A stretch of 64,000 nt of DNA from an uncultured Thermoplasmatales archaeon (GTDB lineage: Archaea > Thermoplasmatota > E2 > DHVEG-1): contig CAZFFN010000086.1 in NCBI GenBank assembly GCA_964518165.1, positions 6,408 through 70,407 on the forward strand. The letters run 5' to 3'. Each line of letters opens with the position of its first letter. Positions within the stretch are counted from its first letter, which is position 1. Positions 1 through 64,000 of this stretch are shown here, one piece after another. The notes beneath the pieces were generated by a model that was not told where the DNA came from, ran no database searches, and worked only from the letters and a program-made list of their open reading frames with translations. A program made the translations under genes and the position numbers.

Positions 1-1446
1 AACTCATCTATTGAAACGAAAAACGAGGTCAAAAATTTGTATATGAGTTCAAATATCGAACTACCGGTTTGGAATGTTGGTGATAAATGGACTTATAGAA
101 TTGATGCTGAAGGTAATCAAGGAAATGCTGTTGATTTTGATATCACGATAGATAATTTTATATTAAAAGTAACTGAAGTTTTATCTGATAGTTATAAACT
201 CTATGTAGAAGTTCCAAGAGGAGATTTTAAAGGCGGCGGATCTGTTGATCTAGATATTTTAACTATATCTGGGAACTTAAAAAATACTAGGCTTACAGGT
301 TATATGACAATTAAAAAATCAGATCTTTCTTTTATTGATATGGATATATCAATAGATGGTAAGATCGACAAAGCAATTGATATTCCTTTTAATGTAGATA
401 TGCAAGTTTCTTTTTACAATGAAGATTTTAATCAAACAAATTTTAGTTATCTACATTTTCCATTTAGTGAAGGTGACAGCTGGGTTATACCATCTAGTTA
501 TATGGTTTCAGAATTAGATGTAAATCTTTTAAATGAAGAAGTCGAGGTGTATAATTTTATTGAAGAACACATCTTTACATGCACAGGTTGGCAAAGCATT
601 CAAGATTTTTATTCCATGAAAATTCTTAGAAATAATCAAAATGATGAAGTGATTTATTATTCACCTGCAGCAGGCGGTATTTCAAAAATAGAATATAACT
701 CTATGGATCTAGGATTTGGATACAATTTAGATAGTCTGGAAATGAATTTGAAATCAACTACCTATCAAGCTCCAACAAATCCACCTAATTCTCCAATTAT
801 GCCATCTGGCAAAAACTTAATAGATATTGGAGAAACTGCATCATATACGACAAGTGCAACTGATCCAGATTCAGACCCTGTTAGATATGTTTTTGATTGG
901 GGTGATGGAAAAGAGGATCAGACTGATTTTTATAATTCCGGTGAATCTGTAACACTAGATCACACATGGAATAAAGGTGGAACTTTTGAGTTGAAAGTTA
1001 AAGCAGTTGATATATATGGTTCTGAAAGCAGTTGGTCAAATCCTTTAACTATTGAAGTATTAAATGAAGCACCAGAAAAACCAGCGACTCCAGATGGGCC
1101 AGATGAAGGTAAGATAAAAAAGTCTTATTCTTATAATACAATGAGTAACGACTCAGATGGACACAAAATTCGCTACGGCTGGGATTGGAACGGCGATAAA
1201 AATGTTGACGAATGGACAGATTATAAAAACTCAGGTATGCTAGTTACAACATCTCATAAATATACTGAACAAGGTGATTACCAAATATTTGTAATAGCTG
1301 AAGATGAATATGGTTCTCAGAGTGAATGGTCAGATCCATTAAATATAGTAATGCCAAAAACTAAGTTATTTGATATCGATCTAATTCAAAAAATATTTTC
1401 AAATTTTGATTATTTAGAGGGATTATTTGATTTAATATTTTCATAG
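1..1446 (+). CDS. Secreted PKD-domain protein, 5'-truncated (frame is open from position 1)
   Basis: Two PKD/Ig-like repeats (YVFDWGDG...HTW; YGWDWNGD...HKY); tail MPKTK plus amphipathic segment; no stop codon between 1 and 37. Confidence 0.8.
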   Translation, partial: NSSIETKNEVKNLYMSSNIELPVWNVGDKWTYRIDAEGNQGNAVDFDITIDNFILKVTEVLSDSYKLYVEVPRGDFKGGGSVDLDILTISGNLKNTRLTGYMTIKKSDLSFIDMDISIDGKIDKAIDIPFNVDMQVSFYNEDFNQTNFSYLHFPFSEGDSWVIPSSYMVSELDVNLLNEEVEVYNFIEEHIFTCTGWQSIQDFYSMKILRNNQNDEVIYYSPAAGGISKIEYNSMDLGFGYNLDSLEMNLKSTTYQAPTNPPNSPIMPSGKNLIDIGETASYTTSATDPDSDPVRYVFDWGDGKEDQTDFYNSGESVTLDHTWNKGGTFELKVKAVDIYGSESSWSNPLTIEVLNEAPEKPATPDGPDEGKIKKSYSYNTMSNDSDGHKIRYGWDWNGDKNVDEWTDYKNSGMLVTTSHKYTEQGDYQIFVIAEDEYGSQSEWSDPLNIVMPKTKLFDIDLIQKIFSNFDYLEGLFDLIFS

Positions 1447-1622
1447 AAAATTACAAAAAAACAAATAAATTCAGTTAAACAACCGCATTTGATTATACTT
1501 GTACGATAAAACTTATATAGTTACTATATTAAACAATTATATACAATAATATTGGGGGAAAATATATTATTCAAAAAAAAATCAGTCTAATCTCAGTTTT
1601 TTCTATCGCACTATTAATTTTA

Positions 1623-3896
1623 ATGAGCATTCCTTTAAATGTTTCTAGTATTAATAGTAAAGATGAACAAATAAAAATTTCTAAAATCGATGATGAAATA
1701 CTTTTTTCTGATTTTTCAATTAAAAAAGAAAACAGTTTTTCTGTTTTAGAGTCAATAGAAGAAAAAGATATAACTTATTTAAATAACCCTCAAGAACCAA
1801 CTCTTCCAGTTCATATAAAAACTTATACTTTTCCTATTGGAACTAAAATAAAGGATGTTTCTTTAGATATATCAAGTATAACAGAAGAAAAAATCAGTTA
1901 TGAGATTAAACCAGCGAGTATACCTAAACCATTGAAACCCATGTATTACACTAGTTCAGATAATGAAATTACCAAAAAAAATAGTATATATAAAAGCTCA
2001 GAGTTATTTCCCGATAATTGGTTTGATTATGATATATCTGTTGGTAGAGACGGTGGGAAAAGAGTAATTTTTCTAAATGTTAATTCTTACCCTGTAAGGT
2101 ACAGTCCAAAACTTAATACTATTTATAGAATTTCAAATGCAAATATAGGTATTACTTATGAAGAAAATCAATTACAAAGTAAGCAAGATGAAATTTTTGA
2201 TCTCGTTATAATTTCACCAAATAAATTCAAGCTTCCTCTCAATAAATTAAAAGAACACAAAGAATCATATGGTATAAAAACAAAAATTAAAACAACAAAT
2301 GAAATTTATGAAGAATTCGACGGCAGAGATCAGGCTGAGCAGATTAAACACTTTATAAAATATGCATTAGATGAGTGGAATATCACTTATGTTTTACTAG
2401 TGGGCGGCAGAGATCATCAAAAAGCAGGATGGAATCTTCCAACTAGATATTCTAATACAGATGATGGAAACTCTTGGAAGGATAAATACGTTACAGATTT
2501 ATATTTTGCAGATGTTTATAGGTACAATGAAACGTCTGAAAGATTAGAGTTTGATGACTGGGATTCAAATGGAAATGATATTTTTGCCGAGTGGACTATA
2601 GATAATAGAGATCATTTAGATCTTTTTCCTGATGTATATGTCGGAAGGCTTGCTTGCAGAAATCTTTTTGAGGTTTATAGTGTAGTAAATAAAATCATTC
2701 TTTATGAAAATTCAGCATATGGTTCTGATTGGTTTAAAAAAGCTACTATGGTTGGTGGAGATACATTTCCACCGGAATATTCTAGAAAAGTACTATGGGA
2801 TACTAGTAAACACCCTGATGGTGAATATATCATCAGTGTACAATCTTTTACGGAAGGAAAATCTTCAGAAATAAAATCAGTCAAAGTATTTGTTAAAAAT
2901 AATTTTTTAAATAAAGAAGATGATTCATTAGAAGTCGATCTTAAAAATAATATTGTTAAAAATATAGAAAGTGATACCTCATCTGAAATTTATTTAGAAA
3001 TAATAAAACCAAAAGATTCCCAGATCTTGAGTAATATTGCAAATATAACTTATATTACAAATGATAGAGTGCCTCCTAGAGAAAATATTCTTGTTAATAT
3101 AACGATTAAAAATTCTGAAGGCAAAATCGTATTTGAAGAAAATCGAGATATATGGGATTATTATTTTGAAGGAGAAATCACTTGTGATCTAGCGGCATCT
3201 TATCTAGAACCAATTGGTTTTGATATTGAAAAGATATATGCATCAAATGAAAAATTAAAAGATGTATCTGATGTTAATAGTGAAATAGAAAAAGGTTCTG
3301 GTTTTATATTTTTTACTGGGCACAGTACTCCTTTAGAGTGGTGTACTCATCCAGTTTTTTCTAAAAATCAATGGATTGATCTATATTACTATCAAATGCA
3401 GTTTTTAAATAACAAAGAAAAACTACCTATTTGTATTGTAGATGGATGTCATCCTTCTCAGTTTGATGTAAGTATGTCAAATATTATAGAGGGAATTAGG
3501 GAATACGGCCTTGATTATTTTAAATGGATAAAAGAAATTGACAATTTTTTGAAATGGGCATGGGCCCCTAACTCTTGGGGTTGGAATTTAGTTAAACAAA
3601 GAAACGGCGGTTTTATTGCATCAATTGGTAACACTGGTCTTGGTTATGGTACAGATGGAATCAGCTGTGTTGAAAGTCTTGGTGCATATTTATCGACTCA
3701 ATTTTTCAATATTTATAGAGAACAATCTTACTTGGGAAACAAAAATCTTGGTGATATTCATGCTAAAACATTAAACAAATATATAGTTACTCAAGGTGTA
3801 GATAGTGATTCTACAGATAGAAAAATTGTGGAGGAATGGGTTTTACTTGGTGATCCGAGTCTTATGATTGGAGGATACGATCAATCTATGGTTTAA
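1623..3896 (+). CDS. Peptidase C25 (gingipain-like) with propeptide and internal Ig-like insert; true start probably upstream near 1566
   Basis: YVLLVGG, SDLYFAD-like, VGRLACRN, putative catalytic GHS and DGC, terminal LLGDPSL. Confidence 0.9.
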   Translation: MSIPLNVSSINSKDEQIKISKIDDEILFSDFSIKKENSFSVLESIEEKDITYLNNPQEPTLPVHIKTYTFPIGTKIKDVSLDISSITEEKISYEIKPASIPKPLKPMYYTSSDNEITKKNSIYKSSELFPDNWFDYDISVGRDGGKRVIFLNVNSYPVRYSPKLNTIYRISNANIGITYEENQLQSKQDEIFDLVIISPNKFKLPLNKLKEHKESYGIKTKIKTTNEIYEEFDGRDQAEQIKHFIKYALDEWNITYVLLVGGRDHQKAGWNLPTRYSNTDDGNSWKDKYVTDLYFADVYRYNETSERLEFDDWDSNGNDIFAEWTIDNRDHLDLFPDVYVGRLACRNLFEVYSVVNKIILYENSAYGSDWFKKATMVGGDTFPPEYSRKVLWDTSKHPDGEYIISVQSFTEGKSSEIKSVKVFVKNNFLNKEDDSLEVDLKNNIVKNIESDTSSEIYLEIIKPKDSQILSNIANITYITNDRVPPRENILVNITIKNSEGKIVFEENRDIWDYYFEGEITCDLAASYLEPIGFDIEKIYASNEKLKDVSDVNSEIEKGSGFIFFTGHSTPLEWCTHPVFSKNQWIDLYYYQMQFLNNKEKLPICIVDGCHPSQFDVSMSNIIEGIREYGLDYFKWIKEIDNFLKWAWAPNSWGWNLVKQRNGGFIASIGNTGLGYGTDGISCVESLGAYLSTQFFNIYREQSYLGNKNLGDIHAKTLNKYIVTQGVDSDSTDRKIVEEWVLLGDPSLMIGGYDQSMV

Positions 3897-3970
3897 TTAT
3901 TTATAATAAATTATATATATTAAGTAACATATATTTATATAAAAACAAGAATAAAAAAAAGAGATATGAT

Positions 3971-5959
3971 ATGAAAATTAAAATCTTATCAATAATAATT
4001 GTAGGTTTATTTTTATTTACAACTCTTAATGTAGTCGCAAATGATTATGAAAAAAATAATTCAGTAAAAGTTCTTTTAAAAAACGAACTTGTTAGTTTTT
4101 CAGATGTACAAATAAACTTAGAAGAAGATTTTTCTGAGATATCTGTAGCTGAAGCTAATAATATAATTTCAAGTCCTGGAAAACCAGAGCTTCCCGTGTA
4201 TGTTAAAACCTATACTTTTCCAAGGGGTACTAAGATTAAGGACATATCATGTTTTTCTAGTGATACATCTGAAATTAAAATCGATAAAAAAGTAAAACCC
4301 GCATCAAACCCGACACCCAGAACAAATCTGAAGTTAAATAACAAAATTGAAACCTATGATAGTAAAATATATTCTAGTAAAGAGCTATATCCAAAAAATA
4401 TTTTTGATTATAAGATTTCATATGGCCTTAAAAATAACAAAAATGTAATTATTTTAAATATATATTTTTATCCTGTTAGATACAATCCTGCTGAAGACAC
4501 ATTGCATCAAACAAAAAATTTTGATGTTCAAGTATCCTATCAAAAAAGCATAAGATCAAAAGATTCTAATGATGAATATGATATGGTAATAATCTGTCCA
4601 CCTGTTTTTAAAAGAGAGGTAGATAGATTAGCCGATCATAAAAATAGTTATGGCGTTAAAACCCTTGTTAAAACTACAACTTCTATATATATTGATTCAA
4701 TTCTTGGAAAATATGATGAACGAGGTAGAGATAAACCTGAGCAGATAAAATATTTTATTAAGTATGCTAAAGAAAATTTTGGTGTAGATTATGTCCTTTT
4801 ATTTGGTGGAAGAGTAGGCCAGATGTTAAGATGGTATGTGCCTGTTAGATACACAAATCTTGATGACGGATGGGAGAAGGGTCACTTGAGTGATCTTTAC
4901 TATTCAGATTTATATAAATATGATGAAACAACTGATTCAGTTGTATTTGAAGACTGGGATTCAAATAAAAATGGTATTTTTGCAGAGTTAAAACCTTATA
5001 GTGAAGAAGAAACAGATAATTTAGATTTATATCCAGATATCAACGTTGGAAGGCTGGCCTGTAGAAATTTAAAAGAAGCTGAAATTGTTGTAGATAAAAT
5101 AATTAATTACGAAAAAAATGCGTTTGGAAGTAACTTTTTTAAAAATTATTTAGCTGTAGGTGGAGATACAACTCCTCCAGTAAGAGGAGGTAAAGATGGT
5201 TATAATGAAGGAGACATTGAAACAAGGCTTTCAGGAAGTTATCTAAAACCTCTTGGCTTTAATATAACTGAACTTTATATGTCAACAGGTAATTTTACAA
5301 ATACAGATGATTTGATAGATGCAATAAATGAAGGGCACGGTATGATGCATCTATCGGGTCATGGAAATCCAATGACCTGGACAAATTTTCCACCTGATTC
5401 AAACGATGAAAATGATACATTTAACTATAGTTTTATGAACTTTGATATGAAAAAACTTACAAATTCTGAAAAACTACCAGTATGTGTAATTGGTGCATGT
5501 CACAGCAGTCAATTTGATGTAACTGTTATGAATATTTTTAAAGGAATAATTGAGGAAGGTTTTAAGGATTATTTCTTTGGTGATGTAAGTTCTACATCTG
5601 GTGGATTTAAAAAAGGTGAATGGGTGCGCCGTTGCTGGAGCTGGAACATGGTAGTTCAAGAAAATGGTGGATCTATTGCTACAATTGGAAACACGGGTCT
5701 TGGGTATGGAGATAGTGAACTAAACTGTACAGAACGATGGGACGGGTATATTGCTAGTAGATTTTTCTATAACTATAACAATCTAAGTTTAATAGGTGTA
5801 CATAATCTAGGCAATGTTCATAGTAAAACAATCTCAGATTATATGACAAATATATATGTTCCAAATGAAAATGATTCTGGATCCTGGATTGACATAAAAA
5901 CAGTAGAAGGATGGGCGCTACTAGGCGATCCAAGCCTTAGAATTGGCGGATATCCATAA
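3971..5959 (+). CDS. Peptidase C25 (gingipain-like), secreted
   Basis: Signal peptide MKIKILSIIIVGL; VGRLACRN; His-Cys dyad SGHG and GAC; LLGDPSLRIGG. Confidence 0.92.
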   Translation: MKIKILSIIIVGLFLFTTLNVVANDYEKNNSVKVLLKNELVSFSDVQINLEEDFSEISVAEANNIISSPGKPELPVYVKTYTFPRGTKIKDISCFSSDTSEIKIDKKVKPASNPTPRTNLKLNNKIETYDSKIYSSKELYPKNIFDYKISYGLKNNKNVIILNIYFYPVRYNPAEDTLHQTKNFDVQVSYQKSIRSKDSNDEYDMVIICPPVFKREVDRLADHKNSYGVKTLVKTTTSIYIDSILGKYDERGRDKPEQIKYFIKYAKENFGVDYVLLFGGRVGQMLRWYVPVRYTNLDDGWEKGHLSDLYYSDLYKYDETTDSVVFEDWDSNKNGIFAELKPYSEEETDNLDLYPDINVGRLACRNLKEAEIVVDKIINYEKNAFGSNFFKNYLAVGGDTTPPVRGGKDGYNEGDIETRLSGSYLKPLGFNITELYMSTGNFTNTDDLIDAINEGHGMMHLSGHGNPMTWTNFPPDSNDENDTFNYSFMNFDMKKLTNSEKLPVCVIGACHSSQFDVTVMNIFKGIIEEGFKDYFFGDVSSTSGGFKKGEWVRRCWSWNMVVQENGGSIATIGNTGLGYGDSELNCTERWDGYIASRFFYNYNNLSLIGVHNLGNVHSKTISDYMTNIYVPNENDSGSWIDIKTVEGWALLGDPSLRIGGYP

Positions 5960-5962
5960 AAC

Positions 5963-7753
5963 TTATTTTTTTCTTTTCCTATTTAATATAGCTGTTAATG
6001 AAATTAATGATACAATAAAAAATGTTACTTCGAAGCCAGGTATAACAATCTTATCATCATCTTTAGTATTGTTATTGTCTTCATTTTCATTGTCTCCATT
6101 GTTTATATTTTCTTCATTTGAACTACTTAAAATATTTGCTATTGTATTGGTCTGTGAACTTAATTCATTATTATCAGTAACAGTTAGAACCACTGTATAT
6201 TCACCTGGATTTTGATAAGAGTGAGTTACAGTTTTTCCAGAACCGTTAGCTCCGTCACCAAAATTCCAGCTGTAAGATGTTATTGTACCATCATCAACGC
6301 TATTAGATGCATCAAAAGTAATAGTTTGATTTACATATGAGTTATACGGTCCATTTGTAACTGCGGTAGGTGCATTATTGTCCATAGAATCATTCTGAGT
6401 TATCTCAACTGTTACTTGGTCGGGATTAGACCATTCATCTCTATTATCTTTTACTTTAAAGTATATGCTATGTGTTCCTACTGATAGATTCGAGCAGTAA
6501 AAATATTTTTCATAGCTTAAAAGTTCATTGTTATCTTCCCATTTATATCCCGTAATTTCACCATCTGGATCTGTTCCACTTCCTAAAAAAGTTATAGTTT
6601 CACCATATGTCTTTGTTATAGTCGGACTATCAGGTAGGCCAATAGTTGCAACTGGTTTTTGGTTTTCTTCTTCCTCGTCTTCTTCGGGTTGAATTGTAAA
6701 GGACTGAGTTTCTGTCCATGAACTCCACTCGTCGTCGTTATCTTTTACTCTAAGTGAAACAGTGTGAGTTCCAACAGATAGGCCTGTTATATCAACATTT
6801 TCTCCATATCTAAGGTCACTTCCATCTATCTTCCATTCAAATCTGATGATATAACCATCATCTGAGCCGTCTCCTGTCAAATGAATAGTGTCTCCTTCTT
6901 CTGGTGAACTAGGTAATATAGATACTATGTGGGCTGTGGGTTCGGCATTTACAAAATATCCTGTTGGATAATGATCTACTCCGCCACCTGGTACATTATA
7001 TTGACTTTCACCTATTCCGTCACCATTGCTATCTGTTTCTCCGTAATCACTCCAATTGTTTCCTTCAGAACCATCATCCCAGTTGTTATTTCCTCCTTCA
7101 AAAGCATTTTGATCATTATAAAAAAAATCGTTATGGTGAATATTATTATTGTTACAATACTGGTCTTCGATATAGAGCCCATAAACATCATTATTTTTAA
7201 TTTCATTATTAATAATGTTGTTATTATTTGAATCATACGAACCTGAGCCATCAATAATAATTCCTGAATCATGACATTCTTGGATTATACAACCGTCAAT
7301 TGAATTTTCGTTTGAGTTTTTGATGTAAATACCTGTGCTAAATTTTGAAATAGTACATTGACTGATTGAACATTGATCTGAATAGTAGAAATATATTCCG
7401 CTATTTTGTAAAATTTCATTTTGAGTTATTTTCAATTTACTTATATCTACATTATCTGAAGAAATCTTTATAACATCTTGATTTGAATCTTCTGGATAAA
7501 TCTCTGTATTACTACTACCATCTCCATAAATTGTTAAAGTTTTATTTATCAAAATATTTTCATAATATGTACCACTGTGAATATGGATTGTGTTATTTGT
7601 TTCATCAGCATTATCAATTGCAGCTTGAATTGTCGAATAATCTTCAGGTACATTTATTGTTGCACCTTTAGCATTAATGCTTGATAAAACTATTATTGAA
7701 AGTATAAAGATGAACAGTCCTGTAATTAAGGAAATTGTAATTTCTCTTCTCAT
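5963..7753 (-). CDS. Cell-surface protein: NosD-like beta-helix plus PKD repeats, with PGF-CTERM anchor
   Basis: INVPEDYSTIQAAID, GNNWSDY, WNFGDG; C-terminal IPGFE, TM helix, RKRKK. Confidence 0.88.
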   Translation of the reverse strand: MRREITISLITGLFIFILSIIVLSSINAKGATINVPEDYSTIQAAIDNADETNNTIHIHSGTYYENILINKTLTIYGDGSSNTEIYPEDSNQDVIKISSDNVDISKLKITQNEILQNSGIYFYYSDQCSISQCTISKFSTGIYIKNSNENSIDGCIIQECHDSGIIIDGSGSYDSNNNNIINNEIKNNDVYGLYIEDQYCNNNNIHHNDFFYNDQNAFEGGNNNWDDGSEGNNWSDYGETDSNGDGIGESQYNVPGGGVDHYPTGYFVNAEPTAHIVSILPSSPEEGDTIHLTGDGSDDGYIIRFEWKIDGSDLRYGENVDITGLSVGTHTVSLRVKDNDDEWSSWTETQSFTIQPEEDEEEENQKPVATIGLPDSPTITKTYGETITFLGSGTDPDGEITGYKWEDNNELLSYEKYFYCSNLSVGTHSIYFKVKDNRDEWSNPDQVTVEITQNDSMDNNAPTAVTNGPYNSYVNQTITFDASNSVDDGTITSYSWNFGDGANGSGKTVTHSYQNPGEYTVVLTVTDNNELSSQTNTIANILSSSNEENINNGDNENEDNNNTKDDDKIVIPGFEVTFFIVSLISLTAILNRKRKK

Positions 7754-7841
7754 ATCTCTCCATCCAACCCTAATAATAGATATTACTTTTATTACTATTT
7801 ATATTTGCCCTGTAAGAATTACAAAAAATAAAAAAATCAGA

Positions 7842-7914
7842 CGCCCCGGTCGGGATTTGAACCCGAGTCGTAGCCTCGACAGGGCTACATGATAGGCCGC
7901 TACACTACCAGGGC
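7842..7914 (-). tRNA. tRNA-Asp(GTC)
   Basis: Reverse complement GCCCTGG...TAGCC-CTGTCGA-GGCTA...GGTTCAAATCC...CCGGGGCG folds as a cloverleaf; CCA not encoded. Confidence 0.97.
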
Positions 7915-8110
7915 AATAATATATGCTTTTTAAGATGGGTAAATTAAAAACCCTCTTTTAATCTTTTCCATAGGAAATCCTATTTTTTTGTTATATTATT
8001 AATAAATAAGTCATATTGTAATAATTGCACCAATAATTTATATAAAAGGGAGAACTAATATATCTATGGTGGATAGGAGAAAATGATTTTTTCCTAAAAA
8101 GAGGAGGGTT

Positions 8111-8818
8111 TTGAAAAAAATGGTAAAAAAATTTGATAGAAATATTTTTATTATGATGATTTCAATTATGGTTGGAGTAGTAATTATTACTTTTTTTATC
8201 GCTGATATTATGGCAAGATCTAGTGAAGAGGAAAAACTAACACAGCAGTTTACAGAAGAAAAAAAAGTGATTGAAGAAAAAAACCTTAATTTTACCAGTG
8301 CTTTTCTTGATTCACTTAGTTCTCTTGATTTATCACGTGAGTTTAAATCAGATGGTGATATTAAATATGCTATTGCAAAATCTTTTTATACAAATGCTTT
8401 GACACTTACAAATTCATCAAAATTAGATGAATATAAGAATGAAATTATTGATAATTGTGAATTGGCTAAGCTCTATTTTCATGACTCCTCCCAAAATTTC
8501 AACAAATCTATTGAACGATTTACACTTTCAAAAAATTTTACAAACTATCCTATTTACAACAATTTAGTTAATTTATATATAAATCTATCAAAATCTGGTC
8601 ATAATGTAAGTCTAATAAAATATGATGCTTGTAATTATTTGATAGAAATTGCAAATAACTTGAATATTGTTAATGGCTCGATAAATAAATCAATGGATCT
8701 TGAAAACTTAATGGATTTACTAAATTCTACAGAGTATTTAATGTATTTAGAAGAAGGCCTATATGATGGTTATAGATCTGAAATTAGTGATTATGAACTT
8801 ATGGAAAAAATAAGATAA
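8111..8818 (+). CDS. Hypothetical protein, N-terminal TM anchor plus helical domain
   Basis: GAGGAGG RBS before TTG; hydrophobic residues about 12-33; 235 aa. Confidence 0.7.
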   Translation: MKKMVKKFDRNIFIMMISIMVGVVIITFFIADIMARSSEEEKLTQQFTEEKKVIEEKNLNFTSAFLDSLSSLDLSREFKSDGDIKYAIAKSFYTNALTLTNSSKLDEYKNEIIDNCELAKLYFHDSSQNFNKSIERFTLSKNFTNYPIYNNLVNLYINLSKSGHNVSLIKYDACNYLIEIANNLNIVNGSINKSMDLENLMDLLNSTEYLMYLEEGLYDGYRSEISDYELMEKIR

Positions 8819-8832
8819 AATAAACATTTTAT

Positions 8833-10743
8833 TTAATTTATCAATCCTATTTTGTGTTCATCCCAGAAAAACATTGGACAAATGACTGGTTCTTTTGTAC
8901 TGTATATTTCTATATGATCAAAATCTGAGAAAGCTGCATTTAATTTACTGTCTGTTGTATTTGCAATTTCTTGGTCATTTGCATTTTTTAGTATATAGTT
9001 GATATAATTTGATCCTTCTTTTTTGATTCTTAGTTTATACCATCCATTGTAGAGATAGAGAGAATCTAAGACTTCGGTCCATTCTGTATTTACATCCCAG
9101 TAATATGGTTTTAATATGTAATCTGTTGATGTTTCTGTTCCTTCTTGTAAATAATCGAGTTTTATTCTAGCAATATTTTCTTCATTGCTGTTCTTGAAAT
9201 CAAGAATTAGATCTGATGCTTCACTAGTGTTTCCACAGGCAAGCATTACTTCCCAATATTCTATATCGCTTTCAATATTATCTAAATCATAGTACCAGTA
9301 CATCTTACCGCTTGATGCTCTAAGTTTAGTTTTAAAAGCATTATTTGTTTGATATTTGTATCCTGATACAACTGAAAATGTGCTTTCAACTGCACTTTCA
9401 GGGCCTGTTTCAAACCAGGTTTTAGTTAAATATGATTCAGTAGCAATGCCACCTGCACTATCATCAGAGAAATCCTCGATTACTTCATATGGTGCTACAA
9501 AGTTTATTGCTGTGATATTAGCATAGTCTGTGTAACTCCACGAATCAAGTGTTCCGTCGTTATTTTGATCCCAGTGAATGCTTCCTTGGTTTGGAATTAA
9601 TGTACCATTTATTGTTGAGTCTTTTATTGTTGCTTGATATTTTATTTCTATATAGTCTTTTGATGGAATTGTTCCTGTCCAGGTGATTTTATGTTCAGCT
9701 TCTAAATATTCAACACTTCCGTATTCTGCTGTAAGAGTTCCATCTACTAGCTCAAGGTTTTCATCTAAAAGATCTTCAAATTCATTATTGTTAAGAGAGA
9801 TATCTCCACCATTTAGAATTTGGACGATATATTTTACAGTCTCTCCAGAGTCAGCGTATTGTATTTCTTCTTCAGCCATATTACGAACATATTTTCTTGC
9901 CTCAAGACTTGTTTCAGCATATTCTTCAAATCTAAAATTATCTAGATATGCTGCACTGTCATATCTGTTATCGTTTTCATCAGCGATAGTTATTGTTACT
10001 GTTATCTCTTCAGGTCCAAGTACAGGATGCTCATTTTCAACTCTCCAAAGAATTGTTGCCCCTGCATCACTATCAGATGGATCTCCCAGCTCTGTTGTTA
10101 CATCATTTCTTCCTTGGTTTGGATCGCCGTTTACAGCAAATATATCAAAACCAGTTCCAATAATATCGTTAGCTTCATCTCTAAAAAGATTACTATCCAC
10201 ATCAATGAAGTAGACAGATTCTTGGTCTTGTGAAGGTGCATCTACCTTTATTTCAATTCTATCGTTATATCCTTCGCCGACCCAGTCAGGATATTCTGAG
10301 CTGAAAAATCGTATGTCATATTTTAGATATTGAGCAAGAGGTGGAACATCTAAGGTCATTGTGAGTTCTGCTTTATCTTGAGGTGAATATTCTTCTCCTC
10401 CCATAAACCATGTGCCTCTCTCGCACCCGGGATCTTCCTGGTTTGTTGTAACTGGATATGCTCCAGCAATGCCTGTACTTATTATCATAAAATCAGATCC
10501 ATAAGTAGGTCCCATATCACCAAAGGATGAAAAAACACCGGACATTCTAGTATTAGTACTACTATAAGATGTATCTGTATCAATATAGCTAGTATCAACT
10601 ATCAATGAGTTATCATTTACTATTGCTTCAGCTAGATCCCTTCCATCATATGAACCTGCAGAGCTATTTTCAGATAATATTATGATACATGTTGATATTA
10701 AAAACACCAGCATTATATACATACCAATTTTTTTTATTTTCAT
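8833..10743 (-). CDS. Secreted choice-of-anchor-L / DUF11-like surface protein
   Basis: Signal peptide MKIKKIG; IISTG, FFSSEYPDWVG..YND and YDSAAYLD motifs; DUF11-like SGETVKYIVQILN. Confidence 0.75.
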   Translation of the reverse strand: MKIKKIGMYIMLVFLISTCIIILSENSSAGSYDGRDLAEAIVNDNSLIVDTSYIDTDTSYSSTNTRMSGVFSSFGDMGPTYGSDFMIISTGIAGAYPVTTNQEDPGCERGTWFMGGEEYSPQDKAELTMTLDVPPLAQYLKYDIRFFSSEYPDWVGEGYNDRIEIKVDAPSQDQESVYFIDVDSNLFRDEANDIIGTGFDIFAVNGDPNQGRNDVTTELGDPSDSDAGATILWRVENEHPVLGPEEITVTITIADENDNRYDSAAYLDNFRFEEYAETSLEARKYVRNMAEEEIQYADSGETVKYIVQILNGGDISLNNNEFEDLLDENLELVDGTLTAEYGSVEYLEAEHKITWTGTIPSKDYIEIKYQATIKDSTINGTLIPNQGSIHWDQNNDGTLDSWSYTDYANITAINFVAPYEVIEDFSDDSAGGIATESYLTKTWFETGPESAVESTFSVVSGYKYQTNNAFKTKLRASSGKMYWYYDLDNIESDIEYWEVMLACGNTSEASDLILDFKNSNEENIARIKLDYLQEGTETSTDYILKPYYWDVNTEWTEVLDSLYLYNGWYKLRIKKEGSNYINYILKNANDQEIANTTDSKLNAAFSDFDHIEIYSTKEPVICPMFFWDEHKIGLIN

Positions 10744-10747
10744 ATTT

Positions 10748-12637
10748 TTATCCCCCTCCACTATAGGGTTCAATTTGGATTTCAGAGTATGTTGAACCAA
10801 AATCCTGGTTACTATCATTAGGGATAATGGTAACTCCCCATATTTCTCCTAAAATTGTTTCTTCAGAAACAATAACACTTTTATCGCTTTCCCCATCTTT
10901 TGTGCAAAGATAGTTTTGATAAATCTGTTCTGCTGTAAGTTTTCTATTATATATTTTAAATTCATCTATTAAACCAGAAAAATTTGCAATGCTGCTACTA
11001 CCTACTGTTGCATTTACATATATTTCATCAAGAAAAACTCTTTCGTTGTTTCCTTCTGCAATACATTCAAATCTTATTTTCATATCATTTGGAAAATTGT
11101 AGTCTGTTTCATTGATATACAATGTTTCATGATACCAGGTATCCTTAGAAAAACCACTTGGATAATTCCTATCTAAAATTACAATCCAATCAGTTCCATC
11201 CCAATAATGTATCTCCCAGCTTTCACTATTTTCCCATCCAGGGTTAAACCATCCTCGGTAGTCGTTCCACATCCACCAGAAATCTAATTTTATAGAGGTA
11301 TACTTTGTTGAATCAACATCGATTCCATTTTCATGGAAAATTGATGAGTAATAACCATTGTCATCTCTTATAACCCCCGAATATGATCCCTGGTGATAAT
11401 ACCAGTCAACATATCCACTGTCTCCTCCTCCTGCCTCAAAATTACCCATGCCACTTTCAAAATCATCATATGTTAAAACGTTCCATGTTTCCTGAATTAT
11501 ATTATCATCAGAGGTACCTATGCTGCCATCTGGCGTATCACCATTTCCAATGAGCGTGTTTTGACTATGTATCTGTTCTTTTTTATCTTCTATTCCATCA
11601 ATATAAATTGCACATTCTCCTGATGAATAATCGTAGCTAATTGCGATATGATGCCAATTGTTATCAGATATATCTGTATTTGATGATATTTCTGATATTC
11701 CATCTGTTGAATTTGTAATCCATTTAATCCCTCCTCCTTCAAGAGTTAGTTTCCAGAAATCTTCTCCATTAAAAGAACAAATAGTTTGTGTATTAACACT
11801 AGTTTTTATCCAAAATTCTATCGTTGTCTTACTTATATATCCGTTTGGATCAAAGCAGTATGGAACTAATATACTGTCATTTTGTTCAAATTCGTAGCAT
11901 CCTCCTAGTTTACCATTGCTGATCCAGTTTGCATCTTGAACGGTTGCATTTAGTTTATTACCTGAATAGTCTTTTGCAACACTTATATTGTTTGTATCAA
12001 ATGGATATAGAACACGGGTTATTGGATTATTGTTTACAGACCAGTTGTAGATATATGTTTTTGTTTCTAATGGTGCTTCAACTGTATCATTATAGCAGAT
12101 TAAATCTTCTTCAACACTGTTTGTTTTTACACTTGATAAAAGCATTGGGTCTTCAAGAGATGGATCTTGAGGTTCAAATCCTTCAGGAATAGTTGTTTCT
12201 CCTCCATTTTTTTCAGTGTCAAAAGTACCTCTAAATATTTCTTCAAGATCTCCTTCTTTGTTTTTATATGTAACTGTTACTTCTACATATCGGGATATAT
12301 TTTCTTCATCAATATTTAAAAGATCAAATGGTCTTCTACTAGCTCCAATTTTCCATACATCATTAAGTATTTCATAGTCGATCAATTTACCACTTGAATA
12401 GTTGAAAACAGATACGTTATAGGTTGTAATTGCATCTCCTCTTTTGTGTGAAAGAACTACTAATCCTTCTTGGTTTACATATCCCTCGATTTTAACATTT
12501 GTTTCTATGTCTGGGCCTGGTGGAAATAGAGACATATATATTGATGCAAAAGTAGCTACTGCTATAACTAATAAAATCATACCTCCTACTAGTTCTGAAA
12601 CTGCATAGGATTTTTTAATTGAGCGTTTTTTTCCCAT
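10748..12637 (-). CDS. Minor type IV pilin/adhesin with LamG (ConA-like) domain
   Basis: Class III signal KKSYA/VSELVGGMILLVIAV; NWHHIAISYD, IYIDG, IDEFKIYNRKLT. Confidence 0.88.
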   Translation of the reverse strand: MGKKRSIKKSYAVSELVGGMILLVIAVATFASIYMSLFPPGPDIETNVKIEGYVNQEGLVVLSHKRGDAITTYNVSVFNYSSGKLIDYEILNDVWKIGASRRPFDLLNIDEENISRYVEVTVTYKNKEGDLEEIFRGTFDTEKNGGETTIPEGFEPQDPSLEDPMLLSSVKTNSVEEDLICYNDTVEAPLETKTYIYNWSVNNNPITRVLYPFDTNNISVAKDYSGNKLNATVQDANWISNGKLGGCYEFEQNDSILVPYCFDPNGYISKTTIEFWIKTSVNTQTICSFNGEDFWKLTLEGGGIKWITNSTDGISEISSNTDISDNNWHHIAISYDYSSGECAIYIDGIEDKKEQIHSQNTLIGNGDTPDGSIGTSDDNIIQETWNVLTYDDFESGMGNFEAGGGDSGYVDWYYHQGSYSGVIRDDNGYYSSIFHENGIDVDSTKYTSIKLDFWWMWNDYRGWFNPGWENSESWEIHYWDGTDWIVILDRNYPSGFSKDTWYHETLYINETDYNFPNDMKIRFECIAEGNNERVFLDEIYVNATVGSSSIANFSGLIDEFKIYNRKLTAEQIYQNYLCTKDGESDKSVIVSEETILGEIWGVTIIPNDSNQDFGSTYSEIQIEPYSGGG

Positions 12638-12752
12638 CTCTACTATCCACAAATATATTTTTGCCTATTATTATATATAATATCTCGCTGGTGTTTTTAC
12701 AGTATGAAATATTGGCGTTATACTCTTCTAGATTCTCCTTATAAAGCCATAC

Positions 12753-13664
12753 CTAGAATAGGAATTTAAAGACAAAGAATGAGACAAGGACCAATATAAA
12801 TCCATATCTCACACCGCTTGATAGATTTCCATCCGTCATATATCCGCCTAGTAGACCACCACCAACGCTTTGAACAAGGACAAATATTAAAAACATGTTT
12901 TTCAGTTCAACTGGGTTTACATCTGCAATAGCAAGACCACTATCTCCAACTGATGCACCAGTTGGCATTTTACTCTGTAGATCAAAAATAGCTGCAAAAA
13001 TTGTTTTATCAATAATAAGAATTACTGCTAGAAAAACAAAGAAACTTATGAAAATTACGATACTATACATTGACATCTCTGTTCTTCTCTGTTCTTCGAT
13101 CAATTTTGTCTGATCGATTTCTTTAGCAGCTGCTTCAAAAACAGAAGATGTATTACCGCCTATCTTTAGAGCTTTGTTTATGGTGACAACTATTCTTTTA
13201 ATAGCTGGAGTATTAACTCTTTTTGCAAAGTTTTCAAGTGCTTCATCTACTGGTATTCCCCATGATAGTTGAGATGCCATCATTTTTAATTCAGGTGAAA
13301 GTTTTCCATGGTCTCCTTGTGCTGAAGAAATTATTGCATCAAAAACAGTCATCCCTGATGATGTAGAGCTACTTATCTCTCTTAAAAAATCAGGTAGGTG
13401 TTCTTCTATATCTTGTTTTCTTTTGGATTTGATATGGTTATAAAAACCAATTGGGCCTATTGCTGTAAGTAGGCCGAACACGATGAAATCTACACCAGTT
13501 AAAATATCTCCTTTGACAACAGCTAAACCGGCCCATAACATAATTCCAAGTATAAACAGAATTATTGAGCATACTAAAGATATAGCTACAACTATCAGGA
13601 TATTTTTGTCTTTACCATAGAATCTGTTTTTGTTGTATTTTTTTCTCCTGATTAGATTCTTCAT
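12753..13664 (-). CDS. Type IV pilus membrane platform protein (T2SSF, TadC-like)
   Basis: LPDFLREISS..SGMT, GIPVDEAL; multiple TM helices. Confidence 0.9.
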   Translation of the reverse strand: MKNLIRRKKYNKNRFYGKDKNILIVVAISLVCSIILFILGIMLWAGLAVVKGDILTGVDFIVFGLLTAIGPIGFYNHIKSKRKQDIEEHLPDFLREISSSTSSGMTVFDAIISSAQGDHGKLSPELKMMASQLSWGIPVDEALENFAKRVNTPAIKRIVVTINKALKIGGNTSSVFEAAAKEIDQTKLIEEQRRTEMSMYSIVIFISFFVFLAVILIIDKTIFAAIFDLQSKMPTGASVGDSGLAIADVNPVELKNMFLIFVLVQSVGGGLLGGYMTDGNLSSGVRYGFILVLVSFFVFKFLF

Positions 13665-14527
13665 ATCGATTCGCCCATACCTGAACTCATAAGTACGTAA
13701 AAACCAAAATATGCCATAGGTAAAATTAACAAAGCAATTATATATAGAAATGGAAAGGATATTCCTTCTGAACTAGTTAGACCCATAATTGATATGATTA
13801 TCACAAGAAATAAAGGAAAAGCAATAACAGTTACAACAAAAGCTTCAGCCATTACAGCTAGTGAGTCAAGGTTTTTCTTTCTATCAAGTAGGTCTTGGGC
13901 CATATATCTATCTACACAGCGTTTGAAATATGGACTTAGTTCACTACCAGATTGGATTGTTGCAAGTATTCCTTGGATAAACTCTTTGAATTTATCTGAT
14001 GGGGAAATTTCTATTGCATTTTTCAAAGCTGTTACTGTATCTAACCCCATCATGTTTATTTCTGTGGTAATCTTTTTTGATTCTTTCTGGATTTCATCAT
14101 ATAGATCTACTTTTGACAGTGCTTCAAAGATTTCAGAGGGTGAAATGCCTGCTACTGACATTGTATCTATAAAGTTAGTTGCATATGGAAGATATTTATC
14201 TATTTTTTTTCCACGTGAATTAGCTAGCATGTTTGGAAGAGCAATATAATACATTCCTATTCCAAAAGGTACGATACATGAAACAATTAACATTAATAGT
14301 GATGTATATGGATTTGGAAAGATCATATAGAGTATTATTGTTGATATGAATGATACTATAAACGCAATTATCATGTTCATTAAAACCATTGAAAAATATT
14401 CTTTATATACCATAGGTATATCTGCTTTTTCAAGTATTTTATTTTTTGTTGGTTCGCTAATATTAAAACGCTCAAAAGCATCTGAAAGAAATCTTCTGCA
14501 AAACCTTGTGTATTTTGTAGATTTCAC
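13661..14527 (-). CDS. Type IV pilus membrane platform protein (T2SSF, TadB/C-like)
   Basis: LPYATNFIDTMSVAG, LAVMAEAF; TM helices; 4-nt overlap with the neighbouring gene. Confidence 0.9.
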   Translation of the reverse strand: MKSTKYTRFCRRFLSDAFERFNISEPTKNKILEKADIPMVYKEYFSMVLMNMIIAFIVSFISTIILYMIFPNPYTSLLMLIVSCIVPFGIGMYYIALPNMLANSRGKKIDKYLPYATNFIDTMSVAGISPSEIFEALSKVDLYDEIQKESKKITTEINMMGLDTVTALKNAIEISPSDKFKEFIQGILATIQSGSELSPYFKRCVDRYMAQDLLDRKKNLDSLAVMAEAFVVTVIAFPLFLVIIISIMGLTSSEGISFPFLYIIALLILPMAYFGFYVLMSSGMGESI

Positions 14528-16548
14528 TAGCCAAGTTCCTCCTTAGCTTTTTTAACGAGTTCATCAGAGTTTTTATGATAAATATTTACTATTCTTCCAA
14601 CTTCTCTATAATCTGTTATATCTTTTTCATCCATCCATCTAAGTACAAGCATTCTTTTTTCGATTTCCTCAGTTAATTCTAGGTCATTCCAATCGTTTTG
14701 AAGACGAATGTTATTTAGTACCTTACTTGAGCCGCTTGATTCAAAACGGTCATCGGTTTTTGATACCCATTTATATGGTTCCATGAAAATAAGTTGGTTT
14801 GTATCTGAATCTAGTTTAACGATTTCAGTAACACTAGTCATTCTTCTAACTGTTTTTCCTTTTATGTCTATTGCATTTTGGAAAACAATTATTTCAAGAG
14901 ATGTCAATAATGCTCTAGGAAGTTCAATAGGTGGGTTTTCCAGACGCTGGATAAGTGTATGGATGTCACTAGCATGAACTGTTGAGTAAGCAGTATGTCC
15001 CGTGCTCATCGCCTGAAATAAGGAGTATGCTTCTTTTCCTCTTACCTCTCCTACCATTATTACTTTTGGCCGCTGTCTAAGAGCTGCACGGATTAGATCA
15101 AACATATCAATGTCTTTACCTGTTTTTTCATCTGAGGCACTAAAACCTTGTCTTGTGGTTCCTGCTATCCAGTTCTTATGTGGAAGGTTTATTTCACGGG
15201 TGTCTTCAATTGAAACAACCTTATGTGATTCAGGGATAAACAAAGATAGAGCATTAAGTGCAGTTGTTTTACCACTAGCTGTTCCACCGCAGAATAATAC
15301 AGATGCTCCATTTTCTATTGCCATCCAGAAAAAGGCTGCCATTTCAACTGATATTGATTCAAAACGGATTAGATCAATTGGTGTTAAAGGGTTTTCTTTG
15401 AATCGTCTGATTGTAAAAGTTGAACCTCGTGTAACAGTTCGAGCTAGAGTTGTTTGTAGACGTGAGCCGTCAGGAAGTTTTCCATCAACTATAGGTGAAA
15501 AAACAGATATTTGTTTACCACAGATTTGAGCGAGTTTTACAACAAAAGAATTTAGTTGTAATTCATCATCAAATTTTACATCTGAAGCGATCTCATCATA
15601 TTTTTTGTGATAAATAAAAATTGGGACATGATGGCCGTCACAGCTTATGTCTTCGATTCCTTTGTCTTTCATTATGATATCGATTTTTCCATATCCCAGA
15701 AAATCTCTAAATATATGATAAAATATTTTGTCTTTGATCTCTTGGACTTTTTTATCGATTTCTTCTTTTGTTAGATCTTTGTATTTATTGTCTTTTTTTG
15801 AAAAAACTGAGAATAGACCATTTTTTTCTTGTTTTTTATCATCATTTGTCTTTTCTACTTTTTTAGTTTCAGTTTTATCTTTATTTTTTTTACTAAAAAG
15901 TGATTTCAATCCTTTTTTTTCTTCGTCTTTTTCCTCGTTATCTTCAGTTTTTTTATTTTCCTCTTTTTTAGTATCTTTTTTTGGTTTGAAATTTAAAAAT
16001 TGGATATTGTTATCTTTTACAATTTGTTCAAGTGTATCTTCTAAAAATTGCTCTTTTTCTTTATTTTCCATATCTGATACATTGACATCAGCTAGCATTT
16101 TGAAAAGATGAGTTAGTTCTTTTTTGATTTCTTTTTCTTCTTCATTTAACTCTGGTTCGATTGCACTATAAAGATATTCGTTTTTTTCTTTATTATATAG
16201 AATTCTTCTTGTACCAAGGCCTTTGTATCCAAAACCAGTTTTTTCTTCAACTATTTCCATATCTTTATATGGGTCTCTTTTGTCTTTTTCTTTTATTGCA
16301 AGTTCTTTTTTTGTATCGGTTTTTTTTTCTTTTTTAGGTTTTGGTTTTATTATTTTTCCTTTCTTTTGTTTTATTGAAGGCTTTTTCTTTTCAGTTTTTA
16401 CTTTTTGTGAATTTTTTTTCTTTTTTACTTTTTCTAGTAAACTTTTACTCTTTTTTTCATGTTTTTCTATTTCTATCTCATTAACTATTTTGATATCTTG
16501 TTTTTTTTCTTTGCTTTTTTGAACTTGTGCTTTTTCTAAGAGTCCCAT
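14527..16548 (-). CDS. Type IV pilus/secretion assembly ATPase (FlaI/VirB11 family) with Lys-rich insertions
   Basis: Walker A GGTASGKT, IEDTRE, RQRP..IMVGEVRG, GH..YSTVHA. Confidence 0.95.
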   Translation of the reverse strand: MGLLEKAQVQKSKEKKQDIKIVNEIEIEKHEKKSKSLLEKVKKKKNSQKVKTEKKKPSIKQKKGKIIKPKPKKEKKTDTKKELAIKEKDKRDPYKDMEIVEEKTGFGYKGLGTRRILYNKEKNEYLYSAIEPELNEEEKEIKKELTHLFKMLADVNVSDMENKEKEQFLEDTLEQIVKDNNIQFLNFKPKKDTKKEENKKTEDNEEKDEEKKGLKSLFSKKNKDKTETKKVEKTNDDKKQEKNGLFSVFSKKDNKYKDLTKEEIDKKVQEIKDKIFYHIFRDFLGYGKIDIIMKDKGIEDISCDGHHVPIFIYHKKYDEIASDVKFDDELQLNSFVVKLAQICGKQISVFSPIVDGKLPDGSRLQTTLARTVTRGSTFTIRRFKENPLTPIDLIRFESISVEMAAFFWMAIENGASVLFCGGTASGKTTALNALSLFIPESHKVVSIEDTREINLPHKNWIAGTTRQGFSASDEKTGKDIDMFDLIRAALRQRPKVIMVGEVRGKEAYSLFQAMSTGHTAYSTVHASDIHTLIQRLENPPIELPRALLTSLEIIVFQNAIDIKGKTVRRMTSVTEIVKLDSDTNQLIFMEPYKWVSKTDDRFESSGSSKVLNNIRLQNDWNDLELTEEIEKRMLVLRWMDEKDITDYREVGRIVNIYHKNSDELVKKAKEELG

Positions 16549-16554
16549 ATATCT

Positions 16555-17778
16555 TCACTTTTTTCTGTACTTTTTTAGTACTTTTTCATAAATTTCAAAA
16601 TCATCTGAATGAGCAAATTGATCTATTTTTTCTTCGGGTAATTCTCCTAAGAGATCATCAATGATATCAAGTGCCTGGGATAGTTCGTCATCATTAACAA
16701 GAGTTTGTTCTTTTTTGACTTCTATTTTTTCTTTTGTTTTAGGTATACTTTCTTCTTTTTTTGGTTTAAAAAGATTTAAGGTGAGTTTTTTTTCCTTTTT
16801 TTCTTGTTTTTTCTTTGGTTTCTTAGTTTGTTTTTTCTTTTTTTCTTTTTGTTTTATCTTGATTTCTTTTTCTTTAGCTAATTGTTTTTCAATCTCTTTC
16901 TTTTTTTCTTCCTTTTCTCTTTTGGCTTTTAGTTCTTTTTCCTTTTTTTCTCTAAGTTTTTTCTCTTTTTCTTTTTGTTTTCTAATTTTTTCTTTTTCTT
17001 CTGCTAGCTTTTTCTTCTTTTCTTCTTCTAGTTTTTTTTGTTTCGCTTTTTCTTTAGCTATTTGTTTTTCACGTTTTAATTTTAGTTTTTCCTGTTTCTT
17101 TTTTTCTCTTTGAAGTCTTTTCTTTCTTTTTTCTTTCTCAATTTTCTTCTTTTTTAGTTCAATTTCTTTTTCTTTGGCTTTTCTTTCTATTTCTTTTATT
17201 TCTTGTTTTTTTCTTTCGATTTCTTGTTTTGCTTTATCTAGTTCGTTTTTTGCTTTTGTAACTTTATTTTTCTTCTTTGTTTTATTTTTTTTCTGTTTAT
17301 TTTCTTTTTTTGAAATTTTGATTCTAGGTATTTTATCGGTTAAGCTTTCCTTATTTTTTTTCTTATGGAAAAAGAAAATTCTTGACTTTGGTTTTAGTAA
17401 ATCATCTGCGATTGTATTATTTTTTGAAGGAAATATTACTTCAAACAATTCTTTTTCAAAAAAGTTTCTTTGAGTGTTTTTTATATCTGTTTTAAATTCT
17501 GGTAAAATAGGGGTTTTTTTACAGGGTTTTCTTATTTCAACAGTTGTATTTAAAAAACTAGTTTTTTGCGGTATCTTCTGATTTTTTATTGCAGAATCAA
17601 TTTTCTTTGATATGTCTTCATCTAAGGTTATAAATTTGGGTTGATCTTTGTTGATATTTTTTTCTTCATTTTTTTGTCTAGGTTTAGCGTTGAACTTTAC
17701 TTTTTTTATTTTTTTGAAAATACTTCCTTCTAATGCTAAAAACAAAATTACATCCGTTTTTTCTTTTATTTTTGGCAT
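16555..17778 (-). CDS. Lys/Glu-rich coiled-coil protein with compact C-terminal helical motif, first gene of the pilus operon
   Basis: GAGAGGAG RBS; 407 aa; K/E-rich core; ends IIDDLLGELPEEKIDQFAHSDDFEIYEKVL. Confidence 0.75.
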   Translation of the reverse strand: MPKIKEKTDVILFLALEGSIFKKIKKVKFNAKPRQKNEEKNINKDQPKFITLDEDISKKIDSAIKNQKIPQKTSFLNTTVEIRKPCKKTPILPEFKTDIKNTQRNFFEKELFEVIFPSKNNTIADDLLKPKSRIFFFHKKKNKESLTDKIPRIKISKKENKQKKNKTKKKNKVTKAKNELDKAKQEIERKKQEIKEIERKAKEKEIELKKKKIEKEKRKKRLQREKKKQEKLKLKREKQIAKEKAKQKKLEEEKKKKLAEEKEKIRKQKEKEKKLREKKEKELKAKREKEEKKKEIEKQLAKEKEIKIKQKEKKKKQTKKPKKKQEKKEKKLTLNLFKPKKEESIPKTKEKIEVKKEQTLVNDDELSQALDIIDDLLGELPEEKIDQFAHSDDFEIYEKVLKKYRKK

Positions 17779-18188
17779 ACTACCTAATCTCCTCTCAGAT
17801 ATAGTAGATGCTTTAACAAATTACTTTTTAGGCATCCCAATCCAATTATTCCAAATATGTAAGCTATTATTAATTTAATAAAAGTTTCTATTAATTCTTT
17901 TAAATTTTTTTTGCTTTTATTATTTGCTTTCTTTTATTGATATACTCTTTTTGTTTTGCTTTTAATTCCTATGTTTTTTCTACTGTTATTATATCAAAAA
18001 AGATTTTTTTTGTATGGCTTATTTTTACAACTAGGTTTTAAATATGAATAGTGAAATAGGTTAACATGGTAGAGGGTATAAAAATTAGTATATAGTTGGC
18101 CTGGGGGGCTAAAATTCAAAAACTTTTTATACCTTTTAGTACATCTACCATTAATTAGCTTAAGTATAAGCTAGGAGAGAATGGGAAT

Positions 18189-18635
18189 ATGAAAGCAAAT
18201 AGAAAATTTAAAGAAGATGGTGAGGCAGTTTCAGCTGTTATTGGTGTAATTTTAATGGTCGCTATTACAGTTGCAATAGCTGCTACAGTGTACGTATATG
18301 TTAGTGGAATGTTAGGTGATCAACCTTCAGGCAATGAAGATGCAGTGGTTACTATGTCATCCTCAGGAAAAAACATAAAACTACTTTTAACAACAGGTGG
18401 AAATAATATACCAGATGACGGATACACAGATTATAGTATAATGATAAATGGTACAGCAATAGGGGATGATAATGTTGTTGGTGGTGATGTAGATGCTGCT
18501 TGGGATGTTGGCACAAGCATTTATGTTGAACAAACTTCTGAGGATGATGCTTTAGTCCCGGGTGTTGACTATGATGTTACCGTAAAAATATTGGAAACAG
18601 TTGTTTTAGATAGTTCTATAGAAGTTAAAGCTTAG
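18189..18635 (+). CDS. Archaeal type IV pilin (probable major pilin)
   Basis: EA/VSAVIGVILMVAITVAIAATVYVYV (Pilin_N motif); RBS GGAGAG; TATA-like TTTTTATA near 18124. Confidence 0.93.
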   Translation: MKANRKFKEDGEAVSAVIGVILMVAITVAIAATVYVYVSGMLGDQPSGNEDAVVTMSSSGKNIKLLLTTGGNNIPDDGYTDYSIMINGTAIGDDNVVGGDVDAAWDVGTSIYVEQTSEDDALVPGVDYDVTVKILETVVLDSSIEVKA

Positions 18636-18718
18636 TCAATTATAAAAAAACAACATATCTTCTTTTTTTTTTGATTTTTATTCTTGTTTTATAAATTTTA
18701 TATTTATGTTAGTTAAAG

Positions 18719-19134
18719 TTATGCGAAATAACAATAACTCTTCCCATCCTTCTTATCAACTCTAATAAAACCACTTCTCTCAAGTTTTTTAACGTTATAA
18801 CTAACAGTCTGCTGCTTTTCACCTAAAATCTTTGTAAGTTCAGTCTGAGCAATACCATCATTTTTCTTAACTAGATCTAATATTTTAGACTGAAGACTAG
18901 TAAGCCTCTTTTTTTCTTTCTCAGGTAATTTACCTTGAGAAATATAAAAAGCTCTATACCTAAGACCCTTTTTTCTAGATTTGATTATATCCATCTTTTC
19001 AAGCATTCTCAAGTGATGTGAAATTGTACCATTACCAACACCAACATTTTTCATAATATTAGTATAATAAGCACCAGGATTATTTTCAATATAATTATAA
19101 AAATCTCCTCTAACTTCTTGATCTAAAGCTTCAT
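18719..19134 (-). pseudogene. Tandem winged-HTH transcriptional regulator, apparent 1-nt frameshift just after the start
   Basis: GTISHHLRMLE and QTELT..QQTVSYNVKKL helices; coding frame extends to 19132, but the RBS-linked ATG at 19134 is out of frame. Confidence 0.6.
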
Positions 19135-19315
19135 TTTATTATTATCTCCTAAGTAACTAATAGTACGATACTTTTAGAAATTTTTATGCGGATAATTCCC
19201 AAATAAGGAATTATCTGGACAAAAAAATCTACTTTTTTTAAATTATAAAAAACAACCCTGATTTTATCACTATCTTAATATCACACTTTTTGTTTACAAA
19301 TAAATGGTTTAGAGG

Positions 19316-20032
19316 ATGGAAACTATAACAATTCTTGATAGTTTAAGGCTAATAATAGGAGTAACAATACTAGCTTATGCATCTTATACAGATATAAAAA
19401 CACGGATGGCATCTAATTATCTATGGGTAATAATGGGTCTTTTAGGTACAGTACTTCTTTTAACTCATTACTTTTTAGTTGGATTTGATAATATCTATAT
19501 GCTTCTCTTTATCCCAGTAATGATAGGTTTAGTATACTTATTCTTCCAACTAAGGCTAATCTTTGGAGGAGCAGATGCAAAAGCATTAATGGCCCTAGCA
19601 ATACTAGTTCCAGTACAACCAAATATAAACAATCTACCAATATGGGGAGAATCACTAATGCCAGGCGTGTGGCAGGTTTTTTCAAACTCAATTATCTTAT
19701 TTTTATTTATACCCTTGAGTCTTTTAGTTATAAACATTCTAAAAAGAAATTTTAGCATTCCACATATGTTCTTAGGTTACAAAATGAAAATTAGTACTGC
19801 CCGAGAAAAATTTGTGTGGCCACTTGAAAAAATAGTTGAAGGAAAAAGAAAATTTGTATACATGCCAAAAGAATTTGACATAGAAAAAGAACTAAACACT
19901 TTTGAAAAAAACAATATCGATGAAATATGGGTTACACCAAAGATCCCTTTTATGATACCACTTTTAGGTGGAGTTATAGTTACATTTTTCTTTGGCGACA
20001 TTCTATTTTATTTGATGAATGTACTTATCTAA
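19316..20032 (+). CDS. Prepilin/prearchaellin peptidase (A24, FlaK/PibD type)
   Basis: SYTDIKTR, FGGADAKAL, C-terminal WVTPKIPFMIPL. Confidence 0.93.
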   Translation: METITILDSLRLIIGVTILAYASYTDIKTRMASNYLWVIMGLLGTVLLLTHYFLVGFDNIYMLLFIPVMIGLVYLFFQLRLIFGGADAKALMALAILVPVQPNINNLPIWGESLMPGVWQVFSNSIILFLFIPLSLLVINILKRNFSIPHMFLGYKMKISTAREKFVWPLEKIVEGKRKFVYMPKEFDIEKELNTFEKNNIDEIWVTPKIPFMIPLLGGVIVTFFFGDILFYLMNVLI

Positions 20033-20114
20033 AATCTTAAAACTAAACTAGTAATATGATTATTTACTATTGTTTAGAAAAGTATTTAAAAAGTTGTTTC
20101 TTTAATTTATAAAA

Positions 20115-20540
20115 ATGATGAAATATTATACTATAGATAAAGAAAAAAAAGAAAAAATTCAAAATAAATTAGAATATATTTTAAAAAAAGAAAATGAAAT
20201 CATTTTTTCTTATCTGCACGGTTCTTTTTTAAAAAAAAGATTTAGAGATATAGATATTGCTATCTATTTAAAGAAATCTATTTCAAATAAAAAAATATTG
20301 AAATATGAACTTTATCTAGAAGAAAAAATTAGTGGAGAACTAAATTATACTTTTGATGTCAGGGTCTTAAATAATGCGCCGTTATCCTTTAGATTTTCAG
20401 TTATAAAAAATGGAATAGTACTTTTCAGTAAAGATGAAGTTAAAAGATCAGATTTTGAATGCCTTTCTTTTGTTAAATATCATGATTTTGATTTTTACAG
20501 AAATAGATACATGAGGGATGCTCTTGGGATTAAAGTTTGA
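20115..20540 (+). CDS. Minimal nucleotidyltransferase (MNT antitoxin)
   Basis: YLHGS...RDIDIA motif, LNNAP. Confidence 0.9.
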   Translation: MMKYYTIDKEKKEKIQNKLEYILKKENEIIFSYLHGSFLKKRFRDIDIAIYLKKSISNKKILKYELYLEEKISGELNYTFDVRVLNNAPLSFRFSVIKNGIVLFSKDEVKRSDFECLSFVKYHDFDFYRNRYMRDALGIKV

Positions 20541-20952
20541 TAAAAATAAAGTTACAAAATTATCATCAAAAATAAATGAGGCTCTTGACAGACTTCATGA
20601 TCTTTCTAATCTTGAAAAAAATTCATTCTTGTCAGATCCATACAAATTAGCTAGTGCAAAATATTTTTTAATCGTTGCAATAGAAGAATCGATTGATATG
20701 TGTAATCATTTGATTTCCATGAATAAACTAAGAGCTCCTGAGGATTACTCTGATACTTTTAGAGTACTTGAAGAGCAGGGTATGTTTAAAAAAAATTTTG
20801 TAAAAAAACTTGTTGAAATGGCTAGGTTTAGAAATAGACTTGTTCATATTTACTGGGAAGTTGATGACGAATTAATTTATAAGATAATCTGTGAATATAT
20901 CAAGGATATCGAAGAATTTATTGAAAAGTTTACAAATTATATTAGTAGTTGA
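20518..20952 (+). CDS. HEPN/DUF86 ribonuclease toxin
   Basis: FRNRLVHIY Rx4H motif; overlaps the MNT gene. Confidence 0.92.
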   Translation: MLLGLKFDKNKVTKLSSKINEALDRLHDLSNLEKNSFLSDPYKLASAKYFLIVAIEESIDMCNHLISMNKLRAPEDYSDTFRVLEEQGMFKKNFVKKLVEMARFRNRLVHIYWEVDDELIYKIICEYIKDIEEFIEKFTNYISS

Positions 20953-21031
20953 TTAATTATTTACTTTAAATTACATGATTTAACTTCATAAATATCATAT
21001 ACTACCTCCCTTTTTACAATTTTCTTGAATT

Positions 21032-22120
21032 ATGGCTAAAAAAGACTACTATGACATACTCGGCGTAGAAAAAGATGCATCTAAATCAGATATAAAAAAA
21101 GCATATAGAAAACTTGCTTTAAAATATCATCCAGATAAAAATAAAAGTAAAGATGCTGAAGAAAAATTCAAAGAAATATCTGAAGCATATGCAGTCTTAC
21201 ATGATGATGAAAAAAGACAGATGTATGATCAATACGGTCACTCTGGAATAGATCAACAGTTCAGTAGAGAAGATATCTTTAGAAACGCTGATTTCGGAGA
21301 TATTTTTAGAAACATGGGCTTTGGTTTTGATATAAATGATATCTTCAATGAGTTCTTCGGCGGGCGCAGAGGATATAGGAGAAGACAGAGAAGAGCCCGC
21401 GGTGCAGATCTTCGATATGACATGCAGATAAACCTTGAAGATGCATATAAAGGCATAGAGACAACCATAAGAGTACCACGTACTGAAACTTGTGAAGAAT
21501 GTAACGGATCTGGTGCAAAGAAAGGAACAAGTCCAAAGACTTGCCCTAAATGCAATGGCACTGGACAGATGAAAACAAGCCGAAGAACAGCTTTTGGAAT
21601 GTTCACTCAAGTTTCAGCCTGCAATAAATGTGGTGGTGCTGGAAAGATTATTGATAAGCCGTGTCCAGAATGTAGAGGAAAAGGAACTGTACAAAAGACT
21701 AGAGACATAGAAATAAAGATTCCATCAGGTGTTGATGATGGATCACAATTAAGACTATCTGGTGAAGGAGAAGCAGGACCCGGTGGAACAGGTGATCTGT
21801 ATATAGTAGTTCATGTGAAAAACCATCCAAAGTTCAAAAGGCGACATTTAGATTTATACACCTCAATAGATATTTCCTTTCCAGAAGCAGCGCTTGGTAC
21901 AAAAAAAGAAATACAAACAATAGAGGGAAAAACTGAGGATATCAAAATTCCAAAAGGCGTTCAAAACAATGAAATAATAAAAGTTAAAGGAAAAGGCATG
22001 CCTGATGTGAGAAGTAGATTTAGAGGAGACTTGCTTGTAAATATCAAGATAAAAACACCTGAAAAAATATCTAGAAAAGCAAAAAAATTACTTGAAGAAC
22101 TAAGAGACGAGCTAAAATAA
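21032..22120 (+). CDS. dnaJ: Chaperone DnaJ
   Basis: J-domain HPD, G/F region, four CxxCxGxG motifs. Confidence 0.98.
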
Positions 22121-22181
22121 AGGAAAATATTTAAATAATATTAAAAATAAATAAGTTTGAAATTGTAAGGGAGGTAAATAT

Positions 22182-22757
22182 ATGATACCAGATGATGAAG
22201 ACAGAGATAAAAGAAAAAAACGACGTAATAATCCATTTGACATGTTTGGATTTGATGACGATTTTATTAAAGATCTCTTTGATGATGACAGAATCAAAGA
22301 AGATATAAAAAGAATGACTGAAGAAATGATGAAAATGTTTTCAAATGTTCAACCCGGTAAATCATTTGTACATGGATACAAGATAAACATAGGACCTGAT
22401 GGAAAACCTAGAATTGAAGATTTTGGAAATAAAACCAAAAAATCACCTGAAGGTAAATCATCAATATCTGAAGAAAGAGAGCCAATCACAGATATAATCG
22501 AAGGAGATAATGATGTAGCAATAACCGTTGAAATACCAGGTGTTGAAAAAGAAAACATTGATTTGAATGTTACTAGAGACACACTTGAGATAGATGTTGA
22601 TTCACCAAATAGAAAATATCATAAGAAACTTGATCTACCATGTGATGTTAAACCAAAGACTACAAAAGCTACATACAAAAATGGGGTACTAGATATAGTA
22701 CTAAAACGTAAATCAAAAAAGAAAGAAGGCGAAGGATATCATGTAGACATCGAATAA
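22182..22757 (+). CDS. hsp20: Archaeal small heat-shock protein Hsp20
   Basis: EREPITDI, EIPGVEKENI, ATYKNGVLDI. Confidence 0.93.
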   Translation: MIPDDEDRDKRKKRRNNPFDMFGFDDDFIKDLFDDDRIKEDIKRMTEEMMKMFSNVQPGKSFVHGYKINIGPDGKPRIEDFGNKTKKSPEGKSSISEEREPITDIIEGDNDVAITVEIPGVEKENIDLNVTRDTLEIDVDSPNRKYHKKLDLPCDVKPKTTKATYKNGVLDIVLKRKSKKKEGEGYHVDIE

Positions 22758-22853
22758 TTTTTTCTTCTTTTTTTATTTAATTACAAATAAAATCTTATTA
22801 TTAATATTTAATAGGGGAAATATTTATATACCAAATCTCTATGTCCCTAACCT

Positions 22854-22921
22854 AAGGATGGGGTAACTATTACCTACTATTCATTTTATCACATCATTTT
22901 ATTTTTTAAAACCCCATCCTT
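22854..22921. repeat. Perfect 11-bp inverted repeat AAGGATGGGGT/ACCCCATCCTT
   Basis: Arms at 22854-22864 and 22911-22921, AT-rich 46-nt loop. Confidence 0.9.
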
Positions 22922-22948
22922 TCACACCCCACAAAAAAAATAAAAATA

Positions 22949-23419
22949 TTATTTGACAAGATTGCCAAATGTTTTTTTCAAAATCGTTTTTACATCACTT
23001 GAGTTGATGCTAGTGAATTTAAAGGTTTCTTTACCATTGCTCCACTTAATTCGAATTTCATTAGGTCTTCTTTTCTCATCTGAAAAATTCATATAATTCT
23101 TGATTCTAATTTTTTTAACCTCATTAACTGATATACTATAATTATTAGGATTTTCATTTAATATGTTTTCAACAGGCATAGAATAATATTTTTCATGGAT
23201 GTTTCTAGATGATGTCATAGTATTAGCCCAACTTTTTAAAAAACCTGCGCCCTGTGATTTTGATTGCTCACGCGCCTTTTTAGCTTCTTCTTTGATCATT
23301 TCACTAGTTAAGGTTGCTACGATTAAACGATTGTTTGTAACAACTAAGTTGTATGCTTTCTGGCCTAAAAAACCTGCATTAGTGTTTGGAATAATTCCTA
23401 CAATTTCTTCAGATGTCAT
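22949..23419 (-). CDS. Hypothetical protein (possibly PH-like fold)
   Basis: 156-aa ORF; beta-rich pattern (YNLVVTNNRLIV). Confidence 0.7.
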   Translation of the reverse strand: MTSEEIVGIIPNTNAGFLGQKAYNLVVTNNRLIVATLTSEMIKEEAKKAREQSKSQGAGFLKSWANTMTSSRNIHEKYYSMPVENILNENPNNYSISVNEVKKIRIKNYMNFSDEKRRPNEIRIKWSNGKETFKFTSINSSDVKTILKKTFGNLVK

Positions 23420-23693
23420 AGCTTTAGTGTATAAATATTTGATATATAAAAGTGGGCTTAGCCTAACTAAATATATATTACAGAAAGAATTACTTTGGGT
23501 TAAAAAACGAATTTATGACAAAGATAAAGATCTGTGGGTTTCACTTTACAAATAATAAATAGAAATCCATCATTTAACTAGAATAGTTTGATTTGTATTA
23601 TTGCAGATATTTAATATAAATAAATTAATTAATACTTTTAATTACCTCTCTTGACAAACTATTTATAATATATTCGTTGATTTAAAAAATGAG

Positions 23694-24536
23694 ATGTTAA
23701 TTAACAGACAAAAGTGTCTATACTACTTTATTAAAAGGATAAATGAATGTTCAAAATTAAACTTAGCAAAAATATTTTTTACAATATCAAAAGAAAGTAA
23801 CATAAATCAAAATTTCAAATTTTACAATTTTTTACCCTATAAATTTGGACCATATTCATTTGAACTTTTTCATGACCTTGAAAAATTAGAAGAAGAAAAA
23901 ATTATAAAAACAGATGAAAAACAAATAAAATTTTTAGGTGAAAATAATAAAATACAAATCCCAGAAACAATATCTAATAAAGTAGATCATTTCATAAAGA
24001 ATTTTTCAGAAATGAATGAAGATGAATTAATAAAATATGTTTACAATCGTTATCCTGAATATACAATTTTCAGTAAAATCGAAAAAAGGAAAAAATATCT
24101 TCGAGATCAAAAAGGTATTTATACAATAGGATACGAAGGAAAATCAATAGATGAATTTTTGAATGAACTAATACAAAATAAGATTGAATATCTTATTGAT
24201 GTTAGAAAAAATCCATGGAGTATGAAATTTGGATATAAAAAATATCAATTAAAATCATTAACTAACAAAATTAACATAAAATACAAAAACATGCCGGAAT
24301 TAGGTATACTAAGTGAAAAAAGAAAGGACCTTGATAGCAAGGATGATTACAAGAAATTACTTGGAGAATACTCTAAAAATTTAATACAGAAGAATAATGA
24401 AATAAATTTTTTGAAAAAATTAGCTGAAAAACGTAAAACAGCATTGATGTGCTTTGAAAAAAACCCAGAGATGTGTCATCGGAGAATCCTTGGTGAAAAA
24501 TTGATGGATCTTGGAGCCGAGGTGACGCTTAATTAA
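23694..24536 (+). CDS. DUF488-family protein fused to N-terminal SocA/Panacea(DUF4065)-like domain
   Basis: YKFGPYSFEL in the N-domain; IYTIGYEG, LIDVR, LMCFE..P..CHR in the C-domain. Confidence 0.85.
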   Translation: MLINRQKCLYYFIKRINECSKLNLAKIFFTISKESNINQNFKFYNFLPYKFGPYSFELFHDLEKLEEEKIIKTDEKQIKFLGENNKIQIPETISNKVDHFIKNFSEMNEDELIKYVYNRYPEYTIFSKIEKRKKYLRDQKGIYTIGYEGKSIDEFLNELIQNKIEYLIDVRKNPWSMKFGYKKYQLKSLTNKINIKYKNMPELGILSEKRKDLDSKDDYKKLLGEYSKNLIQKNNEINFLKKLAEKRKTALMCFEKNPEMCHRRILGEKLMDLGAEVTLN

Positions 24537-25305
24537 TTGGGAAAAAAAGAAGGTAACAGTCATAACAAAAGCCTATCCTGAAAAAAGTAGAAAACATGGT
24601 ACTGTAGCATGTACAGCAGGAATTACAGATGATAATAAACTTATACGTATGTATCCAATAGATATGAGACATTTTACAGGAAAAAATAAGATATCAAAAT
24701 TTGATGTTTTAGAAGTCGAATGCAAAAAGGATAATGATAAGTTAGGCAGGAAAGAAAGTTATAAAGTAAGATCAAATACAATCAAACTTCTAAACAAAGA
24801 TCTAAGCAAACCAAAACCTAAATGGAAAGAGAGAAATCAAGTTATTTTACCTAGTTTATCAAATTCTATTCAAGAATTAAAAGATTTATATGAAGAAGAT
24901 AAAACTTCTATGGGAATTATCAAACCAACAGATTTAATAGATTTTATTAAAACAGATAAATTAGAACTTTTTGAAAAGGAAGGTTGGTCATTTACTAAAA
25001 CATTAGACGGAAGAAGAATTCCGAATGTAACCAAGATGCCACATATTTTTAAATATAAATTCAAATGTAAATGTTGCCAGGATAAAATACATGAAATGCA
25101 GTGCGAAGATTGGGAGCTTTTTGAGTCTTATAGAAGTTGGGGAAAAAGATACAAAGACCCTATAATTCTTTGGGATAAACTATATTATAGATTTTACGAA
25201 TGGATGAAAGAAAAACGTAATCTCTATTTGATTATGGGTATGTATTCACAATATCCTACTTGGTTTATTATTGGGTTATACTATCCTCCTAAAAATTTAA
25301 TATGA
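24532..25305 (+). CDS. Conserved hypothetical partner of DUF488; frame extends 5' of the ATG at 24649
   Basis: In-frame WEKKKVTVITKAYPEKSRKHGTVACTAG upstream of 24649; CKCC, EDWE, IIGLYYPPK. Confidence 0.75.
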   Translation: MNWEKKKVTVITKAYPEKSRKHGTVACTAGITDDNKLIRMYPIDMRHFTGKNKISKFDVLEVECKKDNDKLGRKESYKVRSNTIKLLNKDLSKPKPKWKERNQVILPSLSNSIQELKDLYEEDKTSMGIIKPTDLIDFIKTDKLELFEKEGWSFTKTLDGRRIPNVTKMPHIFKYKFKCKCCQDKIHEMQCEDWELFESYRSWGKRYKDPIILWDKLYYRFYEWMKEKRNLYLIMGMYSQYPTWFIIGLYYPPKNLI

Positions 25306-25528
25306 ATTCTAATTCCAAAAAAATTAATTTTTAATTTAGGAATACTTTTACTAATTTCTACAGGATTTTTATAATTAAAGAAATTCTTTCAAATTTTACA
25401 AAATAATCAAAAAATTATATTATTAACTTTAATGACCACTATAGCGCTGAAACACTCTATTAGCCTGGTGTCATGATAGAATGAGTATTATATCCTCAAG
25501 AGAGAATTGAGAATCAATTTGTTATAAA

Positions 25529-25714
25529 GAAAAAGGAAAAATTACTAATAAAGAATATCAAAATGTTTGTAACATTTCAGATAGAACAGCCACTCGGGAA
25601 TTGTCAGATCTTGTCTCTAAAAAGATCGTGAAGAAAATAGGAACAACTGGAAGAGGAACCTCATATATTTTAAGACGTCATAATGCCGACAAAGACGCCA
25701 AAAAGAAGCCATAA
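25529..25714 (+). pseudogene. Remnant C-terminal wHTH of a RecG-C/Schlafen(AlbA_2)-type protein
   Basis: EKGKITNKEYQNVCNISDRTATRELSDLVSKKIVKKIGTTGRGTSY; no start codon, upstream sequence degraded. Confidence 0.65.
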
Positions 25715-25784
25715 TGGCGCCTAATTTGGATTAAATTATTTTTAGAAATTTCCCTAAAAAATTATTTATATTTAGAAATAATAA

Positions 25785-25857
25785 TGGGCTTAGCCGGATT
25801 TGAACCGGCGAACTTCGCCATGTGAAGGCGACGTCATAACCACTAGACCATAAGCCC
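25785..25857 (-). tRNA. tRNA-Val(CAC)
   Basis: GGGCTTA/TAAGCCC acceptor stem; TCGCC-TTCACAT-GGCGA anticodon arm; GGTTCAAATCC. Confidence 0.97.
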
Positions 25858-25996
25858 AAGAAAACAACTATTTCAACTAAATATGATGAATATGTTAAAA
25901 CATTTTCGAAAAAATACCTAAAAAAACAATCTTTTTTAGAAAAAATTTATCAACTAATAGGGTGTTTATATTTTTGTAATAAATAATTTATTATTA

Positions 25997-26563
25997 ATGG
26001 GGGCGTCAAATTATATGTCACTTTTAGACATTTTCAAGAAAAACAAAAATGAAAAAAAAGAAGAACAAAACAAAGAAATGCAAGTAGAAGAAAAACAGGT
26101 AGCTGAAGAGCCCGTAGAAACAGAAGTAATTGCTGAATACAATGAAACACTAGAAACCACTTCAAAAAATAAAAAATCACAAAAAAAAGTAACTCCAAAA
26201 GATGAATACATATGGCGAGATGTAGATGCCATTGAAGAAAACATAGATAACCTACATATAAAAACTGCAAAAAAACCATCAAATAAACTAGATAAAAAAG
26301 TAGACACTATTATAGAAAAAACAAAAAAGAAACATATTAGAAAACCATCAAATGTAATCTATGTTGTAAGTAAACCTCAACCAGGACAAGTTCGAGGTGA
26401 CTGGGCTGTAAGAGGACATAAAAAGATATACAGCCATCATCGTAAAAAGGAAAACGCTATAAAAAACGCTAGGGAAATAGCAAAAAAAAGAGACGCAACT
26501 GTTATGGTACAAAATACTGATGGTACATTCAGTGATGGATTCAAACCAAGATCAAAAAAATAA
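25997..26563 (+). CDS. DUF2188-like domain protein with long charged N-terminal region
   Basis: GDWAVRG...AIKNAREIAKKRDATVMVQNTDG. Confidence 0.75.
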   Translation: MGASNYMSLLDIFKKNKNEKKEEQNKEMQVEEKQVAEEPVETEVIAEYNETLETTSKNKKSQKKVTPKDEYIWRDVDAIEENIDNLHIKTAKKPSNKLDKKVDTIIEKTKKKHIRKPSNVIYVVSKPQPGQVRGDWAVRGHKKIYSHHRKKENAIKNAREIAKKRDATVMVQNTDGTFSDGFKPRSKK

Positions 26564-26585
26564 TTTTTTTTTTATTTGTGTTTAA

Positions 26586-27104
26586 ATGACAGCGGTTCTA
26601 AGAATAGGTCATAGAATACCTAGAGACAAAAGAATAACAACACATGTAGCACTCGTAGCCCGTGCTTTTGGTGCAGATAAGATATATATAGATAAAAAAG
26701 ACAAAAAAATCGAAGAAACAATACGCTCAACATGTGAACGTTTTGGAAAAGGTTTTAAAATAGAAACAGGTGTTAATCCAAGAAAAATAATTAAAGAATG
26801 GAAAGGGATTGTAGTACATCTCACAATGTATGGAGAAAAATTAGATACATTTATTGAAAAAAATGTTGATGAAGATATATTAGTAATAGTTGGTGCAGAA
26901 AAAGTACCTTTTGAAATATATGAACTAGCCCATTACAATATATCAATTGGAAACCAGCCACATTCTGAAGTAGCAGCATTAGCAATTTTTCTAGACAGAA
27001 TCAAAAAAGGAGAATGGGTAAACAAAGAATTTTTTGGAAAAATGAAAATATTACCTAGTAATTCAGTAAAGAAAGTAATATCTGAGGACCAAGTACATGA
27101 ATAG
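26586..27104 (+). CDS. trm56: tRNA (cytidine-56-2'-O)-methyltransferase aTrm56
   Basis: LRIGHR..RDKRITTHVALVARAFGA, VHLTMYG, IGNQPHSEVAALA. Confidence 0.96.
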   Translation: MTAVLRIGHRIPRDKRITTHVALVARAFGADKIYIDKKDKKIEETIRSTCERFGKGFKIETGVNPRKIIKEWKGIVVHLTMYGEKLDTFIEKNVDEDILVIVGAEKVPFEIYELAHYNISIGNQPHSEVAALAIFLDRIKKGEWVNKEFFGKMKILPSNSVKKVISEDQVHE

Positions 27105-27618
27105 GATTCCTACATCTAGTGAATGCATAGAATACTTAAAAAAAGCAGGATGCTCAAATGCTGTAATAGAACACTGCAAAGCAGTTAGAGACTATGCAGT
27201 AAGAATTGCAGAAAAGGCTGATGCAGATATAGAACTAGTAAATGCAGGAGCTCTTTTACATGATATAGGTAGATCAAAGACACATAGTATAAATCATGTG
27301 CTTGAAGGTGTAAGAATCGCTAAGAAATTTGGGCTTTCTGAAAAAGTAATTAGAATAATTGAAAGACATATTGGAGCAGGAATAACTAGCGAGGAAGCAG
27401 AAAAACTAGGTCTACCTCCTAACAACTATATTCCGGTGACTCTTGAGGAAAAAATAGTCTGTCATGCTGATAACTTGATTCAACGTGGTAGAAAACAAAG
27501 TGTTGAAAAGGAAGTTAAAAAGGCTCTAAAGAAAGGAAACAAAGAGTTTGCCACACGCTTAGTTGATCTGCATAAAGAACTAAGTAATATCTGTGGAATA
27601 GATATAAGTGATATCTAG
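27097..27618 (+). CDS. HD-domain phosphohydrolase (TIGR00295-like)
   Basis: ALLHDIGRS, RHIGAG, EEKIVCHADN. Confidence 0.9.
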   Translation: MNRIPTSSECIEYLKKAGCSNAVIEHCKAVRDYAVRIAEKADADIELVNAGALLHDIGRSKTHSINHVLEGVRIAKKFGLSEKVIRIIERHIGAGITSEEAEKLGLPPNNYIPVTLEEKIVCHADNLIQRGRKQSVEKEVKKALKKGNKEFATRLVDLHKELSNICGIDISDI

Positions 27619-27803
27619 TCTTACAGTACATCCGAATGTAAAAAAATGAGAAAGAAAACAGATTTATAAGAAGTAAAAATACTCTTAGAACAATCACTTT
27701 TAAAGGTTTTATCTTTATTTTTCTGAGAAAGAATAGTATTTTTCTCATTTTTACTAAGTTTTACATCAAAAACAGGTGATATTTCAGTATAAATCATCTA
27801 TTG

Positions 27804-28115
27804 TTATTGATATCCTTTTCCTCGAATAAAAAACATAGTAAGTATTATGGTTTTATTTGTTTCATCTATCTCATATACTAATCTATATTTTCCTAATCTT
27901 AATCGATATACTGATTCTTTTTTTGGAGATATAAGTTTTATATCCAGTTTTGGGTGTTTCTTATGAGGATCAATCTTTAATTCATCAATAACTGTCTGAA
28001 TATTTGACAATACTGATTTATCTCCACTCTTTAGAATTTTTTTAACATCTTTTAAAAAATTTTTACCTTGAATGATTTTATAAGAATTTGATTTTTTATT
28101 TAGTCCCGATTTACC
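27804..28115 (-). CDS. RelE/ParE-family toxin (start codon unclear)
   Basis: YKIIQGKNFLKDVKK N-terminus upstream of TTG 28010; YRLRLGKYRLVYEID. Confidence 0.85.
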   Translation of the reverse strand, partial: GKSGLNKKSNSYKIIQGKNFLKDVKKILKSGDKSVLSNIQTVIDELKIDPHKKHPKLDIKLISPKKESVYRLRLGKYRLVYEIDETNKTIILTMFFIRGKGYQ

Positions 28116-28352
28116 TCAAGCATCTTTTAATGCATCTTCTATATCATCAGACTCAACATAATCTCCGGCTTTAATTTTTTGCATCCTTTTTTTATGTTCC
28201 TTGAGAACATGATTATAAAATTTCTTTTCTTCAATTTGACTCATAAATTCATTGATGAGGTCATCAAAACTCATGTTGCCATGTTTATAAAGAACAAGTT
28301 TTTCATATGTTTTAGATGTAACATTAATTGTTTTATAATTCATAGTTACCAT
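28116..28352 (-). CDS. Antitoxin, RHH-like N-terminus
   Basis: KTINVTSKTYEKL...SFDDLI; directly upstream of the toxin. Confidence 0.8.
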   Translation of the reverse strand: MVTMNYKTINVTSKTYEKLVLYKHGNMSFDDLINEFMSQIEEKKFYNHVLKEHKKRMQKIKAGDYVESDDIEDALKDA

Positions 28353-28377
28353 AACTACTATAGTTATAATAACTATA
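28343..28377. promoter_or_regulatory. Operator-like array of alternating TAGTTA/TAACTA half-sites over the antitoxin start
   Basis: Half-sites at 28343, 28352, 28361 and 28370; 19-bp palindrome at 28359-28377. Confidence 0.6.
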
Positions 28378-28555
28378 AATATTTTTCTATGAATATACCC
28401 GTTTTATCAGTTTTTATCTTTATTTTTCTGAGAAAGAAGGCAGGTAAAATAGAAGAGGTTTCTGAGAAATTTGGAATATTGCTTGATTTAAAAACATTTG
28501 AACCAGAAAAGATAAATATAGTATTGTTTATTTTGCATCTCCTCAAAAGACACAT

Positions 28556-28640
28556 GCAGGGGTAGCCAAGCCTGGCCAACGGCGCAAGGTTGAGGGCCTT
28601 GTCCTGTAGAGGTCCGCGAGTTCAAATCTCGTCCCCTGCA
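28556..28640 (+). tRNA. tRNA-Leu(GAG)
   Basis: GCAGGGG/CCCCTGC acceptor; CAAGG-TTGAGGG-CCTTG; long variable arm; GAGTTCAAATCTC. Confidence 0.97.
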
Positions 28641-28789
28641 TTTTTTATTAATTCAAATTTTTATAAAACTATCAAACCCTAATTTTAAAGGAAAATGTTT
28701 TAAAATTGTCTACATTAACTGACAGAAAATACATATTATTGTCGACTACAATAGAAACACTTATAAATATAAACAAAATACTTATATTT

Positions 28790-30070
28790 ATGCTTGAAGA
28801 AGCAATAAGAAAATGGAATCCTTGGTGGGCAGATGCTGAATCAATAGAAAAACTTTCAGGTGTTAAAAGACACAAAACAAGTAATATAAAAGACACTCTT
28901 GAATTAAAGCAGATAAAAGATGTAATAGGAGTTAGAAGATCAGGTAAAACAACTATTCTATATCAAATTATAAAAATTTTAGAAGAAAAAAAAATAAGTC
29001 CAAAAAATATAGTTTTTTTAAACTTTGATGATACCGAGATAAATGCTGCTCCATTTGATGAAATTATTAAAGCTATTGAAAAAATAAATCCAGAGATTAA
29101 CTATCTTTTTTTAGATGAAATACAACAAAAAAAGGAGTGGGAGAGATGGATAAGGACACTTTATGATACAAATAAATTTAAACAAGTGTTTGTCTCAGGC
29201 TCCTCTGCATCTCTTCTTTCAAAAGATATTGGAAGAGTTTTAACTGGGAGGCATATAACATTTACAGTTTTTCCTTTTTCATTTAAGGAATATTTGGTAT
29301 TTCTTGGTTGGGATGATTTTTCAAAAGATTTTTTAGAATATAATAAAAATAAAATCCTACATCATTTAAGCACCTATATCAAAGGAGGCGGATTTCCTGA
29401 AACAATTGGTAAAGATGAATATCAAAGAAAAATTATTCTCACAAATATTTATAATGATATTCTTTCAAGAGATATTTCTGCTAGATATAACGTTTCATAT
29501 GATATTACAAGAAAAATAAGTTATCATTTGTTAAGCAATAATGGTAAAGAATTTTCTTATAGAAGTATTGCTAATGCAGTAGATGTAAGTGTTGAAACAG
29601 TCGAAAAATATTTAGAATATCTCAAAGAATCTTTTATTATATTAACACTAAATGTTTTTTCATATAAAACCAAAGTTCAATTTAAACAAAATAAAAAAAG
29701 TTATAGTATTGATACCGGTCTTAGAAACGCTGTTTCTTTTAGATTTACAAAAGACTTAGGTAGACTTGCAGAAAATATTGTTTTTTTGGAACTTTTAAGA
29801 AGAGGAAAAGATGTATTCTTCTGGAAAGACAAAAAAAATCATGAAGTTGATTTTGTAATAAAAGAAGGATTAAAACCGGCTAATTTAATTCAGGTCTGTT
29901 GGGATATTAAAAAAGAAAAAACAAAAAAACGAGAAATAGATGGTTTACTATCTGCTATGGATACTTTTAACATTAAAAAAGGTATAATTCTTACTGAAGA
30001 TTATGAAGAAATTATCAGACACAATAAAAAAACAATCAAATATATACCTATTTGGAAATGGTTATTATAA
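28790..30070 (+). CDS. AAA_14 + DUF4143 ATP-binding protein
   Basis: GVRRSGKT, FLDEIQ, SGSS, GGFPE, YSIDTGLR, HEVDFV. Confidence 0.93.
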   Translation: MLEEAIRKWNPWWADAESIEKLSGVKRHKTSNIKDTLELKQIKDVIGVRRSGKTTILYQIIKILEEKKISPKNIVFLNFDDTEINAAPFDEIIKAIEKINPEINYLFLDEIQQKKEWERWIRTLYDTNKFKQVFVSGSSASLLSKDIGRVLTGRHITFTVFPFSFKEYLVFLGWDDFSKDFLEYNKNKILHHLSTYIKGGGFPETIGKDEYQRKIILTNIYNDILSRDISARYNVSYDITRKISYHLLSNNGKEFSYRSIANAVDVSVETVEKYLEYLKESFIILTLNVFSYKTKVQFKQNKKSYSIDTGLRNAVSFRFTKDLGRLAENIVFLELLRRGKDVFFWKDKKNHEVDFVIKEGLKPANLIQVCWDIKKEKTKKREIDGLLSAMDTFNIKKGIILTEDYEEIIRHNKKTIKYIPIWKWLL

Positions 30071-30156
30071 AGATATAATAAATATAGTAAATATGGTATA
30101 TGTATATATACAAATTGATGTTGTTACTCCTTTGGAAGTTGTCGATTATAAATAAC

Positions 30157-30276
30157 TTGAAAAATAATTCATTAAAATGGATTCATAAAATAAGAGAAGA
30201 ACACTATAAAAAAACAAAAGATAAAAATTTGAAGGATATTATTAAAGATAGTGTAAAAAAGGCGAAAACTTCTTAA
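30157..30276 (+). CDS. 39-aa basic small ORF (MKNNSLKWIHKIREEHYKKTK...)
   Basis: TTG start, helical pattern, follows a PIN-like C-terminal remnant. Confidence 0.4.
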   Translation: MKNNSLKWIHKIREEHYKKTKDKNLKDIIKDSVKKAKTS

Positions 30277-30407
30277 ATTTTGCATTTTTAATAACTGAAT
30301 TGATATTTTTAGCTAAAAACTTACAACAGAAGAATATCATATTATTTTAAAGATAAAAGTAATTTTAAATTTTGTCCCCTGCATTTTTTATTAATTAAAG
30401 AATAAAA

Positions 30408-30791
30408 TTATGGAACAATTAACTTATTGATATCCATTTTTTTATTTGTGTTAAATAGTCTGTACATCTCTTTTATTCTCTCTGCTTTGCCTTGTAAGAC
30501 AAATATTTCAAGACATTTTTCTTTTTCAAAATGGCTGTGTATTTGGGTTTTTGTAATATCTTTAAAATTATGTTTAATTTCTGAAACTTCACTTTCTGAA
30601 TCATGATTATGAATAATAATTAGAATAGAATTTATTTCTCCAAATAATTTTTCAGTATCTTTACTTTCTGAAATTAAAAGTCTTACCCCTGCTCTTATAA
30701 CTTCTGATCTACCTGAATATCCATATTCATTTTGGATTTTTTCAATATCTTTTAGTATATTTTCATTTAATGATATGCTGATTATCGCCAT
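30408..30791 (-). CDS. nikR: NikR-family RHH metal-responsive regulator
   Basis: IISISL...YSGRSEVIR; ligands KHNF...IHSH...KCLE. Confidence 0.9.
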   Translation of the reverse strand: MAIISISLNENILKDIEKIQNEYGYSGRSEVIRAGVRLLISESKDTEKLFGEINSILIIIHNHDSESEVSEIKHNFKDITKTQIHSHFEKEKCLEIFVLQGKAERIKEMYRLFNTNKKMDINKLIVP

Positions 30792-30803
30792 AGATTTCAA
30801 TAA

Positions 30804-30865
30804 TTAATAACATGTTTATATACTTGACCATAAAAGTTAATAATAAAGTATATAACTGTTATTAA
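30804..30865. promoter_or_regulatory. Divergent promoter with inverted repeats (candidate NikR operator)
   Basis: TTAATAACA (30804)/TGTTATTAA (30857) and TTATATACT (30816)/AGTATATAA (30847). Confidence 0.55.
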
Positions 30866-30891
30866 CAATGACTTTGCGTGGGGAGAATTAT

Positions 30892-31803
30892 ATGATAAAT
30901 AAAAAAATCTTTCACTCAATTATACTGTGCATTGCAATGATAACAGTTTTATTATCCGGCTGTATCGATAGTCAAACTTCAGATGGCATCGGTGTTTTAG
31001 TAACCATTGTCCCACAGGCCAAAATGATAGAGTCTATTGGTGGAGAATATGTTGATGTAACTATCATGGTTCCACCTGGTGAAAGTCCACATTCTTTTGA
31101 ACCAACTCCTGAGCAAATGAAAAAGGTTGCTAAAGCAACGGCATATTTTAAGGTTGGTTCAGGTGTTGAATTTGAAGTTGTACATATGGATACCATCCTA
31201 GAGCAAAATTCAGATTTACAAATATTTGACTGCTCAGGTGAAATCTCTGTTATTTCTTTTGATGAACATTATGGAAAAGAAACTCATCATGAAGAAGAGG
31301 CAGAACATGGAGGAACTGATCCACACATATGGACATCACCTGTAAATTTCAAAAAAATTGCTGAAGTAGTCTATAATGGCCTTGCTGAAATAGACCCCGA
31401 TAATCAAGACGAATATAACAAAAACTATCAAGCATATATCTCTAAACTTGATAACCTAAATACTAATGTCAGTAAAATTTTAAAACCATACGAAGGCAGA
31501 TCATTTATGGTATATCATCCAGCATGGGGTTATTTTGGAGATACCTATAATCTAAAAATGATTGCTATAGAAGATGAAGGAAAACAACCAGGTCCAGCAG
31601 GGATTGATGCAATAATTTCTCAAGCCAAAGAAGAAAATATAACAGTTATATTTGTAGCACCACAATTTGATACATCAAGTGCAGAAACAATTGCCGATGA
31701 AATTGGCGGAAATGTTGTTTATGCAAATCCTTTAATGTCAAATTATAAAGAAACAATTACAAAACTTGCAGAAGACGTGGTTACTGGATTTGAAAATAGT
31801 TAA
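30892..31803 (+). CDS. znuA: Zn/Mn-type ABC transporter substrate-binding lipoprotein
   Basis: Lipobox LLSGC; SPHSFEP, DPHIW, YHPAW; His-rich loop. Confidence 0.9.
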   Translation: MINKKIFHSIILCIAMITVLLSGCIDSQTSDGIGVLVTIVPQAKMIESIGGEYVDVTIMVPPGESPHSFEPTPEQMKKVAKATAYFKVGSGVEFEVVHMDTILEQNSDLQIFDCSGEISVISFDEHYGKETHHEEEAEHGGTDPHIWTSPVNFKKIAEVVYNGLAEIDPDNQDEYNKNYQAYISKLDNLNTNVSKILKPYEGRSFMVYHPAWGYFGDTYNLKMIAIEDEGKQPGPAGIDAIISQAKEENITVIFVAPQFDTSSAETIADEIGGNVVYANPLMSNYKETITKLAEDVVTGFENS

Positions 31804-31865
31804 ACACAATAATTAATTATATCCGCAAACTATTTTCATAAAAAAATAAGGAGCATATCTTTCAA

Positions 31866-32645
31866 ATGAAGAAAAAAGTTGCAATTGAGATAAAAAATAT
31901 CGCTGCAGGATATGATAATGACATTGTAATTGAAAATATTAATTGTAATATTTACGATGGCGATTTCTTTGGTATAATTGGGCCTAATGGTGGTGGTAAA
32001 TCAACTCTTTTGAAAATAATACTTGGTTTATTAAATCCAAAAAAGGGAAATATAAAAATATATGGAAAACCACCTAAAATTGGACGAAAAAACATTGGTT
32101 ATGTTCCACAGTATTCAGAGTATGACAAACACTATCCAATATCTGTGTGGGATGTTGTTTTAATGGGCCGTAGGAGCATTAGAGGTTTTCATCCTTTGTA
32201 TTCATCTGATGATAGAAAGGCAACAATTGAGGTCTTAAAAAAAGTTAAAATGTTAGAATATAAAAAACGACATATAAGTGAACTTTCTGGAGGGCAAAGA
32301 CAGAGGGTTTTTATTGCTCGTGCTCTTGTATCAAATCCTAAGATTTTATTACTGGATGAACCAACAGCAAGTATCGATAAAGATTTACAAATAAATTTTT
32401 ATAATCTTTTAAAAGAATTAAACAAAAATGTTACAATTCTTCTTGTCACTCATGATATCGGTGTAATTTCATCTTATGTTAATCGTGTTGCATGTCTTAA
32501 TCATTTTATGTTTACTCATGATGATGAAAAAATGATAAGTAAAGAAATGCTTGAAAAGACATATAGTTGTCCTGTTGACCTGATTGCACATGGAGTACCT
32601 CATAGAGTATTTGATGATCATAAAAAAAATAAGAAAAAGGAGTAA
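31866..32645 (+). CDS. znuC: Metal ABC transporter ATPase
   Basis: GPNGGGKST, LSGGQRQR, LLDEP, VTHD. Confidence 0.93.
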   Translation: MKKKVAIEIKNIAAGYDNDIVIENINCNIYDGDFFGIIGPNGGGKSTLLKIILGLLNPKKGNIKIYGKPPKIGRKNIGYVPQYSEYDKHYPISVWDVVLMGRRSIRGFHPLYSSDDRKATIEVLKKVKMLEYKKRHISELSGGQRQRVFIARALVSNPKILLLDEPTASIDKDLQINFYNLLKELNKNVTILLVTHDIGVISSYVNRVACLNHFMFTHDDEKMISKEMLEKTYSCPVDLIAHGVPHRVFDDHKKNKKKE

Positions 32646-32651
32646 AATAGT

Positions 32652-33515
32652 TTGTTAGCTGATATATTTGAACTATTTCAGTATCCTTTTGTTCAAAGGA
32701 TGTTTATAGCTGGATTTCTGGCAAGTATTGCCTGTGGAATTATTGGAACATATGTTGTAGTAAAACGTATTGTTTTTGTAAGTGGAGGTATTGCTCATAC
32801 TACTTTTGGGGGTATCGGATTTGCTTATTATCTCCAGTCTTTGGGTATAATCTTTATTGAACCATTGGTTGGTGCTTTGATTTTTGCACTTGTAGCTGCA
32901 ATTATTATGGGTTTGCCTTTTATTAGAACTCGTTTAAGGGAGGATTCAACAATTGGTATTTTATGGGTTGTTGGCATGGCTCTCGGGGTTTTATTTTTAA
33001 ATGAGGTTGATAGAAGTGAAATACTTGTTCAGGATCCTGTCAGCATTTTGTTTGGAAATGTTCTGTTAATTAAGATGCAGGATATTTATCTTATGTTTGG
33101 ATTATTATTTTTAATAATTTTTGTTACAATTTTTTTGTATAAAGACTTACATATTCTAACTTTTGATGAAGAATTTGCTCGCATCTCTGGTATAAAAGTT
33201 GATGTTTTATTTCTGATTTTAATGGTTTTAATTGCTCTTACTACAGTTGTTTTGATAAAGGTTGTAGGTGTCGTTCTTGTTATTGCGATGCTTACGATTC
33301 CTGCAGCAATTTCTAATCTTTTTACTCATAATCTTAAAAATATGATGTTTTTTGCAGTAATTATTGGTTGTTTTGTTACTTTTTCTGGTTCATTATTGTC
33401 TCTCAATTTTGATTTACCGCCGGGTGCAACTATTGTTATTTGTCTTGCTTTTTTGTTTATTCTAGCTCTTTTAATAAAAAATATAAGACAAATTTTTGTA
33501 AAACCTCTAAGATAG
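32652..33515 (+). CDS. znuB: Metal ABC transporter permease
   Basis: GIAHTTFGG, FDEEFA, LTIPAA; multiple TM helices. Confidence 0.93.
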   Translation: MLADIFELFQYPFVQRMFIAGFLASIACGIIGTYVVVKRIVFVSGGIAHTTFGGIGFAYYLQSLGIIFIEPLVGALIFALVAAIIMGLPFIRTRLREDSTIGILWVVGMALGVLFLNEVDRSEILVQDPVSILFGNVLLIKMQDIYLMFGLLFLIIFVTIFLYKDLHILTFDEEFARISGIKVDVLFLILMVLIALTTVVLIKVVGVVLVIAMLTIPAAISNLFTHNLKNMMFFAVIIGCFVTFSGSLLSLNFDLPPGATIVICLAFLFILALLIKNIRQIFVKPLR

Positions 33516-33600
33516 AAATTTATTTTTACCACTTAAATAAAGTTCAGATCTCACCTTTTGCATTTTTTATTTCATCTAGAATATTGAAAATATCTTTTAT

Positions 33601-34590
33601 TTAAGAGATGATATTTATTCCAAAATTTCCAAAGAGGCTTAAGATAAACTGACTAATCTTTGTAAAAACTAAGTTTTCCAAAACTGTTTTTTCTTTTGAT
33701 TTACTGTTGAAATCCTCTTCATCAATGTTAAACTCGATTTTACCCATTGAAAATGCAAATCTATTTTTTGAAATTGTTTGATCTTTATATGAAGCAGTTA
33801 TTTCACATTTATGTACAAACCAGGAAAGAGCTGCATCTTCAGTTGAGTAACTTAGATTATAATCATCTGTTGCTGTTTCAACATCACTTTTAACTGATAT
33901 TGTAACAGGTTCACTTACTCCACTAACCGCCCCATAAATAATAATTGGTTCATTCCATGGATTTTCTTGTAAAAATGTAACAAATGCCTGAGTGTCATCA
34001 ATTAATGTTTCCAATTTAGTCATAAGTTCCTGGGAAGAAAGATAGTCAATAACATCAATTGTAGCATATATAAGGTCAATTGCAGCATTTAAAAGATTTC
34101 TAATATTATCAAAGTTGAAAGGTTCCTGTTTAAAATTCTGCCAGGATTGTCTTAAATCTACAATACTTTCATACCAATTTTGAAAGACAGTTGCTCCCTG
34201 AGTTATTTCATAATAAAGATCCATTGCATCATTATAGATTGTAATAACTTGTTCTAAAGTAATATATACCCAGCCAAGACGTTCAAGAATCCAATCCCAC
34301 GAATCCGACTCTATAACAGATGCATCACCGGTTTCAATATATTCTTCATAGAGATCTTCAAGTTCTTCAAATTTAAGAGATCCATCCTCTGATAGAATTC
34401 TATTTAGTTCATTTTCGACAGGTTCACTTTCACTTGAGATCAAAAAACGAAGTTCTTTTTCATCTTCTTCATTTAAAGGAATCTCAAAACCATCAGGATT
34501 TTTATTACTCTCTGTTTTAACAGCACTTGTTGTTGGTAAAAATAGCATAATTGTTGCAAAAAAAACTGCAATTAATATTTTCTTTTTCAT
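33601..34590 (-). CDS. Secreted hypothetical protein
   Basis: GGAGG RBS; signal peptide MKKKILIAVFF; helical core; amphipathic tail. Confidence 0.75.
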   Translation of the reverse strand: MKKKILIAVFFATIMLFLPTTSAVKTESNKNPDGFEIPLNEEDEKELRFLISSESEPVENELNRILSEDGSLKFEELEDLYEEYIETGDASVIESDSWDWILERLGWVYITLEQVITIYNDAMDLYYEITQGATVFQNWYESIVDLRQSWQNFKQEPFNFDNIRNLLNAAIDLIYATIDVIDYLSSQELMTKLETLIDDTQAFVTFLQENPWNEPIIIYGAVSGVSEPVTISVKSDVETATDDYNLSYSTEDAALSWFVHKCEITASYKDQTISKNRFAFSMGKIEFNIDEEDFNSKSKEKTVLENLVFTKISQFILSLFGNFGINIIS

Positions 34591-34688
34591 ATGCCTCCCT
34601 CAAAACAGATAAATAATAAGTATACTAGGTATTAATAATTTATCATGTATCAATCGATTTCTAATAAAAAAAGGAAAAAATGAATTTT

Positions 34689-35996
34689 TTAAGGGCTTAA
34701 TCGAGTTCTATCCCTTGGAAACAAGATACATTCCCTAATATTTTGTATATCTAAAAGCTCCATCATAAAACGTTCTATTCCAAAACCAAAACCGCCATGA
34801 GGGGGCATACCATATCTAAATGCTTTAAGATATGGCTCAAAATCCTCAACATTTAGATTGCAGGCTTTGATTCTTTTCCTAAGTAAATCTACGTTATGGA
34901 CACGCTGACTTCCAGATGCAAGCTCAACGCCTTTACATTCAAGATCAAAACTACGAGATAGTTTATCGCCTTCAGGCATTGTATAAAAGGGTTTAGCTTC
35001 AAGAGGATACTTTGTAATAAAATAGAAATCATGTCCTTCTTTTTTCATAATTTCGCCTAGAAGTTTTTCTTCTTCAGTTCCCAGATCCTCACCCCATTTT
35101 ATATCACATTTGGTATCATTTAGTTTTTTAATTGCATCATCATAAGAGATACGTTTAAAAGGAAGCTTTGGAACTTTTATGTCTTTACCAAGAACCTTAA
35201 GCTCATCAGTACATATACTAGCTTTTTTCCACATATTAAAAACAAGACCCTCAAGGATCTTCATAACATTTTCTTCACTATCAATAAAAGCCATTTCAAC
35301 ATCAACTGCGGTACTTTCATTCAAATGCCTTCTAGTATTATGTTCTTCAGCTCTAAAATACCATGCAATCTCATAGATGCGATCAAAACCAGTAGCCATC
35401 ATAGTCTGTTTATAAAGCTGCGGGGACTGAGCAAGAAAAGCTTCTTTTTCAAAATATTTGAATTTAAAAACTTCAGTTCCTCCTTCTGAGCTACTAGCAT
35501 TGATATTAGAAGTATGCACCTCAATAAAAGTATTATTTTGCATGTACTCATGAACTGCTTTAATTACTTCATTTCTAATTCTAAAAATTGATTGAATCTC
35601 AGGTTTTCTAAGATCAATAAAACGATTATCAAGACGTGTTTCCATCTCTGAGTCGATTTTATCAACAACACCAAGTGGAAGAGGAGTTTCAGCTTCTCCT
35701 AAAATTTCAAAACTTTCAGGCAGAACTTCATAACCATTACGTGCTTTATCGCTTTTCTGACAAAGACCAGTAACAGATATTACTGATTCACGGGGAGTTT
35801 CCACAAGTTTTTTAAAGATCTCAGGATGCTCTTTTTTTAGACCTGTTACCTGAAGAGTTCCTTTTTTGTCGCGAATAATGATAAACGCAATATTTCCAAG
35901 GTTTCTAATATCTTCAACCCAGCCGGCAACACTGATCTTTTTATTGAAATCTTCTTCTTTAACATCAACTGAATAATGAGTTCTATAGCTTTTCAT
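34689..35996 (-). CDS. aspS: Aspartyl-tRNA synthetase (archaeal type)
   Basis: LAQSPQLYKQ, FRAE..NTRRHLNE, GMPPHGGFGFG.ER. Confidence 0.97.
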   Translation of the reverse strand: MKSYRTHYSVDVKEEDFNKKISVAGWVEDIRNLGNIAFIIIRDKKGTLQVTGLKKEHPEIFKKLVETPRESVISVTGLCQKSDKARNGYEVLPESFEILGEAETPLPLGVVDKIDSEMETRLDNRFIDLRKPEIQSIFRIRNEVIKAVHEYMQNNTFIEVHTSNINASSSEGGTEVFKFKYFEKEAFLAQSPQLYKQTMMATGFDRIYEIAWYFRAEEHNTRRHLNESTAVDVEMAFIDSEENVMKILEGLVFNMWKKASICTDELKVLGKDIKVPKLPFKRISYDDAIKKLNDTKCDIKWGEDLGTEEEKLLGEIMKKEGHDFYFITKYPLEAKPFYTMPEGDKLSRSFDLECKGVELASGSQRVHNVDLLRKRIKACNLNVEDFEPYLKAFRYGMPPHGGFGFGIERFMMELLDIQNIRECILFPRDRTRLSP

Positions 35997-36010
35997 AATA
36001 TCAACCTGTA

Positions 36011-36760
36011 TTAAACAATTGAATTTAGTCTTTTTGAAAGAAAAACATATACTTCTTTCAGCATTTTTTTATTATCCCAATCTTTGACAATTCTTTGAAG
36101 TTTATCTTTATCTTCATTTCGAAGTAACTTTACCCATCTAACTATATTAGGAACCGCCCTAGTAATATTATCAACAATAGTAATATCCGCGGTTTTACTA
36201 GTTCTAGAAAGAGGATTTAAATCAATAGTAATAACTTTTTTACCCATATTCTTTAGAGCCTGAGCGCGGTCTCCATCTTCAAGAGGGACTAATATTGTAT
36301 CTGAAGAAAAAATACTGTCTTTATCACATTTACCTCTATTGTGTTCAAGTCCGGGAATTTTAGCATCGCCCTTAAAACCATAAACCTTTTTTGCACCATT
36401 ATTGATAAGTTCATCTCTAAGAAGTTTCATTCTTTTATTTGATCTGTGAAAAAGGTTAACCTCGATTTTAGCTTCTAACAGATCTGCCAAATCAACACAA
36501 TCTTTAGATGAAAGAGCAACGACATTGCCATTAACTGAAATCACAGGTTTTTTAGCAATAATTAAAGCTGCAGCAGCAACTTTTTCAGAATCATCAACAA
36601 TAGAGATTGTTTTTTCACCAATTAAATAATCAAAAGCCTCTCCTCTACCATGAGCAATTAACCCTGTTTCATGGATAAACCCTTTTTTTAACGCGTCTTT
36701 CATTTTTTCTCTAGTTTTAAGAGAGCTATAACGTGGATGACTCTTAGGAATATCTTTCAT
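36011..36760 (-). CDS. Phosphopantothenate synthetase (archaeal PPS)
   Basis: IPKSHPRY.SL, AHGRGEAFDYLIGE, VPLEDGDR, IDLNPLSRT. Confidence 0.95.
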   Translation of the reverse strand: MKDIPKSHPRYSSLKTREKMKDALKKGFIHETGLIAHGRGEAFDYLIGEKTISIVDDSEKVAAAALIIAKKPVISVNGNVVALSSKDCVDLADLLEAKIEVNLFHRSNKRMKLLRDELINNGAKKVYGFKGDAKIPGLEHNRGKCDKDSIFSSDTILVPLEDGDRAQALKNMGKKVITIDLNPLSRTSKTADITIVDNITRAVPNIVRWVKLLRNEDKDKLQRIVKDWDNKKMLKEVYVFLSKRLNSIV

Positions 36761-36836
36761 AAATTTCTACAGATAAAGAAATAAAAACAAACTATAAAAC
36801 CCTTTTATAAAAAATAGATAAAAAGTATGGAAAAAA

Positions 36837-37607
36837 TTATCCATACATATTTGGTTGAGGTGCTTGTGTAGCTGAAACCATTGGTTTAGCTTGTTTATGG
36901 AATTTCTGAAGTTGTTTTTCTATACGCTCTGATTCCTCAAAGAGTGGTGTAACATTTATCTCAACATTTATGATATTTGCCATAAGATTTATTGAAGCAG
37001 CAGCCGCACGAGCATCAGGATAATTAGGGTGAGCCTCAGCAAGAATCGATACAACATCAAATTTTGATTGCTTACCAAGATTTAATAAAACACCAGAAAC
37101 ACCGGCGATAATTCCATTTTTAAACTGAGCGATTTCTTTTGAAACTAAATTGTTACGAGCATCCTGAGTTGATGCTATAGCATACGCTTTTACACTATTA
37201 TCTTCATTATTGTTCTTTTTTCCTTCAACAACCATACCTTCAGGTGAAATCAAAAGTTTACAATTTTTTTCATTCACCCATTTCATAATAACATTTGAAA
37301 TAGAATTTATAAGATGTGGTTTTGGTTTAAATTCAGAAACAAAAACAACGATTTTCCCAGCACCAGGGTGGTCACCTGAATAAATTCTTACAGGAGACAA
37401 AGGTTCACCAGTATGAACAACTGATAAAGCTGGAAAATGAGGCGAAGTAATACAACCAATTTGTTTTAAGTTCAAGGCATCTATCAAATAATTAGCAGCA
37501 ATAGTGCTAACAAGTCCAATAGAAGGAAAACCAGCAATAACTATCGCATCAGTTAAATCAATCTCTTCGAAAATACAAATCTCAACATCTTCCATATGCA
37601 TCACCAT
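36837..37607 (-). CDS. PAC2-family proteasome assembly chaperone-like protein
   Basis: GFPSIGLVSTIAA, YPDARAAA. Confidence 0.9.
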   Translation of the reverse strand: MVMHMEDVEICIFEEIDLTDAIVIAGFPSIGLVSTIAANYLIDALNLKQIGCITSPHFPALSVVHTGEPLSPVRIYSGDHPGAGKIVVFVSEFKPKPHLINSISNVIMKWVNEKNCKLLISPEGMVVEGKKNNNEDNSVKAYAIASTQDARNNLVSKEIAQFKNGIIAGVSGVLLNLGKQSKFDVVSILAEAHPNYPDARAAAASINLMANIINVEINVTPLFEESERIEKQLQKFHKQAKPMVSATQAPQPNMYG

Positions 37608-37667
37608 CCATTTTAACCTTAATATGTTTTCTTACATTTAAAATTAATTACTCTGAGTTTAATGAAA

Positions 37668-39140
37668 TTAACCCTTAACTACTCCAAGAGGCACTAATCT
37701 AGCTACTTTTTTAGAAATACCTGCATTATGAGCAGTGTCTACTACTTGTCTAATGTTTTTATATGCACCCGGTGCTTCTTCAGCAGCAACTTTGAAACTA
37801 GCAGGATGAACATATATACCTCTCTCTTTTAGTTCTGAAACAATATTTTCACCACGCCACTTTCTGGTAGCCTTCTTTCTTGACATCACCCTCCCAGCTC
37901 CATGACAAGTCGAGCCAAAAGAAAGCTCTTCAGCTTTTTTTGTACCAGAGAGCAGATAGCTTTCGGTTCCCATATCACCAGGTATCAAAACAGGTTGGCC
38001 TATATCACGATATTTCAAAGGTACTTCTTTTCTATCTGGGCCAAAAGATCTAGTCGCACCCTTTCTATGGATAAATACTTCTTTTTTATTTCCATTTACT
38101 TTGTGTTCTTCAAATTTACCTATGTTATGGCAAACATCATAAACAATATCCATCTCCATATTCTCAGATGAATCATTAAAAACATTTTCAAAAGACTCAC
38201 GAACCCAATGGACAATAAGCTGACGATTAGCCCAAGCAAAATTAGCAGCACAAGCCATTGCTTTAAGATAATTCTGTGCTTCCTTGGAATTTATAGGAGC
38301 ACAAGCAAGCTGTCTATCAGGTAAATCAATATTGTATTTTTTAACGGCCTGTTCCAAGACACGTAAGTGATCACTGCATACTTGATGTCCAAAACCTCTT
38401 GAACCAGTATGGATCATAACCATTAACTGATCTGGTTTTTTTATACCAAAGCTTTTGGCTTTATCTTTATCGAAAATCTCGGCTACTTTTTGAATTTCTA
38501 AAAAATGGTTACCTGCACCAAGTGAACCCACTTGAGAAAGCCCTCTTTTAATAGCTCTATCAGATACTTTAGAGGTATCAGCAAAATCAAGACAGCCGTT
38601 TTCCTCTAAAAAATCTGGATCTCTGTCCCAACCATATCCTTTTTCAACAGCTGCTTTTGCACCTTTTTCTAAAATATCTTCGAGTTCATTTTTGTTGAAC
38701 TTTGTCCTTGATTTAGAACCAAGACCAGAGGGTACATTTTTAAACATTTTGTCTACAAGATTTTTAACTGTATCTTTTTTAAGATCATCAAAGAAAATAT
38801 TTGTTTTAACAAGTCTGATGCCGCAATTGATATCAAAACCAATTCCACCAGGAGAAACAGCACCTGTTTCTGGTTCTACTGCAGCAACTCCGCCAATTGG
38901 AAAACCATATCCCCAATGTATATCAGGCATAGCAAAAGCTTTTCCAACAATTCCTGGAAGAGTTGTAATATTTGCCGTTTGTTCAGGTGCATCATCAGAT
39001 TTTACTGAAGGTATCATTTTTTCATCAGCAAAAATTACTGCTGATGTTCTCATATTTAAGTTACCTTTTTTTCCTTTGTAACTTTTAGGTATCTCATATC
39101 TATATTCGTCAATTTTGTTTAATGGGCCATTCCATTTCAT
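37668..39140 (-). CDS. rtcB: RNA ligase RtcB
   Basis: MPDIHWGYGFPIGG, DINCG, GNHFLE, HTGSRG, HGAGR. Confidence 0.97.
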   Translation of the reverse strand: MKWNGPLNKIDEYRYEIPKSYKGKKGNLNMRTSAVIFADEKMIPSVKSDDAPEQTANITTLPGIVGKAFAMPDIHWGYGFPIGGVAAVEPETGAVSPGGIGFDINCGIRLVKTNIFFDDLKKDTVKNLVDKMFKNVPSGLGSKSRTKFNKNELEDILEKGAKAAVEKGYGWDRDPDFLEENGCLDFADTSKVSDRAIKRGLSQVGSLGAGNHFLEIQKVAEIFDKDKAKSFGIKKPDQLMVMIHTGSRGFGHQVCSDHLRVLEQAVKKYNIDLPDRQLACAPINSKEAQNYLKAMACAANFAWANRQLIVHWVRESFENVFNDSSENMEMDIVYDVCHNIGKFEEHKVNGNKKEVFIHRKGATRSFGPDRKEVPLKYRDIGQPVLIPGDMGTESYLLSGTKKAEELSFGSTCHGAGRVMSRKKATRKWRGENIVSELKERGIYVHPASFKVAAEEAPGAYKNIRQVVDTAHNAGISKKVARLVPLGVVKG

Positions 39141-39189
39141 TGTTTTTAAAAAAGAGAGTAGAGATATAAAAAGCCTTTTGTAAAAAAAA

Positions 39190-41643
39190 TTATTTTTTCT
39201 TTTTTAAATATGGAACTTTAGTTTTTTTATTTTCTTTAACAATATATCCTTTTGGAAGATTTATTGGTTTAGCATTTTCTGGTTTCTTTTTACTAAAAAA
39301 TTTAATTCTTCTTTTTGTTCCATTTTTTGTAGTAATTTCTCTTTCAAATAAGTTGTAACCTTTATAGGTGTATCCAGATTTTTCTGGCTTTTCTTCTGTT
39401 TCTTTTTCAAAAGATTCCCATTCTTCGACTGTTTCTTCATCTTCAGTTTCCGGTATTTCTTCAATTTCCTTTCTTATTTTTTTAGCAATTTTTCTCCTTA
39501 TTCCACTAATGCTAGTAAAATCTTTAATAGTCATATTTTTTAATTTATCAATAGAATCGATACCGTTTTTGAGTAGAAGTTTTTCAATTTTTTCATCTAT
39601 TGAGTCAATTTCTTCAAAAACATTTTCTTTTTTAATATTTTTCTCTGTTTCTTTTGTATCTTCTTTTTCTTCTTCAATAAAGAACTCTTCTTCTGGAATT
39701 TCTTCTTCTAAAACATGATTTTTAATTTTTTCATCAATTTTTTTTGCTTCATCTATTTCGTCTTCTAATAGGTAACTTGAAAATTCATCTTCACCTATTA
39801 GATTATCCTCAGTATTTTTTTTGTAAAGTTCTTTTATTTCTTTTTTGATTTTTTTTGCTTTTTTTCTATTTATTCCTTCTATTTTTGATAATTTCCATGT
39901 TGATGTAGTTCTAACTGAGTCAATATTTTTGTAACCATTATCATAAAGTAAGATTGCAGTTTTTTTGTCTATGCTATTAATCTGTCTAAATGTATCTATC
40001 TTTTTATTTTCACTAATTTTTCCATCATGGAGACTTACCGTCTTTTGTTCCTCTTGTTTTTCTTTTGAAGGTTCTGGTTCAGCAAGTTCATCTATTGTTT
40101 CCCATTCTGTTTCATCTTCAATTTCTTTGAAAATTTTTTTAGCATTTTTTCTACTAATCCCGGTTATATTTACAATGTCGCTATATTCTGCATTTTTTAG
40201 TTCTTCAGAACTTGTGTATCCCTTATCAAAAAGAATTTTGGCTGTTTTATCATCTATAGTTTTATAATCTTTGAATACTTCGATTTTTTCTTCTGTTGAT
40301 ATTTTTTCTTCATCTTCTGTTTTTTCGGTGGTTTCTTTTTCAATTGTTTTGATTTCTTCTGTTTCTTTTATTTGAATCCATTCTTCTTCGTCTTCGTCTT
40401 CTAGTTTTGTCTCTTCTTTTTTAATGTCTTCTTCTTTTACTTTGCCTTTTGCTGTTTCTCCTAAGTCTATAGGTTTTATATCTACTTCTTCTTGAAGTTT
40501 TTCATCTAATTCTTTAATTATTTTTTTTGCAGTTCTTCTCTTTATGCCTTTGATTTTTTTAAGATCATTATATGTAACATCTTTTAATAAATCAGGTGAA
40601 GTGTATCCTTGTTCATATAAAATTATTGCAGTGTTGTTATCTATGCTCTCAAAATCTTTGAAAACTTCGATTTTTTCCTCTGTAGGTATTCCTTCTTCTT
40701 TTTCGTCGATTTTTATAATTTTTCCCTTTTGTTTTTCCTCAATTGGCTCAACTTCAATTGTTTCGAGTTCTTCCTCAGTTTCAATTAAATCAGGTTTAAC
40801 TTGTTGAACTTTATTGCCACAATTTGAACAAAATTTTTCACCTTCTCTTATTTTCTGTCCGCACAAAGAGCACTGGCCTTCTTTTATGGGCAATTTCTCT
40901 TTATCAACTTCTTTTTCTGGTTCGATTTTTTCTTTTGATTTTTCATCTTTTGTTTTAACATCTACAATTTCTGTTTCTTCCCATTCTTGCATTTCTTTTT
41001 CTGATTCTGTTTGTACCTGTTTGTATTCAGTTGTAGTTTCTTTTTTAACTTCTATTTGTTTTTCACCACAAAATTCACAGAAAGTTGCATCTTCATCTAT
41101 TTTTTTTCCACAAATTATACACGATTTTTTTTCTAAAAATTCTTGTTTTTTTTCTACGGATTCCCACTTTGGAAGTTCTTCTTTAACTTTGGTTTTTACT
41201 TCTTCTATTTCTGTTCCTGCTGGTTCCCATTCAGTTAATTCCTGGCTTGGTTTGGTTTCTGTTTCTATTCTTTCCTCTTTTTTAGGTTTTACCTCTAAAA
41301 ATTTAGGTTCGCTATGTTTGACTTTTTCAACTTCAAAAATATCTTCATCTTCGAGTGTAATCTCAGTTTTTGATACTTCCACTTTTGTTTTAATATTTGA
41401 GATTTCAACTTTTTGTCTTCCTCTTGGATAAACTGTAACCTTTGGTTCAAGAGTTTTTTCTTTTTCTGCAATAGTATAAGATGTTTCTTTGTATGTTGCT
41501 TTTTTCTTTTTCAATCTTTCATGTAAGTCTTTCATACTTTCTTTATCTTCAGATCTTACATTCTTAAGAGAATCAGAACCATTATCGATTATTTCGTGAA
41601 GTTTATCAATAATTCCTTTTTTTGATTTTTTTTCTTCAGGCAT
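39190..41643 (-). CDS. Large acidic protein: two Zn-ribbons, four (HhH)2 repeats, small basic C-terminal domain
   Basis: CIICG..CEFCG and CSLCG..CSNCG; four LY..GY.S...L..I.GI.R..AKKI units. Confidence 0.8.
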   Translation of the reverse strand: MPEEKKSKKGIIDKLHEIIDNGSDSLKNVRSEDKESMKDLHERLKKKKATYKETSYTIAEKEKTLEPKVTVYPRGRQKVEISNIKTKVEVSKTEITLEDEDIFEVEKVKHSEPKFLEVKPKKEERIETETKPSQELTEWEPAGTEIEEVKTKVKEELPKWESVEKKQEFLEKKSCIICGKKIDEDATFCEFCGEKQIEVKKETTTEYKQVQTESEKEMQEWEETEIVDVKTKDEKSKEKIEPEKEVDKEKLPIKEGQCSLCGQKIREGEKFCSNCGNKVQQVKPDLIETEEELETIEVEPIEEKQKGKIIKIDEKEEGIPTEEKIEVFKDFESIDNNTAIILYEQGYTSPDLLKDVTYNDLKKIKGIKRRTAKKIIKELDEKLQEEVDIKPIDLGETAKGKVKEEDIKKEETKLEDEDEEEWIQIKETEEIKTIEKETTEKTEDEEKISTEEKIEVFKDYKTIDDKTAKILFDKGYTSSEELKNAEYSDIVNITGISRKNAKKIFKEIEDETEWETIDELAEPEPSKEKQEEQKTVSLHDGKISENKKIDTFRQINSIDKKTAILLYDNGYKNIDSVRTTSTWKLSKIEGINRKKAKKIKKEIKELYKKNTEDNLIGEDEFSSYLLEDEIDEAKKIDEKIKNHVLEEEIPEEEFFIEEEKEDTKETEKNIKKENVFEEIDSIDEKIEKLLLKNGIDSIDKLKNMTIKDFTSISGIRRKIAKKIRKEIEEIPETEDEETVEEWESFEKETEEKPEKSGYTYKGYNLFEREITTKNGTKRRIKFFSKKKPENAKPINLPKGYIVKENKKTKVPYLKKKK

Positions 41644-41825
41644 TATCCTACACCTAATATTTTTATCTATATAATGTTTATTTTTATATTATATATATCT
41701 TTTTATACAGTCCTTGTCATAATTCTTAATAACCTGTTATATAAAAACATTCTGCCATTTTCATTTCCTTTGATTTATTAAAAAATTTATTAAGCGAGTT
41801 CCGCATCTCTTTTTTTTTGATTAGG

Positions 41826-42755
41826 ATGAAATTTGCGGGAAAAGATATAATTTCTATCAAGGATTTTTCAAAAAAAGAAATAAACCATATTTTAAAATAT
41901 GCAAAAAAAATGTTGCCATATGCTAAGGGGGAGAAATATAAGAATATTTTAGATGGTAAGGTCTTATCCTCGCTTTTTTTTGAACCAAGTACTAGAACGA
42001 GGCTTAGTTTTGAAAGTGCAATGAATAGACTAGGTGGAAGAGTCATAGGTTTTTCAGATCCAAGTGGTACATCTCAGAAAAAAGGTGAAAGCCTTGCTGA
42101 TACGATTAGAATGGCTGATTCATATAGTGACGTACTTGTAGTAAGGCATCCTCATGAAGGAGCGGCAAGACTTGCTGCTGAATTTGCTGAATCACCTGTT
42201 TTAAATGCAGGAGATGGAGCTGGAAGGCATCCTACACAGTGTCTTTTAGATTTATTTACCATTCTTACAGAAAAAAAGAGCATTGAAAAGAATAATGTAG
42301 TTTTAGTTGGGGACTTAAAATATGGTAGAACTGTGCATTCACTTGCTTATGCTTTATCCAAATATGGCGTTGAACTAACATTTGTTTCTCCAAAATCTTT
42401 GAAAATGCCAATAGAAGTTATTGATGAATGTAAGGATCTTGGTGTTGAACCAACTCAAACATCTAATCTTGAAAAAGCAATCAAGAAAGCTGATGTTTTA
42501 TATGCTACAAGAATTCAAAAAGAGCGTTTTCCTGATCCGATTGAATATAACCGGGTTGTAGGATCATATAAAATTGATTTAGAAATATTAGAAAAGGCAA
42601 ACGATGATTTAATCGTTATGCATCCTCTTCCTAGAGTTACAGAGATATCCCCAGAAGTAGATAGCACAGATCATGCAGTTTATTTCAAACAAGCATTTAA
42701 TGGAGTTCCTGTTAGAATGGCTCTTCTTTCACTTGTCAAAGGAGGTTTATTATGA
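41826..42755 (+). CDS. pyrB: Aspartate carbamoyltransferase catalytic chain
   Basis: FFEPSTRT, HPTQ.LLD, MHPLPR. Confidence 0.98.
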   Translation: MKFAGKDIISIKDFSKKEINHILKYAKKMLPYAKGEKYKNILDGKVLSSLFFEPSTRTRLSFESAMNRLGGRVIGFSDPSGTSQKKGESLADTIRMADSYSDVLVVRHPHEGAARLAAEFAESPVLNAGDGAGRHPTQCLLDLFTILTEKKSIEKNNVVLVGDLKYGRTVHSLAYALSKYGVELTFVSPKSLKMPIEVIDECKDLGVEPTQTSNLEKAIKKADVLYATRIQKERFPDPIEYNRVVGSYKIDLEILEKANDDLIVMHPLPRVTEISPEVDSTDHAVYFKQAFNGVPVRMALLSLVKGGLL

Positions 42756-43210
42756 GTAAAAAAGAACTAAAAATTCCGCTTATTAAGAATGGGACTGTGA
42801 TTGATCATATAAGTTCAGGAAATGCTGTGAAAGTTCTAAGAATTCTTGGTATCCCTGAAACAACTAAATCTGTTGTAAGTGTAGCAATAAACGTTAGAAG
42901 TAAAATGGATAGAAAAGATATTGTAAAAGTAGAGAATAGAGAACTAGATCCACATGAAGTAGATAAAATAGCTCTTGTTGCACCGAAGGCATCGATTAAT
43001 ATTATTAGAGACTACAAAGTTGCTGAAAAACACAGAGTAAATTTACCTGAAGAAATAAAAGGCATTGTTCGCTGCTTAAATCCAACTTGTATCTCTAATG
43101 CAAACGAACCAGTGGAAAGTAGGTTTAAAGTAATTAACAAAGATCCACTTAGAATAAAATGTTATTACTGTGAGCGTGAACCGGGGGATATTGCAGAAAT
43201 AATCATTTAA
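42752..43210 (+). CDS. pyrI: Aspartate carbamoyltransferase regulatory chain
   Basis: IKNGTVIDHI, C.NP.C, C.YCE. Confidence 0.98.
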   Translation: MSKKELKIPLIKNGTVIDHISSGNAVKVLRILGIPETTKSVVSVAINVRSKMDRKDIVKVENRELDPHEVDKIALVAPKASINIIRDYKVAEKHRVNLPEEIKGIVRCLNPTCISNANEPVESRFKVINKDPLRIKCYYCEREPGDIAEIII

Positions 43211-44462
43211 TCTCTTTAAGTATTTCTTTTGCTCTATCTATTTTTATTTTTTCTTCTTTTATCATCTGTTCTGCGATTTTGTCTATTTTTTTACCTTCAG
43301 CTCCAGCCATAACAGCTATATTTTTAGCATGAAGCTTCATATGTCCTTTTTGTATTCCAACGGTTGAAAGAGCATAAACTGCTGCAAAGTTTTGTGCAAG
43401 ACCAAGGCTTGCGACAACTTCACCTAAATCTGATGCTGTTTGTATGCCTAGTATTTTTTTACATACCTTTGCCTTTGGATGAATATTACTTGCACCACCA
43501 ACAATTCCAACAGCTACAGGTAACTCGATTTCACCTACTAGATTTCCATCTTTGTCTTTATGATACTTTGTAAGAGAAGTGTATTGGCCGTTTCTTGCTG
43601 CATAAGCATGTGCGCCTGATTCAATTGCGCGGAAATCGTTTCCAGTAGCAATAATTAGGGCATCTATTCCATTCATAATTCCTTTATTGTGGGTAGCCGC
43701 TCTATATGGGTCAATTTTTGCAAGAGTATATGATTCAAGAAAAGCATCTACTACTTTTTCTCCACCAATTTTTTCTTTATCAAAAACTGCTTTAGCTCTT
43801 GCAAGTCTTTTATCAGCTAGATTCGAAAGAATCTTTAATCTAATTCTTCCATCTGTAAGTTCCTCAAGCATTGGTGCAAGTGCCTCACACATGGTGTTTA
43901 CTGCATTAGCACCCATTGCATCTCTTACATCTACATGAATGTGGGTTACAATCATTTTACCAAGTGGGCTGTTTAGAATTCTTACTTCTAAATCTTTAGC
44001 TCCTCCGCCTAGATCAACAAGTGTTTTATCTTGTGTGTTAGCTAGTTCGAGTAACTGTTTTTTATGATTAAGGATTTCTTCAACAGCAGTTGCTATATCT
44101 TCAACATCTAAAAGTTGCAGTTGACCAATCATAATAGGATCTGAGCATTCTGCAGTAAAGCCTCCTTTTATTCTTGCTACTTTTGCTGCGTTACTTGCTG
44201 CTGCAACAACACTTGACTCTTCTACAGCCATTGGAATAATCTTGTCTTCACCATTGATTTTAAAATTAACTGCCACGCCTATTGGAAATTCAAAAGTTCC
44301 AAGAACATTTTCAATCATCCTATCTGCAATATCGATATTAAGACATGATGAGAATAATTTTGATTCTTTCTCTGATAAGTTAGCAAATTTTTTTATAATT
44401 TCAACTCTTTTTTTGACAGGTAATTTATAGAAACCTGATATTTTTGATGTTTTTTCAGTCAT
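43203..44462 (-). CDS. mvaA: HMG-CoA reductase, class II
   Basis: IENVLG, PMAVEESSVVAA, DAMGANAVN, YRAATHNKG, QKGHMKLH. Confidence 0.95.
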   Translation of the reverse strand: MTEKTSKISGFYKLPVKKRVEIIKKFANLSEKESKLFSSCLNIDIADRMIENVLGTFEFPIGVAVNFKINGEDKIIPMAVEESSVVAAASNAAKVARIKGGFTAECSDPIMIGQLQLLDVEDIATAVEEILNHKKQLLELANTQDKTLVDLGGGAKDLEVRILNSPLGKMIVTHIHVDVRDAMGANAVNTMCEALAPMLEELTDGRIRLKILSNLADKRLARAKAVFDKEKIGGEKVVDAFLESYTLAKIDPYRAATHNKGIMNGIDALIIATGNDFRAIESGAHAYAARNGQYTSLTKYHKDKDGNLVGEIELPVAVGIVGGASNIHPKAKVCKKILGIQTASDLGEVVASLGLAQNFAAVYALSTVGIQKGHMKLHAKNIAVMAGAEGKKIDKIAEQMIKEEKIKIDRAKEILKEIK

Positions 44463-44569
44463 AAATCTAATACCTCCTCCGGATTAGGAATTTTGAAAAT
44501 ATAGTAATTGTTATTAAAATTGTCTATTTTAATGTCGTTATTTAACGAATAAACTATATTTTTAAAATC

Positions 44570-46510
44570 CTAAATAGTTTCTCTTGTTTTAACAGCCATT
44601 CCATAGCTAAAAAAAAGCATTTCTTTTTTATTTAAAAGGCATCTTCCAACTGCAATAAGATTATCACTGGAATCAACAACTAAACATTCATCCAATGGTC
44701 TAAGATTAGAACTACAATCTTTTACAAACTTACTAAAAACACTTTTTCCCTCTTTTATAAAAGGTACGGCATCATCTTCAACTACGACTCTTAAAAATGG
44801 TTTCTTAAAAGAGTTATGAAGAATTTTTCCTCCTTCGATTTTCAATGTAAACATGCCGTCTTCTGCACGCATAGATAAGATATGTTTGTTATCACAATAT
44901 ACATTACGGATTTTCTTTGTCTTTTTTGATTTAACAATCTTAACTTTTCCATCTAAAAGAGCATCTCCAGATCCCTTTCCAAACTGCATATTACATACTT
45001 GGCTAATCCTTTTTAGATCAAAATTGTAATTTTTTTCAGAAGAGTTTTTTATACTATCTAGAGTCTTTTTTCCCTTCCAACAAATTAGATTTTCGTCATT
45101 TGTAAACTCATCAAAGATATTTGTAACAATTTCTTCAGTTGAAAGATCAGTATATCTAGGAAAAATAGATTGAGCAAAAGGATACATCTCATCAAGTTCA
45201 AATGGAACAGGTCCAAGTGCAGAGTCAACAAGTAACATTGTATCAGGATTTTTAGAAAGTATATCTTTTACTTGATTTCTGTAAGATGTAGAATAAGGTT
45301 TTTCAGTTTCAGAAAAAACTAATACTCCCTTATTTTTTCCTTCATAATTTTCAAGCAATCGCTTATGAACTCTATATATGAGCGGCCTATGAATAGTGTT
45401 AGAGCCAGTATAAAATACAGCACTTTTTTTACTAATCACCTCATTTTTCTCAAGCCATTCTTTGCTTTCCTTAGTTCTAAGAATCTTCATAGCATCCAAA
45501 AGATAAGGATTTGAATTTGCCCTTCGCTCAACTAAATCCCAAAGCGATCCTTTTTCTATTTCATTTCTAATTCTTTTTATTTCTGAAAAACTAATGTATA
45601 AATTGTGTTTTGCGATCTCCTTTATTCTATCATTTTTTTTCAACTTTTTAAATTCATTCATCTTATATTTTGAACAAATTGGACAATGGCAAGATATTTC
45701 TTTTATATCTTCAAGCTTTTCAGTACCCCATGGAAAGATCATTCTTTCATCTTTAGCATATTTAATATAAGCTGATGAATCAAAGAAATCACAACCAAGT
45801 GCAACAGCTAGTGGAAAGATCATAGGATGGCCCGCACCAAACAAGTGTACAGGTTTACTAGGATCCAGTCCTTTTTTTGAAGAAATGATACTCCTTACTA
45901 AATCACTATATCTCTGATTCTCCATTAAGGGAACAACACCGCCAAGAGGATAAAAATCAGCGTCGATTTTTGATAACTCTTTTGCACATTTATTTCTCAG
46001 ATCCGGATAGACAGATCCTTGTACTGTACATGCAAGATTCATATCTTTTTTTACTTTCACGCTTTTCTTTGCTCTTTTAATTGTTTCTTTCATTCCTTCT
46101 TCTGCTTGTTTTTTAGTGTTGTCTGGTGTTCCAAATATATCAAGAATAGTTCCAATATCACTGCCGATATCTCTTTGGAATTCTACAATTTCAATAGGGT
46201 CAACTTCCACGTCACCATAAACATAGGATTGAAAAGTACCGGAGTCAGTCATAATAGGGCCATCAAAATCAATCAATTTATGAACACCATCCTTCAGTGC
46301 TTTATTCCTTAGATTTTCACTTTTTCTAATAATATAAGAATTTGTAATAACAATCTCAGTTCCAAAAAGTTTTTTCATATCTTTTGGAGAAATAATCATT
46401 TTATTTGGATTTATCACCGGCATTAAATTCGGAGTTGTTACTGTTCCATGTTTGGTATGAAATTTACATATTCTACCTGACGCATCTCTTTTTTTGATTT
46501 CAAATTTCAT
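44570..46510 (-). CDS. tgtA: Archaeosine tRNA-guanine transglycosylase
   Basis: TPNLMPV, DSGTFQ, HLFGAGHP, CDFFDS, CHCPIC, C-terminal PUA domain. Confidence 0.96.
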   Translation of the reverse strand: MKFEIKKRDASGRICKFHTKHGTVTTPNLMPVINPNKMIISPKDMKKLFGTEIVITNSYIIRKSENLRNKALKDGVHKLIDFDGPIMTDSGTFQSYVYGDVEVDPIEIVEFQRDIGSDIGTILDIFGTPDNTKKQAEEGMKETIKRAKKSVKVKKDMNLACTVQGSVYPDLRNKCAKELSKIDADFYPLGGVVPLMENQRYSDLVRSIISSKKGLDPSKPVHLFGAGHPMIFPLAVALGCDFFDSSAYIKYAKDERMIFPWGTEKLEDIKEISCHCPICSKYKMNEFKKLKKNDRIKEIAKHNLYISFSEIKRIRNEIEKGSLWDLVERRANSNPYLLDAMKILRTKESKEWLEKNEVISKKSAVFYTGSNTIHRPLIYRVHKRLLENYEGKNKGVLVFSETEKPYSTSYRNQVKDILSKNPDTMLLVDSALGPVPFELDEMYPFAQSIFPRYTDLSTEEIVTNIFDEFTNDENLICWKGKKTLDSIKNSSEKNYNFDLKRISQVCNMQFGKGSGDALLDGKVKIVKSKKTKKIRNVYCDNKHILSMRAEDGMFTLKIEGGKILHNSFKKPFLRVVVEDDAVPFIKEGKSVFSKFVKDCSSNLRPLDECLVVDSSDNLIAVGRCLLNKKEMLFFSYGMAVKTRETI

Positions 46511-46567
46511 GAATTAATCTATTTGGTGAAACAAAAAGAAATATTTAGCTTTAAGGTGTATTTTTTA

Positions 46568-47335
46568 CTATGCACCTATCTGAATAGGGTTAATCAGTCT
46601 TTTAAGGGTAGCAATAGCAGAAAGTGATGCCATGTAGCTGGAACCAGGATTATTTGGATTAGGCATGTTTTCAACAACTGCTCTAAGCCTTCCAAATTTA
46701 CCATGAGCTAGAATCTTATGGCTGTTTCTAGTTGCAACTGGATCAACGACGATTTCAACTTTAGTTTTATCAAAACCAATACCTGCAATTGATAGATTAG
46801 CAGCAACGTTGATATTTTTTGGAAACTTTTTAACAGCGTCTCTAGCATTTCCTTCAAAGACAACAGTTCTTTTATCAAATTCTTTGGAAAGCGCCTTTGG
46901 AGGTTTAGTTGTAACAAGAGTTACTTCATCAATTTCCTCGATACTTGCAGATAAAACACCATCAATTCCACACACAGCACCTGATGGAAGATAAATTTTA
47001 CAATTGTTTTCTTTTGCAAGTTTCTCAAGCTTATTCTTAAACTTGTCATCAAATAAGCTACCAATACTCATAATAATAATATCTTTTTTAGAGTTTAGAA
47101 CCGTTTCAGCGTACTCGTTTACTGCTTTCTGAGAGGCGGCCTCAAATACCACATCTACCTCATCTAAAAAATCTTCAACAGATTTAATCTCTGCTTTTTT
47201 AACCTTACTTTGTAATTTTTCAGCTGCTTTTCTGTCGATATCATAAAGATATATCTTTTTTATTTCATCCATTTTATCTGCAGCTTTTGCAACATCAGAT
47301 CCAATCGCACCGCAACCAATCATTCCAAGTTTCAT
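46568..47335 (-). CDS. nadX: L-aspartate dehydrogenase
   Basis: GCGAIG, EAASQ, PSGAVCGID, FP.NINVAA. Confidence 0.95.
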   Translation of the reverse strand: MKLGMIGCGAIGSDVAKAADKMDEIKKIYLYDIDRKAAEKLQSKVKKAEIKSVEDFLDEVDVVFEAASQKAVNEYAETVLNSKKDIIIMSIGSLFDDKFKNKLEKLAKENNCKIYLPSGAVCGIDGVLSASIEEIDEVTLVTTKPPKALSKEFDKRTVVFEGNARDAVKKFPKNINVAANLSIAGIGFDKTKVEIVVDPVATRNSHKILAHGKFGRLRAVVENMPNPNNPGSSYMASLSAIATLKRLINPIQIGA

Positions 47336-47384
47336 AATTAATTACCAAAACCTTAAAACAAGAATACATATAAAAAGTATTAAC

Positions 47385-48209
47385 ATGGATGATATTGAAC
47401 GATTCCTAGATGAGGATTTAAACAAAGAAGGTGATATCACTACTGAATCACTTTTTTCAGATGAAGAAGGAGAAGCAGAGATATATGCAAAAGAAAATGG
47501 AATAGTAGCGGGTCTTTTAGAAGCAGAAAAAGTTTTTAAAAAAACAGGTGCAAATCTAAAACAAAAAGTTAAAGATGGAGATTTTGTAGAAAAAAAACAA
47601 ATCGTTGCAGTTATCAAGGGGCCAATTAAATCAATACTTATAGGTGAAAGACTAGCCTTAAATTTTATATGCAAAATGAGCGGGATTGCTACAGAAACAA
47701 AAAAATTAACAGATAAATGCAGGAAAATTAATCCAAATGTCAATATTGCTGCTACTAGAAAAACAACACCGGGTTTTAGAAAATATGAAAAAAAAGCAGT
47801 TGAATTAGGCAGGGGTGATCCACACAGGTTTGGCCTATTTGATGCAGTTCTAATAAAAGACAATCATTTAAAAAAGAAAACAACAATTTCTAAAACTATA
47901 AAAATAATTAAAGAAAAAACAAAGAATAAAATAATTGAAATAGAAGTAGAAAATGAAAAAGATGCAATTGAAGCAGCTAAAAATGATGTAGATTATATTA
48001 TGCTTGATAATTTCTCTCCTGAAAAAGGGAAAAAAGCTGCAGAAAAAATTAGAAGAATAAATCCAAAAACAAAAATTGAAGTATCCGGTGGGATTAATCC
48101 AGATAATATTATTAAATATGCTTCATACCCTGATAGGATTTCTATGGGTTACTTGACTCATTCAGTGAAAAATATGGATTTTTCACTAGAGATTATAAAT
48201 TTTTTTTAG
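47385..48209 (+). CDS. nadC: Quinolinate phosphoribosyltransferase
   Basis: TRKTTPG, HRFGL.D..LIKDNH, IMLDN, SGGI. Confidence 0.96.
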   Translation: MDDIERFLDEDLNKEGDITTESLFSDEEGEAEIYAKENGIVAGLLEAEKVFKKTGANLKQKVKDGDFVEKKQIVAVIKGPIKSILIGERLALNFICKMSGIATETKKLTDKCRKINPNVNIAATRKTTPGFRKYEKKAVELGRGDPHRFGLFDAVLIKDNHLKKKTTISKTIKIIKEKTKNKIIEIEVENEKDAIEAAKNDVDYIMLDNFSPEKGKKAAEKIRRINPKTKIEVSGGINPDNIIKYASYPDRISMGYLTHSVKNMDFSLEIINFF

Positions 48210-48306
48210 CAAATATTTAATAAGTGAATTTACTTTACTATATTGAAAAAAATAAAATTATCGCAATAAAGTGGGGATTATTTGTTGTGAGGGTATGGTG
48301 ATTTAG

Positions 48307-49494
48307 ATGAAAAAGATTGTTGAAGATGTAATTGCAAATGAGAAAAAGAAAAAATCTAAGAAATCTAAAAAAAATAAAAAATCAAAGAAAAAAAATAACT
48401 CTAAATCTAATTCAAAAAAAGAGGATGTCTTGAAAGATTCACTTACTCGTCAAAGTTTGAATATGGGGATGAATGACGAGGACTTAGAAAGTGTTCTTTC
48501 TCAACTTACGACTAACATTAAAGTAGTGGGTTGCGGGGGTGCTGGAACAAATACTATCAGCCGTTGTGTTGAAAGTGCAATTTCTGGTGCTCAATTAATA
48601 GCGATCAATACTGATGCTCAGCATCTTTTGCTAGCTGAATCTCCTAATAAGATTCTTGTAGGAAGACATCTAACAAAAGGTCTTGGAGCAGGTTCTCTTC
48701 CTCAAGTAGGTGAAGAAGCAGCAAAAGAAAGCGAACAAGATATACGTAAATCTCTAGGTCGTTCTGATATGGTTTTTGTAACTTGTGGGCTAGGTGGAGG
48801 AACTGGAACTGGTTCAGCACCTGTTGTAGCTCAACTTGCAAAAGAATCAGGTGCATTAACTATAGGTGTTGTCACTCTTCCTTTCAGTGTAGAAGGGATG
48901 ATTCGTATGGAGAATGCTGAAGCTGGGCTTAAAAGACTTAGAGAAGTATGTGATACAGTTATTGTTATACCAAATGATAAATTACTTGATATTGTGCCAA
49001 ATCTATCTTTAAATGCTGCTTTTAAGGTAGCTGATGAAGTTCTTATGCGCTCAATTAAGGGTATTACTGAGATGATTACAATGCCTGGCTTAGTTAATTT
49101 GGATTTTGCAGATCTTAAAACCGTTATGAAACGCGGTGGTGTTGCAATGATAGGTCTTGGTGAAGCAGAAGGAGATAACAAAGCAGTAAATGCTGTAGTT
49201 GAAGCATTAAATTCACCACTTTTAGAAGTTGATATTAGTGAAGCAACTGGAGCACTTGTAAATGTTACTGGCGGTGAAGATATGACAATTTCTGAAGCAG
49301 AGAGAGTAGTCGAAGAGATTTATTCACGTGTTGATCCAAATGCAAGGATTATCTGGGGTACAACAGTTGATCCCGCACTTAAGAGAAACCTCCGAGCTAT
49401 GCTTGTTATTACAGGTGTAAAATCAAAACAAATTTTAGGCCCAAATCAAAAATCCTTTGAAAATAAGGAATATGGAATAGATTTTGTTGCCTAA
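48307..49494 (+). CDS. ftsZ: Cell division protein FtsZ
   Basis: [22 protein letters not shown]. Confidence 0.98.
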
Positions 49495-49588
49495 ATCTTA
49501 ATCTTTTTTTCCTTTTTTTACACAAAAATGCCAAATTCTTTATATATACCTATTTATTTGACCATTTTGTATTTTGAGGTGTTTAATA

Positions 49589-49870
49589 GTGAAAAAACCT
49601 AAAGATAAAAAAAATAGCGGTACTGAAAATGGATTCGTAGATAAAGCATGGGATTTACAAAACAGAATAGAATCCCGTAGAGACAGGATCGGAAAAGGAA
49701 AATACGGTAGAGTACTAAAAATGGCTAGAAAACCAACTAATGAAGAATACTCAAAAACCTCAAAAATCACAGGTGTAGGAATACTTCTAATCGGTGGATT
49801 AGGTTTTCTTATATTTTTACTTGCTAAACAAGCAGCTCCTTGGATTGCTGAGGCTCTTGGATTAATTTAA
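49589..49870 (+). CDS. secE: Protein translocase SecE/Sec61-gamma
   Basis: [15 protein letters not shown] helix; located between ftsZ and spt5. Confidence 0.92.
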
Positions 49871-49890
49871 CTAATTTTGGATGTAATAAC

Positions 49891-50400
49891 ATGGAAAGCG
49901 CAGATTTTGAAGAAGAAACTCAAGAGAAACCAAAAATTCTCTCAATTAAAACACAGGTTGGAAAAGAACAGAACGCAGCTCAGCTGTTAAATAGCAGAGC
50001 AGATAAGAATAAGGTGAGAATCCCTTCAATTCTTGTCACACCTGAACTTCGTGGTTATCTATTTATTGAAGGATATGATCGAGAACTCATCAAAGAAATG
50101 ATTAAAACTATCTCATATGCTAGAAATATGTTAGATGGAGATATTCCACTTGATCAAATCGAACACTTTTTGATACCTGCTTCGGCTGTAGCAAAAATTG
50201 CTGAAGGAGATGTCGTAGAAATGGTATCAGGTCCATTTAGAGGAGAAACTGCTAAAGTCACTCATATTGATGATACAAAAGAAGAAATTACTGTAGAACT
50301 TTTTGAATCAGTTGTTCCTATACCAATTACTGTTCGTGGAGAACAAGTTAGAGTAATTAAAAGAAAAGATGAAGATAAAAAAGAAGAAAAGGAGAAATAA
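49891..50400 (+). CDS. spt5: Transcription elongation factor Spt5/NusG
   Basis: GYLFIE NGN domain; KOW GD.VE..SGPF.GE. Confidence 0.95.
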   Translation: MESADFEEETQEKPKILSIKTQVGKEQNAAQLLNSRADKNKVRIPSILVTPELRGYLFIEGYDRELIKEMIKTISYARNMLDGDIPLDQIEHFLIPASAVAKIAEGDVVEMVSGPFRGETAKVTHIDDTKEEITVELFESVVPIPITVRGEQVRVIKRKDEDKKEEKEK

Positions 50401-50403
50401 AAC

Positions 50404-50877
50404 ATGACTGAAACAATTGAAGCACTAGTTGAAGGAGGAAAAGCAACTGCAGGTCCGCCTTTAGGTCCAGCACTTGGTCCTTTAGGTGTAAACATAATGG
50501 AAATCATTAATACTATAAACGATAAAACAAAAGAATTTAATGGTATGAAAGTACCTGTTAAAGTTATTGTTGACCCGAAAACTAAGAAATTTGAAGTAAA
50601 TGTTGGAACACCACCAGCTGCATCACTTATTTTAAAAGAATTGGGTGCAGAAAAAGGATCTGGTGCTCCATCTTCACATAAAATTGGCGATTTAACTGTT
50701 GATCAAGCAATTAAAGTTGCAAAAATGAAATATGATAATCTTCTTGGAAAAGAATTAAAACATAAAACTAAGGAGATCATCGGAACTTGTGTATCCCTTG
50801 GTGTAACTGTTGAAGGGAAAAAACCACAAGAAATACAAAAATTAATTGATGACGGGGAATTTGATTCTAAATTTTAA
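50404..50877 (+). CDS. rpl11: Ribosomal protein uL11
   Basis: GGKATAGPPLGPALGP, IIGTC.SLG. Confidence 0.98.
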   Translation: MTETIEALVEGGKATAGPPLGPALGPLGVNIMEIINTINDKTKEFNGMKVPVKVIVDPKTKKFEVNVGTPPAASLILKELGAEKGSGAPSSHKIGDLTVDQAIKVAKMKYDNLLGKELKHKTKEIIGTCVSLGVTVEGKKPQEIQKLIDDGEFDSKF

Positions 50878-51082
50878 TATCGATTCTATTATCAATTTCT
50901 TTTTTGATTTCTTCATATTTTTTAGGATTTTCTAGTATTCTTTTTTTCATACGAGTATCTGGTTCACCTGATAGAATATCTTCTCTTATCAGCCTTTGTT
51001 CTTTCTCTATTGCTCTAAGTCTTTCGTTTATGCTATTTATTTCTTGCAAAAGTTTTGTTAATAAATTATCTACGTCATCCAT
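50867..51082 (-). CDS. Small coiled-coil hypothetical protein
   Basis: 71-aa helical ORF, convergent 11-nt overlap with rpl11. Confidence 0.5.
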   Translation of the reverse strand: MDDVDNLLTKLLQEINSINERLRAIEKEQRLIREDILSGEPDTRMKKRILENPKKYEEIKKEIDNRIDIKI

Positions 51083-51119
51083 CCGATTAAAAGAATATTC
51101 TATTGTCTTATTAATCTTA

Positions 51120-51791
51120 TTATATCCTTTTTAGTCCTCTGTGAAAAAATTGATTTATACTTTTGATCATTCTTCCTCTGCGGTATTCCATTGGTAACGT
51201 TTTTCCTTCTCCCCAAGTATTTCTCTTTTCTATTTCAGAGATAACGGCCTCTATTGATTTATCGTCTGTATCACATGTTGTATATGCAAGCCCGCAGTAT
51301 TCAGGTACATGGGAGTCTGTTCCACCTGTTCCACCTAGGTTGTATCTTTTTGCAGTTTTAGAGGTTTTAAAATTTGACTTGTTTACACTGCAGGAATTAA
51401 ATACTTCAATAGCTGATATTTTGGGTTGAATTTTTTTTAGTTTTTTTTCTTTTATTCCTGACATTGATCTATATAGATGAGGTACAATAGGCGTTCCGCC
51501 TTTTTTTATTATTTCATCAACTGTTTCTTCAACAGATAGATTCCGGGGAATATTTTCTTTAACATTTAATGCTATTAGATGCCCATCTTTAGTTGAAATT
51601 TCCACACCGGGTATTACAATAAAATCTTTAGGACAATCTTTAAGTCCTTTAAGCCCACCTTCTACTGTATTGTGATCAGTTATTGCAATGCCATCAAGGC
51701 CCTTTTTTTTAACTTGCTTAATTATTTCTTTAGGTTCTCCAATAGCATCCTCAGAATACTTTGAGTGAATATGTAAATCAAGTTTTAACAT
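51120..51791 (-). CDS. PHP-domain metal-dependent phosphoesterase
   Basis: DLHIHS, ITDHN, PGVEIST, GGTDSH. Confidence 0.93.
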   Translation of the reverse strand: MLKLDLHIHSKYSEDAIGEPKEIIKQVKKKGLDGIAITDHNTVEGGLKGLKDCPKDFIVIPGVEISTKDGHLIALNVKENIPRNLSVEETVDEIIKKGGTPIVPHLYRSMSGIKEKKLKKIQPKISAIEVFNSCSVNKSNFKTSKTAKRYNLGGTGGTDSHVPEYCGLAYTTCDTDDKSIEAVISEIEKRNTWGEGKTLPMEYRRGRMIKSINQFFHRGLKRI

Positions 51792-51817
51792 ATATTACTC
51801 CAGAGTTTTTATTTTTC

Positions 51818-51856
51818 ATATCAAATATGATATAAAGATTATATCAAATATGATAT
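51818..51856. promoter_or_regulatory. Tandem palindromes ATATCA-N4-TGATAT
   Basis: Identical 16-mers at 51818-51833 and 51841-51856. Confidence 0.6.
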
Positions 51857-51862
51857 TAAATA

Positions 51863-51935
51863 TGCGGGCACTGGGATTTGAACCCAAGTAATAGCCTTGG
51901 CAAGGCTATGTGATACCAGACTACACTATACCCGC
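51863..51935 (-). tRNA. tRNA-Gly(GCC)
   Basis: GCGGGTA/TGCCCGC acceptor; TAGCC-TTGCCAA-GGCTA; GGTTCAAATCC. Confidence 0.96.
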
Positions 51936-51983
51936 AATTTTTTAAAATTTAGAAACCATGAAACCTTATTCCCTTAAAAAGCG

Positions 51984-53312
<1,329 letters not shown>

Positions 53313-53363
53313 TTTCCTCCCGATATTATTAAATATAATTTATTTCTTTAGAGATTAATACAT

Positions 53364-54326
53364 ATGAAACGCCAGCAACTAATAAACCAGATAAGACAAA
53401 CGCTTACAAATGCAGGTTTCTATGTCTCTGAACTATGTTCAATGAGGCCAATTGGGTTTGACTTAGTTGCAAGAAGGGACAACTCACTATTAATAATAAA
53501 AGTTTTGACAAATATCAATGCAATGTCTGAAGAAGTTGCAAACGAACTAAACACACTTTCTAATTTACTAAAGGGATGCCCGATATTAATTGGTGAGAGA
53601 AAAGGCACAGGTATACTTGAAGAAGATGTAGTATATGATAGGTTTGGCATTCAAGCAATATCACATGCAACACTAAAAAATCATCTTTTAGAAGGAATAC
53701 CTTTAGAAGTATATGCTGCACCTGGTGGTTTATATGTACATTTAGATAGTGAAAAAATAAAAAAATTAAGAAAAGAAAATAGTATCTCGCTTGGTTCATT
53801 TGCAAGATCCCTTAGAGTATCAAGAAGAACAGTTCAGATGTATGAAGAAGGAATGAACTCAAGTATAGAAATTGCATTTAGAATTGAAGATGCACTAGGA
53901 GCACAAGTAACTCTTCCAATTGATATTCTAAAAACACCTCTAAGAAAGAAGATCCTTTCAGGCAGAGGTAAACAATCAGAATTATTTAGGGAATTTCAAA
54001 AAGAGATCTTTTCAATACTTAAAACAGTTGGATACAAAGTCATACCAATGGAACGTGCTCCTTTTGAAGCAGTAAGCCAAGATAAGAAAAAAATACTATT
54101 AACATGTGTGGATAGATATGATAGAAAACTACTGAAAAAAGCACATGTAATAAGTAGTATTTCAAAAATCACAGAAAAACATGCTGTACTAATTACTGAT
54201 AAAGATGTAAATAAGAAAAATATTAAAGGAACGCCATTAATTGTAAAAAAAGAACTAAAAAAGACCCGGGGACCAGAAGAATTATTGGAATTAATACTCG
54301 AAAGATTGTATAATAACAAAGAATAA
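53364..54326 (+). CDS. Conserved archaeal HTH (Cro/C1) transcriptional regulator with PD-(D/E)XK-like N-domain
   Basis: FDLVARR, YAAPGG.YV, SLG..A..L.VSRRTV.MYE.G. Confidence 0.88.
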   Translation: MKRQQLINQIRQTLTNAGFYVSELCSMRPIGFDLVARRDNSLLIIKVLTNINAMSEEVANELNTLSNLLKGCPILIGERKGTGILEEDVVYDRFGIQAISHATLKNHLLEGIPLEVYAAPGGLYVHLDSEKIKKLRKENSISLGSFARSLRVSRRTVQMYEEGMNSSIEIAFRIEDALGAQVTLPIDILKTPLRKKILSGRGKQSELFREFQKEIFSILKTVGYKVIPMERAPFEAVSQDKKKILLTCVDRYDRKLLKKAHVISSISKITEKHAVLITDKDVNKKNIKGTPLIVKKELKKTRGPEELLELILERLYNNKE

Positions 54327-54432
54327 GGGTTTTTAAACCAAAATTTTATAAATATGATTGTCATTCCCGAGAACTACATTTTCTGTATTTATTGAAGAAA
54401 ATGTGCATACAACCTTACACTCGATGATATCT

Positions 54433-55077
54433 ATGACAGATAAAAAAACTATAGACGTAGTTGAAAAAATATTAGAAGATTCAAAAAAACTTGATCATAA
54501 CTTCAAAGAAAGTATTGACCTAGTTTTTAATTTAAAAAATATTGATTTAAATGTTCCAAAGAATCGTATAGATGAAGAAATAGTTCTTCCACATGGTAGA
54601 GGAAAACAAGCAAAAGTTGCTCTTTTTGCCAGTGGAGAACTTGCGATGAAGAACAAAAAACTTGTTGACTTACTTATTAAACCAGAAGATATCGAAAGTT
54701 TTTCAAGTGATAAAAAGAAATTCAAAAAAATCGCTGAAGAACATGATTTCTTTATCTCAGAGGCTCCATTAATGCCTACTATTGGTAAGAGCCTTGGTAC
54801 AGTTCTTGGTCCTAGAGGAAAAATGCCTAAACCAGTACCACCTGGAGCAGATATTTCAGATACAATTAAAAATCTCAGAAAAACAGTAAAAGTTAGATCA
54901 AAAGCAAATAATACATTTCATACTGTTGCAGGCACATCAGATATGGACAAAAAACAAATCGCAGAAAACATTAATACAATCCTTAGACGGATAGAGGGAA
55001 CACTTGAGAGAGGAAAAATGAACATTAAATCGGCTTATCTTAAAACAACGATGGGTCCAACTGAGAGATTGATTTAG
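54433..55077 (+). CDS. rpl1: Ribosomal protein uL1
   Basis: FKESIDL, LPHGRG, LGPRGKMP, KTTMGP. Confidence 0.98.
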   Translation: MTDKKTIDVVEKILEDSKKLDHNFKESIDLVFNLKNIDLNVPKNRIDEEIVLPHGRGKQAKVALFASGELAMKNKKLVDLLIKPEDIESFSSDKKKFKKIAEEHDFFISEAPLMPTIGKSLGTVLGPRGKMPKPVPPGADISDTIKNLRKTVKVRSKANNTFHTVAGTSDMDKKQIAENINTILRRIEGTLERGKMNIKSAYLKTTMGPTERLI

Positions 55078-55091
55078 GGAGGATTATTTTT

Positions 55092-55937
55092 ATGGCGCAT
55101 GTTGCAGAATGGAAATACGGCGAAGTAAAATCACTTGAAGAGATTATTACCAAAAATAAAGTTGTTGGAATAGTTAACATAGGTGGTATACCTGCACCTC
55201 AACTCCAAAAAATGAGAAGCAATTTAAGAGATACAGCAGAAATTAGATCAGCTAAAAATAAACTTATATTCAGAGCGTTAAAAGAAGCAGGAAAAAAAGT
55301 AAAAGGAATTGAAAATCTTAAGGATCTAGTTGAAGGCCAAACTGCAATTATTTCAACTGAAATGAATCCTTTCAAACTATTCGGTAAACTCAAAGAGACA
55401 AGAACAATGGCACCTGCTAAAGGCGGCGAAATAGCGGATCAGGATATTGAAGTAAAATCAGGAGATACACCATTTAAACCTGGGCCTATTGTTGGAGATC
55501 TACAAAAAGTAGGAATACCTGCAGCAATAGAAAAAGGTAAAGTTGTAATAAAAAAAGATAAAGTTATTGTTCCCGAAGGTGAAGAAATATCTCCAGATAT
55601 TGCAAAGATGCTTACAAGACTTGAAATTTTTCCTATAGAAATTGGTATGGAACTCAATGGAGTATACGAAGATGGGAACATATTCAAACCAGATGTACTT
55701 GATATCGATATGGATGAGTTCTTTGGCGATATCAAAAGAGCAAGTGCAAATGCATTTAATCTAGCAATTGAAACATCGTGGTATAATAAACTTACAATTC
55801 AGCCACTTATTATGAAAGCACATCATAATGCTTTTGCAATAGCACTTGAACAAAACATTCTTACTAAAGAAACAATCAAACATTTACTCGGTAAAGCAAA
55901 CGCTCAAATGAGTAAATTAAAAAATATGAGTTCATAA
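55092..55937 (+). CDS. rplP0: Ribosomal protein uL10/P0
   Basis: MAHVAEWK, GDTPFKPGP, three C-terminal spine helices. Confidence 0.97.
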   Translation: MAHVAEWKYGEVKSLEEIITKNKVVGIVNIGGIPAPQLQKMRSNLRDTAEIRSAKNKLIFRALKEAGKKVKGIENLKDLVEGQTAIISTEMNPFKLFGKLKETRTMAPAKGGEIADQDIEVKSGDTPFKPGPIVGDLQKVGIPAAIEKGKVVIKKDKVIVPEGEEISPDIAKMLTRLEIFPIEIGMELNGVYEDGNIFKPDVLDIDMDEFFGDIKRASANAFNLAIETSWYNKLTIQPLIMKAHHNAFAIALEQNILTKETIKHLLGKANAQMSKLKNMSS

Positions 55938-55961
55938 AAATTAAAAGGAGGAAAATTGAAA

Positions 55962-56285
55962 ATGGAATACATATATAGCGCGATGCTACTTCATTCCGCT
56001 GGAAAAAAAATTACAGAAGAAAATGTAAAAAAAGTATTGACAGCAGCAGGCGTAAAAGCAGATGATTCAAAAATTAAAGCACTCACTGCTTCGCTTGAAG
56101 GCGTTGATATCGAAGAAGCAATAAAAACAGCTTCGGTACCAGCAGCACCTGCCGCATCAACTGGCGGAGAAGCCTCTTCTAAAGAAAAGAAAGATGAAAA
56201 GAAAAAAGAAGAAAAGAAAGAAGAAGATGAAGAAGAGGTATCTGAAGAAGAAGCAGCCGCAGGATTAGGCGCACTATTCGGATAA
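55962..56285 (+). CDS. rpl12: Ribosomal stalk protein P1 (L12)
   Basis: [24 protein letters not shown]. Confidence 0.98.
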
Positions 56286-56302
56286 TTACATAATTCAAAA
56301 AA

Positions 56303-56331
56303 AGCAACGAGTCTATATTAGGCTCATTGCT
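56303..56331 (+). terminator. Hairpin followed by T-rich tract after rpl12
   Basis: AGCAA-C-GAGTCT/AGGCTC-A-TTGCT stem, then TAATTTTTATT. Confidence 0.45.
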
Positions 56332-56405
56332 ATACTAATTTTTATTAAGCTAATTTTAATTTTTTAAATTTTTCTTTTAATAAACCCTTGTTAGTTTTAA
56401 AAAGA

Positions 56406-56499
56406 TTGGGGGACGGGATGCATATTGATAGGAGGAATGCGCCTCTCAGCGGAAAACAGGTACAGTTTAACCTCCCCAGTATAAACCTTAGTCCCCCAT
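56406..56499 (-). ncRNA. Candidate structured ncRNA of about 95 nt
   Basis: GC-rich island closed by TGGGGGAC/GTCCCCCA; internal helices; TATA-like element upstream; T5 tract downstream on the minus strand. Confidence 0.4.
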
Positions 56500-56573
56500 T
56501 TTTAAAATAAATTCTTTAAATAAATACTTTTTCCAAAAGACTTTCTATCTATTGCTCTCCTTATAAAAAAATA

Positions 56574-58499
56574 TTATTGTGGAGGATATCCTCCAACTTT
56601 TAAGCTTGGATCACCGAGCAAGAGATATTCTTCTATTGTAAAATAATCCTTGAATCTATCTTTCAAGTAGGAGTTTTGAGAGTAAGTAAACATTTCACCT
56701 ACTGTTTTACCTTCATTATATCCTTTGAAAAACATCCAGTCAAGATATCCTGCCCCTGCATGGACTCCTTCTTTGTCAACAAAAGAGTAAGCTGGTCTTG
56801 TTGCACCAATTGTAGCTACTGCTCCACCGTCTTTTTCCATTAAAAACCTCCATGCAAAACATGGCAGATGGTTATCTTGATTTATTTTTACACCAGTCAA
56901 TTTAACAAGCATATCTAGAGGTTTGTAGTAATCAGCTAGATCTCTTAAATTAAAATCAAGTTTAGCTGTAAGACATGCATCAAAAAATATTATTGGTAGT
57001 TTTTCTTGGTTTCTTAAAAAGTTTATAAATGGTGTATAATAAAGAGGATGTGTAAGACCCATATTCTCACGTATTGCATTTGGTTTGTAAGTTCCCCATC
57101 CATGTTCAAAACCGTGGCCTGCATAGCTTAAGAAACCTGCGCCTTTGTTTATTGCTCTATTGAAAGTAAAAGCGTTGAGATTTCTCTTTGAAGCCCACAG
57201 CTTTATATCTTTAAACCCTTTGTCTTCTAGTTCTTCAAAGACTTGTGCGTTATTAATTTCACCTTCATATTCAAAAGCAGGTGAACCTTTTCCGGGTGGG
57301 AAAGTATCTCCGCCTGCAAGAACTATTCTTTTGAACCATTCTTTACCATAGGTTTCAGTTTCATAGGTAATTATTTTTCTCACAACTGTATCTACTTCTT
57401 CTTTGTTTCTACAAGCAAGCCGGCCGATATGAACATCGGGATAAAGGTCTACTTCATCTATAATTGTTACATTTATATTGTTCCATTGCCAGTCATATTC
57501 GATTTGACCAAATATATTATCATTGTTTGTATCCCAACTTGAAAAATTATAGTTAAAATCATATATATCTGCATAATATAAATCGCTTAAAATGCCAGAA
57601 CCATGATATTCATGCCAAGGGTATGCATCTGTCTGTCTTATAGGTGTTTTTCTTATTTCCCCGACAAGTAAAACATATTCAACGCCCCATTCTTCAACAG
57701 CATACTTGACAAAATATTTAATCTGTTCTTGATTGTCTCTACCTTCAAAATTTTCATATATATCCTCGAGAGTGGTTAAATTAGTTTTAACACCAAATGA
57801 ATTTTTATGGTTGATAAGATCTGTTAAATTATCCTTAAAGTAGGCAGGTGTTATAATTGTAAGATCATAAATATCTGGATCATTAAATTCACAGTTTGTT
57901 TGAGTATATTCGATGTCAAACTCGGCATTTGTAATATATTCTAAGATATTTTCATCAGAGCTGTATCTACTAGGATAAATGCTAATTGTTAAAAATTTTA
58001 CATGTTCTCCTTCTTCATTTAATCCTGCTGATTTTTCAATTTCATACCATTCTTCTGGATAAAAACCATTGCTATCCTTTTTAACTATTGATTTAATATC
58101 ATTTTTTATTTCAACTGTATTTGTTTTCATATATTCAAAGACAGGTACTGTTTTAATATCTTCTTCAGATAGATCAATAGTTTCAATCTCTGAATGTGAA
58201 AAATTGATACTTAAAATTTCAGCATTCCAGTTTAACTCATATGTTTTTCTAAAAACAGGTAGGTCAGGTGACCCTTGGATAAATATACGTGAATTTGCTT
58301 CTTCTATTTCTACTTCAAAGGTTCTATCATTTTTTTCAACTATTGGTTCTGAAAAACTTTGAGAGAACTCAATTGTTTCATTTGTTTGAGTGTTTAATTC
58401 TGCTGTTGATAATGAGATCATCGGTGAGATTAATAGCGTCATAGATATTATTGCAAAAAAAGCGTATATTTTGTTTTTATTTCTTTCTGTATTTCTCAT
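56574..58499 (-). CDS. Peptidase C25 (gingipain-like), secreted
   Basis: Signal peptide; IGRLACRN; AGHG and DAC dyad; LLGDPSLKVGG. Confidence 0.92.
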   Translation of the reverse strand: MRNTERNKNKIYAFFAIISMTLLISPMISLSTAELNTQTNETIEFSQSFSEPIVEKNDRTFEVEIEEANSRIFIQGSPDLPVFRKTYELNWNAEILSINFSHSEIETIDLSEEDIKTVPVFEYMKTNTVEIKNDIKSIVKKDSNGFYPEEWYEIEKSAGLNEEGEHVKFLTISIYPSRYSSDENILEYITNAEFDIEYTQTNCEFNDPDIYDLTIITPAYFKDNLTDLINHKNSFGVKTNLTTLEDIYENFEGRDNQEQIKYFVKYAVEEWGVEYVLLVGEIRKTPIRQTDAYPWHEYHGSGILSDLYYADIYDFNYNFSSWDTNNDNIFGQIEYDWQWNNINVTIIDEVDLYPDVHIGRLACRNKEEVDTVVRKIITYETETYGKEWFKRIVLAGGDTFPPGKGSPAFEYEGEINNAQVFEELEDKGFKDIKLWASKRNLNAFTFNRAINKGAGFLSYAGHGFEHGWGTYKPNAIRENMGLTHPLYYTPFINFLRNQEKLPIIFFDACLTAKLDFNLRDLADYYKPLDMLVKLTGVKINQDNHLPCFAWRFLMEKDGGAVATIGATRPAYSFVDKEGVHAGAGYLDWMFFKGYNEGKTVGEMFTYSQNSYLKDRFKDYFTIEEYLLLGDPSLKVGGYPPQ

Positions 58500-58610
58500 A
58501 TTTTGCTCCCCTAAAAAACAAAGCCTATTAACGGCTGTTAATATGATGGATTAGATTGATACTTATAATTTTTTCGTTTTTTTATAAAATACTTTTATAA
58601 TATTTAAATT

Positions 58611-61469
58611 TTACATCCATGAATCAAGACCAGTTTGCTCAGTTACAGCTATATCAGACAGTCCAAAAGCGCCTTTAATATAATTCTGAATCATCTCTTT
58701 ATACCAATCAAGATCGATCTGACTTTTATCCCTCAATAAATCAATAGGATACATATAATCAATAGGTTTAACACCACTTTTAGATGGATTAGGAATGCCC
58801 GGTAAAGAGTTTTTTGTTACAACAAATTTGAATTTTGCTCTACTCTTAATCTTTTCACCAAGTACTTTTTCAAGGGCATTAGCTCTTTTAGCAAAAGTAG
58901 AAAGAGAACCATTCTGATTTGGTTTATATCTACTAGCAGGCTGAACAGATTGAACAAGAGTTAAATCCTTAATATCTACCTTTGATAAATCAAGTTTTGC
59001 GACAATATCTCTAGTTTTATCACCAATCAATTCACGAACTTTTTTTCTTGCATCTTCTTCATCAGACCAGACAGGTATTTCTTTTAAAACTTCCATCATG
59101 ATTTCCTTTAAAACAATACGTGCGACATTTGCTTTATCTGAACCCTTAAAATTATTTCCTTTAGTAAGCATATCGATTTTATCTTTTTTTGAATCAAAAA
59201 TTAGATAATTTTTGTGTTTAACAAAAATCATAGAATCATGCTCTTCAGGTTCAAGTTCAAAATCTTGGTAATTTAGTTCTTTACGCCATTTATTATTGCA
59301 TTCTTCTATTGCTGAAAAAGCAACTTTTGGTTCAGTGATCCATTCTTTACTTTTCTCATCAAATTTTATATCTAGTTTTTTTGCAAAATCTGGAATACTA
59401 GTCATAGATTTAGAGCAGCCTAAATATAGGCCATCTGTATCTGCATATACTACTCTTATTCCCTTATTTTTCAAATAATCAAGAGAATCGGCCATAATTA
59501 CCTGGCCCTTTGTTGTAATTGTTGCTGCTCCCCATAAATTGAATTGTCTACCAGATACGTTGGGTGCACTAAGAATCCCGTGTGTTCCACCATTTCGAGC
59601 TCCTTTTAAACTTTGATACATCATTTTAAATCTTTGAACTTCTTCTTTTTTACCTGTTTTCTTAATCTCCTTTAATTCTTTTTTTACTTTAGCAATCATA
59701 TTCATTATACCTGTCATAGAAGAGTTTACTACACCAGGTTTTTTATCGATTTTTACTCCTATCATATATCCTTTGTCTGCATAAGTGTCTTCTTCAGTTA
59801 CCTTTCTGTATTTAACATCATTTTTTTCAAAAAATTCTCGCGGAATCTTTTTAAGCCATATCCAGTCATCTGGTGTTTCATCTGATTTTGCATATCTTAC
59901 AGTATCAGCACCAATATTCATAGCTTTTAGAATTGTAGGATACATAGCTCCAACGTCAGCTACTACAACATACCACCATGGTATAAAATGAGAATTTGCA
60001 TCTTTATCAGGTTTTATTGTCATTCCACCTGGAAAATGATAATTTAGTTGTTCGTCTCTGTCTTTTGCATTTTCATTGTAGATAACATATGGACTTACCA
60101 TCCATTCAGGCATTTCACTTCCATATTTTACAACTCTTTTAAGTTCCTTAGAAAGTTGCTCTTTTTTATCAATTGACTGCTTGACAATTTTTTCTTTACT
60201 GTTACAACCCCTGTAATATTTAACAAGAGTTTTAGCAGTACCCATTACTCTACATATCGGCGGCATTATCTTTTTTTGATAATACGCACGGATCATGGAC
60301 ATATGATCCCACATATTTACTGCACCAGATGATAAAAGCATATCAAAAGGCATACCAGTTGTAAAAGAAAGAGGTAAAACCTGCTGGATTAGATTTAGGG
60401 TTACGCCGAGTTGTTCTTGAACATCCTGTATATTATATTTCCTTGTTCTATCATCTATATTAATCTGAGAAGGCGGAAGCACAATTCTATCTTTGATATT
60501 AATTCCAAGAAACGGTGCAACAGCTTTTAAGCTAAACTCATTTAAAAATGAATAAAACTTTCTAACACCTAGATATGTATCAAGACTAGTCGGATAAAAC
60601 TGAGTGATCCGGTTTCTTATACCAAAATGAAAAGATTTGTCCTCACGAGCATACTTATTTAAAAATTGCCAGAAGAAATCTTTTTTTTCTTTAGAAATAC
60701 TTTCATTATATGTTTTTAGAATCCATTTGAGCCTGTTATATATTTGAGTATTGTCAAAACCAACTATATTGTGTCCAGAGATAATATCCGCATCTATTGC
60801 CTTTTTACAAAAAGTATAAAGATTATCGATTTCATCATTTGTGTTAGTTGAATCAACTTGCTCTATATCTATACCCAGCCAAGTATCAGGACAATCTATG
60901 ATATCAAAACTAAATTCTTCACTATCTAAATCTTTAGATGATTCAAAACAAACGTTGAAATTTGCATAACCTATCATATCAACTGGTATATTTTCTCTTC
61001 CTTCACCATATTTTGTTGTCTCTATATCATAAACAAGGACATTCAAGGTCTTTTTTTGACCCTTGCTATCAAAAGCCCACATATCTTTATCAATAGATAA
61101 GTCAACTAATGCTCTTTGATGATATGGAATATCATGCTCAGCAGTATATAAACCATAATTAAAAAATAGATAATCACTTACATCTGGAACAAAATATGAT
61201 TTTTTGGTATAAACGCGGAAAACCTTTCTTTTCTTTGAAAAATCACAGAAACTTCTGTATTCTTCTATTTCACCTATGCTTTCTATTTTTGAAAGGGTCT
61301 CTGAATTGCTATCATTAATTTTTTTAATAAGTCTATTTCTTGCTGAATCGATTTTGGAGCTATCTGTGAATGCAAGAAAATATGGTTTATGATAATTAGA
61401 AATCTTAACAGGTTTTTTATCTTTGAAATACAGATAATCAGGTGAAATAGAAAGTAACATATCGTCCAT
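58611..61469 (-). CDS. polB: Family B DNA polymerase, divergent, with intact exonuclease and polymerase carboxylates
   Basis: YDIETTK, GHN..GFD, YN..D; DVGAMYPT, K...N, YADTDG, KHKNY. Confidence 0.9.
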   Translation of the reverse strand: MDDMLLSISPDYLYFKDKKPVKISNYHKPYFLAFTDSSKIDSARNRLIKKINDSNSETLSKIESIGEIEEYRSFCDFSKKRKVFRVYTKKSYFVPDVSDYLFFNYGLYTAEHDIPYHQRALVDLSIDKDMWAFDSKGQKKTLNVLVYDIETTKYGEGRENIPVDMIGYANFNVCFESSKDLDSEEFSFDIIDCPDTWLGIDIEQVDSTNTNDEIDNLYTFCKKAIDADIISGHNIVGFDNTQIYNRLKWILKTYNESISKEKKDFFWQFLNKYAREDKSFHFGIRNRITQFYPTSLDTYLGVRKFYSFLNEFSLKAVAPFLGINIKDRIVLPPSQINIDDRTRKYNIQDVQEQLGVTLNLIQQVLPLSFTTGMPFDMLLSSGAVNMWDHMSMIRAYYQKKIMPPICRVMGTAKTLVKYYRGCNSKEKIVKQSIDKKEQLSKELKRVVKYGSEMPEWMVSPYVIYNENAKDRDEQLNYHFPGGMTIKPDKDANSHFIPWWYVVVADVGAMYPTILKAMNIGADTVRYAKSDETPDDWIWLKKIPREFFEKNDVKYRKVTEEDTYADKGYMIGVKIDKKPGVVNSSMTGIMNMIAKVKKELKEIKKTGKKEEVQRFKMMYQSLKGARNGGTHGILSAPNVSGRQFNLWGAATITTKGQVIMADSLDYLKNKGIRVVYADTDGLYLGCSKSMTSIPDFAKKLDIKFDEKSKEWITEPKVAFSAIEECNNKWRKELNYQDFELEPEEHDSMIFVKHKNYLIFDSKKDKIDMLTKGNNFKGSDKANVARIVLKEIMMEVLKEIPVWSDEEDARKKVRELIGDKTRDIVAKLDLSKVDIKDLTLVQSVQPASRYKPNQNGSLSTFAKRANALEKVLGEKIKSRAKFKFVVTKNSLPGIPNPSKSGVKPIDYMYPIDLLRDKSQIDLDWYKEMIQNYIKGAFGLSDIAVTEQTGLDSWM

Positions 61470-61574
61470 TTTAAGTTGTCCCCTAAAATTACAAAAGCCG
61501 AATACAATAGGATTACTTAAACTCTTAGAATTAGATTTATAATAGGGTTGTTACATTAGACGAATTTGGTTTAT

Positions 61575-62582
61575 ATGTCAACTCAAATAATTTATTCAGA
61601 TAAATTCAACAAACATAACAACAAAGGCCATCCTGAAAATGCAAAGCGTTTAAAAATAATGATGAAGGCACTTGAAAAAACAAAATTGTACAAAGATATA
61701 GATATAGTTGAACCAAAGATTCTATCAGAAAAAAAACTATATGAAATTCATTCTAAAAGAATGATAAATCAAGTTAAAGAACAAAGCAAAAAAGAAGAAG
61801 GCTGGATCGATCTAGATACATATGTAAGTAAAAATGATTTTGAAACAACAAGGCTTGCAGCTGGAGGAGTATTATCTGCATGTGAAAATGTTTTAAAGGG
61901 AAAAATAGAAAATGCTTTTTGTATGGTGCGGCCTCCTGGTCATCATGCAACCAGTGAAAGATCTATGGGTTTTTGCTTGTTTAACAATGGTGCAATAGCA
62001 GCTAATGAAATAGCAAAGAAAGGAAAAAAAGTTCTAATTATTGATCCAGATGTACACCACGGAAATGGAACTCAAGAAATTTTTTACAATAGATCTGATG
62101 TGATGTATCAATCAATTCATCTATCACCACATTTTCCAGGAACAGGTAAAATTGATGAGATAGGAGAAGGAAAAGGGAAAGGTTATAACATAAATGCACC
62201 ACTTTCTTTTTTATATGGAAATAGAGCTGCATTTCAAATATTAAATCAAGTGTTTTTACCCGTAGCTCGAGAGTTCAACCCAGATCTTATAATTATGACA
62301 ACTGGTTTTGATTCACATCATTCTGATCTATTAGGCGGCCTGCATTTTACAGCTGATTTCTTTGGAAAAATATTGAAAGTTTATCAAGAAATCCAGCCAA
62401 AAATAGTATGTACACTTGAAGGTGGATATAACAAGGAATGGATTGGTAAATGTTTTACATCCCAAATCGCTCAATTAATGCATGAACAAATTGATGTGAA
62501 AGATAAAATTAGTTCAAAATCAGATGTTACAAAAATAATTAAAGAAATTAAAGAAAATATAGGAAAATATTGGGATATCTAA
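61575..62582 (+). CDS. Histone deacetylase-family (HDAC/AcuC) amidohydrolase
   Basis: HPENAKRL, RPPGHH, GFCLFNN, DVHHGNGTQ, GFDSH, EGGY. Confidence 0.95.
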   Translation: MSTQIIYSDKFNKHNNKGHPENAKRLKIMMKALEKTKLYKDIDIVEPKILSEKKLYEIHSKRMINQVKEQSKKEEGWIDLDTYVSKNDFETTRLAAGGVLSACENVLKGKIENAFCMVRPPGHHATSERSMGFCLFNNGAIAANEIAKKGKKVLIIDPDVHHGNGTQEIFYNRSDVMYQSIHLSPHFPGTGKIDEIGEGKGKGYNINAPLSFLYGNRAAFQILNQVFLPVAREFNPDLIIMTTGFDSHHSDLLGGLHFTADFFGKILKVYQEIQPKIVCTLEGGYNKEWIGKCFTSQIAQLMHEQIDVKDKISSKSDVTKIIKEIKENIGKYWDI

Positions 62583-62878
62583 TCAAAGATCATTCCCATA
62601 CCAGATGCAGCAGAATCTTCTTGTTCTTCAATTTTTTTATTTATGTCTTCAGCTTTTTTTGCATCTAGTTTTTTAAAATTATATTCTTTAGCAAGCATCT
62701 CTGCTTTTTTTATTCCATCAACAGATCCTTCAACTTTTAGATATGAAAAATCTCCATCAATGTTTAGAGAGCTTGAGTCTCTTGTTAAAACACTTTGTCT
62801 GCTTACTAAATCATCTTTTATAAGTTTGTTAATTTTTCCAACGTCTTCGGATTTAACTTCAAAGATTACATATGCCAC
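62579..62878 (-). CDS. Conserved hypothetical protein
   Basis: GGTGA RBS plus GTG; 99 aa; DDLVSRQS, ASGMGMIFD. Confidence 0.7.
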   Translation of the reverse strand: MAYVIFEVKSEDVGKINKLIKDDLVSRQSVLTRDSSSLNIDGDFSYLKVEGSVDGIKKAEMLAKEYNFKKLDAKKAEDINKKIEEQEDSAASGMGMIFD

Positions 62879-62928
62879 TTTTAATCACCATTATTTTTTC
62901 TTGCGAAAATGTTAAGGTATATATAAAT

Positions 62929-63390
62929 TTAATCTCTAATTTTCATATTTCCCTCAGAGTCAATCTCGCCTTTTTTGATTCTAGTTGTACTAATCGGTTT
63001 TCCATCTTCAGATAGTATATATGGAATTTTTATGATTTTCATTGGTTTTTTGTTTAGTTCTATTCTTTTTTCATTTATTTTCTCTGCGTTTTTTATTGTT
63101 TCAGCTGATACAATGATTGCATCAAAATCATATTTAAGAGTTGGGCCATAGATTGTATTTATGGGTTCAATTTTAAAATCTGAGCTGTACTCCACTTTTT
63201 TGATATATTCAGCAAGATTCTTTTTTCTTTCTGAATACGATTTAACATTTTTTTTCTTATCTAATAATTCGTCAGTTGCAACCCCAATAAACACAAAACC
63301 ATCTTTACCCGTAGCTCTAAATGCTTTATCAATTAAGATCTTGTGACCCTTATGAATTATATCAAATGTTCCACCAAGGCAAACTTTCAT
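62929..63390 (-). CDS. coaD: Archaeal phosphopantetheine adenylyltransferase
   Basis: GGTFD..HKGH, IIVSAET, ISTTRIK.GEID. Confidence 0.93.
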   Translation of the reverse strand: MKVCLGGTFDIIHKGHKILIDKAFRATGKDGFVFIGVATDELLDKKKNVKSYSERKKNLAEYIKKVEYSSDFKIEPINTIYGPTLKYDFDAIIVSAETIKNAEKINEKRIELNKKPMKIIKIPYILSEDGKPISTTRIKKGEIDSEGNMKIRD

Positions 63391-63497
63391 CGAATTTGTT
63401 ATGGTTAAGCACTATAAAATTACTTCACTTTCTAAAAAACCATATTTTATTAAGAAAAATATAAATTCTAGCTGTTGTTTTGTTTTTGTTGAAGGTG

Positions 63498-64000
63498 ATG
63501 GGAAATATGAGATTAAAATTTATTGTTTTATTCCTATTTGTAGTAATGATTTCAATGTCTTTGAATATTTTTTCACCAAATGTTAAAGCTGCAACTAATG
63601 AGATATATGTAAAAGCAGATTATTCTGGGTACAGTGATGGTACAGCTGATAAACCATATAAAACGATAGGTGAAGCTTTAAATAACGCTGAAGATGGTGA
63701 TAAAATATATGTTTTTAGTGGACTTTATCAGGAAAACCTAGAAATAAATAAGAAGGTAACAATTGTAGGGGGTATCGATGAAAAAGAAACTATTATCGAT
63801 ACTAGATTTGATAGAAGATACTTAGTTGAAATTAAAACTGATGAAGTAACAATTGAAGGTATTACTTTTTCAGATGAAGATTCCTCTATGACTTCTCCTA
63901 TTGGAGCACTTCTTACATTAAACTCAAAAAATAATAGAATTGTCAGAAATACTTTTAAAAATTATAGTATGGGGTATGGTATTTATATTGCGTCTTCAGC
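63498..64000 (+). CDS. Secreted NosD/DUF1565-like beta-helix protein, 3'-truncated by the window edge
   Basis: ATG at 63498 or 63507; signal peptide; DGTADKPYKTIGEAL...GD.IYVFSG.YQE; not in the ORF track because there is no stop codon. Confidence 0.85.
   Translation, partial: MGNMRLKFIVLFLFVVMISMSLNIFSPNVKAATNEIYVKADYSGYSDGTADKPYKTIGEALNNAEDGDKIYVFSGLYQENLEINKKVTIVGGIDEKETIIDTRFDRRYLVEIKTDEVTIEGITFSDEDSSMTSPIGALLTLNSKNNRIVRNTFKNYSMGYGIYIASS

Follow-up and report, generated by a model that had tools for sequence, protein, structure and literature searches.

Three small islets of accessory genes flank the tRNA-Val and tRNA-Leu genes of an uncultured sediment archaeon, and we think that they are probably of three different origins, left by three separate events, with the two tRNA genes serving as landing sites. 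The first islet (U1) would be an eroded integrase element, the second (U2) an inserted toxin-antitoxin module that has a local duplication, and the third (U3) an integrase-less tRNA-Leu cassette. An initial annotation of the window (the whole stretch of DNA analysed, 64 kb in length) had taken them for one distributed cassette system, delivered by a recombinase acting in trans. U3 fits this idea by being integrase-less, with a conserved end-module and family-wide arrays, whereas U1 and U2 do not and, therefore, the three units are not regarded here as one distributed system.

The locus and its comparison

The window belongs to contig C86 of a 2.31-Mb genome (G000), which was compared with relatives given as G-numbered genomes and L-numbered contigs or loci (e.g., G002, G004, G092, and L083). 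The tRNA genes were called with ARAGORN and backed by Rfam, and the cargo domains were assigned by Pfam. A conserved core block is formed by tRNA-Val(cac), DUF2188, Trm56, HD, and tRNA-Leu(gag), with both tRNA genes facing outward. The islets are interleaved with it as had been described, DUF2188, Trm56, and HD lying between the units, and all three direct-repeat pairs were confirmed on the sequence. The proposal that these repeats bound all three units does not hold for U2, in which they sit inside the insertion. Over the whole stretch, the Pfam cargo comprises a DUF488 protein whose N-terminus is weakly Panacea-like, a 218-aa protein without a name, a ParE-like toxin with a VapB-type antitoxin, and an AAA_14+DUF4143 ATPase. 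The earlier statement that no recombinase is present in the 64 kb stands for intact genes of six families, with zero matches on contig C86 for PF00589, PF00239, PF01548, PF01797, PF07282, and PF01609, but it overlooks a pseudogenised integrase stump inside U1.

The islet at tRNA-Val(cac)

25784-25858, minus strand: tRNA-Val(cac), putative integration target of U1 (ARAGORN; Rfam, 69 bits)
23453-23463, minus strand: 11-nt repeat of the tRNA-Val(cac) 3' end, putative distal att remnant of U1 (repeat match)
23694-24536, plus strand: U1 cargo gene 1, DUF488 protein of 280 aa with a weak SocA/Panacea-like N-terminus (Pfam PF04343, E 6.9e-27)
24649-25305, plus strand: U1 cargo gene 2, unnamed 218-aa protein (no Pfam match)
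25291-25528, plus strand: U1 integrase stump with an in-frame stop, in which a tyrosine integrase of the C87/C114 type is represented by its promoter region and ~34 initial codons
25532-25714, plus strand: orphan C-terminal wHTH gene fragment of 60 codons, joined to the integrase stump (weak Pfam match, PF22168, E 2.9e-4)

The U1 repeat, TGGGCTTAGCC, is found at 23453-23463 and 25785-25795 and corresponds to the last 11 nt of tRNA-Val(cac), which means that the far side of the islet bears a duplicate of the tRNA 3' end. This word has exactly two occurrences in the 2.31-Mb genome, the number expected by composition being 0.13 genome-wide and 4e-4 within 15 kb, and the duplication in the G002 ortholog is 14 nt long. 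The distal copy lies 34 nt from the start of unk156, while in G004 it is the tRNA-Val itself that lies 36 nt from unk156, and we read G004 as carrying the empty U1 site.

Inside the islet, the integrase stump shares 66-68% nucleotide identity with C87:1478-1715 and C114:1-200, and tblastn matches 15/25 aa of it to int_C87 residues 10-34 (E 0.002-0.004). A longer stump is preserved in the G002 ortholog, where integrase residues 10-66 are covered with stops and a frameshift (E 3e-9) and the wHTH fragment is not present; in a related strain from runs X3/X4, which is without 25323-25784, the stump has been deleted further. It survives only as a pseudogene, yet it has the right place and orientation for an integrase lying beside the tRNA and reading toward it. 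Every one of the large integrases of G000 (n=5) overlaps a tRNA 3' end, the intact integrase paralogues of this genome overlap their tRNAs, and the family uses tRNA-Val(cac) elsewhere, with integrase genes or pseudogenes at the site in G005, G021, and L218. These data point to U1 being the eroded remnant of an integrase-bearing element. The finding of such remnants in relatives, which the initial annotation had named as evidence against its own reading, was thus made for U1, not for U3.

The history of U1 could be the following. An element with a tyrosine integrase, of a family that reads toward its target tRNA and overlaps it, would have inserted into the tRNA-Val 3' end; the integrase would then have been deleted down to the stump of ~34 codons, and the two-gene cargo block would have been retained under purifying selection and recently exchanged between lineages. 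The DUF488 and 218-aa genes are invariably paired, and the pair is also found near tRNA-Pro(ggg) in G093 and tRNA-Arg(tct) in G122. The DUF488 protein has 93% aa identity to that of G002 (dS 0.24), and the 218-aa protein 95% to G002 and 92% to G093 (dS 0.07), so the cargo dS of 0.07-0.24 compares with 0.7-1.4 in core genes, at a cargo dN/dS of 0.13-0.26. The two-gene block (about 23570-25330) is ~95% identical between G000 and G002, and the rest of the islet about 75-80%; since the block stops short of the att copies, its recent exchange was not by att recombination.

The toxin-antitoxin insertion

27619-28496, no strand: U2, insertion specific to G000, ~880 bp long, with the HD stop codon on one side and the conserved tRNA-Leu promoter on the other
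27704-27733, no strand: first copy of the U2 repeat, in which the palindrome TTTCTGAGAAA occupies 27720-27730
28409-28438, no strand: second copy of the U2 repeat, within the promoter region of the toxin-antitoxin pair (repeat match)
28116-28352, minus strand: VapB-type antitoxin of 78 aa (Pfam PF02697, E 1.9e-6)
27804-28115, minus strand: reading frame of a ParE/RelE-like toxin, uninterrupted from the stop codon of the antitoxin onward (Pfam PF05016 matches its 68-aa TTG form, E 5.9e-7)

Empty U2 sites are found in five relatives (G002, G003, G004, G006, and G017), in which the HD stop is followed, after at most ~7 nt, by ACCAGAAAA(A/G)ATAAATA and then by the tRNA. By this comparison the insertion ends at ~27619 and ~28496 (the blastn gap against G002 is 27604-28506), and the repeats, of 27 exact nt or 30 nt with one mismatch, lie 85 nt and ~58 nt inside it rather than at its ends as in an att-bounded island. 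The palindrome recurs at 28425-28435 and 28459-28469, and in a strain from run X3 the segment 27734-27803 is replaced by 12 nt, beginning exactly at the right edge of repeat copy 1.

The cargo has the adjacent, family-matched genes of a type II toxin-antitoxin system, though not an intact toxin gene with a start codon: counting from the antitoxin stop, none of the 35 codons ahead of codon 36 is an ATG, GTG, or TTG, and the 68-aa TTG form covers profile positions 31-80 of PF05016 only, with the N-terminal third of the fold missing. Homologous pairs occur at other loci in at least 20 genomes, and neither the U2 repeat nor the tRNA-Leu core was found in nine other pair copies that were fetched. 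Because the repeat is missing in these nine copies, we take it for a local duplication and not an att site, and it appears to be internal and lineage-specific. A widespread ParE/VapB-type module would have inserted between HD and the tRNA-Leu promoter, and the 27/30-nt repeat would be a second copy of the module's own promoter/operator piece, joined at the microhomology TGAGAAAGAA inside the insertion. This duplication history is proposed as a reconstruction from one genome.

The cassette at tRNA-Leu(gag)

28555-28641, plus strand: tRNA-Leu(gag), head of the cassette array, with its core at 28620-28640 (ARAGORN; Rfam; core scan)
28642-30383, plus strand: U3, read as a single integrase-less tRNA-Leu cassette (homology ends at the distal core)
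28790-30070, plus strand: U3 cargo, AAA_14 + DUF4143 ATPase of 426 aa (Pfam E 1.2e-34 and 8.9e-25)
30324-30383, plus strand: U3 cassette-end module, decayed (aligned to intact modules in G002, L083, L084, and G020)

U3 lies directly downstream of tRNA-Leu and ends in a copy of its tail. The repeat, at 28621-28656 and 30364-30399, comprises the 3' end of tRNA-Leu(gag) and the 13 nt that follow it, with 21 exact nt and 32/36 positions in agreement. Homology between G000 and G002 begins at the tRNA and breaks off at the distal core, the distal copy of G002 being perfect (23/23 nt). An end-module formed by CAACAG-AGAAAAC, a T-run, and a short palindrome is placed 5' of the core copy and is decayed in G000 at 30324-30362, where CAACAG... 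is followed by AAAGATAAAAG, replacing the palindrome TTTTACCGGTAAAA, and then by the core copy at 30363-30383 (17/21 nt), the 21 exact nt of the repeat lying further 3'. With the palindrome lost and 17/21 core positions kept, this copy may no longer be mobile, and neither an excised circle nor an empty-site joint for U3 was seen among the public-run contigs.

The inside of U3 is free of recombinases, and the same cassette is found in other arrays and positions besides that of G002, namely in G092, G010, L083, L084, and L085: after tRNA-Leu(gag) in G092, second in L083, and behind the end-module of another cassette in G010 and L085. In other genera, where it stands first or second in the array behind tRNA-Leu(gag), its protein identity is 83-94% vs 60-75% in core genes; the ATPase has 94% aa identity to G002 and 90% to G092, with dS 0.22 and dN/dS 0.13. 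To judge from these features, U3 is a true integrase-less cassette, belonging to a family-wide tRNA-Leu set.

We think it most unlikely that the islets were exchanged by homologous recombination after uptake of DNA from relatives, anchored on the conserved tRNAs and flanks and without any site-specific enzyme. Allelic or modular replacement of this kind does predict a U1 block more similar between G000 and G002 than the remaining islet and its presence in islands at other tRNAs. However, the right flank of U3 in G000 (NikR-Znu) is wholly unlike that of G002, so only the core of 21-36 nt could have anchored such recombination; moreover, cassettes shift their array position and their junctions are always at the core.

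It also seems very improbable to us that a single distributed system, served by one recombinase in trans, includes all three units as its cassettes. No intact recombinase is found in any of them, all three carry accessory, defence or toxin-antitoxin-type genes, and for each there are relatives whose orthologous site lacks it or differs, which would agree with such a system. Against it are the integrase stump of U1, the U2 repeats, which are not tRNA-derived besides being internal and missing from other copies, and the conserved end-module, present in U3 only; in addition, the att cores come from different tRNAs and the integrase family is specific to single tRNAs. For U1 and U2, such a single system is already contradicted.

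Cassette arrays across the family

The 21-mer core of the tRNA-Leu tail is found in 107 of the 108 family genomes, with up to 35 copies per genome and more than 1,000 in total, the reversed-pattern control giving 0. In G043, a 7-contig relative, arrays stand behind the gag, cag, taa, and caa tRNA-Leu genes, and upstream of the tRNA-Leu genes that head arrays there is HD/Trm56 or tRNA-His. The cargo varies at the orthologous tRNA-Leu site, as had been anticipated, with arrays of 2-3 other cassettes in G004 and G020. The end-module is intact in G002, L083, L084, G020, and G004, and the cassettes are mostly of 0.55-1.8 kb, with intact genes and mostly one gene each.

Sampling across the family gave 60 integrase 3' ends, of which 54 abut a tRNA gene and none a tRNA-Leu, and in a sample of GTDB loci partly overlapping the first, 24 of 31 abut a tRNA and none a tRNA-Leu. 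Since there is no tRNA-Leu-specific recombinase among the sampled integrases, trans-mobilisation is something that we infer. U3-type cassettes are small, mostly one-gene, recombinase-less units that stack behind tRNA-Leu genes, and in each of them the module precedes a terminal copy of the tRNA's last 21-24 nt. Site-specific recombination within the core would excise and integrate them by means of a putative recombinase encoded elsewhere.

Alternatively, U3 and the other tRNA-Leu cassettes could be immobile, CIME-like decay leftovers of integrase elements, spread by transfer of their once-intact parents, which we regard as unlikely. U1 demonstrates such erosion at this locus, many integrases of the family have internal stops, and the C168 element, which bears an integrase, has the motif AACAGGAGAAAAC ~20 nt away from its distal core, like in cassette modules. 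Nevertheless, the minimal AAA_14 cassette is shared by seven or more genomes or contigs, where it has the same ends, lacks any integrase remnant, and takes different array positions, and decay fits poorly with the small size and intact genes of most cassettes or with finding so many core copies and zero sampled integrases at tRNA-Leu.

Going beyond a single mobile cassette, it is possible, and we put it forward tentatively, that the tRNA-Leu arrays are a functional archaeal analogue of integrons. Every tRNA-Leu tail would be a docking site and the ~60-nt end-module plus tail copy the recombination site, and a putative recombinase outside the cassettes, being none of the sampled tRNA-linked integrases, would shuffle one-gene cassettes within and between Thermoplasmata genomes.

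Significance

We know of no experimentally studied gene-transfer machinery in uncultured sediment Thermoplasmata, and no paper on a tRNA-Leu cassette system was found in the published literature. Two ways of acquiring genes would be seen together at the present locus: an ordinary one, in which an integrase element lands at a tRNA and then decays, and another, integrase-less in its cassettes, that recurs behind tRNA-Leu genes and appears to have moved intact genes between genera after their divergence. If the enzyme is found, there would be a testable model of archaeal gene capture paralleling integrons, with a compact docking site (tRNA tail plus module) open to direct assay. For annotation, it should be considered that at least three different histories stand behind the label "repeat-bounded and integrase-less".

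Comparison with known systems

Archaeal tRNA-targeting integrase elements insert into tRNA 3' ends with duplication and form arrays by re-use of att sites (PMC6563490; SNJ2-type, PMC5861418). U1 and the five integrase elements of G000 appear to be of this tyrosine-integrase kind; such elements are defined by their integrase, whereas U3-type cassettes are without one.

The CIMEs of the ICESt1/ICESt3 family of Streptococcus have lost their integration genes and kept attL and attR, stand in tandem at the 3' end of the target gene, and can be mobilised by the integrase of a related element (PMC5704250). U1 resembles a decayed element of such kind, and U3, with its att sites retained, may behave like a CIME, a parent element or integrase remnant not having been found among the sampled loci. 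However, CIMEs derive individually from known ICEs/IMEs, whereas the tRNA-Leu cassettes are very small, occupy up to 35 sites per genome, and have a dedicated end-module.

Tycheposons of Prochlorococcus are similar in forming tRNA-anchored hypervariable islands with tandem elements split only by a partial tRNA copy, and in leaving degenerated remnants, fragmented integrases, and scattered partial tRNAs (10.1101/2020.12.28.424599). A recombinase of the tyrosine or serine type is part of each tycheposon, often along with replication genes, and a genome has 1-2 of them; the tRNA-Leu units have neither kind of gene, and the host here is an archaeon.

Integrons, including those of archaeal MAGs, are also arrays of small, mostly single-gene, promoter-poor cassettes with a conserved recombination site at the end; their cargo is likewise rich in toxin-antitoxin pairs and unknown proteins, and CALINs without an adjacent integrase are common (PMC9668308). 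The end-module was considered as an attC hairpin and this identity was rejected, as eight modules folded as single-stranded DNA gave MFE values of -4 to -8.5 kcal/mol with z-scores of -1.6 to +1.4. An IntI-type gene with an attI head was not found on C86, where PF00589 has zero matches, and tRNA-based sites are nowhere mentioned in the study of archaeal-MAG integrons (PMC9668308). The head of the array differs as well: attI beside intI in integrons, the 3' end of a tRNA-Leu gene here.

Organization of the Locus

The source genome (G000) is an archaeal MAG of 2.31 Mb in 168 contigs, with 30.6% GC; the window spans positions 6408-70407 of its contig C86. The initial annotation had read three repeat-bounded units on contig C86 as integrase-less, their cargo being delivered by a recombinase acting in trans. 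All three of the direct-repeat pairs claimed are found in the window, but the cassette interpretation is only partly supported: it fits the third unit alone, and the first two are classed as ordinary. The layout, from left to right, is as follows.

Left of U1: DnaJ, Hsp20, unnamed 156-aa gene
U1: islet at tRNA-Val(cac)
Between U1 and U2: tRNA-Val(cac), minus strand; DUF2188; Trm56; HD
27619-28496: U2, toxin-antitoxin insertion
Between U2 and U3: tRNA-Leu(gag), plus strand
U3: AAA_14-DUF4143 ATPase cassette behind tRNA-Leu(gag)
Right of U3: NikR, ZnuABC

Rfam gives the two tRNAs and no other match. The block tRNA-Val / DUF2188 / Trm56 / HD / tRNA-Leu is conserved family-wide, and variable DNA faces both of its outward-pointing tRNA 3' ends. 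The 11-mer of U1 is the tRNA-Val 3' end and has exactly two copies in G000, the expectation being 0.13 genome-wide and 4e-4 within 15 kb. A genome-wide catalogue of tRNA words repeated nearby holds 19 hits downstream and 6 upstream, and every hit of 13-21 nt that takes in the tRNA 3' end lies downstream (Ala-cgc, Thr-tgt, Arg-ccg, Arg-tct, Leu-gag). Outside the window, G000 has three further integrase-less islets, each delimited by tRNA 3'-end copies of 13-16 nt:

C80:8224-10506, Ala-cgc: wHTH protein and DUF6036 nucleotidyltransferase
C86:72019-75316, Thr-tgt: alanine racemase-VanY fusion and DUF1611
C99:22202-23544, Arg-ccg: YgjP-like peptidase

The Islet at tRNA-Val

The earlier statement that the 64 kb hold no recombinase stands insofar as no intact one of six families is present on C86, but U1 does hold an integrase stump and is an eroded integrase element. 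Window 25291-25528 shares 66-68% DNA identity with the promoter and start of two large integrases of G000, and the translation of 25454-25528 matches residues 10-34 of the tyrosine integrase on contig C87 at 15/25 positions, with an in-frame stop. The orthologous islet in G002, of the same genus, has kept integrase residues 10-66, interrupted by stop codons and a frameshift (E 3e-9); its distal tRNA copy is 14 nt long. The site is empty in G004, where 36 nt separate tRNA-Val from the 156-aa gene, and carries different cargo in G009; integrase genes or pseudogenes adjoin tRNA-Val(cac) in G005, G021 and one GTDB locus. In contigs from the salt-lake runs X3 and X4, position 25322 is followed directly by 25785, which indicates that the stump was wholly lost in a related strain.

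The tyrosine recombinases of G000, now listed, comprise five large integrases of 422-501 aa (contigs C22, C87, C96, C114 and C168; loci L052-L056) and a shorter sixth PF00589 match. All five large ones point at a tRNA gene, overlapping its 3' end. The overlap is between the integrase gene 3' end and the 3' part of the target tRNA on the opposite strand (5/5), so that the conserved RRDLNP-like C-terminal tail is read from the strand opposite the tRNA T-arm.

Between G000 and G002, the two cargo genes of U1 show dS of 0.24 and 0.07 (dN/dS 0.13-0.26), against 0.73-1.40 for five core genes; the dN/dS of DUF2188 was left out as an alignment artefact. The block of ~95% identity spans just ~23570-25330, with the islet ends outside it. 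In G093 the cargo pair (89% nt) is 2.5 kb away from tRNA-Pro(ggg), and in G122 it is 110 nt away from tRNA-Arg(tct). The low dS, the limits of the block and the other tRNA sites together identify the two-gene block as the recently exchanged unit, which moves between tRNA-linked islands.

The Toxin-Antitoxin Insertion

U2, a toxin-antitoxin insertion that contains an internal duplication, does not fit the trans-recombinase reading. In five relatives a conserved tRNA-Leu promoter motif lies within ~7 nt of the HD stop; at that point G000 has an insertion of ~880 nt, and the 27/30-nt repeats sit 85 nt and ~58 nt inside it. At least 20 family genomes have homologues of the gene pair elsewhere (78-88% nt), and neither the repeat nor the tRNA-Leu core (a copy of the last ~21 nt of the tRNA) is found in any of the nine homologues sampled. 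In G002 a conserved 34-nt motif adjoins the sequence that comes after repeat copy 1 in G000; by this junction G000 has ~70 extra nt, including a second promoter/operator copy, joined at TGAGAAAGAA. The palindrome TTTCTGAGAAA, which recurs in each of the two repeat copies and a third time in the promoter, has the distribution expected of an operator, and we regard it as a putative one.

The ParE/RelE-like toxin (window 27804-28118, minus strand) is in the antitoxin's frame with one TGA between them. Its frame lacks a canonical start, with no ATG, GTG or TTG for 35 codons; the toxin may have no activity, or it may be produced through readthrough or reinitiation. The 34-nt motif, AGTACATCCGAATGTAAAAAAATG(A/C)(G/C)AAAGAA at window 27624-27656, is 91-100% identical across genera and has no match in Rfam. 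Other copies are found in G000 at C114:9444, C120:51957 and C167:68 and in dozens of family genomes, often just past a gene end, and a complementary TTCGGAA arm precedes two of them. At the right end of U2, a ~60-nt piece (window 28442-28510) has counterparts of 81-91% identity at G000:C120:61248-61316 and in numerous family genomes; the sequence looks coding (...EEVSEKFGILLD...), which makes it a stray gene fragment carried by U2.

Cassettes behind tRNA-Leu

U3 is the unit that the cassette reading fits. Its contexts were taken from close AAA_14 homologues found by genome searches and one metagenome scan. Between G000 and G002 identity is ~93-95% across the ATPase gene and 80-90% elsewhere, and homology stops at the distal copy, a perfect 23-mer in G002 with an unrelated flank beyond. 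The cassette lies behind tRNA-Leu(gag) in G092, of another genus (90% aa identity), is second in an array on metagenome contig L083, follows the end-module of another cassette in G010 and L085, and is bounded by modules on either side in L084. This module, conserved just 5' of each core copy, consists of CAACAG-AGAAAAC, a T-run and the short palindrome TTTTACCGGTAAAA, with TTTCACCGGTGAAA as a compensated variant; that of U3 in G000 is decayed. An attC-like hairpin was rejected for the module, whose folding does not resemble that of attC sites.

Cargo differs at the orthologous tRNA-Leu site: G004 has three module-bounded units, including a MazF toxin-antitoxin pair, followed by NikR, and three cassettes, all of them with perfect cores, are present in G020. 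Contigs of runs X1 and X2 continue after tRNA-Leu(gag) into several different sequences from position 28646, so co-occurring populations carry other cassettes here; in one contig 28775 comes directly after 28646, which gives an AAA_14 cassette variant whose leader is shorter. Among the joints listed, all from public-run contigs, neither 28641>30385 nor a circle junction occurs, which is not evidence of absence. Habitat labels of runs with a small share were disregarded.

The tRNA-Leu 3' 21-mer (up to 2 mismatches) is present in 107/108 family genomes, with more than 1,000 copies in total, up to 35 per genome and 28 in G000; a reversed-pattern control gave 0 matches. In G043, an assembly of 7 contigs, arrays stand behind the gag, cag, taa and caa tRNA-Leu genes. 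Core pairs 0.65-1.6 kb apart in G000 enclose a beta-lactamase-fold protein, membrane proteins, VapBC, ParE with antitoxin and a PsbP-like protein, and these units have their junctions of ~85-125 nt alone in common.

Candidate Movers

Mobilization in trans is inferred because cassette-precise junctions are shared and the cassette has spread recently. A tRNA-linked integrase family is present in 74/108 genomes, frequently with internal stops. Its gene ends adjoin a tRNA in 54 of the 60 sampled from the family genomes (~20 tRNA kinds), and 24 of 31 GTDB loci adjoin a non-Leu tRNA; tRNA-Leu is the target in none of those 60 3' ends and 31 loci. No relatives of this integrase family were found in IMG/VR. 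At tRNA-Arg(tct), the distal arm of an integrase-bearing element has AACAGGAGAAAAC, as in the cassette modules, which hints at a shared arm site.

IS110 was rejected as the cassette mover: repeats of at least 21 nt are, to our knowledge, not made by IS110-type insertion, and the IS appears to be a guest that targets tRNA-Leu cores. The element in question (G000:C25:1-1410, outside the window) encodes a 325-aa DEDD transposase (PF01548, E 1.8e-19). Its several copies break the G000 assembly, with end copies at the ends of C120, C56, C131, C44 and C158. Its right end adjoins a tRNA-Leu core at C25:1384, C44:81 and C158:10729, so it seems to target cassette cores. IS1111-type elements target integron attC sites, and the IS110 element at cassette cores resembles them in this.

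Comparison with Known Systems

A search of the literature on the lineage for such a system found nothing. The nearest known kinds are tandem accretion with CIMEs (PMC5704250), tycheposon islands, where partial tRNAs act as separators and degraded remnants occur (bioRxiv 10.1101/2020.12.28.424599), archaeal arrays from att-site re-use (PMC6563490) and integrons, archaeal ones included (PMC9668308); in none of these are there tRNA-Leu-tail cassettes with a dedicated end-module. U3 belongs to a variant of tRNA-anchored cassette accretion that appears to be unpublished.

What the first reader, a model, noticed from the sequence alone, without database searches (positions are those of the whole stretch)
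23694..25305. Two-gene candidate defence/nucleic-acid-damage system: Panacea-like-DUF488 fusion plus unnamed partner
Seen: gene 1 fuses a SocA/DUF4065-like domain (YKFGPYSFEL) to DUF488 with the C.E...CHR motif. Gene 2 overlaps its end and carries KAYP..S.K.G..ACTAG, RMYP, CKCC and EDWE. The pair is the only intact cargo of a tRNA-anchored island. Knowledge: DUF488 has been placed in the rhodanese-phosphatase superfamily and linked to conflict and nucleic-acid-modification contexts; Panacea domains are antitoxins. Inference: an uncharacterised anti-virus or TA-like module, with gene 2 possibly an OB-fold or Zn-binding effector.
Basis: partly seen in the sequence, partly recalled or inferred. 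Interest (0 to 1): 0.75.

Follow-up and report, generated by a model that had tools for sequence, protein, structure and literature searches.

The report
Mobile DUF488–double-OB candidate defence gene pair
This is a real, tightly coupled two-gene cassette from an uncultured archaeon, pairing a phosphatase-like enzyme with a DNA-binding-type protein; it belongs to an already catalogued but never tested class of candidate anti-virus systems, so it is a good test case, not a new kind of system.

Summary
Gene 1 (23694-24536, 280 aa) is a DarG-C/Panacea-like N-domain fused to DUF488. Gene 2 (24532-25305, 257 aa) is a tandem-OB "DuOB" protein.

Gene 2 has no canonical start codon. It begins at ATT, overlapping gene 1's TAA. 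That ATT is conserved in four genomes.

PADLOC names the pair PDC-M19A/B (E 6e-78 and 4e-50). PDC-M19 is an untested "phage defence candidate" found by guilt-by-embedding.

- **Linkage:** in 51 of 57 measurable loci the two genes overlap by 4 nt (NTGA).
- **Fusion:** one DUF488-DuOB fusion protein exists.
- **Context:** the pair sits inside type I R-M operons, on conjugative plasmids, and beside the immunity repressor of temperate Gordonia phages.
- **Mobility:** only 23617-25306 is shared with two relatives that carry it in other contexts.
- **Island:** an 11-nt repeat of the tRNA-Val 3' end brackets the pair and one gene remnant. There is no integrase.

My best reading is that DuOB targets single-stranded nucleic acid or DNA ends for the Cys-dependent DUF488 phospho-enzyme, as a conflict module. 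A DarTG-like toxin-antitoxin reading remains open.

Verdict: a new member of a known, uncharacterised kind. Interest is moderate.

The parts
23617..25306 (+). Mobile cassette: about 77 nt of upstream control region plus both genes
   Evidence: blastn: L002 shares only window 23617-25306 (88.8% nt) and L009 shares only 23619-25295 (72.6%). Both carry it in unrelated genomic contexts.
23662..23669 (+). TATA-box-like TTTATAAT centred about 28 nt upstream of gene 1's ATG. This suggests a leaderless or near-leaderless archaeal transcript (inference).
   Evidence: Read directly from the sequence. It lies inside the stretch conserved with L002 and L009. There are no RNA data.
23694..24110 (+). Gene 1 N-terminal domain (residues 1-139), related to DarG C-terminal / SocA-Panacea (DUF4065)
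   Evidence: Pfam SocA_Panacea E 0.003 for the window protein, with 10 of 57 homologues hitting it, best 1.7e-5. PADLOC DarG model positions 169-260, E 4e-6. NCBIfam DarG positions 183-269, E 3.4e-6. Foldseek 7yk3_B, the chain named DNA ADP-ribosyl glycohydrolase (DarG) in the DarTG complex: prob 1.0, TMt 0.44. A phage protein annotated Panacea: TMt 0.60.
24111..24536 (+). Gene 1 C-terminal DUF488 domain with invariant GYEG, DxR, S..K, R210 and C253-F-E...C261-H-R263; stop codon TAA at 24534-24536
   Evidence: Pfam DUF488 94.9 bits and DUF488-N3a 28.5 bits. Invariant columns in 57 homologues. AF2 pLDDT 93.2; fold neighbours are PTP-fold phosphatases, tetrapyrrole/diphthine methylases and RapZ.
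24519..24525 (+). Shine-Dalgarno-like GAGGTGA, 6 nt upstream of gene 2's start and inside gene 1's coding sequence
   Evidence: A GAGGT-type element is conserved at the same distance in about 30 homologous loci.
24532..24534 (+). ATT (AUU) start codon of gene 2, overlapping gene 1's TAA in the sequence ATTAA
   Evidence: Homologues have ATG, TTG or GTG at exactly this aligned position. ATT is found there in the window, L001, L002 and L009. In L002 and L009 an in-frame stop directly precedes it. The next 39 codons are conserved, with mostly synonymous change in the close pairs.
24532..25305 (+). Gene 2: DuOB (dual OB-fold) protein, 257 aa, PDC-M19B
   Evidence: PADLOC PDC-M19B E 3.7e-50. Pfam DuOB 16 bits for the window protein and 29.2 bits for homologue P0045. 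AF2 pLDDT 91.6. Foldseek matches tandem-OB DNA binders. The family has 2275 clusters.
25328..25332 (+). Oligo-T run 23 nt after gene 2's stop; a possible archaeal terminator (inference)
   Evidence: Sequence only. The cassette homology with L002 and L009 ends at the stop codon.
25511..25714 (+). Start-less 67-codon remnant of a winged-helix C-terminal domain (decayed gene)
   Evidence: Six-frame translation. Pfam DIP2311-like_C E 9e-5, below its cut-off. The region is absent from an X3 contig that joins 25322 to 25785.
23453..23463 (+). Left copy of the 11-nt direct repeat TGGGCTTAGCC (att-like)
   Evidence: 2 matches in the window against 0.01 expected. Both copies are also present in syntenic L001.
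25784..25858 (-). tRNA-Val(CAC). Its 3' end (25785-25795 on the + strand) is the right copy of the repeat.
   Evidence: ARAGORN and the repeat search.

Best explanation
The locus is a self-contained, horizontally mobile two-gene operon of the PDC-M19 / DUF488-DuOB type.

Shown:
- The two genes are translationally coupled. An SD-like element lies inside gene 1, and the stop and start codons overlap.
- Gene 1 carries a DUF488 domain of the rhodanese-phosphatase fold with an invariant C...CHR site, preceded by a DarG-C/Panacea-like protein-binding domain.
- Gene 2 is a tandem-OB protein with an invariant Cys27/Arg39/Arg73/Glu75/Ser76 and Asp193-Trp-Glu195 constellation.
- The pair travels together through archaea, bacteria, plasmids and temperate phages. 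It is often embedded in type I restriction-modification operons.

Inferred mechanism:
- DuOB recognises single-stranded nucleic acid or DNA ends of an invading or replicating element.
- It delivers, or activates, the Cys-dependent DUF488 enzyme, which adds, removes or transfers a phosphate-linked group on the nucleic-acid terminus and so blocks replication or packaging.
- The N-terminal Panacea-like domain tethers or restrains DuOB.
- In this lineage the weak AUU start keeps DuOB sub-stoichiometric to its partner.

The net role is defence against viruses or other mobile elements.

Confidence differs by layer. Identity as PDC-M19/DUF488-DuOB is about 0.95. A conflict or defence role is about 0.55. 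The specific targeting-plus-end-modification mechanism is about 0.35. The confidence value entered for this explanation is a blend of these.
For: Identity:
- PADLOC PDC-M19A E 6e-78 and PDC-M19B E 3.7e-50.
- Pfam DUF488 and DuOB.

Physical and functional coupling:
- A gene 1 homologue lies immediately upstream on the same strand in nearly all of 64 loci.
- There is a 4-nt NTGA overlap in 51 of 57 loci.
- P0383 is a natural DUF488+DuOB fusion; its DUF488 part matches gene 1's profile at hhalign probability 99.6%.
- The association persists without the N-domain and in convergent orientation, in a Pseudomonas plasmid and in Gordonia phage Nymphadora.

Nucleic-acid binding: gene 2's model (pLDDT 91.6) best matches Teb1 AB, the RPA-DNA filament, HIN-200 DNA sensors and the Oxytricha telomere end-binding protein.

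Enzyme: DUF488 has invariant Cys/His/Arg residues, and its fold neighbours are PTP-type phosphatases and RapZ.

Conflict context:
- hsdR-[pair]-hsdS-hsdM on one strand in L019, L055, L039 and in six contigs of the P0073 clade.
- Neighbours are otherwise unconserved, and R-M, HepT/MNT, PIN, ParE and HicB families are among those that recur most often.
- 23 plasmids carry a homologue, 11 of them conjugative.
- In phage Nymphadora the DuOB gene directly follows the immunity repressor.
- PDC-M19 was defined by embedding in BREX, DISARM or type I R-M systems.

Mobility: only 23617-25306 is shared with L002 and L009.
Against: - No member of the family has been tested, and no paper reports a phenotype.
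- No transcription data exist for this organism.
- The Foldseek matches are weak (E about 5e-4, TM 0.26-0.44), so 'ssDNA or DNA-end binding' is a fold-level inference.
- The substrate of DUF488 is unknown, and no DUF488 chain appeared among the solved-structure matches.
- In one complete genome the pair sits among metabolic genes.
- The conserved acidic, Cys and Arg residues of DuOB could mean it is itself an enzyme or a toxin, not a targeting subunit.
- The Panacea/DarG-like domain fits a toxin-antitoxin logic at least as well.
Confidence: 0.5

Rival explanations
1. A DarTG-like toxin-antitoxin pair. DuOB is the toxin: it sequesters or chemically modifies single-stranded DNA or RNA. Gene 1 is a two-function antitoxin. 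Its Panacea/DarG-C-like domain binds and neutralises DuOB, and its DUF488 domain enzymatically reverses the damage. Defence, if any, would work by abortive infection when the antitoxin is lost.
For: - The N-domain matches DarG's C-terminal region in three libraries and in the solved DarTG complex. It also matches Panacea.
- Panacea domains neutralise many unrelated toxins by direct binding, and that paper describes DarG as both removing a toxic DNA modification and binding DarT (PMC8832971).
- The gene order is antitoxin-like first and toxin-like second, with overlapping stop and start codons.
- Gene 2 has weak start codons: 26 of 57 loci use a non-ATG start, and this clade uses AUU.
- DuOB has an invariant Cys/Arg/Glu/Ser/Asp constellation that looks catalytic.
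- TA modules surround the locus.
Against: - The DUF488-DuOB pairing holds where the N-domain is absent and the genes are convergent.
- A natural fusion of the two exists. This is unusual for antagonists.
- Both proteins are larger than classical type II TA components.
- Panacea membership is below the Pfam cut-off.
- No toxicity data exist.
Confidence: 0.25
2. A module that serves the mobile element carrying it, not the host. It would protect or process the element's own single-stranded or terminal DNA during transfer, integration or replication. This would be an anti-restriction or maintenance function.
For: - Homologues are found on conjugative plasmids of Sulfolobus, Saccharolobus, Rhizobium, Pseudomonas and Streptomyces.
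- On pSOG2 the homologue lies next to a tyrosine integrase.
- It is present in temperate Gordonia phages.
- tRNA genes lie within 2.5 kb in 6 of the closest archaeal loci.
- An att-like repeat is present here.
Against: - In the phage the DuOB gene sits directly after the immunity repressor on the same strand, suggesting prophage expression and not early lytic or transfer expression.
- It is embedded on the same strand inside host type I R-M operons.
- It is very rare in viral contigs: 1 hit in IMG/VR.
- The window copy has no mobility genes around it.
Confidence: 0.1
3. A housekeeping DNA/RNA-end repair pair with no role in conflict.
For: - The phosphatase-like fold plus OB folds would suit end-processing.
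- In one complete Thermoplasmata genome the neighbours are metabolic genes.
- The window neighbours include DnaJ, an sHSP and aTrm56.
Against: - The distribution is patchy.
- The cassette is transferred as a 1.7-kb unit between different contexts.
- There is no conserved neighbourhood.
- It is enriched on plasmids, in a prophage and inside R-M operons.
Confidence: 0.07
4. The window copy is decaying. Gene 2 lost its start codon, and only a truncated 218-aa product from ATG 24649, or nothing, is made.
For: - No ATG/GTG/TTG exists upstream of 24649 in frame.
- Gene callers annotated the 218-aa form here and in L001 (P0001, P0003).
- One X3 contig has a 1-nt deletion at 24641.
- A decayed gene lies next door.
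Against: - ATT sits at the exact homologous start position in four genomes down to 60% protein identity. It keeps the SD element, and in L002 and L009 a stop codon directly precedes it.
- The 39 upstream codons keep family-invariant residues (P16, S19, C27, G30, R39). They differ by 8 synonymous against 3 nonsynonymous codons between the window and L002.
- A product starting at M40 would lack three strands of OB1.
Confidence: 0.05

Closest known systems
PADLOC phage defence candidate PDC-M19 (Payne et al., bioRxiv 10.1101/2024.01.29.577857; cassette CAS_00089, FAM_02799>>FAM_02993)
   Same: Both proteins match the PDC-M19A and PDC-M19B models over nearly their full length (E 6e-78 and 3.7e-50). 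The gene order and strand are the same. Archaeal homologues show the embedding in type I R-M that defined the candidate.
   Different: The window copy is not embedded in an R-M system. It sits by a tRNA gene among housekeeping and TA genes, and gene 2 starts with AUU. PDC-M19 itself is untested, so the name conveys no mechanism.
DUF488-DuOB systems of the RapZ-C/DUF488/DUF4326 clade, rhodanese-phosphatase superfamily (Burroughs & Aravind 2023, NAR Genom Bioinform lqad029). The paper's existence and title are confirmed. Its content is recalled from memory, because the paper is not held.
   Same: Gene 1 hits the Pfam models DUF488 and DUF488-N3a, and gene 2's family hits DuOB. As I recall, these models stem from that work. 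Fold neighbours of the DUF488 domain are PTP-fold phosphatases, diphthine/tetrapyrrole methylases and RapZ, as that classification proposes. As I recall it, the paper predicts DNA-end processing in virus-host conflict.
   Different: I could not check whether the paper describes the Panacea/DarG-C-like N-terminal fusion, the archaeal clade or the phage immunity-region copies. No biochemical activity is known.
DarTG toxin-antitoxin / anti-phage system
   Same: Gene 1's N-domain is related to the DarG C-terminal region in sequence models and in the solved DarTG complex. Like DarG, gene 1 joins that domain to a small enzyme domain, and its partner is predicted to act on single-stranded nucleic acid.
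   Different: There is no macrodomain and no DarT ADP-ribosyltransferase. The domain order is reversed. The partner is a tandem-OB protein. This locus is not a member of DarTG.
PanAT (Panacea/DUF4065 antitoxin-toxin) pairs and SocAB (Kurata et al. 2022, PMC8832971)
   Same: It carries the YxFGP motif and a helical domain that resembles Panacea. It is a two-gene overlapping operon that is mobile and has variable partners.
   Different: The window protein scores below the Pfam cut-off. The domain is N-terminal to an enzyme domain, not a stand-alone antitoxin. The DUF488-DuOB link does not depend on it.
Tandem-OB nucleic-acid binders: RPA/Teb1, Oxytricha TEBP-alpha and HIN-200 (AIM2/IFI16/p204) innate DNA sensors
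   Same: They share the overall two-OB architecture.
   Different: The similarity is at fold level only (identity 8-14%, TM 0.26-0.44). DuOB has its own invariant Cys/Arg/Glu/Ser and D-W-E residues and a helical insert.

Membership tests
PADLOC PDC-M19 | Protein A matches a PDC-M19A model | tested here: met
   PDLC04505: E 6e-78, residues 3-273 against model positions 2-284 of 294.
PADLOC PDC-M19 | Protein B matches a PDC-M19B model | tested here: met
   PDLC04508: E 3.7e-50, residues 2-252 against model positions 3-263 of 269.
PADLOC PDC-M19 | A and B are adjacent, on the same strand, in the order A then B | tested here: met
   Gene 1 is 23694-24536 and gene 2 is 24532-25305, both on the + strand. 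The same arrangement is found in 55 or more related loci.
PADLOC PDC-M19 | Confers protection against phages or viruses | not testable with these tools
   It is listed as an untested candidate. No paper mentions PDC-M19.
Pfam DUF488 (PF04343) | Score above the gathering threshold | tested here: met
   94.9 bits against a cut-off of 22.2, residues 151-269. All 57 homologues hit the model.
Pfam DUF488 (PF04343) | Conserved Cys...Cys-His-Arg active-site motif | tested here: met
   C253, F254, E255, C261, H262 and R263 are invariant in 57 sequences.
Pfam DuOB (PF22557) | Score above the gathering threshold | tested here: inconclusive
   The window protein scores 16.0 bits against a cut-off of 27 (E 0.013). 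Homologue P0045 (60% identical) scores 29.2 bits. 5 of 60 homologues hit at E <= 0.01.
Pfam DuOB (PF22557) | Two OB-fold domains | tested here: met
   The AF2 model (pLDDT 91.6) has two beta-barrel segments. The best PDB matches are tandem-OB proteins.
SocA/Panacea (DUF4065, PF13274) antitoxin domain | Score above the gathering threshold | tested here: not met
   18.8 bits against a cut-off of 25.7. 10 of 57 homologues hit at E <= 0.01, best 1.7e-5. A structural match to a Panacea-annotated phage protein gives TMt 0.60. This is a remote relative, not a demonstrated member.
SocA/Panacea (DUF4065, PF13274) antitoxin domain | Neutralises an adjacent toxin by direct binding | not testable with these tools
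   Needs co-expression and pull-down experiments.
DarTG | DarG macrodomain plus a DarT ADP-ribosyltransferase partner | tested here: not met
   Only the DarG C-terminal region matches (PADLOC model positions 169-260, NCBIfam positions 183-269; 26.6 bits against a cut-off of 250). The partner is an OB-fold protein.
tRNA-integrated genomic island | Direct repeat of the tRNA 3' end at the distal border | tested here: met
   The 11-nt TGGGCTTAGCC occurs at 23453-23463 and 25785-25795, against 0.01 expected. Both copies are also in L001. The repeat is short.
tRNA-integrated genomic island | Integrase or recombinase gene inside the island | tested here: not met
   Between the repeats there are only the two genes and a wHTH remnant.
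tRNA-integrated genomic island | Related genomes with an empty site | tested here: inconclusive
   No empty site was found. L001 is syntenic. L002 and L009 carry the cassette elsewhere. Variants at the tRNA flank exist in X3 and X6.

The most novel reading that the evidence does not exclude
DuOB is not a passive binder. It would be a new kind of OB-fold effector that marks or traps single-stranded DNA or DNA ends through its invariant Cys/Arg/Glu/Ser and D-W-E residues. Gene 1 would be its DarG-style two-function keeper: a Panacea-like clamp plus a DUF488 'eraser'. That would make this a previously unrecognised writer/eraser immune module. It would be widespread in archaea and shared with plasmids and prophages, with DuOB dosage set by coupled initiation at a weak codon (AUU in this clade).
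Probability: 0.2. Interest if true: 0.75.

Novelty: new member of a known kind. Interest (0 to 1): 0.42.

Why it matters
- **DUF488 has no known function.** It is a widespread domain. As I recall, E. coli YeaO belongs to the family; I did not check this here.
- **A compact system to work on.** The DUF488-DuOB pair is genetically compact and strictly linked, so a substrate could be found with it.
- **Tractable places to test the candidate.** This survey adds archaeal R-M-embedded copies, plasmid copies and, above all, a temperate Gordonia phage with the pair beside its repressor.
- **Archaeal immunity.** If the pair defends, it extends the poorly known archaeal immune repertoire.
- **Start-codon usage.** The conserved AUU start is a clean natural case of non-canonical, translationally coupled initiation in archaea. 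It also shows how gene callers truncate such genes.

Tried and rejected
1. **Homopolymer frameshift.** TTG at 24537 followed by an A7 run (24542-24548) could have restored a canonical start after a 1-nt error. I rejected this. Homologues align to the ATT frame from residue 1. ATT recurs in L001, L002 and L009. Independent metagenome contigs show no indel there.
2. **Programmed +1 frameshift making a gene 1-gene 2 fusion.** I rejected this because a stop codon lies directly before ATT in gene 2's frame in L002 and L009, and no slippery site is conserved.
3. **Zn knuckle (C179-x2-C182...H187...C191) as the core of gene 2.** Across 128 family representatives only C179 (0.86) and H187 (0.89) are common. 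C182 and C191 fall below 0.8.
4. **Link between the wHTH remnant (25511-25714) and the AlbA_2/HATPase_c_4/Fic-like_C gene that follows the pair in L039.** BLASTP finds nothing.
5. **P0280 (446 aa) as a second DUF488-DuOB fusion.** Its N-terminus does not match DUF488.
6. **Reading Burroughs & Aravind 2023.** The paper is not held, so I use its content only as marked recollection.
7. **Expression evidence.** Only DNA metagenome runs hold the locus.
8. **Sigma-70 promoter and terminator scan.** It is uninformative for an archaeon and not above the shuffled expectation.
9. **Solved structures by sequence.** No solved DUF488 or DuOB relative appeared at useful E-values.
Full report
**What is there**

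The window is low-GC DNA, about 20-38% in the profiled 15000-35000 stretch. It comes from an archaeon: it encodes aTrm56 and an archaeal prepilin peptidase. The nearest public relative is an uncultured Thermoplasmatales MAG, which matches gene 2 at 96% protein identity and the surrounding DNA at about 75-89% nucleotide identity (L001).

Gene 1 is 23694-24536 (+, 280 aa).
- Residues 151-269 are a clear DUF488 domain (94.9 bits) and also hit DUF488-N3a.
- Residues 44-118 hit SocA_Panacea weakly (18.8 bits, below the 25.7 cut-off).

Gene 2's reading frame contains KAYPEKSRKHGTVACTAG, RMYP, CKCC and EDWE.

**The start of gene 2**

The mechanical ORF list starts gene 2 at ATG 24649. Gene callers did the same here and in L001, giving 218-aa products (P0001, P0003).

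However, 232 homologues, mostly 254-280 aa, cover 99-100% of a query that includes the 36 upstream codons. Their M/L-T-W-E-K-K N-termini align on window I-N-W-E-K-K. That places the start at ATT 24532.

Supporting details:
- ATT lies 6 nt after GAGGTGA (24519-24525) and shares one base with gene 1's TAA.
- At the same aligned position the other loci have ATG (31), TTG (13) or GTG (10), and the same SD-like element precedes them.
- L001, L002 and L009 have ATT, although L009's gene 2 is only 60% identical.
- In L002 and L009 an in-frame stop directly precedes ATT.
- The next 39 codons differ between the window and L002 by 8 synonymous and 3 nonsynonymous codons. They retain residues that are invariant across the family.

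I therefore read gene 2 as 24532-25305 (257 aa), initiated at AUU by coupling to gene 1's termination. I considered and rejected an A7 homopolymer error and a +1 frameshift fusion.

**Linkage**

A scan of one genome per species returned 64 loci:

| Group | Loci |
|---|---|
| Thermoplasmatota | 21 |
| Methanotrichales/Methanosarcinales | 17 |
| Methanomicrobiales | 10 |
| Unspecified "Methanobacteriota" | 4 |
| Asgard | 4 |
| DPANN | 3 |
| Unclassified archaea | 2 |
| Bacteria | 3 |

- A gene 1 homologue lies immediately upstream on the same strand in nearly all of them.
- In 51 of 57 measurable loci, stop and start overlap as NTGA. In the ATT clade they overlap as ATTAA or ATTAG.
- A profile search of 1.84 billion representatives finds 2275 clusters for gene 2's family.
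- One of these, P0383, is a DUF488+DuOB fusion. Its DUF488 part matches gene 1's profile at 99.6% probability.
- In a Pseudomonas conjugative plasmid and in Gordonia phage Nymphadora, a short DUF488 protein without the N-domain is convergent with and overlaps the DuOB gene.

The conserved core is therefore DUF488 plus DuOB. The N-terminal domain is an addition typical of the PDC-M19A clade.

**Structures**

Gene 2 folds confidently (pLDDT 91.6, pTM 0.89) into two beta-barrel segments with helical inserts. Its best PDB neighbours are tandem-OB nucleic-acid binders: Teb1 AB, the RPA-DNA filament, HIN-200 domains of p204/p205/IFI16, and the Oxytricha telomere end-binding protein. The scores are weak (E about 5e-4 to 1e-2, TM 0.26-0.44). 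This agrees with the Pfam model DuOB ("Dual OB-containing domain"). The window protein misses that model's threshold, but the 60%-identical P0045 passes it.

Across 128 diverse representatives the near-universal residues are P16, S19, C27, G30, R39, P42, R73, E75, S76, D193, W194, E195, G236 and P252. The CxxC is not universal.

Gene 1 also folds confidently (pLDDT 93.2).
- The C-terminal half resembles PTP-fold phosphatases, tetrapyrrole/diphthine methylases and RapZ.
- The N-terminal half resembles the DarG chain of the M. tuberculosis DarTG complex (7yk3_B, prob 1.0, TMt 0.44).
- A Panacea-annotated phage protein also matches the model (TMt 0.60); I attribute that match to the N-terminal half.
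- PADLOC and NCBIfam DarG models independently hit residues 10-108 at E about 4e-6.

**What it is called**

PADLOC-DB models PDC-M19A and PDC-M19B match the two proteins at E 6e-78 and 3.7e-50.

PDC systems are 145 untested "phage defence candidates". They were derived from cassettes embedded inside BREX, DISARM or type I R-M systems. PDC-M19 is cassette CAS_00089 (FAM_02799>>FAM_02993), listed with the number 174, which I take to be its count.

As I recall, the Pfam entries DuOB and DUF488-N3a/N3i come from Burroughs & Aravind 2023. I could confirm only that the paper exists and could not read it. From memory, its abstract predicts DNA-end processing in virus-host conflict for this clade.

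No paper in the library tests PDC-M19, DuOB, or DUF488 in defence.

**Context**

The two genes on either side of the pair in 32 loci gave 128 ORFs that hit 108 different Pfam families, so there is no conserved third gene. The families seen in three ORFs each were type I R-M components (ResIII, EcoEI_R_C, Methylase_S), HepT, and the general helicase models SWI2_SNF2 and DEAD. Families seen twice included N6_Mtase, HsdM_N, HicB, PIN and ParE, alongside unrelated ones such as Carboxyl_trans and PKD.

- The pair is embedded as hsdR-[pair]-hsdS-hsdM on one strand in L019, L055 and L039.
- It is embedded the same way in six contigs from different samples of a Methanothrix-type clade, where MNT/HepT and a DUF2188 gene also accompany it.
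- In one complete Thermoplasmata genome the neighbours are metabolic genes.
- tblastn finds homologues on 23 plasmids, 11 of them conjugative. These include Sulfolobus islandicus pSOG2, where the homologue lies next to a tyrosine integrase.
- Seven records of cluster CZ1 Gordonia phages carry a homologue.
- In Nymphadora, gp43 (DuOB) directly follows the immunity repressor gp44 on the same strand. gp42, annotated "HipA toxin?", is DUF488 at E 1e-29.
- From my own knowledge of actinobacteriophages, that position is the classic site of prophage-expressed defence genes. The CarolAnn paper used these phages only as attackers.
- IMG/VR holds only one distant hit.

**The local setting**

L001 is syntenic from DnaJ to the AAA_14/DUF4143 ATPase. 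It lacks the MNT/HepT pair (20115-20952) and the ParE-like/VapB-like pair (27804-28352).

L002 and L009 share only 23617-25306 and 23619-25295, in unrelated contexts. So the transferable unit is the two genes plus about 77 nt upstream. That stretch includes a TATA-like TTTATAAT centred 28 nt before the ATG.

The 11-nt 3' end of tRNA-Val is repeated at 23453-23463 (0.01 expected by chance), and both copies are also present in L001. Between the repeats lie only the pair and a start-less wHTH remnant (25511-25714).

Metagenome contigs show further variation exactly at the tRNA end: one contig joins 25322 to 25785 and another joins 25490 to 25785. tRNA genes lie within 2.5 kb of the pair in the window, L001, L002, L007, L008 and L049.

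No integrase is present and no empty site was found. The "island" is therefore a plausible decayed integration, not a demonstrated one.

**Mechanism**

Shown:
- an operon with coupled translation;
- a Cys...CHR enzyme domain of the phosphatase/rhodanese fold;
- a tandem-OB partner;
- obligate association, up to gene fusion;
- a mobile and defence-type context.

Inferred: DuOB binds single-stranded nucleic acid or DNA ends and brings in or activates DUF488, which alters a terminal phosphate-linked group. The N-domain holds DuOB. AUU limits the amount of DuOB made.

The main rival is a DarTG-like toxin-antitoxin logic, with DuOB as the toxin and gene 1 as a binder plus eraser.
- For it: the DarG-C/Panacea homology, the gene order, the weak starts, and DuOB's enzyme-like invariant residues.
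- Against it: the natural fusion, and the N-domain-less convergent pairs.

An element-serving function, housekeeping repair and pseudogenisation are less likely.

**Verdict**

It is a new archaeal member of a catalogued, untested candidate, PDC-M19 / DUF488-DuOB. Its value lies in being a compact route to the function of DUF488, in the tractable phage and plasmid homologues found here, and in the conserved AUU start.

Noticed in passing
window 24519-24536; L001 10007, L002 2557, L009 10001: There is a conserved non-canonical AUU start for gene 2, overlapping gene 1's stop as ATTAA or ATTAG, in four Thermoplasmatales genomes. All other loci have NTGA with ATG, TTG or GTG. Gene callers truncated the protein to 218 aa.
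   Followed up: yes
window 27604-28506 (repeats at 27704-27733 and 28409-28438): A ParE-like toxin (27804-28010, minus strand) and a VapB-like antitoxin (28116-28352, minus strand) lie in a 0.9-kb stretch that is absent from syntenic L001. That stretch carries a 30-nt direct repeat (97% identical) near each end, just upstream of tRNA-Leu. It looks like a TA cassette insertion.
   Followed up: partly
window 20115-20952: An MNT (Polbeta) / HepT toxin-antitoxin pair is present here but absent from syntenic L001. The same kind of pair precedes hsdR next to the DUF488-DuOB pair in Methanothrix-type contigs (L069-L073).
   Followed up: partly
L068 (Gordonia phage Nymphadora NC_031061.1) 3983-5280: gp42, annotated 'HipA toxin, toxin-antitoxin system?', is in fact a DUF488 protein (E 1e-29). 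gp43, annotated hypothetical, is a DuOB protein placed directly after the immunity repressor gp44. The same layout is found in phages Eviarto, BatStarr, TimTam and Herod.
   Followed up: partly
P0383 (409 aa, metagenomic protein): A natural fusion of DUF488 (residues 4-140) and DuOB (residues 152-403). Only one such cluster appeared among the best 150 hits. I could not rule out a gene-calling or assembly artefact.
   Followed up: partly
window 25322-25785 and 24641 (runs X3, X6): An X3 contig joins 25322 directly to the tRNA-Val end at 25785, so the remnant region is missing. An X6 contig replaces 25491-25784 with 213 other letters. An X3 contig also lacks one base at 24641, which would frameshift gene 2's N-terminal part. 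This is either a strain variant or an assembly error.
   Followed up: no
window 25997-26563; L069 7073-7300: A DUF2188-domain protein lies just beyond tRNA-Val in the window. A small DUF2188 gene also directly follows the pair inside the type I R-M operon of L069. This may be coincidence.
   Followed up: no
L057 7457-8961 and 10263-11075: This Methanothrix contig has a second gene 1 homologue about 2 kb downstream of the first pair, which suggests a tandem second copy.
   Followed up: no
L009 versus L003-L008: Divergence is incongruent between the two genes. L009's gene 1 is 69% identical to the window but its gene 2 only 60%. L003-L008 have gene 1 at about 48-55% but gene 2 at 63-68%. Possible explanations are recombination between the two genes or unequal rates of change.
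   Followed up: no
BFVD hits A0A2H4RBN9 and A0A3Q8Q497: Uncharacterised 131-140-aa proteins of Sulfolobus ellipsoid virus 1 and Sulfolobus polyhedral virus 2 are the best viral structural matches to gene 1 (TMt 0.62-0.65). I did not determine which domain they match. Stand-alone DUF488 proteins also occur in Halogranum tailed virus 1 and Bacillus phage CampHawk.
   Followed up: no
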